The notes beneath the pieces were generated by a model. The model searched no databases. It was not told the origin of the DNA and saw nothing but the letters and a program-made list of their open reading frames with translations. From the NCBI GenBank assembly GCA_044892505.1, contig CM097882.1:449562001-449605602 (forward strand): 43,602 nucleotides of DNA, written 5' to 3'. This stretch comes from Schmidtea nova. Its lineage: Eukaryota. Made by a program: the position numbers and the translations under genes. How positions within the stretch are numbered: position 1 is the first letter of the stretch; each line of letters starts with the position of its first letter. Below are positions 1-43,602 of the stretch, piece by piece.

Positions 1-869
1 TAGTGACTGATCGGATTTAAATCATACCAGCTGTTCCTGGTATAATTGCAATTACTTTTCCTGATTGCCGTGAATTCACTGGAAAAACTTGATCTTGCAA
101 TTTTAGTAAAGTATTCATGTTACACTTACGGATATATGGTATCGATATCATAATCAGACCTTTATTCAAGCATTCTCATTCTGGCAATTTCCTTCAACCC
201 ATTTATTTCATCAAACGCCGATTAAAACAACATACTCTCATGCAGTCACGGTTCGCAGGTTTCATGCAGACTAGTTCCTCATTACTGTGAGGTACCCAAT
301 TTGTCATTCACACCTCATCAGAGTTGCATCCTCATTTATTGTTCAAACATACCTCATTCCAGATCTACACTGTTGGGTCTATTGTGCTGTTTGTTCAACA
401 TGTGTTCTCTTTACCTCCGGAGTGTCCCTTTTACTCAAAAAAATGTGAAAACCGAGGTCTATTTTTATACTCATTGATGAATTTATACGAATTTGCCCTA
501 ATCGGGGATGGGTTAATTTATGTCGAGCAAACCCAAAAATATTCTCTTTCTAGCCCCTTTAGTGCACTGTTCTGATGTCACTAATGATGCTGATTCATGC
601 TCCTCAAATTCTACGGTTAATTCCTATATCCAAAAATCTGTCTCGATACGCTGGATACCAGTCGCTTTCTCTGTCGGATTACTTTTTAATCTACCAAATA
701 CATTCTTGTCAATGTATCACAAACCTCACCGAGAAAAGTTTTGCCAAGAACAATGAGATTTTCAGAATTCAAGAGATTACATGGCCTATCCCATCCTGGA
801 CCAAAACCAACGTTAAAATTGAACCAATTAAATGCTGTGATGATATTGATATATGTGAGCTCATTCCAG

Positions 870-1440
870 AAATTGATGATGAGTGTAACCATAGAACTCT
901 AACTACTGAAGACAAATTTAAACAATCTTATTTTAATAAATAAATCGACTTTGTGAAAGGTTCATTTGCAAGAACGATTTGAATCGTATAATTCTTTAAA
1001 TGAAATTTTTGGTTTTCTCTTGATAATAAGAAGCTATGAACTAGGAATACAAATGAATTCAATACTTATTGTACAAATCTGGTCAATATTGAAGAGGTGG
1101 AATCTAAAACTGAACTTTCTATTTTAAGATTTATTTCAGAAGATAATTATACTATTATGGAGAATTTGGAATTCATTTTAGAAAGGAGTTTGGAAGAATT
1201 ATATCCAAATGTGTGTATGGTATATCGAATAATTTTAACAATGCCCATTACCGTTGCTCAGTGTAAACGATCGTTTTCAAAACTAAAATTAATTGAAAAT
1301 TATCTACGGTCTACAATGTCACAGAAAAGACTTTCTGGATTAGCAATACTGCCGGGTGAAAATGCAACAGCCAGATCAATTGATTACAATGATATAATTA
1401 ATGAATTTCTCAGCAAGAGCCAGAAAAATTGCTTTATAAA
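870..1440 (+). pseudogene. hAT transposase C-terminal remnant (ZMYM1-like group, dimerisation domain)
   Basis: ORF 1097-1498 contains YPNVCMVYRIILTMPITVAQCKRSFSKLKLIENYLRSTMSQKRLSGLAIL, the hAT dimerisation motif. Broken upstream frames read EDKFKQSYFNK*IDF..QERFES...FGFL. Confidence 0.85.
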
Positions 1441-1600
1441 TTTTTTTGTATGGGCATTTTTTTTACCTATATTATTTGTTATATATGTTAATTTATAATG
1501 AATAAAGATATTAACGTATATTAAAGTATATTAACGAAAAATAAAATTGATGAAGGTTGTAGGATTGTATTATTATAATCATTTCTAAATATACCCTATA

Positions 1601-2493
1601 ATGAATCAAATTGAAAAAGAAGAACTGATTATCAAAATGAACAACGACGAATTTAGAAGTTATTTGTTTGAAAAAGAATTAATCAAACGAGTGATGCATT
1701 GCTATGGAACTTGTAAGAGTCCGATGAAGTTGATTAACTGCAAAAATTATACTGATGACAAAGTATGGAGGTGCATGAACTCTGAATGTTCTTTATACAG
1801 GAAGAGAAAATCAATCAGAGATGGTTCGTTTTTCGCTGAGTTCGGAAAAGATATCAAAAAAATGATTAAAATTATATTAAGATATGTTGGTAAACAATCA
1901 AGAGCCATTATTCTTGAGACTATTAGCACATCAAAACCAACGCTTACTAATTTTTTTGACAAACTTATAGAAAAGATGAAGATAAAAAATTCGGAATTAA
2001 GAAAACTGGGAGGTGGTGAAACTGTAGTTCAAATAGATGAAACTATGTTGAACTACAAATGCAAAAGTCATCGTGGTAGAAGTACAGAAAACCTAACTGA
2101 TGCTATATGCATAGTTGGGTGTGCCCCGCACATCACTAAAGCGTGAGCACAAACAATACCAAATAAAAGATCAGATACTTTGTTAAAAATTATATGTGAC
2201 CATGTTGTGGAATCTTCAACAATTCATACTGATGAACATCGCAGTTATAACGCGCTTTCAGATCGAGGGTTTATACAGAGAAGTGTTTGTCATAAATATA
2301 ATTTTGTTGATCATATCACTGGAGTGCACACTCAGCATGTTGAATCATTTAATAATCTTCTAAAAATGAAATTAATTCAAGAAAAGGAATTTTAACTGAT
2401 AAACGTGAAAGTTTCTTGACTGAGTTTATTTTTTTATTTAATCATAAAAATAATTTATTAGAGGAGATTTTTGAATTAATAAAATGCAATTGA
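1601..2493 (+). pseudogene. Merlin/ISXO2-like DDE transposase (stop at 2144, frameshift ~2370)
   Basis: N-terminal Cys zinc ribbon, then GGGETVVQIDET, KSHRGR, IHTDEHRSYNAL and HKYNFVDHITGVHTQHVESFNN. Confidence 0.9.
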
Positions 2494-2507
2494 TTCCCAA
2501 GTATTTA

Positions 2508-2627
2508 TGTTAGAATATGCGTATATATATTTGAAATTAATTAAAAGATTGATAACAAATATAGTTTGTTTTATTAAATAAATTTACGATCAACGTGAAC
2601 TTTTTGAAATTAGATATTGCGATAACA
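2508..2627 (+). repeat. 5' LTR (120 bp)
   Basis: TGTTAG...ATAACA; matches 6293-6417 except at one local change. Confidence 0.95.
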
Positions 2628-2629
2628 AT

Positions 2630-2644
2630 TGGCGACGAGGATGG
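2630..2644 (+). promoter_or_regulatory. Primer-binding site, tRNA-Ser(GCT) type
   Basis: TGGCGACGAGGATGG lies 2 nt after the LTR and is complementary to the 3' end of eukaryotic tRNA-Ser(GCT). Confidence 0.85.
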
Positions 2645-5600
2645 AGAAAATTCAATTACAAGATCCAGATACAATCGAAGACTGGTTCGATAGACTAGAG
2701 CTGTTAATGGCAACAGACAAGAAGTATACGAGTGCAAATGCAACCGCACATTTGCTCACATTTGCTGGAGCAGAGACTTACAGTTTAGTCAAGCAGTTAG
2801 CCTTTCCAAAAAAACCAAAAGATCTGTCAACAGAAGAAATCAAGAAGTTGATAATAAGACATGTTGTACCAGTTAATTTAGAAATCACAGAGAGGAGCAA
2901 GTTTCACAGTTTGATAAAGGAATCAAACGAGAGCAACAAACAGTTTTTGCTCAAGGTTCAAGCTCAAGCGGCAAGATGCAATTTTGGAGATCAGATGGAG
3001 ATACAAATGAGAGACAGAATCATCGCCGGAATTAATAATACCGTTTTAAAGAAAAAGCTTTTGGAAGTCGATGACACTTCATACCAGAATATACGCGAGA
3101 TCGTAGAGAAATCAGAAGACTTGGATCGCGCCATGGCGAATGAAACCAATTGTCTATATTCGAAGAGAAATTATTCCGATAGGCTAGGCCAGAATTCAAA
3201 GCCTAAGGATAATATGAAACAGAAAGGATCAGCAAACATGAGCTGCTTCTCATGTGGTGGTCCACATCTCAGAAACAATTGCAAGTTTCGCAGTTCCAAG
3301 TGTTACAACTGCAACAAGATTGGTCACACATCCAAAGTCTGTAGAGCTCAAAAACGAAAAGAGTCACTTCAAAGCAACTATGTGAAGTATAACGAAGATG
3401 TCAGCACAAGTGAACAGTTAGCACTGTGGTCAGGTTCAAGCCAATTAATTCAAGTTTTAGATTTTGGAGAAAGAAAAGTAGAATTCATTATCGATACGGG
3501 GTCGGTAGTTTCATTTATGCCATTGAAATTAGCCAAAGAAATTGACAAGAAGTTTAAGTTAATCAATTGTGATATGATAGTGAAAGGAGTTACGGGTGAC
3601 AAACTAGAAATACTTGGAGAATCTTCAATGACAATAAGACATGATGATAATTTAATTACTGTTAAGTTTATCATTACAAGAAACAGTCCTTGCATCTTAG
3701 GGCTCAGAGACATCAGAAAATTAAGAGAAACAATCGTGTTGCAAACAGAGCTGGAAACAGATTTCAAAACATTGATAAAACAATGTGGTCAGAATAAAGG
3801 TGGATTCAAGACGGATCCTGTGAATTTTGAATTAATGTCAGACGCAGTACCGATATTTGAAAAAGTAAGACATTTGCCATATGGAACTCGAGAGGGTGTG
3901 AAGAACGCACTTGAAGAACTAGAAAGAAACGATATCATTTACAAAGTGGAATCTAGTGCATGGGCAACACCTATGGTTGTCGTAAGTAAGAGCAATGGTA
4001 AATTTAGATTATGTGGTGACTATAAAGTCACTGTGAATAAATTTCTTAAGCAGCCAGCATCAGTTACTTCACAGCCGGAGGATATATTTGAAAAGACGAC
4101 TGGTGCTAAGTATTTTAGCAAAATCGACTTGAAGGACGCATTCCTGCAGCTACCGATTTCAAAAGAAACACAAGAACTTACAACGTTGCACACGATGTGG
4201 GGATTATACTCCTATAAATATCTACCGTTTGGATTGAAGAATTCTCCCGGTTTGTTTCAAATGACAATAAACGGAATTATAGAAGGGTTACGAGATTGCT
4301 ATGCATATCAAGATGACATATTAGTATTCGGTGCAACAGAAAAAGAACACGACAAGAATCTTTATCAGTTACTGCAAAGATTTATGAAGTACAATGTGAA
4401 GATTAATGTAGACAAATGTATCACGAAAGTCAAAACATTACCATTTCTGGGATACATCATATCTGAAGACGGAATTATTCCAGATGAAATGAAGTATAAC
4501 CCGATAGCTGAAGCACCGGATCCCAAATCTCAAGAAGAATTGCGATCATTGCTAGGATGTCTACAATATTATAGCAGATTTATAAAAGACTTTGCCGATA
4601 AGACAAGAAAGCTACAATCGATATTAAATGACTCTGAATTTAGATGGAGCTCGGAGAACTCAGAATCGCTCAGATCGATTATTTCAGAAATAGTGAAGGC
4701 TAAGCCACTGAAGCCGTTTAGGCAGGAATCAAAGATTGAATTGATAGTGGACGCTTCTGAGTTTGCTATTGGAGGAGTACTAGAACAAGAAGGCTGTCCG
4801 GTCTATTTTATATCTAGGAAATTAACCAAAACGGAAGCAAACTACTCTCAAACTCAAAAGGAAGCTTTAGCCATCGTATGGGCTGTGGACAGATTACACA
4901 AGTTCTTATTTTGTAGACCATTTGTTATAATAACTGACCATGTCGCATTAAAGTACATTTTCGACAGTGGCTCATCGGCTGCCAAGGCAACCTCAGCCAT
5001 GTTGCAAAGATGGGCGCCAAAGCTTAGTGCGTATAATTATGAGATCATTCATCGAAAAGGTAAAGACATCCCACAAGCAGATTACCTGTCTCGATATTCA
5101 ATGCTCGGTGAGGCAATTCAATCAGATTGTTTATTTATCCAGTCACTCCCAATACCAAGAGACAGTCTAATTGAGGAATCTCGAAGAGTCTATGGGCCGA
5201 TTTTCAAGGCGGTCAGAAATGGGTGGAACACGAGTCACAAAAAGAAATTTCCTGAGCTATACTTAAAGCGAGATGAGATATCCATTGCGGCAGATGGAAT
5301 CATTTGTTGGAAAGAACGTAGTCTCATACCACCAAGTCTACGAGAAGAAATGATTAAGCATCTACATTCCGGACATATCGGCTACGACAAAATGATTTCG
5401 TTGGCCAGACTCATATGTTGGTGGCCAAATATTGACTCAGATGTCAGACAATTTACTAAAAATTGCACAAATTGCATCACGAACAAAGTCAATACGCATC
5501 CTGATTGGAGTCCTTGGCCCATAGCCTATCAAGTGTGGCAAAGAATACATGTGGACTATTGTGGTCCATTCTTAAGTAAATATTATGCTTTAATAATAAT

Positions 5601-6354
5601 AGATGCTCATTCAAAGTGGCCGGAAGTATTTTTTACAACCTCTGCAAACGCGGATTTTACGATAGTGGCATTGAGAAAATGTTTCTCGAGAGAAGGAATA
5701 CCGCAAGTATTCGTCTCAGATAATGGCACACGCTTCATTGCAGAGAAGGTATCTAGTTGGTTAAAGAGTATTGGTACATCTCAAGTGTTTACTCCTCCGA
5801 GACATCCACAGTCTAATGGTCTGGCCGAAAACTTCGTTAAATCTCTCAAAACGGCTATTTTAACAGCTCAGAAAGCAACGAAAGAGGAATTAGATGAAGC
5901 GGTAGACACATTTTTATTATCTTATCGTAACTCACAGCATGCAACGACAAAACACCGACCTTCTGAACTATTCAAGAAAAGAATACTACGCCATCCTATG
6001 ATCGAGCCGGCGAAAGTCCTATTCTGCAAAGGCACGATGCAGGACATCCAGCATGGAATCATTATGGACAACAGTTCAAAGAAAATTGTAAAGGTATTAG
6101 ATACGACAGACGGAAGCGTTCACAGGCGTCATGTTGATCAGATAGTATTGGAACCAAAGAAAAAATATTTCAATGAGTCAGCAAGTCAAATATCACGAGA
6201 CAGTGAGGACACGGATAGAGCTAGTGACGGTACAGGAAATAATGATCAAACCGAATACAGGATAGCGTCAGACGAGAAAATAAAGGAGAAGGTGTTAGAA
6301 TATGCGTATATATATTTGAAATTAATTAAAAGATTGAAATTAATTAAAATATAG
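2641..6354 (+). CDS. Gag-Pol polyprotein (2 CCHC knuckles, protease, RT, RNase H, integrase)
   Basis: CFSCGGPHLRNNC, CYNCNKIGHTSKVC, IIDTGS, YQDD, VDAS...ITDH, HSGH..CTNC, HVDY/VSDNG/LAEN. The frame is uninterrupted; first ATG is 2641 (the track starts at an upstream TTG). Confidence 0.95.
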   Translation: MEKIQLQDPDTIEDWFDRLELLMATDKKYTSANATAHLLTFAGAETYSLVKQLAFPKKPKDLSTEEIKKLIIRHVVPVNLEITERSKFHSLIKESNESNKQFLLKVQAQAARCNFGDQMEIQMRDRIIAGINNTVLKKKLLEVDDTSYQNIREIVEKSEDLDRAMANETNCLYSKRNYSDRLGQNSKPKDNMKQKGSANMSCFSCGGPHLRNNCKFRSSKCYNCNKIGHTSKVCRAQKRKESLQSNYVKYNEDVSTSEQLALWSGSSQLIQVLDFGERKVEFIIDTGSVVSFMPLKLAKEIDKKFKLINCDMIVKGVTGDKLEILGESSMTIRHDDNLITVKFIITRNSPCILGLRDIRKLRETIVLQTELETDFKTLIKQCGQNKGGFKTDPVNFELMSDAVPIFEKVRHLPYGTREGVKNALEELERNDIIYKVESSAWATPMVVVSKSNGKFRLCGDYKVTVNKFLKQPASVTSQPEDIFEKTTGAKYFSKIDLKDAFLQLPISKETQELTTLHTMWGLYSYKYLPFGLKNSPGLFQMTINGIIEGLRDCYAYQDDILVFGATEKEHDKNLYQLLQRFMKYNVKINVDKCITKVKTLPFLGYIISEDGIIPDEMKYNPIAEAPDPKSQEELRSLLGCLQYYSRFIKDFADKTRKLQSILNDSEFRWSSENSESLRSIISEIVKAKPLKPFRQESKIELIVDASEFAIGGVLEQEGCPVYFISRKLTKTEANYSQTQKEALAIVWAVDRLHKFLFCRPFVIITDHVALKYIFDSGSSAAKATSAMLQRWAPKLSAYNYEIIHRKGKDIPQADYLSRYSMLGEAIQSDCLFIQSLPIPRDSLIEESRRVYGPIFKAVRNGWNTSHKKKFPELYLKRDEISIAADGIICWKERSLIPPSLREEMIKHLHSGHIGYDKMISLARLICWWPNIDSDVRQFTKNCTNCITNKVNTHPDWSPWPIAYQVWQRIHVDYCGPFLSKYYALIIIDAHSKWPEVFFTTSANADFTIVALRKCFSREGIPQVFVSDNGTRFIAEKVSSWLKSIGTSQVFTPPRHPQSNGLAENFVKSLKTAILTAQKATKEELDEAVDTFLLSYRNSQHATTKHRPSELFKKRILRHPMIEPAKVLFCKGTMQDIQHGIIMDNSSKKIVKVLDTTDGSVHRRHVDQIVLEPKKKYFNESASQISRDSEDTDRASDGTGNNDQTEYRIASDEKIKEKVLEYAYIYLKLIKRLKLIKI
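6282..6292 (+). promoter_or_regulatory. Polypurine tract
   Basis: AAAGGAGAAGG directly before the 3' LTR. Confidence 0.85.
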
Positions 6355-6417
6355 TTTGTTTTATTAAATAAATTTACGATCAACGTGAACTTTTTGAAAT
6401 TAGATATTGCGATAACA
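6293..6417 (+). repeat. 3' LTR (125 bp)
   Basis: Direct repeat of 2508-2627. Confidence 0.95.
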
Positions 6418-6540
6418 ATTTATGTAGTTTATTTTTTATTTATTTAATAAATATGTAATATATATATATATATATATGATAAAAATTTTTTGGGCATTTT
6501 TTTTACCTGATGTATAAATGGGCATTTTTTTACCTGATCC

Positions 6541-6587
6541 AAAATTTCTATCTGCACAGGGGCCCTGAGAGTTACATCACAGCGCTG
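6541..6587 (+). mobile_element. Probable right end of the outer hAT element
   Basis: GCACAGGGGCCC...AGTTAC...GCGCTG resembles hAT subterminal/TIR ends that terminate in CTG. Confidence 0.45.
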
Positions 6588-7174
6588 ATGATAATAATTA
6601 ATAATAATGATACAATAACAATAATAGTTCTACTAAAAGCTGCTGATTTTAATGATAATCTTAAAAGATGATTAAAATAATGACAAAGCTAATCCACAAT
6701 AATAAGTGTTTTTTGTATATTTCGATGAATAAAAAATGTCCTACCTTTATTTATTATAATATTTTAAAAATAATTAAATACCGAATTTTAAAATTACAAA
6801 AATCAAAAATGTTTTCTTATTGCATTACCATTATTATTAATATAATATAGATCATTTTTAATATTGATGGCTCATAAACTGGCAGTCCGCAACCTAAATG
6901 ATAATGTTTCTAAAAATCAATGTTTCTAACATCTTGCATGGATTAAAACAGAAAAATAAACTTATAGGTGTTTTGTGTCAGCTAAAACATCTGAAATACC
7001 TAATTTCAGATCGAATTGTAACATATAAACTTTACAGAATAATATTGAATACGTACAGCAATTGATATACTTTTAATTGACTATCCCTTTGCAGAGTTAA
7101 AGTTTGCGACCAATACTATAAATTTGTGTCATTTAGGCTATATTTAAATGAGTGTAAAAAATTTCATTAATTAC

Positions 7175-7585
7175 CTTCAATTAATCGTCTTGAAACACTC
7201 AAAAGCAATCCAATTGCCAGCTCGGCAGTGGCGTCAGTCAGCACTCCTGGTGTATAACCGACTCTAATATTTCTTTTGCGAACAGCCGATAAATCTATAT
7301 GATCAAATCCGACCGACATTGTACTAATAACTTTTAGGTTTTCTAAAGATCGTTATGAAAACAAAAATAATTAAACAAAGCGTTATTGCTTGATGAATTA
7401 ATAAAATCATCACTGATTTTATCATTAATAGTGCAAATTATGCCGTCAATATCTTTTGACTTATCAATCATATAGTTATAATCTACTGGTTCACTCGAAT
7501 CCCACATATTAACGATGAAGCCAGCATCTTTAATCATTCGTAAAGCAGTACTTGGAAATTGCCTGGTTATGAAAACTTTTTGCAT
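7175..7585 (-). CDS. GRHPR: Glyoxylate/hydroxypyruvate reductase-like, exons 1-2 only (7585-7390, 7342-7175)
   Basis: [11 protein letters not shown]...[11 protein letters not shown] joined to [56 protein letters not shown], then a GTAATT donor at 7174. Later exons were not found. Confidence 0.85.
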
Positions 7586-8051
7586 TATTATTACTATATT
7601 ATAAATAGAAATATAAAATAAAACAATGTTTATTTAATATTAATAGAAAGCAGTGAATTCAATATTAAAACAAGTATTATTTTAATATTATTTTAATTTA
7701 ACCATTTTCTTAAGTGAGTCATGTGAAACGGAAATGTTTTTGGTAAGAAAGGGTAGTTATTGAGTACAGAATATATAATTTTAAAAATTTTTGTTTAACA
7801 AATGAAGAAAAAATAATCACATTTAGTGTATAAATATTACATCAAATATTACATCAAATGCTAAAATAAATATAATTTAAATTAATAAATCAGTACTTTG
7901 TGTAAATCAGAACTCGTGTGCGAGATTATAAATGGTAACAGAACATATCTGTTAACTTGTGTTTCGAGTTTTTCGGTTTGCCTTTATTTTTGGTTTCTCT
8001 GGCGCGATTTGACCAAATTTTCTTGAGTTAAAAATAGCTGATTATTTACCT

Positions 8052-8152
8052 TTGGTGGGTTGTTGATCGCCTATATGAACTTAACGTTGCTAGGGATGAC
8101 ATCAACACGTAAAAGATTAGTCAAAACCATCTTGTTGCCCGTCACAATGTAA
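8052..8152 (+). repeat. ~100-bp dispersed repeat, copy 1
   Basis: TTGGTGGGTTGTTGA...CATCAACA...TGTTGCCC.TCACAATGTAA is shared with 13146-13250. Confidence 0.7.
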
Positions 8153-8599
8153 CGTTGGATGTGACAAATGGGTGGATATCCGCAAACAGTCAGCGTTGAA
8201 AAAGCGAAACTATGATTGACCGAAGATCTCAGTGGGTTCAAGGGCTACTGGTAGAAGGTTCAAATCCATTTCTCCACGAGTAATCTATAACTGTGTGATA
8301 ATTTTTAAGCGACAATTTAAAATAAACAATCACGACGCAATAATTTGTCTCATAATCTATACTATGTTCTTACTAAGACGAATGATTAAGAGGAAATTCT
8401 AAAGAAAGATACTTCGTTATTTAGTAGATATTCAGGTTCTTTACGAATTTTGTTTCGTTATTGTCCCATCACTCTCAATATCAGGCAATCAATACATTCA
8501 AACTTGCAAATAAACTAAGCAATTACAATACATACAATTAAAATTTTTAATACAATGAACACAAAAATATATTATCAATTTACAAAAATGTTTTCATGT

Positions 8600-10204
8600 A
8601 TCAATCATTAATTGAAAGGTCTATAGTCTCCGCCGAGACTTTTCGGAGTTTCCCAAGGATTCGAGCTTTTTGTTACCGCTTCCGACAAGTGCGCACTACA
8701 TTGCTGTTCGCCATTTCGTTTGGTGATTGTCAACTGGGTTTCTATTTCGTTGGGTTGAGACTGTAAGTAATTCTATCTGTACCGGGAATAATTCCAAGGC
8801 AGGGAATCTAGCTTAAGTGGTGGCATTGCCGACACAATGACGAAATCCACCTTCATTTGCGCGATTTCGGCGTTGCGATTCCGAATAGTTAATTTTAACG
8901 TTCGTATCTGGAGCGCATCTTCGGCTACCTACTCGTGCAGCAACTTTATCTGTTTTCTCATCTTCTCGGTGCCGTCCACGTTCATCCACGTAGCTTCGAT
9001 CTTTCAGCTCCGAGAGCGAAATTTCGTTCCATCATGGTCAGGAGCTCGCGCCAGAAGAGTTTCCTTTCCTCTTCCATCTCAGCAAGGCAGATCAATAATC
9101 GCCTTAGGCTTCTGTTTATTTCTGTCATCTGTTTCATCATCAATTCCATTTTGGCTTTCATTTCTAATTAAATAAATAAAGCATATATCACAATTTTTCA
9201 CGAGTGCCTCTCTTTGTCTTATCCATAGCTCTCATAGTGTCTGCAGCTTTAGTCAAGTTATATCTCGCGTCTTCCATCCATTCATTTCTTGATATCTCTG
9301 TTGTTTCAGGTTTGAAAGTAGATTTACATTCCGTTAATAAATTGTCTTTAATAGTGATGAGCCTGTAGCGCTCTGTTGATTGATATTTATACTGAACTCT
9401 ATTCTAGGTAGAAGTTCATGCCAGTTTCTCTCTTCATACCCACATGCCAATGTCGCTGTAATAAAATCTCTTATCGTTCGTATGGCTCGTTCAGCTAATC
9501 CATTTTATTGGTGCTGATAAAGTGAGCTGAATTCCCGTTTAATTCCAAGTTTCTGTAGTCTCTGTCTTAGAAAATTCCCTTCGAACTTGTGACTTCTATC
9601 TGTTAAAATTCTCTTTGGCTTTTCAAATCGATTGATCCAACTATTAAGTATTGTTTTGAAAATTGTTCATTCGTCTTGCTTTGTGATTGCGGTCAAAGAC
9701 ATCAATTTACGAAACCGGTCCACCCTAACTACCATATATTTTTATGGTGTCTTTCTCCACGTAGATATAATCCATAGCAATCTGTTCTAGGAATTCAGAG
9801 CTACACCTAGTGATAAATATTTCCTTGGTTCAAGTCTGATCGGTCTTTCTCTTAGAGCAGATATCGCAACTTCGTAAACAGAGCTTAATTGTTTCTTGCT
9901 TCTTCAGCCAGTAAAATACCTTCCCCATATAATGGAATAGTTTCTTAACTCCAATACGACATAGCTCTTTATGTAAGGTTGTTGTTAATAAGCCTGCAAA
10001 AGTTTCTGGAACTAACCTTAAAATATTATTGTTCTTTCTACTGTTATTAACTCTCCATAAATTCGTGTATGTTTTACGTTAAATGGGAAACAATTTCTTC
10101 CTTCCTGTGTACATCCATTTTCCAATATTTCTTGGAGCTCTCGGAACCTATCGACCTTCTGCTGTTGCTCCAATACCTTTTCCATAGCTTTTGTTTTTTG
10201 AATA

Positions 10205-10282
<78 letters not shown>

Positions 10283-12240
10283 GATCCTTGACTTTTCTTC
10301 CTTGGTTTCTTAATGTCTTTTTTAACACTGGGTACAAATCATACTTTTTAATCTTGATAACCCATCTGCATTCGAATGTTCTTCACCTTTTCGATATTTT
10401 AGTTCAAATTCATATTCAGACAGGTTAACTTACCATATTTGAAACTGCGGACTGATTGGTGTTTTTCTAGTGTGCATGAAAACCAATACTTTGTGGTCAG
10501 TGCGAATTAAGAATTTTTTTCTCTTAAAGATCTTCTCTAAAATGTATGTCATACTCATGTACAGCGAGCAATTCTTTCCTGGTTACACAGTAACTCTTTT
10601 CATTTGATGTCATATGTCTCGAACCATAAGATATAAAAGATTCTTCTCCATCTTCTTTAAATTGGATCAAAACGTCACCCATAGCTCTAAAGCTAGCGTC
10701 TGTGTCTAAGATAAATTTCCTAACTTCTCTTGGATAATCAAGGATAGGCGCCTTGCACAACCGTTTCTTAGTGTTTGGAAACTCTCATTGCATTCTTTAA
10801 TTCAAATTATGTTTTATCGCATCCAGATGTTGTGCATATAATGGTTCTGCTATTCTGGCATAGTCTTTATTGAATCTTTTATAGTAGTTTGTTGATCCGA
10901 GAAACGATCTTATTTTCTTCGATCATTTTGGTATTTCTGCTTTCTCGATCTCTTCAACTTTCCTTCTGTTTGTTTGGATACCCTTCTTATTAACTATGTG
11001 CCCAAGGAAACACAATTCTGTTTAATTGAATTCGCATTTCTCTGGATTTATCTTTAGTCGTGCCATTTAAATTTTTCTAAATATTTCCCCAAGTAGCTCA
11101 TCGCGATCTTTATGACTTTTTCCATATATCAAAATATAATCTAGATAAATTACTACTGCTTTGAATAGTATTCCTTCTAGTACTGTGTGCATCAGTCTGT
11201 GGAATGTAACAGGTGCTGTTGCTTAGCTAAACGGTAATCTATTAAAGCAAAATTGTCCTTTTCTTGTACTAAATGCAGTCATTTCTTGAATTTCTGGGGC
11301 CAACTCTACTTGTTAGTACGCCTGACCTAAATCAATTAACGAAAATATTTTTGTATTCGCGAGACAGTCTAGTAAGAATTTGATATTAGGCATCGGAAAT
11401 AATTTCTTTTTTGTTTTGGAATTCAATTGACGATAGTCTACACACATACTGATGTATCCACGTTTCTTCCCTACTATCACTAACAGCGTATTTGAAGGAC
11501 TCTTGCAGCACCAAATAACATTTGCTTTCAATAATGCTTTTATCAGCTCTTCAATACTTTTCTCTATGAGCCTTGGTTGACGACGAGGATGTTGCATTAT
11601 TGGGCCCCGTGTTATCCCCATCTCATGTCGAACTAAAGTTTTAAATCCCAGATCAAATTTCGACGCCATAAGAATTCCGCCGTATTTTCTGGTTATTCCT
11701 TCAATGTCTTAACTATTCTCACCTGTCATTGTTATCAGTGTTTTATTTATTTTTTCTTCATCAGTGTGGTATTTGTTTGTAAATGAAGTTTCTATATAAT
11801 TGATTTTCACTAACCTTACTACAAACTCTTTCATTTTATCAATACCCTATGAATTCAGGCTTGATCTCTTTTACAATACTACTTTGATAATTTGGTCTTC
11901 TGATTCCATGTGGCCGGTATAGTCATACAACTCATTGCGTCTTCATCTCCAGTTGAAAACACGCCGTATAATAATATAGTACTACGTTGAAGGTCTGGTT
12001 TGCCTATTCTCTCTCTCACAAATTCTTGCTCATGACTGTTACTGACACTCCAGAGTCCCATATCATATCTACTTCTGTATTATTCAACATTATTTTACTC
12101 CAACATCTTCCATCTTTTGTCTGATAAATCTTTTCTTCTGCCTTGTCTCTTCGTCGTTCATTTCTTCTTACACAATTGTCCACCTTTGGTTCCGTTTTCA
12201 GATCCGTAGTTTCAATTCTTTAATTCATTTTTGATAATTT
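8600..12240 (-). mobile_element. Degraded Ty3/Gypsy internal region (protease, RT, RNase H, integrase)
   Basis: MIWDSGVSVTVMS (~12050); MCVDYRQLN..FSLIDLGQAY; FILDTDAS..YCVTRKELLAV; integrase remnants 9400-9980. Many stops and frameshifts; no matched LTR pair. Confidence 0.9.
10206..10280. repeat. (TA)n microsatellite inside pol
   Basis: Pure TA run. Confidence 0.95.
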
Positions 12241-13145
12241 TCCTGAATGGAGATTATATGAATCAGAGCGTTACAACAGAAAATAAAAACAAAACTTGAA
12301 AATATTTATAATCATAAAAATTTATGTTTCAACTGTTGGTGAACCACTTGATGTTTCTAGCAACTTATGGAATTTCTAGGGTAATTTGTCGTGGTCACCT
12401 TCATAAATACAATCCAAACAAGTGTGTACCCATGAGATCTCTTTATTCTCATGTTGGTTATACACACCTCGGCGTAAATCAAGTTGGTAGGTGAACGAAC
12501 TTGAACGTTCCTACTCCCAGCTTGAGTTTACTACGGGTTCCACTTGGTCGATAGAAGACCACTTTTTATTCTTTTACTTCTCGGTCTCTCATTATTGAGA
12601 AAGTCTGTCTTCAAAAGCTGCTTGGTCTACAGCTCCTTTAAATTACTAATATGCGGGACGAGAAAATATTTTATTAGTTCTACTGTAACCTAGTCACTGA
12701 AGTATACTAAGATGTATTTAATATTTATGTTAGAAAATGGACGAACCATAAAAATTTTGAAATTAAAACATTACAAAATAGGGGGTAATAGGTTCAGAAT
12801 AAACATCAACATACAAGAATAATACAAGATTCCAGCAATCCAGTCTACCCATCAACAATTATTTGTGATATAGATTAACTTAAATACTTTAACAATTATT
12901 TGAATTTATCTTTATTTATCTTTTTTTTATATGACTAATTATTTGAATGTATATGATGATCCTTTATGTGAATTTGACAATTTATTTTATTTTTGTTTGG
13001 TTATTTTATAATATTGTGATTTTAATTATTAATTTTTGCATCTTTATTTTAATTTTCAACGGTATAAACATGACAACGATTTAATTGAAAAAAAGGTTAT
13101 CCCGAGTCAGAACTCCCCCCATACAAATATATATATATATATATA

Positions 13146-13250
13146 TTGGTGGGTTGTTGACCGTCAATGACCTTGACGTTGCTATGACTCACATCAACAA
13201 TTCAACACATAAAACATTAGAATAACCATTTGTTGCCCATCACAATGTAA
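13146..13250 (+). repeat. ~100-bp dispersed repeat, copy 2
   Basis: Diverged copy of 8052-8152. Confidence 0.7.
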
Positions 13251-13520
13251 TTTCTGCTCCCATTATTCGAAAGAATTCATCACATATTGTTTTTGACATG
13301 TATGATGTGTTTCCAGAACCACAGTTTCCATACTTCAGTATATATGCTGTTCAATAATAATTTTGTATAAAATAATTTTGCATTTGATAAAAGCATATAT
13401 TATAATAGGTAATAGTAAAAATTTAATCAGAATTATTAAAATATTCTCTATTCCCAGCATCCCTGAGGTTAAAAAGGTATTAGTCTATATCTGCTTGATA
13501 CTTATACATCATTAATATTA

Positions 13521-13724
13521 TTAATTTTCTGATAATTTGTTTATATCTATCTGTTTTTTTATTATTTTTTTTGTTTTAATTGATGTAGAATTTTTTAATA
13601 ATTTTGTTTAAATATTTATTATTAAATATTTAATCAGAATTATTAAAAAATTCTACGTCAATTAAAACAAAAAAAATAAATAATAAACAAACATATGGAC
13701 ATAAACAAATTATCAGAAAATTAA
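13521..13724. repeat. ~200-bp AT-rich imperfect palindrome (foldback/MITE-like)
   Basis: TTAATTTTCTGATAATTTGTTTAT...TTGATGTAGAATTTTTTAATAATT is mirrored by AATTATTAAAAAATTCTACGTCAA...ATAAACAAATTATCAGAAAATTAA; centre ~13620. Confidence 0.85.
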
Positions 13725-13867
13725 TGTTATATCTATGGATAGTTAATTAAATTAAATAAATAAATTACCACAATTCAAAAATCTATTTATATATAAATAA
13801 TATTAAAACAAATTATATAATTCATAATACTAAAACAAGTTTTAATATTATTAATTCACATATAACA
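13725..13867 (-). repeat. 3' LTR (143 bp)
   Basis: TGTTATAT...ATATAACA terminal inverted repeat; purine-rich AGACAGGGGAA precedes it on the - strand, right after the integrase stop. Confidence 0.85.
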
Positions 13868-13877
13868 TTCCCCTGTC

Positions 13878-14885
13878 TTATTCAGCTCTCAACTCTAAAT
13901 CGTCGTATAATCGCGGCTTCACATTTCTATTGTGTCTTTTCGGGTATCTTCCTGTGGTCTCTTTATTCTCTCCCGTCGACGTTGCTTCGTTAACTTCTTC
14001 CAATCTCTCCGATTCTTTTGTTCTTGGCCATATACTTGTTCCCCAACTGTCCGTCTCTATCTTTGCTATTTCTGATCTTTCTGGGATAATCTTAATCTGG
14101 TTATAATTACGCTGTATTATCTTCCCATCAGCCTCTCTTCTTAATTTAAAAGTCCAATCATTTACTTTCTTCAGTATTTCATATGGGCCGCAGTATTTCT
14201 CCCCGAATCCTTGTTTCTGCATTACTTTTACCAATGCCGAATCTCCTTTTTTGACGTCCGTATTCCATTTATTTCGATTGTAAATCTTTTCGTTATATAC
14301 TCTCGCTTTATCAGTTCTCTTTTTTACTTCCTCTTCTATGTTCGTTAACTCTGTTCTCAGTTTTCTCATGAATTCTTCGTAGTCTTGTGGTCCTGTTATG
14401 TCGTTTGTTTCTTCTCTTACTTTTGGTGTTCTGCCGAACAATAATTCTATCGGTTTATATCCAGTACTTTTATGGACTGTGTTCCTTACTCCATATTCTA
14501 CCGTGTGTACTGTTGAATCCCATTCCTTCGTCTTTCTGTCAAACATGGTCGCTGCCATCATACTTTTTGCTGTTTGGAACATTCTTTCGATTAAGCCGTC
14601 AGATTGTGGGTAGTACGGTGATGTACAGGTTTTCTTTGTTCTTATCAGACTGCACAAATCCTTAAACATATTTGACTCAAAATTCTTTCCCTGATCTGAG
14701 TGAATCCTTTCTGGTATACCGAATTTTGTGATCCATTCTTCCCATATTGCTCTAGCCACTGTTTCTGTCGTAATTTCTATGAGTGGTATTAGACATGAGT
14801 ATTTTGTGAAGTAATCAATTAGTCCCAGAATGTATCTATTTCCTTTTCTTGTCATTGGAAAAGGTCCCGTAATGTCTATTCCCAA
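13878..14885 (-). pseudogene. Integrase core and GPY module
   Basis: GIDITGPFP, IHSDQGKNFES, PQSDGLIER, YCGPYEI. Confidence 0.92.
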
Positions 14886-15083
14886 AATTTCTAAAGGGGT
14901 ACTGCTTATAAAACTCTGTAGTGGTGCTCTTACTCTACCGTTTATATACTTGTTATGTTGACAGGCTATACATCATTTACTCTATCTATAACGTTCTCGT
15001 TGATATTTGACCAGTAGTATCTTTCTTTGACTGCTCTCGTGGTTCTTTCGATGCCTACATGTCCCAATTCCCGATGTAACTCG

Positions 15084-15118
<35 letters not shown>

Positions 15119-16187
15119 CTTACTTCTTCTGGTAGTATTTTCCTAAGTCCTTCTGCTTTCTTAATCATAAGATTTCCTTCGCTGACATACATGAGCTCCG
15201 CTTTTCTCCATAGTTCTAAATGTTTCCGGTTTTGTTCTTTTCTCCCTTGCTGTATCCAATCGATTATTTGCCTAACTTCTGAATCCGTCTTCGTATTTAT
15301 TTGACATATAATTCTTTCTGACTTGTTCTCTCCAGTAGAATTGTTTTCTTCCTCGTAAACCTTTACATTTCATTTCTTTCGTGAGTCCGCGTGTTTCAGT
15401 CGGCATTGTTCGCATGGTGTAATTCTTGACAATGCGTCCGCATTGCAATGGTCTTTCCCTTTTCTAAATTCAACTTTCATGTCATATATTTCTAGTTCTG
15501 CTTTCCATACACAATATTGAGAGTAGTTTGGACTACTCCAATCTAATAACCATTTAAGTTCCTGATGATCTGTTCTTACTGTGAACTTTTTACCTACTAA
15601 ATAATACTTGTATTTTAATACAAATGTGTAAATTGCCAAAAGTTCCTTGCATGTGATACAGTATTTCCTCTGCGTTTTCGTCATAATTTTCGACCCATAA
15701 GCAATAACTCTCTCCTTTCCATCTTGGATTTGAGACAGGATGGCCCCTATTGAATCGTTAGACGCGACTGTGTCTAAAACGTAGTATCCATCTGTAATTG
15801 GTAATGCTAATATTGGCGGTGATAGTAAAGCCTGTCTTAATCTCTCGAACGATCCTTGTTTTTCCTCCGTCCATTTAAATTTGTTTTCTGTTCTAAGCAT
15901 TTTGTTTAAAGGTTCTGTCGTCTTAGCGTAGCCTTTAATGAAGTTTCTGTATTATCCCGTCATCCCTAGAAATGTCCTTAGCTCTTTCTGACACATTGGT
16001 TTCTTATATTCTCTTATCGCTTTGGTTTTGTCTGGGTCCGTCTGTACTCCTTCTTCGTTTATAATGTGTTCCAAATATCTTACCTCGTTTTTAGTAAGTG
16101 GCATTTCTTCGGTGATAATTTTAGTCCTGCTTCTCTCATCTTCAGTAGTACTCTATCTAATCTTTCGTTGTGTTCTTCAATTGTTTT

Positions 16188-17228
16188 TCAGAATATCAGA
16201 ATATCGTCTAAATATATCACACAGTTAGTCCAGTTCTCTCTTCTTAAGACTACGTTCATTATTCTTTGAAATGTTGCTGGTGCGGCACATAATCTGAATG
16301 GCATTCTTGTGAACTCGTATTGGCCGAATCTCGTGCTGAATGCTGTTTTCCTTATATCTTCTTCTGCGATTGGAATTTGATAGTATTCACTGGACATATC
16401 TAATGTGGAAAAGAATTTTGCGTTTCCGATCGTATCAAAGACTTCGTTTGCTGATGGTATTGGAAATATTGCTCTTTCTGTTTTTGCATTTAAAGCTCTG
16501 TAGTCGATGCACATTCTCATGTCCCCATTCTTTTTATTAGTTACCACTATGGGAAAGTCCCATGGTGAATTGCTTTCTCTAATAATTCCAGCTTCTTCCA
16601 ATTCTGTAATGTATCTTCTCACATCTACCTCCAATACCCTTGGTATCCTTCTATGTTTGAATGCTATCGGTGTTGTTTTCCCTGTTTCTATAGTGTGATG
16701 TCCAACATTTGTCTTCCCAATATCCATTTTGTAACTACTGAATACTACTTTGTTCCGCCAAAAAAATTGTGTAATCTTCTGTTTTTCTGTTATTGTTAAT
16801 CTATCGTCTAGCTTGTTTATCAACCCTTTCACAATTCTGTCTATACTTCTCTTTTCTTTGTTTTGGTCGATTGTTGACAACTTTATCAACGTGTTATTTT
16901 TCCCCTTCTTGTCCGTCCATTCGTCCGCTTCTCCCAGTGTTGTTCCTGTATGTAGACTTTTCACTCCTCCTTCCTGCATATTAATTCGGACCCAAACTAA
17001 TCCCTCGGAACATGTTGCTAGTCCATCTGCTACCAGTATACCTCTTTCCTCCATCTTGCTCTTGTTTCCTGTAAATAAACAATTAGTTACGTGTTCCTTT
17101 ATCCTCTCGTTCTCCTTATCTACTATCATCCCTTTGATCCAATAGTCCCCCTCTCCTTTCAGTGTCACATTTTCTACTACCACTACTTTTCTCGTTTCTT
17201 CTTCCGTCCTTTTAACTAGTCTTCCCAC
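16188..17228 (-). pseudogene. Pol N-terminal region and reverse transcriptase
   Basis: SNSPW, MCIDYRALN, FSTLDMSSEYYQ, MPF, VIYLDDILIF. Confidence 0.92.
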
Positions 17229-17264
17229 TCCTGGACGCCTGGGAGTGGCCTTTAACAGTTTAAA
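17225..17264 (-). promoter_or_regulatory. Putative -1 programmed ribosomal frameshift signal
   Basis: T TTA AAC (17264-17258), 9-nt spacer, then stem CCACTCC/GGAGTGG. The zero frame stops two codons later; the -1 frame is the RT ORF. Confidence 0.75.
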
Positions 17265-18169
17265 GACGATGGTATTGATGTCTTAGATAGAAATAGAATT
17301 TGAATACCCTTTACCTCGATACAGTCTTCTGCCGGTTTCATTATTACTCCCAGTTCTTTCATGCATCTGAGTCTGATATTCACATGTAGGAATACCACAT
17401 TCATTATTTCAAATTTGTGTTTTTTCATCCTTGGACCCAAACTCAGTGATAATACTAATTGTTCTAGGTTTTTCCTTTACTTCCATCTGCATACGCTACT
17501 CTAACGTTTGAATCCCTGACTTTTATTGTCGAATCTCGTTGTATTATTTTCCCTGCCATTTCCTCGCTAATGACATTCAAATCTGCCCCAGTATCGAATA
17601 GTGTTTTAACTTCTTCTTCTTGGATTTTGCAACAAATGATTGGTTTTTTGGTTGCCCTTTCCGATCGTCTTTGCGATATTACTGTTGTGGCTTTTTTAAA
17701 TATTTTTTCCCTTTGGTTTGTCGCCTTTACCTCCGATAAACTGTGCCCACTTCTCTTCCATTATTAGCTTACTATTCTTTGTCTTCTTTTCTTTTTATGT
17801 AATGTCTTTCATAATTCGTTCTGATTGGTTGTCTTCTTCGTATTCGCTATCTGAACTTGTCCTTTGTACGGATACTTCTTCTAATTGTCGTACTCTTCTA
17901 TAATCGTCCCTCTTATTTGGGCATTCTCTACTTATGTGTCCCTTTTTATTACAATTAAAACATGTTACCATTTCTCGATATTCTCGGCAATTGCTCGATA
18001 TTTGTCCTGTTTTCTTGCATCGGAAGCATCTTTGGTTCTTCTTTTCTTCGCAGAAACGTGCAATATGACCGGTTTTGCTGCAATTCTAACATTTCACGTG
18101 TTGTCCATTGTGGAATTTTTTTCTGCTTCTATCTTGGTTATTCGGTTTTTTTATATTTTTAATAATTTC

Positions 18170-18722
18170 CTAAAGATGGAGTACAAGGATGATACTGCAT
18201 TTATACATTCATTTGCCGATAATTTATACATATCGAAACTGGATGAAATGCAATCATATTTTATTCTAAATTGTGCAAGTATTTTTAAATCGTTGGAATT
18301 GGTAGATGATACTTACTTCAAATTCAGTTTGAATCCAGATATTAGCGAAATAACCTTTGATAATAACCTAGTAAAAACATTGGGATTATCGAAAGCAGCA
18401 TTTGCTCAAGATGGAAACTTTACTATTGGAATAAATAAACCGAAAATAATTAAACTTCATTAGCAAATGTTCATTTACAGTAATATAGTCAATCCTATAA
18501 TTGTTGGTGATTCATTAGTTCCCATGTTAAAATCGGTATGGATTGAAAAATATGAATAGGATGAGTTTGTACAAATACAAGTTGAAAATCCAATGTATTT
18601 ATCGGTTTCATCATCTTGTATAAACAATATAGAAATAAATATCCGAGATGATAGAGGTAATTTAAAAAACTTTCCAAAAAATTCAAAATCTCATTTGACT
18701 CTACATTTTCGAAAACATAATG
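18170..18722 (+). pseudogene. Minor capsid protein (penton), 5'-truncated, two in-frame stops
   Basis: MFIYSNIVNPIIVGDSLVPMLK...NPMYLSV...INNIEINIRDDRG...LTLHFRK. Confidence 0.8.
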
Positions 18723-19085
18723 AGTATTCCCGATATAATTTCATTGTACAGTAATAGCCAAACTGGTGGCGAATTACCGTATTTTATAGGTAAACAGTAT
18801 TGATCAGGCTGGTTGAAAACTATTGGAAGATTTGCACTTCCACTACTTAAGCGACTGGGTAGTTTTGGAATGAAAACTGCTAGAGATGTTATAATGAAAG
18901 ATCAGAAAATTTTGCCTTCATTGAAAACGAATGCTATGGAGGCTGTATCCAAAGCGATGCCGTAAATTTAAAATATGTTTTCCAAAAATGAACCGGAACC
19001 TGAACCGGTAGGACCAAGACCCAAAAAGGATAGAAAACGTATAAACAAACGAATGAAAGGTCATGGAACTATATTTGAAGAATGA
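18720..19085 (+). pseudogene. Small virion core/membrane-lytic precursor-like protein (~121 codons, 3 internal stops)
   Basis: QTGG, QY*SG, amphipathic WLKTIGRFALPLLKRLG and a K/R-rich tail; its stop overlaps the capsid ATG (ATGA). Confidence 0.7.
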
Positions 19086-20301
19086 TTTGCGGTAAATCTG
19101 AATTATGTATTTTTGATCGACCAAGCCCCCAATCAGTTATTGAATATGGGGTGTTTGAAGATGTTTTTCCAATGAATTCTATTACAGATAGTAGAAATGA
19201 TGTTGAATTTTACATTAATGGATCGGCAACCGAATATTTGGATTTGAACGATACTTTATTATCCGTTACTGTCAAGGTTCTAGATAAAGATAAAAATAAA
19301 TTAGATGATGCGAGTGATGTAGTGCCTAATAATTACCTGTTTCATACTTTTTTCAAAGATGCGATTCTTGGATTTAATAATATAAAAATTGAGGGTGGAA
19401 ACAATACATATGCACACAAGGCCATAATCGAAACTGTTTTAAGTTATACTAGCGATACAAAAGAAACATGTCTTACTCCAATGGGATATGGTTCATCTGA
19501 TGATAGAAAAAGTGGATCAAGAAATCTAAACTTTTCAACATGTGTTCATCATTACAACTCGATTTTATGGATCAACCTAAATACTTACTTCCCTGAGTTA
19601 ATGTACATATTAGATTGAAGAGATCTGATTCTGCATTATCATTGAAATCGGCAACTGGGAAACCAATAATCCAATTAGTAGACGCTAAATTAATGGTTCA
19701 AAGAGTTCGATGTGAATCTTCAGTATTAGACGGTCATCAAATTGGTTTAAATAGTAAACATGCAATTTATCCTCTAAAATCAAAAGAAATCGTATCATTT
19801 GCAATCGGTAAATGGGCATCATCATTTTACAAGGAGCAAATATTTGGAGATAGAAGAATGCCTAATTTCATTCTTGTGGCTTTTCAAACTGAAAATCAAT
19901 ATAACGGATCATACGCTGAATCTGCATCTTCATTCAAACATTTCAATGTGACTTCATTATCGTTATCGAAAAATACCGATTTTCGAGAAACTTATACTCA
20001 AGATTTTGAAAATGATAATTTTAGTGCCACATATATGCAAAGTCTTGTCCGAAATTTAGGATATTTGGATAAAAACTTGAATTGTGGTATAAGTCTGGAT
20101 GAATTTAAAACTAAATATCCATTCTTTACATTTGTTTTGGCTCCCGATTTCGATTTGAATCAAAGTCAAATCCCACAAAACGGTAATTTAAGGCTAGATA
20201 TAAAGTTTGCAAAACCCATTGATGAACCGATTCATGGAATTATATATGGAGTTTTTGAAAATGAAGTACAAATTACTGCCAATCGAACAGTATTGGTTTA
20301 A
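19082..20301 (+). pseudogene. Major capsid protein (double jelly-roll, F54H12.2-like); frameshift ~19510, stop ~19594
   Basis: KSELCIF..P..Q, EFYING..EYLDLN, FMDQPKYLLP*V, FKHFNVTSLSL, GNLRLDIKFAKP. Confidence 0.85.
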
Positions 20302-20357
20302 GCAGAGCTCAAACATTATTAGTTTAAGCAAAACATAAACATTACTAGTTTGAGCAG

Positions 20358-20363
20358 TATAAA
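20358..20363 (+). promoter_or_regulatory. Candidate TATA box of the protease gene
   Basis: TATAAA ~40 nt upstream of ATG 20399; weak evidence in AT-rich DNA. Confidence 0.35.
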
Positions 20364-20398
20364 TGACCAAAGTTATTATCATTATTATAATTATTATC

Positions 20399-20778
20399 AT
20401 GAAGTAAGTTTTTTTTAATTGATTAATTATTTATTTTTAATTAGTTCTATTCAGGTATTACAACAAGGTAAAAAACTATTGGGGAATCAATTTATTGGAG
20501 TATTTCCATTAGATAAAATACCTTATTTGAAAATGAATCAAGCCATCATTGTAAATACTCAGACATCTACTTTGGGTGGTGAACATTGGATTGCAGTTTA
20601 CGTGAAACCAGATCGAATGCGTGCATTTGATCCCTTTGGATATTGTTATCCGAATTTACTTTTTCGAAAACTGCAAACTATTGGTAAACCTATTGTGTAT
20701 AATAGAATTCGGTATCAACATCCATTAACAATCACTTGTGGTGAGCATTGTCTTGCATGGTTGAAATCAATGTTATAA
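20399..20778 (+). CDS. Adenain-like cysteine protease, spliced (20399-20403 + 20445-20778, 112 aa)
   Basis: FIGVFPLD, IVNT, GEHW, FDPFG, Q....TCGEHC. A GTAAGT..TAG intron restores MNSIQVL; AATAAA follows at 20791. Confidence 0.82.
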
Positions 20779-20810
20779 ACAATTAATTTTAATAAATTTT
20801 ATTTGAAAAA

Positions 20811-20915
20811 ATGTCTTGTTATTTTATCGATATTTATGGATATAATGAAATGGGTGGAACAACAATTAAGGAATTATGTATTATGAATGTTAATAATATT
20901 TTCACACCTCAATAT
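20811..20915 (+). pseudogene. Truncated start of a further Polinton ORF, possibly DEDD exonuclease-like
   Basis: MSCYFIDIYGYNEMGGTTIKELCIM, cut off by the tandem repeat. Confidence 0.4.
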
Positions 20916-21137
20916 TTGTGTTAAAAAAATTTGTGTTAAAAAATTTGTGTTAAAAAAATTTGTGTTAAAAAAATTTGTGTTAAAAAAATTTGTGTTAAAA
21001 AAATTTGTGTTAAAAAAATTTGTGTTAAAAAAATTTGTGTTAAAAAAATTTGTATAAAAAATATTTGTGTTAAAAAAATTTGTGTTAAAAAAATTTGTGT
21101 TAAAAAATTTGTGTTAAAAAAATTTGTGTTAAAAAAA
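20915..21137. repeat. 15-bp tandem repeat (AAAAAAATTTGTGTT), ~15 copies, within the Polinton end
   Basis: Seen directly. Confidence 0.95.
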
Positions 21138-21870
21138 ATATTTTGAAAAAAATAATTTGAAAAAAATTTTGGCTCGAAAAAAAATTTGAAAAACAAAATT
21201 TTTGGCTCGAAAAAAAATCTGAAAAAAAATTTTGGCGCGAAAAAAAAATACCCTTCCCCGAGGGGAATGTCTTTGTTCTTTTTTTTCCGCCCACGCGATG
21301 AGTCATAATGTCTTTGTTCCCGGCTCAACACATCTACCTACTTTTAAGAGATTTATTTTTCATTTAATAATTAATTTAATTTTTTTATAGCAATTTCGAT
21401 AATTCTGAAGGCTCAACATTAAACTTTCGGGAAAACAATAAACCAAATTTGTAAAAATTATTTTTTTAATGAAAGACAATCAAGTTTTGCAAGGCTTGGT
21501 TTAAGAAAGAAAAACTAGAAAAAAAGTAAGTTTTATTGGTTAAAATTTAAAAATGTTATTACAATTGGATTCAGCACCATATCGTTCCAAGACAGATTTG
21601 GCCTAATAAAATCAGCACTGGATAATGAATTAGAAAAAGATGGATACAAAAATCTCAAAAATTATAATCAGCCTATCCATCGCTTTTTTCCAAAATGCTG
21701 CAAAAATAGATATCTTTGAAGAATAATGTTATTAATGTAATAAAATAATAAATTTTACTTTAGTTTCTTACTTTATGCGAATATAAATCCTTTTTATGTT
21801 GATAAGTTACTAAAAAAAGTCATATTTAAATGATAAATTTAAGTAAATTTCTTACTTAATACAAAGAAAT

Positions 21871-21905
21871 TTCATGAGTAATCATGAATTCGCACACCAA
21901 CTAGT
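21871..21905 (+). mobile_element. Possible Helitron 3' end
   Basis: Hairpin TTCATGA-GTAA-TCATGAA followed 12 nt later by CTAG|T. Confidence 0.3.
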
Positions 21906-23939
21906 ATTATAGAAAATGCTAGTCATCGTTATACGGTGTAAAACAGTGATTGTCAACCAAAAATAGGTTATGTTTTTATTTTGTGTTATTTGGTATGATT
22001 GTGTATTTTAAATCAACTTCTTGTGGTTGTAGGTGTTTTTCGGAGTCTTTTAAGGCTTCAAGTTGTAACTGAATATTTTTCAGTATTTTTCTTGAATCTT
22101 CATATTATATTCATTCAGGAATCTTCTGTAAACTTCTTATTTAGATTTAGATTTTATTTTTATTAAATTGTGAAACGGATGAGGAGCCCTAAGGGCTCCA
22201 CGGAGCACTGGTTGTGGAACTCTATATAACACCATTTCAAGAAATACATAGAAACACATGACTTATTTTGAGGAAAAAACAAAATGACTTATTTTGAAAA
22301 AAAAATAAAATCATTAAAAGTAGGAAGTTGCAATTATTTGCATAATAATAAATATTAAGAATATTAAGAAAAATATTAAGAAAATGTCTGCATTGCAAAG
22401 TTCCCTGCATTGAGACTGAAAGTTATAATGACAAGTGAATAAAAAAATCAAAAGTTTTATTTAAAATTTCCAATTTTTCCTTTGATTCCACATTTTCCAA
22501 TAATACAACTCTATTTTGACTCAATAAGTTTCTTCGTCAATTTCCTCTGCACACAATTAAATTTCTTCAATCTCTATAATTTTTTAATTTCTCTAATTTA
22601 AGATCTCCTCTAATTTTAATTTCTCTAATCTAAATTCTCCAATTCCAATTTCTCTAATTTTTAAGTTATAATTAATTTGCTGTGGTTTCTCCTTTTTATA
22701 ATTTGTCATTCTCTGGTATTTGAGATTACTTTTGTTTTCCCACTTCTTTGCCTCCAACATACTCTATACTTTCTTCATAGCTTTTCCTTTTGAATTTGTA
22801 CTTGTTAATTAGCAATGACCTTCTTTTACTTTATTGTTTGATTTCTTTAAATTTACTACTATATTCTAATTTTTTATTTTTGCCTTCGTTTTTTCTTCTC
22901 CGATTTCCAGATAATAATATCATTTCCTCAATCAATTTTCCCCATCATTTAATTTATTTATGATATTATTTAATTTTCTAATTTAGGTATCCTCAACAAA
23001 ATTAATTAAATATCTAATTAATTATGCAAGAGAAATTAACGATAATCCCCTAAAGGAAATTAAATTTCTGATTATAACTAGCACAGTGAGGGTATACCAA
23101 TTTAAGGCTCAATAAGATAATTAGAATATCTTTCACCATTCTGAATCAATAATTGCAGTTCTTGGGAACCACTGTGGGCAGTCAATAAAATTCAATTGGA
23201 GTTGCAAAATATAAGAGTTCGAGAAATACAGACAGAATCCAAAGTCAGAGAGAGAATAAAGATTCGAAAAAGAAATGAAGTCAGAAAGTGTTTTCAAGTA
23301 ATAATTATAACGAGGAATTGTTCTTTTCTAAAGCATCATCGGGTAGTTCACCTTTGGTAAACTTATCTATCTTTATTAACTATCATTGACGATTGGTTGT
23401 AACTTGTGTTAAAAGACGAAACAAATATTGTTATTTGTTTGGTTATAGTTATTTGATCAAATAGACGTTCGGAGTCAGCCGATTGAATTTTACATGTGAC
23501 CCAACAAGTATATTAATTTAAATGTATTTCAAAAAAATTTATATTTTAGAATTTTTTGCTAAATTTTCAACTTTCTGGTAAGTTTCATTTAATTAGTTTA
23601 TTAAATTCTAATTTTTTTCTTTTCTTTTTGTATAGTTTCAAAGATTAAATTAAGATTTAAAACACAAAATTATTTTTATTTTTTTGATGTTTCTTTTAAT
23701 TTGTTCTAGTGTAATTTTTGTTTTATTGTATTATACTTGCATTTCTGTTAAATTTGTGATTTATTTTTTCTAGCAAACATTTATTTATTTTAGTTTTAAT
23801 TGGTGTGTCTTATTTTCAATTTCAAGTATAATTTTTGTGGTTTTTTCGACGGTTGTTAGTACGCTCTGTTAATACAAAACTTGTTAAATTTAAATTTGTG
23901 TCTGACACATGTCATTACGCACCACACATCATCTTTCAA

Positions 23940-24457
23940 AAATTTGTGAAGCATTTAGTTTATTGGTGGTCTGATTGGATGATTTCTGGAACAGGTAATT
24001 CAACAAAAGGTGTAAATTTGAAGAAGCCAGTCATTAATTTGGTGGCCCAGTGGGGAAAGGCCGCATGGGAGACAATTCCACCTGTAATGATCAAAAAGCC
24101 ATTTCAGAAGATGGCACTGAAGATGATTTAATTTTCAATACAGACAATGAACTTGATGATGATGAAAGACAATGTTCAGAAGACTTGGAAATCGATATTT
24201 ATGATGACATTTTATCAATGAACGGATGAAAATGTCTGTTTTTGTCAATAAACTATTTTGCTATGTTTTCCTGTCTGAAAAAAAAGATTTTACGATTGTA
24301 AATTGTTAAAGTTCTTAGTAAATTGCATAATTTAAAATAAATTATATATTACCCAAAATAAAAATTTTAATAAGTCGGCTTATACGCGGGTCATCTATTT
24401 TGAACATTTTTTTGAACAAAGTTTGGGGAGTCGGCTTATATGCGAGTATATATGGTA
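23940..24457 (+). mobile_element. pogo/Tigger-like transposon 3' remnant
   Basis: WSDWM..T..NLKKP..LVAQW..AWETI...IKK.F; repeated GTCGGCTTATAYGCG; end GAGTATATATGG followed by TA. Confidence 0.7.
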
Positions 24458-24989
24458 TGTCTTGCAAATACATTTTGTTAGTACTTCCGCTGTCAATGAC
24501 TAACCGAGTGATCTTCTCCTATGACTTTATAAAACTCGGCGGATTAGAACTTAGCATTACCATAAAGATAGTTCACCTTTGCAATATTTTAAGCTTCTAA
24601 CAAAAAACCAACGCCCAGATTGATAGGTGCAGGGTGTCACATTCTAATTTCTTAATAGGGTAAGTAAACTTACTTGATAATTGCGTTCTGAAATTCAAAT
24701 ATTTTATACCGATGTGGGCTATTGAAAATTTTATTTTATAAAAATAGTAGTTTAATAGGAAATTAAAGTATTATTTAAAGTTTTCTTCTGGTGTAGTAAA
24801 GTGATAAATTAATCTAAAGTTTGAAGTATTTAAAGTTTGAAGTATTAAGTGAAAAATTAAATATTAAATTTTTTTTATATCAGTCAACTAGGTCTGTATA
24901 ACTTTAATAGCCAAATAATTTTAAACTAATTTAAAGTAATTCTAGCTAAGAAATTAGTGAGGTAGAAGGTGGTTCGACAACATATTGAA

Positions 24990-25371
24990 GCTGAAAAAAA
25001 AGAGTCGTCACCCAATTTATTGAAAATAGCTCAGTTCGTCTTTTCGATTCTAGTTACGAATGCGAATGTTGAAAGTATTTGTAGTGTGATGAGCAATCTA
25101 TGGACTAACGAACGTAATAGGATGTCGTTGAATTTAGTAAAAAGCGAACTTTGTATCTTCTTTAATATTCCTTATACATGCCAAAACGTAAAATAAATAT
25201 TTTCTAAAAATAAGAAACTGCTAAAAGCTACTTCGCAGAATGAAAAATACAACAAATAATAAAAATATCTTATTTTTATTTTAAAATTTAGTTTTATTTT
25301 AAAATAACATAGTCTAAGGTTTATTTTAAAATTTTGTCCGGTATTCTTAAAGGTTTCACCTGGCAACCCTA
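24990..25371 (+). mobile_element. hAT (Blackjack-like) 3' remnant
   Basis: PNLLKIAQFVFSILVTNANVE...LWTNERNRMS; TIR-like TGGCAACCCTA at 25361-25371. Confidence 0.75.
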
Positions 25372-25771
25372 ATTCTGAGCCATCAACCAAGGGTCAGTAA
25401 TCGACTAACAACTTAACATTTGTTTGCCAGAATCAAAGATAGCAGCCGATCAAGTATAGCAATTGATCTGTTATACGATTTTCTTTTATTTCAACACCTT
25501 TTTTGATTCCTTGGCTGTTTTTAACGTCTATTTTCTGTTTCAACTATTTACAAAAATACACAAGGTTCATTTAGATTAAAATATTTACGCTTAAAAACTA
25601 TTTTACTATTTTAACAGATTCTTATAAATAATAGACGAAGTTTAATAACAACAATAATATTATACAAATTGAATATATTGGACAGTTTTAATATAGATTA
25701 AGTATATGGAATTTAGACAGATGTATAAAATGCATATTTATATCAAATGAAAAAAAATACATTACTGAAGA

Positions 25772-26821
25772 ATGTCAAAATTGTCCAATATTAGTCCAGA
25801 AAAGAAAAAGGAGCCGTTTGAATTGAGAATTGACGACGTTATAAGAAAGTTGGTTCATTTTAGCTCGGAAAACTCACCAAAATTATCTTACGAAGAATGT
25901 TTGGCTATATCGTTAGTAGCGCAATCTCTTTTTGCAAATGAAAATACAATGCTAGAACTGGTCGCACCAATATATGTTTGCGGCGATATTCACGGTCAAT
26001 TTAGGGACTTATTGAGATTATTTGACATGTGTGGATTTCCTCCAAATAAAAGATTTCTTTTCCTCGGAGATTATGTTGATAGGGGAAATTATGGTCTAGA
26101 GTGTATTTGTTTGTTATTCAGCTTGAAAATCCGATACCCAAAAGACATTTTTTTATTAAGGGGAAATCATGAATGCGAAAGTATAAACCGATTCTATGGT
26201 TTCCGCGACGAAATTAAGAGTAAATTCTGTTCCACGAAATTATGGAGAGCATTTCTAAAACCATTTGATTATTTACCGATCTGTGCAACGATAGATAACA
26301 GTATTTTTTGTTGTCACGGCGGTTTAAGTCCATTTATGCTGGATCCACAGATAACTTCTCTTAGAGATTTTGTGGATCATATTAAAAGACCGTGCAATGT
26401 TATTTTAGAAGGTTTAGTCTGTGATATACTTTGGTCTGACCCGACGGATCTCATTGATGGTGAGTTACCCCCTAATGGATGGGAGGAAAATGAAAGAGGC
26501 TGCTCTTGGACCTTTGGTTACGATATAATTGAAAAATTTTTAGATAAATTCGATTTGGATTTAATTGTGAGAGCACATCAAGTTGTACAAGATGGCTATG
26601 AGTTTTTTTGTAATAGAAAATTGTTAACAGTTTTTAGCGCTCCCAATTACTGTGGAAAGTTTGACAATGCAGGTGGTGTTTTTCAATTAGAAAAGAATTT
26701 CGATACACCCCATGGAACGCCTCCTATTATTGAAGGGAAATTTTTAATATTGCAACCCAATTATAATTTATCAGATCAGTTTCGCAATTTAAAAAAATGT
26801 AATGGGAAATTTATTAACTGA
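25772..26821 (+). CDS. Ser/Thr protein phosphatase, PP1 catalytic subunit-like, intronless, 349 aa
   Basis: GDIHG, GDYVDRG, RGNHE, HGG, LWSDP, RAHQVVQDGYEFF and SAPNYC are all intact. Confidence 0.95.
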   Translation: MSKLSNISPEKKKEPFELRIDDVIRKLVHFSSENSPKLSYEECLAISLVAQSLFANENTMLELVAPIYVCGDIHGQFRDLLRLFDMCGFPPNKRFLFLGDYVDRGNYGLECICLLFSLKIRYPKDIFLLRGNHECESINRFYGFRDEIKSKFCSTKLWRAFLKPFDYLPICATIDNSIFCCHGGLSPFMLDPQITSLRDFVDHIKRPCNVILEGLVCDILWSDPTDLIDGELPPNGWEENERGCSWTFGYDIIEKFLDKFDLDLIVRAHQVVQDGYEFFCNRKLLTVFSAPNYCGKFDNAGGVFQLEKNFDTPHGTPPIIEGKFLILQPNYNLSDQFRNLKKCNGKFIN

Positions 26822-26972
26822 AAAGTATTTTATTCAAATTTGATGTTTGCATTATTTCAGAGAAAATTTAACAACATTTTTCAACAAAATTCTAATATAT
26901 TTATCTGACTTATTTTATTATGCTTACTTTTTTAACATATCAATTTTACAAGAATTATATAAAGCAGCTTAA

Positions 26973-27169
26973 CCCCTTTGTGCAGTAAACACGAGCCTGA
27001 TTTGTAAACTTAACTTTGCTTTGTGAAACGATCACGAGTCTGGCTCGTATAATTTTTATTTTTTCACTATAATTTAATAAATAAAATTCTTTATTTTGCT
27101 GTTATGAAATTTCTTTTAAATAATCATTTCAGGCACATAATTAATTAAAATAAGTAAAACTACAAGGGG
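26973..27169. mobile_element. piggyBac-type MITE (~197 bp)
   Basis: TTAA|CCCCTTTG ... CAAGGGG|TTAA; TTAA at 26969-26972 and 27170-27173. Confidence 0.75.
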
Positions 27170-28689
27170 TTAAAGTCAATGAAAATTATATTCGTATAAA
27201 CTTAGTATTTTCGAAGCCTTTTTCACTGAAAAATGCACATTTTAAGAATATATGATTAATAGTATTATTTGCTTTTCTAAAATGAAGAAAATTTTCAATG
27301 ATATTAAATTTGTAAAAGTGAATTGTCGCTAGTTGCAAAATAATAAATAGCGCCGTGTTTTTCCATTATTTAGTGACCGTTGTCGTGGAATTACTCTTGA
27401 TATAGCTTTAATTAAACAGCTATTTGATTAAGTTTACTTTTCTTTAAAATAAATAATAGATTATTTAGCAAAATTTGATCCTTTTAATAATTCTTAATTC
27501 ATATGTCCTTCCAAATAGCAAATTGTGCTGAAAGTACCATTTTAGTTAATCGTAATTAGCAATTTTCATTGAGTTGTCCACTACCTTTATACACAGTTGC
27601 AACATCCCTGCTCTTCAGCAAGCCATATCAAGAATATTTCCAAATTCTCAATAATCAAGTCTAAATATCATTAATTTTTCTATCTAGTCGCAGCCTGACA
27701 GTGATTTTGTTTTCTGAAAGAAATGATTAATGTCGTCTGCAAAATTATAACAATTAACTTTGTTGGCCAAAAACTGAGATTTGTAATAATGAAGCGGTAA
27801 CACAGCACTTAGAGAGCGCGCAAGTAGTAAATATAAAATCCTATGAGCTAAAACACCGAGTAAAACATAGTAATCACAAAACACAGAAATAATTAAATAA
27901 AACACGTTTAAGAATCAAAACGAACAAAAGCGTATCAAGAATACGTGTTAAAAACACAATAAAAACAGCAATTAGAAAATAAAATAACGAATTAGAAAAA
28001 ATTAACTTATTTTTAGAAGGAAAATTTCCATTTTTATCTTAAAAACTCATAAAATATGAACAAAAATTGCTTTAAATAAAAAATTTAGTAAATTAAACTA
28101 AATTAGAAAAAACTTCGATCTAAAAGTAAAATTTTAGATTAAAAATAAATTATTTAAAGTTTTATTAAAATTTTATATAAAAATGATAGTTTAATTTATC
28201 CTACAATTATTAAATTTAATTTTGGAAGAATTGAAAGTTCCTTCTAGAACAATTTGTTTTAATGCATCAATTAAAACAAAACCCAAAATCTCCTATATAT
28301 ACCGCCATCCGAAATCTAGAATTCAGAATTTGCTAGAAAATTTGCTTGAGAATTTTCGTACAACCAACTGGCAAAATTCCAATTTTAACGGAACTCTGCC
28401 AAAACATTTGTCAAATTAAAGTTGAGAGAATAAACCTTGCACAACATTTTGGAACGCCGAAAATCGACGGACGAATTTAACGCTAATAAAGAAAGTTAGC
28501 CCGATCAGGAAATTCGAAACAAATTCGTGCGATCGATACCGATTAGATTGCGCAATCGACAGAGTGTCCCCGCAAGTGTAAGGATTTTCGATTTTGCACA
28601 CATGAGTTGATGGGTCATGTCCCTGATAGCTCGTGCGGGTATGTTTGTTTATTTTATATTTTTTGTTAGTTATTGTTATGTCTACATAT

Positions 28690-28817
28690 NNNNNNNNNNN
28701 NNNNNNNNNNNNNNNNNNNNNNNNNNNNNNNNNNNNNNNNNNNNNNNNNNNNNNNNNNNNNNNNNNNNNNNNNNNNNNNNNNNNNNNNNNNNNNNNNNNN
28801 NNNNNNNNNNNNNNNNN
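28690..28817. other. Assembly gap
   Basis: N run. Confidence 1.
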
Positions 28818-29539
28818 ACCACTTCCATACTATCTGAAGTCAGTCCGGCCCATGAGCTGTGCTGGCGGAAGTAGCCTACGTAGATCGCTGTTCGATTGAG
28901 GTCCATCAACTAGCCAGCCCATATTTCTATTTAAAGTTAGGCCCACACATCTATGATCACTTCATCCCATACGTTGATTTTGGGTAATAGTGACATGGTC
29001 AAGGGCAAGGACTTTTCGAAGTAAATCCACGTCTAGAATCCTATTACATTTTTATTGAAATGCGATACGGTATTCAAAGACGCAATTGAATATTTTATTA
29101 TAGTATAATATTTATATTTATTTATATCAATCTACATAACTCTCACAACTACACAAAAGCTTTCAAAATTATAAATCCAACTCGTAAATCGTCATCGCTC
29201 ACATGAACATCTTCTTCACCTCATCACGAAAGAAATCGCGAAGTTATCTAAAAAATCTACTTTATAAAAAGCTTCCAACTAGCAACTCAGAGTGTAATAG
29301 AAATTCTCAGATTGTATCAGAATATAAAAATTATAGCTGAAATTATTCAGTTTAATTTCACCTTAATTGAAGAATTATTCCCAAAAAATCTTTTAATTTT
29401 GATCTATAATTTTGAGTATGCGAAATTTCCAAATGAATTACCTCGAAAATCTTATTTATATCTTATTTGAAAAATTCGCGTTATGATTCAAAACTTCCTT
29501 TTTATAAATGTATAATTCTATTACAAATAAAAAATAATA

Positions 29540-30266
29540 TGTAGTGCCTCGGATTTAATTATGACATTAATTTAATAATTAAATTATTAATTTAGTATGA
29601 TATTAAATAAACATTTTTTCCTTTTTGTTTTAAATAATAAATAAACCTTCCTTTTTTACTTTTTCAAAAAATCCAACATGGTCCAAGAAGAACTCATTAT
29701 TTTCAATTCAAAATCAAAAAAGAAGTCAAATGAAATATTTTCAAATCCAAACGTTGTGACGAATCCGAGATCTGTGGAAATACCGAGTGAAAAGAAGCTA
29801 TCTGAATCGAATATTTATAAACTATCGGATTGTGTCAGTAACAATCATCAGTCATTGAATACGGGAATTCTTTCATCTTCATCTTAGTTATGTACTCCGA
29901 TTGGAATGGCAAATTCTCATTTACTCCTACAATTTCAAAACGATCCCCAATATTTCTCGTTCTTAAATACTCCTAATGAGTCTTCGATTTTCAGTAGCTG
30001 CAATATGAGTCAGGTTAATTAATTTTCTGATGTCGGTCTAATGGATGATAAACAGAATCCGCAATCGTTTATACAGAGTGAAACCAATAAAGAACTCAAC
30101 CAAAAAACCATCGAATCCCAAACACAATATGTGTAATGCACAAACAATACTGAATCCCAGCACAATTAATCAAAACCAACGGGCTAGGCTGTCAAAGGTG
30201 TCATTAATGTAAATGTTGAATATGTTATTTTTATCAGGCTTATATTAAATTGATTGTTTTTCTATA
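29540..30266 (+). repeat. 5' LTR (~727 bp)
   Basis: TGTAGTG...CTATA (CTACA in the sister copy), followed by PBS TGGTGTCAGA at 30269 (tRNA-Leu type). Confidence 0.8.
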
Positions 30267-33200
30267 ATTGGTGTCAGAGACGACAAAAGTATTTTTTTGA
30301 TTTCTTCTAGAAAGCTGTTTCATTATTTCTATTATATAATTGTCCTTAAGACTTTTATAAATTATTTAATATTTATTACATTGTTATCTTTTGATTGTTA
30401 TTTTGATGTCATATTAATGTCATATCCCCCAATAACCAAAAAATGTCTCCTTTAAATGCAACACAACGACCCACATAACAGTTCGCCACAACAACATTTT
30501 ACACAAAATTCGCGTCATCTCTCATTTCATCAACGATCTATCAAAACACTTTTTAATAGACCATAAAGAATTTTTATCCCCTATAACGGAATTCCCATCG
30601 CGGATACTTTCACTATCCCAGCAAATTCCATAATTTCTCTGCATTCGAGCAAGAAGGGTGCCAGAACAAACATCGACCATAACTCCTCCAACCCTATAGG
30701 CGTAACTCAATTGATCTTTCTTGACTCGGACGGAACACCATCTTCTTGGTTCCGCATTTTCGAAGCACGCACAAGTGCTACTCCCAAATTAAGACAAGAG
30801 CTCCTGTTAGACTCAATACCTAATGAATTAATGTCTAAATTAGGCTCCCAAATATCTGACGCCTTAGACTCAGAAACACCATATGAGTCGATCAAAACTG
30901 TGATCCAAAAGAAATATTTACCCACCCACACTTCAGCAATAGCAAAACTATCGAAGCCAACGCCGTTCACCGAACAAGTCCCTTCAGCTTTTTTATCTCA
31001 ATTAGTTCGCGAGCTCAAGGCCGCCAATGCTGGTCTATCGAAGAACACTGATCTCTTATGCCACTTTTTTAATAGCATTTCCTCATCATGTCCAAACATC
31101 ACTTCTCGTCGTCGATTCAGATGATCCTTTTCACTTGGCTAAAGTTGCTGACAAACTGTTCACGAGAACACCTATCCAAAATGTACCCTCTTCAATCGCA
31201 TCCGCCTCAGATCCATCACTACAGGAACATATATCTTCTTTGACAAAAGCGGTTGATGCGATACATAATTCTTCTCAACTAAATTCATATTCCCAAAGAA
31301 GCGACAAATTGAAATCCTATCCTCCTCTGATTTGTTTTTTTCACAAGAAATTTTCATCTGCCGCTCGAACATGTCATATCGGATGTTCATGGCAAAATCC
31401 TCCTTCGACTCTGAGTGTTATCGCCATTTGTATCTACCACAACATCTTCGGTTTACACGCACAAAAATGTCTTTCTGGTTGCACTTTCGTAAGCCATTCA
31501 TCAAAAGAATCACACGACAAAAACTATTCCAATTCTCCCCAAAATAAATAGCTCCGCTGTCTGTCAACCCTGGATTTTGAGGCGGCGTCCTTGCGATCAA
31601 CAACATTTTCACCGTTGAAGCAACTTTTGATTCCAGCCCATCAATTCATATTCTCATTGATTCCGGCTCATCATTTTCAATACTTCCAACGACTTTCACA
31701 CCAGACTTCAAATCTCCGTTCACTGTCTTGGCTGCCAATAGCACACCAATTCAATATTTAGGAAAAAAAGAACTTTCATTCACAATACCAACATTAGACT
31801 CAACTTTCACTCACATTTTCGACATAGCAGACACGATCCATCCAATATTAGGCTCCGATTTTTTCTGCAAAGAATCCATTATGGTAGACTGCAAAAACCG
31901 TCGTCTGTTCACTATAAAACAAGACGACACATATACAGAGACAAATTCACCACTGCCAAACGTAGTAACAGTTTCAACTCAGACATCTTCAGTGCCGCAA
32001 CTCAACTCAATTCAACAGGATTTAACGACAACACTTGACCAGCACACGTTGGAAACTGATCATACAGTCAGTCCAGACTCAATGAACGACATGATCAAAT
32101 TAATTTCAATCAAATATCCAAACCTCATCACAAAATCCGCTACCATACCACCCACTACCCTATCAACTCACTATATTCACACATCACCATGCATACCACA
32201 ACGCAATCGAACCAGACATCTCTCTTCCACCAAACTCGACGCAGTCAAAGCTGAATTCGTTAGTCTAGAAAACGAAGGCATTATATGTCGTTCATCTTCA
32301 CCATTGGCTTCACCAATACACGTAGTTACAAGGAAAGACGGATCTTTCAAAAACTCAACCAAGTAACAGTCCACGACGCATACCAAATACCACTCATAAA
32401 AGACTTAATAAAACGTTTTCAACAATCTTTCGTGTTCTCAACTATAGACCTCTCGAAAGCGTATCACCAATTTCCCATTCATATTGACGACGTCCCCAAA
32501 ACCACGGTAACTACGCCATTTCGAAATTTTGAATACATGTTCAAGCCTTTCGGCCTCAGAAACGCAGCTCAGTAATTACAACGCTTCATAGACACAATGT
32601 TTCGAGACGTCCGTCACACATTCGCATATCTCGACGATATTATTATAGCGTCACCTAATCGAGACAGCCACACAGACGATTTGAACACGGTCCTCGACAT
32701 ATTGAACCGTCACAATTTACAGATCAACATAAATAAATGCCGTTTTTTTCAAGAGCGTGTCAGATTCCTCGGCCATATACCTTCATCCAAGGGTTGCGAA
32801 CCTTTCCCAGAAAGACTTCACGTAATCTGCAGTTTTCCATTGCCAAACACTGTGACACAACTACGAAGTTTCTTAGGCATCGTCAATTTCTGCCACAGAT
32901 TCATTAAAAACGCGTTTCACATCACAGCACCTCTTTCAGCACTGAACACAGAGAAAAAGAATTCCATTATCAATTGGTCGATACAACAAGTGAGTCATTC
33001 AACAAAGTCAAAGACAATATATCTAAAATTAACACTATTTACTACCCTCGTCACCACCTTCCATTCAGCCTCACAACAGACGCATTCAACATTGCTGCAG
33101 GCGCAGTCCTTCACCAAATTTAAGACAATTTGTCACTACCAATAGAAATTTTTTCAAGGAAATTTTCATCGGCAGAGTCAAAGTACAGCGCATTTGACAG

Positions 33201-34700
33201 AGAATAACTTGCAATTTTTCTATCTGTCAAATACTTTAGTCACATTTTAGAAGGAAGGCAATTCACGATCTTCACCGACCACAAACCTCTCATCCACTGC
33301 TACACCATAAAAGAACCATCGAACAGAGTACATCGTCAGATAACATATCTATCAACTTTTGACATAAAATTCGTTCACGTCTGCGGCAAGAACAACGTAG
33401 TCGCCGACTACCTTTCTAGAAATATTTCAGCATCTATTACATCTACTCCAGTCTTTAGTCAAGATACTCTATGTTCAAATCCACCAACCTCAGAAGATCT
33501 CGTTCGCTTCAAAGACTCGCTTGATATAATAGGCGGTATACATTACGATACAACACTCTCAGACCAATTCTACACTAATCGCTTAGAAACGAAGCATTCT
33601 TCGCGGTTCATAATATACACCCAGGAATTATGTCCACGTACCACCTTATACGACAGAAAGTCACCTGGTTCTCATTATTCAAAGACGTAAAACAGTGGGT
33701 GTCTGAATATACAGGCTTCCAACAGCCCAAAGTGAATAGATATATTAAACCACCAATCACCCCATTCCCGACGGAATCAAGATTCGACATACTCCACATA
33801 GACCTAGTAGGCAAACTCCCGGCAGATGACAGATTCTGTTACATACTGACAATGATTGATCAGAAAACACGCTGGTTCGAGGCAATTCCAATTTCTGACA
33901 TCACCGCAAAAACGGTTGCACACGCTTTAACATCCACCTGGTTTTCACGTTATGGAATCCCAACCGCTATATTCACAGACCAAGGGACATAATTTGAATC
34001 GGATCTTTCCGATCATCTTACAAACAGTCTCGGCATCAAATATTTACGCACAAGCTCCTATCACCCGCAAACAAATTGTCTTGTTGAACGCGCTCATCGG
34101 ACCTTGAAATCGTCCATCAGAATTCTCTCAACGTCAACCTCATGGGTCAAAACTTTACCATTTATTTTATTGGGATGGCAAAACACACCAAATCGCTCAA
34201 GTGGTGTGTCATCTTCACAACTTTTATTTGGATCCAACATCTTCATGCCTAACGAACTCATCGACCTCTATAATGATTCACCACTAGACGAAATCAACCT
34301 CACACTCAAACATTTTTTGAGTCTCGACACAAACCCGTCATTACCATACTCCACATCATACAAACCGTATATACTACAATCGCTTTCTTCTGCAACCCAC
34401 GCATGGATGAAAAAACTCGACTCATCAAACTTCAAACCTAGATACAAAGGTTCATTCCGTATCATCGAACTGTACAAAAACCCACCAAAACTTGAAATTG
34501 ACAACAACCACGGAATGGTCAACCTATCAAGATTAAAACCATCTTTTTGTACTCTCGAGCAAGATGAAGTGCCAAATAATCATATCACAAAAGAAGATGT
34601 CATTGACGAAGACATTCAAGAAGACACGAAACAACTGACGACCATTACAAACACGTCTAATATCCAAGGTCCTCAAGATAATCCTCCATTCCCTTCTAGA
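29540..34700 (+). mobile_element. Ty3/Gypsy element (CsRn1/Boudicca-like gag), pseudogenised, lacking its 3' LTR
   Basis: 5' LTR, PBS, gag with CX2HX9CX3C motifs, LIDSGS protease, YLDD, RNase H, and integrase HIDLVG/FTDQG. Confidence 0.92.
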
Positions 34701-35736
34701 AGTTTTATGTCCTTAAAGAAATTTGTCGGGGCAATTTTTGCTATGTGTAGAATGTTGTTTGTGGCATACGGTGATGTTAAATTTTTTGTTTGCCATTGAA
34801 AGTGGGCTTGGTGAATTCAAAATTTTGAAGGTGTGGTTTTGGAGGTAAAAATGGGTCTGAAAAGGTGGGCGGAACTGCTTTTGTAATTTTATATATGGGG
34901 AAATGAAAATTGCTTTTAAAAAATTTCAATAAAATTGCAAAAAAAACATTATAAATATTTTACGAATGAGAGATATAGATGACAAAGTTAAAGATTTACA
35001 TGAGAAAGGTATGAAACTTACGTTTGTCACTTCTGACAACAATTGTAGAAAAACAATCAATTTAATATAAGCCGGATAAAAATAACATATATTCGACATT
35101 GACATTGATGGCATCTTTGACAGTCTAGCCCGTTGATTTTGATTGATTGTGCTGGGATTTGCCATTGTTTGTACATTACACATATTGTGTTTGGGATTCA
35201 ATTGTTTTTGGTTGAATTCTTTATTGGTTTTACTCTGTATAAACGATTGCGGATTCTGACTCATCTTGCAGCCACTGAAAATTGAAGACTCATTAGGAAT
35301 GTTTAAGAACGAGAAATATTGGAGATCGTTTTGAAATTGTTAGAGTAAATGAGAATTTGCCATTCCAAGTGGAGTACATAACTGAGATGAAGATGAAAGA
35401 ATTCCCGTATTCAATGACTGATGATTGTTACTGACACACTATGATAGTTTATACGTATTCAATTCAGATAGCTTCTTTTCACTCGGTATTTCCACAGATC
35501 TCGGATTCGTCACAACGTTTGGATTTGGAAATATTTCATTTGACTTCTTTTTTGATTTTGAATTGAAAATAGTGAGTTCTTCTTGGATCATTTTTATTAA
35601 ATAACGAAGGATATTTTGAAAAAAGTATGTCGAAAAAAAGTGAATATTAAAACAATGCCATCTAAACTCTCATTCGATAATTATTAAATAAGTTAATTAA
35701 TTAAAAAAAAAGAAATTTATAATTTAAGACACTACA
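34700..35736 (-). mobile_element. 5' end of a related Gypsy in opposite orientation (LTR 35736-35044, PBS, leader)
   Basis: TGTAGTG...CTACA then TGTTGTCAGAAGTG; ~570 bp is alignable as the reverse complement of 29678-30285. Confidence 0.85.
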
Positions 35737-36108
35737 ATCCGTTTTAACCATTAGATTTGCATTCAAAATATCTTTTAGCAATAAAAATGTCTAAGTTTTT
35801 ATTTTCATATCGCAACCCCCCAAAGAACTTTTGTGACCAATAATTCTAAATTCATTGATTCACGTTCAACAAAAAAATCAACTATTTAATTTAATTTATT
35901 AATGATTGTTTAATAGATCAATACTTTTACTACAAATTTTATAGATTTTGAACGAAAATTGAGACGCATCATTGAATCCATATTCATTTAATAAGCGTTG
36001 GCATATTTTTAATCGTAGATCTAGTTCAAATTCTGCATTACATTATATTTGAAGAAAAATAATGTGGAAAATTTTGGGTATTTTATTAATTCATCTATTC
36101 CAACTATT

Positions 36109-36282
36109 NNNNNNNNNNNNNNNNNNNNNNNNNNNNNNNNNNNNNNNNNNNNNNNNNNNNNNNNNNNNNNNNNNNNNNNNNNNNNNNNNNNNNNNNNNNN
36201 NNNNNNNNNNNNNNNNNNNNNNNNNNNNNNNNNNNNNNNNNNNNNNNNNNNNNNNNNNNNNNNNNNNNNNNNNNNNNNNNNN
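36109..36282. other. Assembly gap
   Basis: N run. Confidence 1.
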
Positions 36283-38730
36283 CATAATGCCAACATCAAG
36301 TTGCCGATTACCGATATATCGTGAAACTGGGAAATTTGGAACCTTGGACATTTAAATAAAGAATTTTATTAGATAAAGAATAACTCGGTTAATTAGTAAT
36401 AATTTTACTTTTGCTGAAAGTGTTCTTTTATTTGTTGTTGATGTTTCTACAAGTTTTTTAATTAATCAACTGTTTTACATGTTAATTATAAATTCTGAAT
36501 TGAAAGAGAAAAAACTTTTAACAAAAGAATTTTTTTAAATAACGAAGGTACAATTTTCAATTATAATTAAGGAATGTAATTGAAATTCATAAATATATTT
36601 ATTAACGTATAGACGGTGCTCAGGAAGAGGGTAAGCACCCCGTCACCAAGGAAACTGCAAAAATGAGGTTACGATTGATTAGGGAGCTAGAAGTCTTTAA
36701 CATATCTCAAAAGCTCCAAGATAATAAAAATAAATTCAATTCAAAGTTGCCTTTGTAGCAGTTAGTCTTATTTTAAAAGTGTATTTTTTTCAAAATTTCA
36801 AAATTATGAAAAATGTTTTTTTAACCTGGGCATTGTCGATATGAAAAGAAGCAATGTCGTTCAACGAAGCTTGATTTATTCAGCATAATAAACTAATTGA
36901 GATTTTAACGCTGTGAAAATAAAAAGAAGTTTAATATTAATCAATAAGTGCAAAGTGAAAATAGAAGTTGAAGAAAAAGACAAAATCCGAACGAAAAAGG
37001 AATTTTTCTTATTTTGAAAATTCGCATGAGATAATGAAGCGAAAGTGGCGGAAGCCCGTGAAAACTTAAAATTTATTTGTCGATCGGTTACTGTGTTTAT
37101 ATATTATTTACATTGTTTTGACGTGCGAGGGAGCAAACCGCGATGCTTCTTATTTATCCACCCACTTTTTTAAAGTTGCATACATGAAAGAATGTCGTGT
37201 TTCCTTCACTTTAAGACTCCTACAAATTAGTGAAACGTTTAGAAGCAGTAGTATTGAGGTAAATCTAATAGAAGATATAAAGAGGATAGTTATGAATGAA
37301 AAGTTTCAAAGTTAAAAGTTTTAAAAAACATCAGCCATATTTTACAGTTTATCCTTCGAAATCCCTTCTCTACTCAGATCGATCTCATTGAAATATTTAT
37401 TTCACTAACCGAAAGAAAAACTTAATCTAGTTCTTTATCACCTTAGGGTTACATTCTAGTCTTGCAATCTCCTTATTGTATATCAAATCATCACAAAGAA
37501 ACAAACTTTATGCCAGTGTAACATTTATTAACAGATTAACACATTAATGAGAATTAGGTTGTCTTTGGTAGTGGATACAGCTTCCGAGATTCTTGTATCA
37601 TCTTCTGGTTCAGTTGTAGGTCGTCCAATACAACATCTAACCGGCTACTAATAGTACATTGGACGTGTGTTTTTGGGGGAAATGTATAACCAAAACAGAA
37701 ATTGGATTTATATCGCAAAATATTTATTTGAACAAAATATTTTAAAGAAAATTATTGAAGAGATTTAAATTAGATAATTATCAAGATTTGGAAATAAGTT
37801 TGAGAAAATAATTTAAAAGTGATTGAAAGAATCTGATGTCCAATGTTGAGTGAATTGGTCGTATTTTAAACAGGAGAAATCGCAGTCAAGTGAAAGAGAA
37901 CAATTACATCAACTGTGTTGAGATAGAAAAATTATAACCAGGTGTCAAGTGATCGTGAATCTGAGCTTTAGTGGTATTCCTCATGACATATTGCAATAAG
38001 CGCTCAACCGGTTAGATTGTCTAATTATTCTGAGGGGTTGTAATCAGTAAATTGTGACTAAATTGTAACCGTGCTGATCAACAAAAACTTTTATCGCATG
38101 GAATTCGTTATTGCTATTAATCAAAACATGCTCGAAGTCAGATCAATCGTAACTAATTTCTGACGCCAAACTCCACCAATATGTAAATGTTCATATCTTG
38201 GAAATATTTGCTACAATATATTAAGTACAAAAATTGAAAGTAAGGAAAATTCGTCTTTTCAAACTAGAATAAAATATGCATTATGATTACGTATATTTGA
38301 AACATTAAAAGAGAACTTTTGTATTATTTTATTACTATTGTATTTTTAAGAGTTCATTAAATCAAATATCATACCAAAAATAAAGGACATTTTCCTGAGG
38401 TTTTAAAAATTATATATTTTAATAAATATATTAAAAATCTAAAAAAATTGAAAATTTAATGAGATTTTAATTTCTTTTGAGTTAATAATTAAAATTCAAT
38501 AGCAGCTATATACGAAAGTATATATAATATAATAACCGTCATTAATTTATTTGTACGTGTGTCAGAAATATAAATAAATTGTAAGAATTTATGTAAAATA
38601 TGAAATTTTAGTAAAAACGAAAGTATCATTCGAAAGGTCTTTGAGAGGAGCATGTGATGGTCATACCATCGAAGGTCTAAGGTGGGTGCTGGACCTTCAA
38701 AGGTTCGAAAACCTTCAAATATTTTCAAAT

Positions 38731-38732
<2 letters not shown>

Positions 38733-38795
<63 letters not shown>
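38733..38795. repeat. (TA)n microsatellite
   Basis: Pure TA run. Confidence 0.95.
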
Positions 38796-38798
<3 letters not shown>

Positions 38799-39092
38799 GA
38801 TGTCCTATTTTATGTTTATTTTACGTTATTATTCGTTTAAGAGTTTGTAAACGCCGTCATTACTATGGACGGTGCCCTTGCGGTCACCAGGAACCCCCCC
38901 CTTTTAATTTTTTTATATTGTTTAATAATCAAATAATTATATAATTAAATAATTTGAATTATTAAGATTCAAATTATTAAATTCAAATAGCTTACTATAG
39001 GAAACTATAGTAAGCTAAATCCAGAAATAAATTAAATCGATTAAAAAATTAGAAATAAAAAATATCTCAAAATACTGAAATAAAAATTAAGC

Positions 39093-39575
39093 CAAGACAT
39101 TGAAATTCCCATTCCAAAATATTTTGTGATTGAAACAATACATTGGAATTCATTCCGAAATATAGTGTAATTGAAACAAGACATTGAGATTCCCATTCCG
39201 AAATATTTTGTAATTGAAACAAGACATTGAAATTCCCATTCCAAAATATTTTGTAATCGAAACAAGACCTTGAAATTCCCATACCGAAAGATTTTGTAAT
39301 TGAAACAAGACATTGAAATTCCCATTCCGAAATATTTTGTAATTGAAACAAGACATTGAAATTCCCATTCCAAAATATTTTGTAATCGAAACAAGACCTT
39401 GAAATTCCCATACCGAAAGATTTTGTAATTGAAACAAGACATTGAAATTCCCATTCCAAAATATTTTGTAATCGAAACAAGACATTGAAATTCCCATACC
39501 AAAATATTTTGTAATTGAAACAAGACATCGAAATTCCCATCCCAAAACATTTGATAATTGGAACAAGACATTGAA
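39093..39575. repeat. 43-bp minisatellite, ~11 copies
   Basis: Unit GAAACAAGACATTGAAATTCCCATTCCAAAATATTTTGTAATT. Confidence 0.95.
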
Positions 39576-40783
39576 GTTATTAAAAGAAGCTAAAATAAAA
39601 AAACTTTTCAAGTAACTTTTCGTGGTTTTTCTATTATCTTGTTCTTAATAAATTTTAGTAACTTAATAATAGTTCTGGTTAATTTATTGTAGCTCAATTT
39701 ATTGTTATTCATTTCTCAGTAACCGCACGACACAGCACACACCCCGAGTGTCGGCACATTACTAACGTCTGACTCTCTCGGGACCTACAATTTTCTTACT
39801 ACACTCGCAAATAAAAAATTTTAACTACTAGACTTAACAGTGAACGGAGATTTGTAGAACTATAATAATATATATATATATATATATATCATTTGAAAGG
39901 AAATTGAGAGGTAAGTATGATTGTCCTACCTTTGAAGAATAATGGTGAGTTTGAAACCTTCAAAAGTCTCAAAACCTTCAAGGGGTCCAAAATCTTTAAA
40001 ACTATATTACATATAAAATTTAACTTTAAGTCACTTGAAAAATTTTAAAAATTAAATTTACAAAAAATTAACTTTATTTTTAATATCATTTTAACTTTTC
40101 CCGTTGATGATACTAATAATATATATTTTGAAATAATTTCTAGAAATAGTACCTATTGAAGAAATCATACTATCTACTGAACCGGTTCCCGTGTCATTTA
40201 CGTTGCCCGACGCAATGCTGCGATTGCATACATGGAATTTCGCAAAATATTCTTCAGTTGAACTTCAATTCCATACAAGAGAACCGAGAGGAATTTTGTT
40301 TTTTGTGTAAAATGTTTATTGAGTAAATTGCTAATAGATAATAATTAATAATATATAATAATATAATTAAAAGTGGTTAGCCTTTCTCAACAATGTTTCC
40401 TTCAATCATTCAATAATAATTCTGCTATCGACAAACTATAAATATTTTATATTTTTAATAACCTTAAATAATAATAATAATATGGTTGAAAATTTTGAAG
40501 ACCGTAAGAATCACGTGATTTTTGTAAGTAGCGTTTTTACTTTAAATAAATATTCTCATCAATATATTATTTGGCAAAGATCGTTTCAAAGTACACATTT
40601 TTAGTATTAAAATCAATTAGTACTTTTGCAGGGAGCACAGTTTGACCATCCAAAAAATTCACTTATATGGTAATTCTTTTTAAAAGTTAGCAATACTGTT
40701 ATCTGGCTGTATCGGATATTTATATAATCGTATAATGTTTAGCTTTTTGAATTCAGAACTTTCAACCGAGCATATGTCTATAT

Positions 40784-43410
40784 CAGGGTGGCCAACAAGT
40801 CGATCGTCGATCTCTCGCATTGTTTGAGGTACAATTCCGCTTACTACCATGACTTTGAAGCGATTTTAGAAGACAAACCTTTGTAGTAATAGTTGAATGT
40901 ATTCTAGGAACTTGCCAAGTTCATGAACACCTAGAATTCTGACAACCAGACACTGTTACATACGCTCACCCAAAACAATACATTTTGAATATGTGTTACA
41001 TTGTCACCGGACACAACGCGCGAACGCACTAGTTACAACTCGACTCATCGAAGAACACAGTCAGTAAGCTTGAATATTTGGAAGTGCCATACGGTAGCTT
41101 CTTTTCTTTTGTATTAACTGTGTCATTATCAGGCAATATTATTTATCCTCGGTGACCACGTAGGATTTTAATTTTTTGTCTGTTTAATATGTAATTCCAT
41201 TTTCTTTGTTTTGAATTAAATTGCTTTTCTTACCTATCTATTTACTTGATAAGTGAGCATTCTCGGCAACAAATCTCTAAACTGCGGTCATTACATTATG
41301 AGAATAATAATGAACAGTATTCCAAATATATTAAGAATAACACTAATGCTATCTAAAGTAAGAGGTCAGTATTTTAAACCGTAATAAATATATTGTAACT
41401 TTAACACACTTCTTGTAAATTCGAATATATTTATATTAGATTTTAATATACTTGTATTGTTGTCCCTGATTGTAGTATGCAGGATTGTTATTATTTCTCT
41501 CAATGTAATGGAAATAATTGCCGCAGTTCATGAGTTTTTGAATTTTATAGGAAAATATTTAATTCAATATTTATTCTTTAAATTGTCATATTTCTTTGCA
41601 TTCTAGTATACCCATGAACATGAGTAGTAAACCAAAGAAATCTAAAACTTATCACTTCAATGAAAATGGGAACTTGATTACTTTTTTACAATGGTGAATG
41701 ATAAATGCTGTTTTTAATATGTCTTACCTCAGTAGCAATTTCTAAGAAGGGTAATCTGGAGAGACATTCTTTAGCTTTACATAACAAGTATCAAAAAGAT
41801 TATCTACCAATTTCTGAACTGAGTTAAGGATCTTAAAACTCGATTATCAAATCAACAAAGCGTTTTTAAAAAGATAAGGTTGAAGTCACAAGCAGTAACT
41901 ACTGCACCATTCAAAGTAAGCTGTCTCTTAGCAAAAAAATGCAAGCCATTTTCCGACGGTGAATTTGTAAAGGAAATATTTTTGGAAATGTCAGATTCAC
42001 TTTTTAACGATTTTAAGAACAAGAGTGAAATTGTTTCTGCAATTCAAGATCTACAATTGTCTTGAAACACAGTGGTGTGAAGACTTGAAATGATGAGTGG
42101 AAATGTAAAAGAGCAGCTAATTAAGGATATTAATAGATGTTCTTGTTTTTCCATTCAGTGTGATGAATCGACAGATATAAGTGATACAGCACAATTACTT
42201 GTTTTCGTTCTTATGATTTTTAAGGATTTTACATCTAAAGAAGAATTGTTGGGTATGATTTCTTTGAAGGAAAAGACTAGAGGTGTCGACATATTTAAAG
42301 CCTTTAAAAACTTGCTCTATGATTTGAAAGTACCCCTTTTCAAATTAGTCTCTATAACAACGGATGGTGCAGCTGCAATGAAAGGTTGCAAAAATGGATT
42401 TATAGCCCTATGTCGAACTGAAGATGAATTCCCAGCCTTTTTGAGCTATCACTCATATATCCCAGTGTCACCAAATGTAGCAAATATATCTATTCTTGTT
42501 TAGGATCTACATCGACATTTTCATACTTAAAGCTAACGAAGAGTAAACAACGTTCTGTCTTAATTGATTCCCATACAGAAAACTCATTATTAATATCTTT
42601 GTCAGGATATACACCTGATTATGATTCCTTGGTTAGAGACATGCAAACTCAGTCTTCCCATTAATGTTAAGGGAACAAAGTAAATTCTAAATCTCTATTT
42701 ATCTGTGGCTACTTTGAATTAATAAATATTGTTAATAGTTATCCATGTTCTTTTAACTCCTCTGGACGTGAGTTTTTGGCCCTTTAAATAATTATTGTTG
42801 ATGTTTTTACGTAAGTAGATAAACCGTATATCTATATTTTAGTACGAGGTGTACTTATCGAGCTATTGATAAATTAGCAAAAGTAAGTCATATTATTCTC
42901 TCGTGATAAATTTTCTTGACCCAAAAACACGAGAAAGTGAAATATTGTAATCAAATTATCAGCCATACTGTGCATTTTTATAACAACTTTTTTATGTTTA
43001 CGAACAAAAAGCACAACAACTTATACATTGCAGTTGATAAAAACCTCAAATCGCATTTTAAGTTAGTAAAACTCTATCTCGAAAAATTGTTGTAAACTCG
43101 AATTTTTTAGGTACCGCTTGTATGGAATGCTGCTATCAAACGTTGGGTCTGGGAATTTATTTTCTTCAGGAGTCTATGTCTCAAAAACTTAATAAGTGAT
43201 TTAAAAATAAAAATAGTTTTGATCATATTTTTTACTTATCTACCCATACGTCGCTGAAATGCACCTTATGCTGAAACACAATGTATAAACATGGTATGCA
43301 TTTCACACCTCTTCTTCCACCCTAAGACTACCCCTATGACAATAAGTCGATCGCGACACACTTTTAAGAAAAAAAGTAGATTTTATATACAGAAAAATTG
43401 GGCACCCCTG
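40784..43410 (+). mobile_element. End-to-end hAT (Charlie/SPIN/Buster group) with internal deletion, 2627 bp
   Basis: TIRs CAGGGTGGCCAA / TTGGGCACCCCTG; perfect 8-bp TSD GTCTATAT (40776-40783, 43411-43418); subterminal AAGTCGATCG at both ends. Confidence 0.92.
41614..42664 (+). pseudogene. GTF2IRD2/FAM200-like hAT transposase, broken and internally deleted
   Basis: KPFSDGEFVKE, FSIQCDESTDISDTAQLLVF, SITTDGAAAM, and C-terminal MQTQSSH*. Confidence 0.9.
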
Positions 43411-43602
43411 GTCTATATATTCATAGAGTTTCTTTTCTGCAAACCCCTCGCTTCTTTTCTTATCAGTCAATGCATCACTTGCTGAACTAAATGGCATCTA
43501 TAACTTAACGGCTTCAAATAAAATGCACACCAACAGTGGCAGCAAAGTAAATTAATCAATATTTTTAATGGAAAACTCACACACAATTCCTGGCCAAACA
43601 CA

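Follow-up and report, generated by a model that had tools for sequence, protein, structure and literature searches.

A 42-nt coding segment with GT..AG ends, absent from one of two inverted LTRs of a Ty3/gypsy family in Schmidtea nova: a candidate case of splicing fixed by reverse transcription

The window analysed here, a stretch of 43,602 nt of the Schmidtea nova genome (GCA_044892505.1, contig CM097882.1, positions 449,562,001 to 449,605,602), contains two similar arms, which are the 5' LTRs of two opposite-orientation insertions of a high-copy Ty3/gypsy family. Comparison of both copies confirms the observation of a preliminary description that the left LTR carries a GT..AG segment of 42 nt and that the sister copy lacks exactly these 42 nt; the feature is real and uncommon, though it was picked for its GT..AG look. 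The segment had been described as an intron lost from the LTR, but it proves to be ancestral coding sequence, whose translation is conserved in a homologous protein, P0003. From the sequences compared, the absence from the right LTR is on balance best read as a splice-derived loss of coding sequence, not of an ancestral intron.

Two insertions of one LTR family

The earlier label of LTRs stands for both arms. They have TG...CA termini with short inverted ends (TGTAG and CTA(C/T)A), both are followed by AT and then by a 12-mer resembling a primer-binding site (PBS), and the alignments of the family break at their limits (Table 1). The left copy ends in CTATA, and the loose ends of the family read CA at 30265-30266. 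Over 655 aligned columns the two LTRs are 91% identical, and the inverted pair 29675-30291 (+) / 35594-35019 (-) is the sole long interspersed match to the left-copy stretch in the window. They had been called sister LTRs, which is correct insofar as they belong to the same family; being inverted and separate insertions, however, they are not the LTR pair of one element.

Contigs of the family were obtained from four public runs of one study, one of which may be the window's own sample, and were aligned to 29500-30500 at 80% likeness. Between 847 and 2683 contigs aligned per run, and they show the sharp ends and varied flanks of an interspersed repeat: at 29553 and at 30264 the alignments run out into flanks that differ, and beyond about 30280 depth falls. 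The summed depth in run X1 is 5,000-13,000, against a depth of 10 for the contig with zero differences; summed contig depth being no copy number, the family is described only as high copy, and the dip in depth over 30010-30077 was not taken as a frequency. Four other 12-mers on both strands also reach 10/12 against the PBS motif, so that the evidence for the primer sites rests on their position. Downstream of the left PBS, the domains PF00078, PF17917, PF17921 and PF00665 follow in the gypsy order (RT, RNase H, integrase), and this gag-pol probably belongs to the left LTR. No 3' LTR or direct-repeat partner for the left element was found within the window, and both elements are truncated, which makes target-site duplications unreadable. 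The arms were also considered as decayed paralogous host exons, as suggested by a similarity that starts at an ATG, and this candidate was dropped on the family breakpoints, the PBS and the LTR termini.

The coding parts of the two LTRs are about 92% identical, while their first 140 nt (29540-29677 vs 35592-35736) barely align, with 15 of 300 shuffles reaching the score. The leaders (30281-30560 vs 34700-35029) align weakly, at a score reached by 0 of 300 shuffles. This uneven similarity of LTRs and leaders suggests modular recombination among LTR subfamilies. Just past the primer sites lie donor-like motifs, GTAAGT in the right copy (35016-35021, -) and GTATTT in the left one (30289-30294, +), which are in phase 0 with the right LTR frame and might splice it to downstream sequence.

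Table 1. Coordinates of the features discussed, in positions of the window
Feature	Position	Strand	Details
Left LTR, 727 nt, 5' LTR	29540..30266	+	Starts TGTAG, ends CTATA in left copy
Right LTR, 693 nt, inverted second insertion	35044..35736	-	TGTAG...CTACA; lacks the 42 nt
PBS-like 12-mer, left	30269..30280	+	10/12 to the Leu-tRNA PBS given in PMC8905726
PBS-like 12-mer, right	35030..35041	-	11/12 to the Leu-tRNA PBS given in PMC8905726
ATTAAA hexamer just before LTR end	30244..30249	+	Putative poly(A) signal; 1 of 7 such hexamers
Decayed Ty3/gypsy gag-pol	30567..34799	+	RT, RNase H, integrase; assigned by position, probably to left LTR
Decayed reading frame in LTR, from ATG	29678..30266	+	Homologous to P0003 residues 242-438
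42-nt segment	30014..30055	+	14 codons, phase 0, GT..AG, CAG on both sides; missing from right LTR
42-nt deletion class	30014..30055	+	5 contigs (2, 1, 0, 2 by run; 3 of 4 runs), 2 more in a neighbouring row
63-nt deletion class	30014..30076	+	Same donor, on to next CAG; 9 contigs (3, 3, 0, 3 by run)
54-nt deletion class	29834..29887	+	GT..AG, phase 0, no microhomology; 1 contig each in runs X2 and X4

Other features of the window

An intact-looking gypsy element lies at 2508-6420, with LTRs of 123 and 128 nt (95% identical), an unbroken gag-pol frame of 1242 aa and the AT spacer seen above, here followed by another primer-site-like motif. Two frames at 19079-20301, the second with a weak match to the double jelly-roll family PF21738 (E 0.0035, below cut-off), may be a Polinton-type capsid remnant. 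A divergent, intronless PP1-type phosphatase frame of 350 aa is found at 25769-26821 (best full-length match 68% identical), and a near-perfect hairpin at 13515-13730 has arms of 83 nt spaced by 4 nt and 84% complementary. Among the 120 relatives listed for the PP1 frame, 22 bear the names of flatworm species, in keeping with a probable flatworm host. Tandem arrays with periods of 15 nt and 43 nt occupy 20851-21230 and 39065-39664. The regions 1040-1498, 1589-2146, 42081-42503 and 11313-17282 contain hAT-type fragments (PF05699, PF14291), a Merlin-like fragment and, on the minus strand, further decayed gypsy frames, recognised by motif; the Merlin-like fragment, which we take to be a transposase remnant, has no Pfam match.

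A probably captured coding fragment in the LTR

In the left LTR, stops at 29885 and 30020 interrupt the reading frame, as do frameshifts near 30102 and 30219. The right-arm translation, its two stops replaced by X, was run in a full HMMER scan of 1.84 billion proteins and had three matches, of which one is meaningful: P0003, a protein of 643 aa (E 3e-11) from a contig of 2319 nt that may be RNA or DNA. P0004 and P0005, which are repeat proteins, were rejected as chance matches. By tblastn, the homologous residues of P0003 align to the right LTR. The 14 codons of the 42-nt segment are kept in P0003 (SSCNMNSVNDFGDLAAIGSSDD, against SSCNMSQVNXFSDVGLMDD in the left arm), the local score dropping from 60 to 21 when the segment is taken out; a score of 60 arises in 4 of 10000 nucleotide shuffles with GT and AG preserved, in 32 of 10000 codon shuffles and in 0 of 12336 window 42-mers. 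The segment thus has the GT...AG ends of an intron, but its counterpart in the homologous protein is coding and conserved.

The in-frame TAA had been put forward as a sign of an intron. It exists in the left copy, but as a private mutation: at 30020, 97.7-99.5% of the summed contig depth has another base in all four runs. The stop at 29885 is similar, with 98.5-99.3% of the depth at another base in the four runs. Since P0003 keeps the codons and the TAA is private, the long form is the ancestral, coding one and the short form is derived. A code reading TAA/TAG as Gln was rejected: the frames of 1242 and 350 aa hold 52 and 8 CAA/CAG codons, respectively, and zero internal stops.

P0003 is of low complexity and looks cellular, which makes capture into the LTR the likely direction; about 190 codons homologous to this cellular-type gene would thus have been captured by the family. 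A search with P0003 returned only itself among 7999 scored, and a Pfam search gave no family match. None of the 47 candidates of a word-indexed search with the right-arm translation matched, and metagenome scans found nothing. Atlas features of P0003 gave UBAP2/Lingerer-like (UBAP2-Lig) and ataxin-2-like clusters, with all matches at 0.84 or lower, as leads only. The two arms differ by 34 non-synonymous and 10 synonymous changes, a dN/dS ratio of 0.86, and no selection is seen between them.

Deletion classes across the family

Fifteen of 30 joints were listed, and the class counts refer to those 15, which represent eight deletion classes and one strand switch. Three of the eight listed classes are GT..AG on the sense strand of the element, all in phase 0 and with lengths that are multiples of three (Table 1). 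The other five, of 84, about 282, about 86, 44 and 92 nt, have ends of other kinds. The 63-nt class includes nine further contigs in four neighbouring rows, netting 63 nt where the intervening letters are given, and is commoner than the 42-nt class (about 18 vs 5 contigs). The 54-nt joint comes from two contigs of the one study, whose sides measure 24-28 nt and align at 80% likeness, the sequence between them being not known, and repeats may yield such joints. A further GT..AG candidate, the 40 nt at 30198-30237, was discarded, since at its donor about 99% of the depth reads another base.

The joined form is present as DNA in several family contigs. An exact join of a donor to an acceptor on the sense strand is seen in the right LTR (junction at 35258-35256, - strand) and in the contigs with 42-, 63- and 54-nt joints; the 42- and 63-nt joints are ambiguous through their 3-nt CAG microhomology, and the 54-nt joint has 0 nt. 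The CAG repeat permits four equivalent placements of the 42-nt deletion, one of which is GT..AG; this microhomology had been noted as a caveat from the start. Variable endpoints had been named as an observation that would speak against splicing, and this is half the case: the 3' end varies, giving 42 or 63 nt, and the 5' end does not. With a fixed 5' end and AG at both 3' ends, alternative acceptors are as good a fit as CAG slippage. A 5-nt microhomology is present in the 21 nt that separate the two CAGs, and the 63-nt deletion may thus be the 42-nt deletion plus a nested 21-nt slip.

Splice signals and chance expectation

All donor and acceptor ranks were computed on the single left copy, not on the family, with the donor consensus MAG/GTRAGT. 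The donor at 30014 is joint best of the 33 GTs in the LTR. The acceptor of the 42-nt segment has 5 pyrimidines in 15 and ranks 20 of the 25 AGs, in agreement with the poor polypyrimidine tract noted at the outset; that of the 63-nt class, at 30076, has 9 in 15 and ranks 5, so that the better acceptor goes with the commoner class. The 54-nt class has a GTCAGT donor and an acceptor that ranks first among the 25 AGs, with 13 pyrimidines in 15. The CTAAT taken as a branch-point cue is present but lies within codons and is a weaker sign than first described; 4.5% of random 42-mers contain CTAAY.

Of random deletions in the LTR or window, 0.2-0.4% allow a GT..AG placement, and so do 13 of 2743 (0.47%) given at least 3 nt of microhomology. 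At 0.21% each, or 0.47% with microhomology, the probability of at least three GT..AG classes in eight is 5e-7 to 6e-6, and it is 2e-5 to 2e-4 if the 15 unlisted joints are all non-GT..AG events. These values include the 42-nt class, which was chosen for its GT..AG ends, and the 63-nt class, which shares its donor and for which GT..AG is automatic under CAG slippage. Splice dinucleotides bound three of the eight listed classes, only one of them free of ascertainment; for the 54-nt class alone, with the 42- and 63-nt classes dropped, the probability is 0.013-0.028 of six events and 0.04-0.10 of 21.

Origin of the deletions

The explanation towards which we lean, on the evidence of DNA joints, is a cryptic, exitron-like splicing of the element RNA fixed by reverse transcription. 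A Ty3/gypsy LTR family would have captured a coding stretch, which would lie in the element RNA, in R or U3. This stretch would hold latent splice sites: the donor at 30014 would pair with either of the next two AGs (42 or 63 nt), and another latent donor and acceptor would lie 54 nt apart; the spliceosome would sometimes remove these in-frame pieces. Reverse transcription would then copy the shortened RNA into both LTRs of a new insertion, which would give rise to sublineages without the piece, and the right LTR would be a descendant of such a spliced copy. Some of the short forms may have been amplified, as suggested by the many mutated variants of the 63-nt junction. Flatworm introns have modes at about 32 and 58 nt according to PMC4040987, and 42-63 nt is within that range. 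The earlier proposal of splicing and reverse transcription survives in part: it is the slightly better explanation and gains from the two further GT..AG deletions, but its ancestral intron is abandoned. A broader reading, in which the family has at least three latent in-frame introns (exitrons) in a captured host exon that were repeatedly spliced and fixed by reverse transcription, with the shortened forms still mobile, is tentative and, on the same joints, rather doubtful.

A serious competitor, which we nevertheless consider less probable than cryptic splicing, is a microhomology deletion, in which RT or DNA repair slipped from CAG to CAG, the 63-nt form being a second slip or a nested loss of 21 nt; the GT..AG look would then be a by-product of the CAG repeat and a chance GT. 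The junctions of the 42- and 63-nt classes are at the first two downstream CAGs, the interval between these has its own microhomology, and RT switches mostly between short direct repeats in the events described in PMC2923612. Non-splice deletions are common in the family, as five of the eight listed classes are not GT..AG; this proportion, the low rank of the 42-nt acceptor and the presence of the 54-nt class on two contigs also weigh against splicing. Slippage, however, leaves the 54-nt joint unexplained, with its zero microhomology and top-ranked acceptor. Moreover, a CAG followed by GT is found at only 12 of the 418 CAGs in the window, and of the eight CAG-CAG pairs 20-120 nt apart, the two starting with GT occur among the listed joints, whereas the other six do not.

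Two further readings are much less probable than either slippage or cryptic splicing. That the 42 nt were a true non-coding intron of the LTR, lost in one sublineage, is very improbable: the GT..AG ends, good donor, CTAAT and in-frame TAA of the left copy agree with this original interpretation, but the segment, when translated, matches P0003, its TAA is a mutation of the left copy only, and the length is 3n in phase 0, so that this reading is already largely refuted. An artefact of assembly or of the contigs is even more improbable. The region is a short-read contig with N gaps on either side (28690-28817 and 36109-36282), in a highly repetitive family, but the 42-nt skip recurs across runs (Table 1), and a contig of 258 nt covers 30110-30367 with 0 differences, across the LTR end, PBS and leader.

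Comparison with known systems

Retroelement copies fixed in genomes after splicing are documented (PMC5860796; PMC11998498). The spliced integrated L1s (SpIREs) described in PMC5860796 similarly include copies that lack the stretch between a latent donor and acceptor, some of them in coding sequence. SpIREs differ in being non-LTR L1s whose splicing was proven experimentally and which are, in that account, mostly dead ends, whereas the deletions considered here are inside an LTR, are known from DNA joints, and in the 63-nt class seem to have been amplified. The Rem-intron-deleted Mtv proviruses of PMC11998498, and spliced HERV-H as cited there, share an in-frame splice-site deletion in an LTR-bounded element; alternative routes through cDNA recombination are considered for deletions of this type, and such cases are presented as rare. 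In these vertebrate retroviruses the env/rem intron or an internal cryptic intron was removed; here, three pieces of 42-63 nt are concerned, and they lie in a coding fragment captured into an LTR, that of a gypsy element from an invertebrate.

Among Ty3/gypsy elements, Steamer, with a Leu-tRNA primer site (PMC8905726), resembles the present family in its TG...CA LTR followed by the same 12-nt PBS motif. The Steamer LTRs reported there measure 153-219 bp, against about 700 bp with a gene fragment here, and the likeness noted is one of PBS and termini. Gene capture by LTR retrotransposons is described in PMC13317346 as the entry of foreign sequence into an element, LTR included, by aberrant template switching or transduction. 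The examples given there are plant elements, whereas here the host source gene was not found and the homolog matches no known family. Deletions by RT template switching (PMC2923612) occur at short repeats, like the 3 nt at the 42- and 63-nt junctions; the in vitro events reported there include none at canonical splice sites, and the 54-nt class has no repeat. A literature search over titles and the starts of abstracts, with incomplete coverage, returned no splice-like deletion within an LTR-borne captured exon.

Conclusions

The two LTRs carry the warning that CAG microhomology can mimic a precise intron loss, and even under slippage an LTR that has widely spread a captured coding fragment is noteworthy. 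As a rule, the loss of spliced segments through RT is deduced from isolated events of the past; many copies together with three candidate splice-derived deletions would make recurrence, precision and splice-site strength testable on one tree. If cryptic splicing followed by reverse transcription is the true origin, spliced integrated elements, so far L1 copies and proviruses of vertebrates, would come to include an LTR of a gypsy element from an invertebrate. Under the broader and more doubtful reading of repeated splicing in a captured exon, the genome would be a datable record of cryptic splice-site use and of the RT-mediated loss of spliced segments.

Follow-up and report, generated by a model that had tools for sequence, protein, structure and literature searches.

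The 43,602-nucleotide stretch of Schmidtea nova DNA analysed here (the window) carries on its forward strand a long terminal repeat (LTR; 29540..30266, +) with a subtype-A 5′ portion of ~135 bp, a TG start and a CTACA-type end, which constitutes the 5′ LTR of a lineage-A gypsy element. It is followed by a primer-binding site (PBS; 30269..30283, +), which we take to match tRNA-Leu, by an AT-rich linker up to the conserved Gag (30284..30479, +) and by a decayed lineage-A gag-pol region (30480..34699, +), whose 3′ end and 3′ LTR are missing. The gag-pol region is colinear with complete 5.2-kb elements of a young sister lineage and shares 82% identity with them. Pfam searches placed RVT_1 from position 32576 and Integrase_H2C2 and rve from position 33579, i.e. 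the integrase after the reverse transcriptase (RT), and in the related loci L017 and L033 a purine tract precedes the LTR. With TG...CA LTRs, PBS, RT-then-integrase order and, in these relatives, a polypurine tract, the element is a Ty3/gypsy LTR retrotransposon.

The LTR itself is ~720 bp long (709-731 bp in solo copies), starts with TGTAGTG and ends with CTACA, and a search of the window's own genome (G000, 1.25 Gb) yielded 1,197 candidate copies, 40 of which were scored. Similarity broke off sharply at either end in the first 30 loci, and of the 19 copies with both ends readable, 14 had a 5-bp target duplication on their flanks, either perfect or differing at one position. These sharp ends, the TG...CA termini and the target duplications identify the repeat as an LTR that occurs mostly in solo form. 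At L017 (1115-1467), another LTR copy adjoins the same flanking repeat as the left LTR of the window (29177-29540), at a near-equal position and in opposite orientation. Further features of the window comprise another gypsy element (2508-6420) with a 1242-codon gag-pol frame and direct LTRs of ~125 bp (95% identical), a Polinton-like remnant (19079-20778) with double-jelly-roll-like ORFs and an adenovirus-type protease (Peptidase_C5, E 4e-5), a 350-codon intronless PP1-like phosphatase frame (25769-26821; Metallophos, E 3e-41), a near-perfect, MITE-like palindrome of 206 bp (13520-13725), and two tandem arrays at 39093-39575 (43-bp unit, 11 copies) and 20914-21169 (15-bp unit, 15-17 copies).

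A second copy of the LTR (35044..35736, −) belongs to a lineage-B element, of which it forms the 5′ LTR. Together with its PBS (35041-35027) and leader (34704..35043, −), which carries an in-frame ATG near 34796 on the minus strand, this second element runs in the opposite orientation, ends at the start of gag and is joined to the left element near 34700, so that the two copies form an inverted pair (29675-30296 versus 35014-35594). The preliminary description of this DNA had referred to them as LTR copies, which is accurate insofar as the repeat is a true LTR with TG...CA termini and target duplication; however, they are not the LTR pair of one element, because they are inverted, each is accompanied by a PBS, their 5′ subtypes and leaders differ, and they share no common target duplication. 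Likewise, a reading of the pair as an inverted-repeat (TIR) transposon was rejected, since both arms are LTRs with a PBS. The junction at 34690-34704, which sits on the palindrome CTTCTAGAAG, is one of three loci, together with L147 (=L005) and L131, at which an LTR end is joined to inverted internal sequence; such joints may have arisen by autointegration or through deletion between two elements in inverted orientation.

Inspection of the reading frames revealed that the LTR itself contains a long reading frame. Its frame (29678..30266, +) starts with an ATG ~139 bp inside the LTR and runs to the LTR end. As noted in the preliminary description, this Ser/Asn/Gln-rich frame is present in both copies, which resemble each other only from about the start codon onward, after ~130 bp of divergent sequence, and its stops fall at different codons in each copy. 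The frame begins at ATG 29678 on the left and at ATG 35591 (minus strand) on the right; the left one is interrupted at 29885-29887, 30020-30022 and 30265-30267 and by frameshifts near 30104 and 30217, the right one at 35441-35439 and 35342-35340. The length of 140-170 codons given at that stage was an underestimate, as the frame stays free of stops for ~196 codons, up to where the LTR ends. In a sample of 54 copies chosen by similarity to the window copies, it was open from codon 3 to the end in nine, while none of 5000 shuffled sequences reached 196 codons (median 61, maximum 160).

Comparison of an open copy (L019) with P0001, a non-transposon protein of 643 aa, revealed 44% identity over residues 242-438 (E 1.9e-19), so that the earlier proposal of captured host sequence, for which a search for a host homolog had been recommended, is supported. 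The corresponding stretch of the left LTR (29703..30243, +; 3′ limit approximate) matches P0001 residues ~242-438. P0001 was the only credible match in two libraries, and an exhaustive search recovered it again together with one match that was dismissed as compositional, namely P0002, a repetitive protein of 2445 aa (E 1.6e-4, 23% identity over five stretches). A search for homologs of near-equal length to the frame gave none among 44 candidates, and P0001 used as query matched only itself among 7993 scored sequences. Pfam reported no family above cut-off for the ORF pieces of the window, for L019, for P0001 or for the LTR-borne host pieces (cargos) of L033, L039 and L128; UBAP2L- and Ataxin-2-like leads for P0001 (UBAP2L-like, 0.79) stayed below the Atlas bar of 0.9, and PF12478 matched neither in G000 nor in the controls, which makes that search uninformative.

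At the DNA level, the upstream part of P0001 matches a single place in G000, L116, which holds a broken, non-LTR copy of the gene. Ahead of the capture point this copy stays colinear with P0001, and no LTR end occurs there. From codon ~9 of the LTR frame onward, L116 and the LTR stretch share 83-84% DNA identity (84% for 29703-29969). The L116 copy (8611-9760, minus strand) is intronless and decayed, with an RGRG motif near its start, and as exact-match contigs for it were found in run X1 only, among the runs listed, it may be polymorphic. Contigs from four runs (three samples, one study) contain a second paralog whose read depth corresponds to a single copy. It differs by ~12% and has short, intron-like inserts, one of which begins with GT on the coding strand; this fits an intron-bearing parent gene. 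The captured piece spans no known intron, and three queries did not recover an intact donor gene from G000, where it may be unassembled or may have been missed. The older LTR copies are nearer to P0001 and retain a 13-residue host stretch that is absent from the younger ones, which points to a transfer from host to LTR. On these alignments, the frame between about its first seven codons and the last few codons of the LTR is host-derived, with a content that differs between LTR variants.

The comparison with P0001 also clarified the nature of a 42-nt GT...AG segment in the left LTR (30014..30055, +), which 14 of 55 copies lack, among them the right one, and which had initially been read as an interruption of the frame or as the split of an exon pair. 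This reading was abandoned because the segment preserves the frame, most copies have it and it has a counterpart in the host protein, and judging from this alignment its loss is a derived GT...AG deletion. In nine of the 55 copies, two of which are tandem neighbours, a longer deletion that begins at the same GT removes 63 nt (30014-30076); both counts come from an enriched sample, for which the right copy had been used as bait. As both deletions are flanked by GT...AG and by a CAG repeat, either splicing or a polymerase slip could explain them. Moreover, both of these large shared deletions are multiples of three, compared with 8 of 31 private indels.

The window-type cargo is not the only one found in this position. 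In the young sister lineage, whose Gag is ~69% identical to that of the window family, the slot holds the second finger of a nuclear-receptor DNA-binding domain (zf-C4, PF00105, E 1.8e-7) with HNF4-alpha as best solved match, and another LTR variant carries the N-terminus of LYAR (zf-LYAR, PF08790, E 1.7e-7), with the ATG at LYAR's own start position. The zf-LYAR family matches 50 places in the genome among 124 that were scored, and all 12 that were fetched lay inside the LTR type of the window. Two further cargos (L033 type and L039/L128 type) have no assigned family, every Atlas lead for the L128 cargo being below 0.9. The L033 type retains the first six and the last ~35 codons of the window type and therefore looks like a second capture nested within the first. 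In a gag tree of 39 copies, each of the two cargos, that of the window and that of L033, is spread over two clades with strong support, although the bootstrap is not fully settled, which suggests that LTR content moves between lineages. At L008 (433-1511, minus strand), an LTR with extended PBS continues in frame into part of an acyl-CoA ligase (AMP-binding, E ~1e-17); this fusion is probably an LTR-mediated retrocopy and indicates that the LTR family of the window does fuse with host mRNA.

To what extent the encoded amino acids are under selection was assessed from substitution patterns. The dN/dS ratio was 0.82 over all pairs of 55 copies, a value dominated by neutral decay, and 0.65 between an old and a younger LTR copy; the dN/dS analysis suggested in the preliminary description thus returned values below 1 and in this respect some constraint, but a weak one, far above the ratios between lineages of 0.14 for the Gag core and 0.16 for RT. 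Variants common to at least five copies comprised 21 synonymous, 35 non-synonymous and no stop changes (n = 56), as compared with 71, 240 and 38 among singletons (n = 349; Fisher p 0.009). A similar synonymous excess appeared in two of five control frames (p 0.02 and 0.009), whereas all five control frames had two to seven stop-related variants in the shared class, versus none in the real frame. For the LTR-coded part of the young lineage, the shared variants (5 synonymous, 17 non-synonymous) resembled the singletons (18 and 53). The open frame is thus protected, the amino acids hardly so.

An overall ratio near 0.8 and the 45 of 54 copies with a broken frame are what one would expect if the LTR frame were a passive relic, i.e. 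recently captured host coding sequence that is still open and has never been translated by the element. We regard this as highly improbable, because unrelated captures are all in register with the same ATG and PBS frame, shared deletions are in frame and shared variants create no stops. The mild synonymous excess in shared variants and the ratio of 0.65 could alternatively reflect a cargo kept for its function, with the host-like tail on Gag (here the Ser/Asn/Gln low-complexity region, elsewhere the nuclear-receptor or LYAR pieces) steering particles to RNA granules or to the nucleus, or helping to evade silencing. Such a role would suit the derivation of both named cargos from nuclear or nucleic-acid-binding proteins and the spread of successive cargos to tens or hundreds of copies each. 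It nevertheless appears unlikely to us in view of the repeated shortening and replacement of the cargo, the HNF4-like piece consisting of a single finger with two of its four cysteines gone, the singleton-like variants of the young lineage, and the sub-threshold UBAP2L-like lead and blank Pfam result for P0001.

The protection of the frame is easier to understand when its continuation is considered. In copies of lineages A and B (L002, 267 aa; L033, 213 aa; L047; L049), the LTR frame reads on through the PBS, which it translates as L-V-S-E, into the linker. The linker, frameshifted in the window, is open and in register in the best copies of all three lineages. In the young lineage, single frames of 1574-1683 codons extend from a first Met 160 codons before the PBS through Gag, and in three of these four long-frame elements the two LTRs are 98-99.8% identical. 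Among the window's own lineages, every copy seen has a break somewhere between the LTR ATG and the Gag core, and only 3 of 11 copies of lineage A and 2 of 7 of lineage B keep the register between PBS and Gag, a proportion that is expected of decayed copies but is no proof. Most copies of the young lineage (L057-L084, L140-L143) stop Gag right behind an A-run at the gag-protease border, which presumably resembles a −1 frameshift site, and a few read through it in one frame.

Alternatively, Gag might start downstream, and the LTR frame might be a separate upstream or accessory ORF, or a first coding exon spliced from a donor behind the PBS. Indeed, a splice-donor-like GT motif lies 3′ of the PBS in 28 of 41 junctions, so that splicing may also link the LTR frame to some other sequence, and the in-frame ATG just before the conserved Gag of lineage B implies that the LTR start may not be needed there. 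Furthermore, only 14 of 30 young copies are in register across the linker; the 16 others all lose it at one T-run, and they are scattered over the tree and mixed with in-register copies, which fits repeated slippage. Set against these observations, every readable LTR variant lacks a stop within the LTR, the linker is preserved as described above, and the in-register young copies examined, with the exception of L081, have no Met between PBS and Gag core, so that we consider a separate ORF very unlikely. For similar reasons, the stand-alone accessory protein analogous to sag or nef that had been suggested at first is not supported: there is no stop in the LTR, the frame continues over the PBS, its content is exchanged and dN/dS amounts to 0.65-0.82.

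Taken together, we favour the explanation that the LTR frame is an exchangeable, host-derived N-terminal extension of Gag that is kept mainly since any stop or frameshift in it would cut off Gag, and judged by the comparisons at hand we consider this likely. Translation of Gag would begin at the LTR ATG and cross the PBS, as the single frames of the young lineage illustrate, and with such a start everything between ATG and PBS must be open and in register. If transcription starts upstream of the ATG and polyadenylation occurs near the LTR end, the slot would lie within a long R region; by template switching of the kind described by Tan et al. (PMC5131818), the reverse transcriptase could then jump to a host mRNA packaged alongside and return, so that the central part of R is exchanged, and the switched product would be copied into both LTRs. 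Only stop-free, in-register captures would still make Gag in cis and spread. Captures may later be shortened by deletions that keep the frame, among them the two bounded by GT...AG, and may pass between gag lineages by recombination.

A more far-reaching version of this explanation, which we consider doubtful, would see in the family an autonomous gypsy element with its LTR as a standing exchange slot, which serially samples host regulatory fragments, presents them on the capsid protein, shortens them through cryptic splicing and retains the helpful ones; solo LTRs in their hundreds would at the same time spread host-domain cassettes, each led by an ATG, through the genome. Irrespective of this, LTRs are usually treated as non-coding, and the one described here would hold the start of Gag, in a slot that took at least three identifiable host fragments (from a P0001-like gene, an HNF4-like finger and LYAR) as well as two without assignment. 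That Gag must still be made would provide a simple selective reason for in-frame gene capture, and the series of cargos offers a natural test set for the question of whether captured domains help a retrotransposon. The 50 zf-LYAR matches illustrate that such LTRs are also a source of false gene-family expansions in genome annotation.

Genes within LTRs are known from MMTV (sag) and lentiviruses (nef), where they lie in U3, have their own stop and serve a fixed function; the window frame is likewise LTR-coded, but has no stop in the LTR and its content changes. In yeast Ty1, the 5′ LTR already contains the beginning of GAG, so that the PBS is read as protein; the LTR-coded part is short. Gag initiation upstream of the PBS would thus be common to both, whereas Ty1 is a copia-type and the window family a gypsy-type element, and we know of no indication that the LTR-coded part of Ty1 is swapped host sequence. 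The portion of the Ty1 literature considered here reports a 53-nt 5′ UTR and cis-elements in the GAG region (PMC3592414). An ORF0 upstream of gag-pol is described, in the relevant section of another account, as a separate ORF (PMC3485330), and the available portion of a report on LTR/Gypsy expansion in planarians makes no mention of LTR-borne host fragments (PMC11410931). In the literature searched, with subscription papers and supplements outside its scope, no paper was found that describes interchangeable pieces of host genes within an LTR whose frame leads into Gag.

The capture of host mRNA by LTR elements as such is already known, but has been described as replacing internal ORFs. The sections consulted of Tan et al. 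2016 (PMC5131818) describe LTR-mediated retroposition, in which template switching fuses pieces of host mRNA into an LTR element. As in the present family, these pieces are partial, stem from multiple genes and are re-amplified; according to the same sections, however, the captured piece takes the place of internal ORFs and yields a non-autonomous element, whereas here the cargo is part of the LTR and precedes Gag in the same frame, gag-pol is kept and the cargo spreads as solo LTRs. A second point of reference is the planarian giant gypsy element Burro/GYPSM1, which, in the excerpted description (PMC6431247), also combines host-like domains with Gag in one polyprotein. As portrayed there, Burro exceeds 30 kb and has an N-terminal Gag with whole regulatory domains downstream; in contrast, the window family has an LTR-to-LTR period of 5.2 kb and carries its cargo before Gag, within an LTR of 500-730 bp, in fragmentary and exchangeable form.
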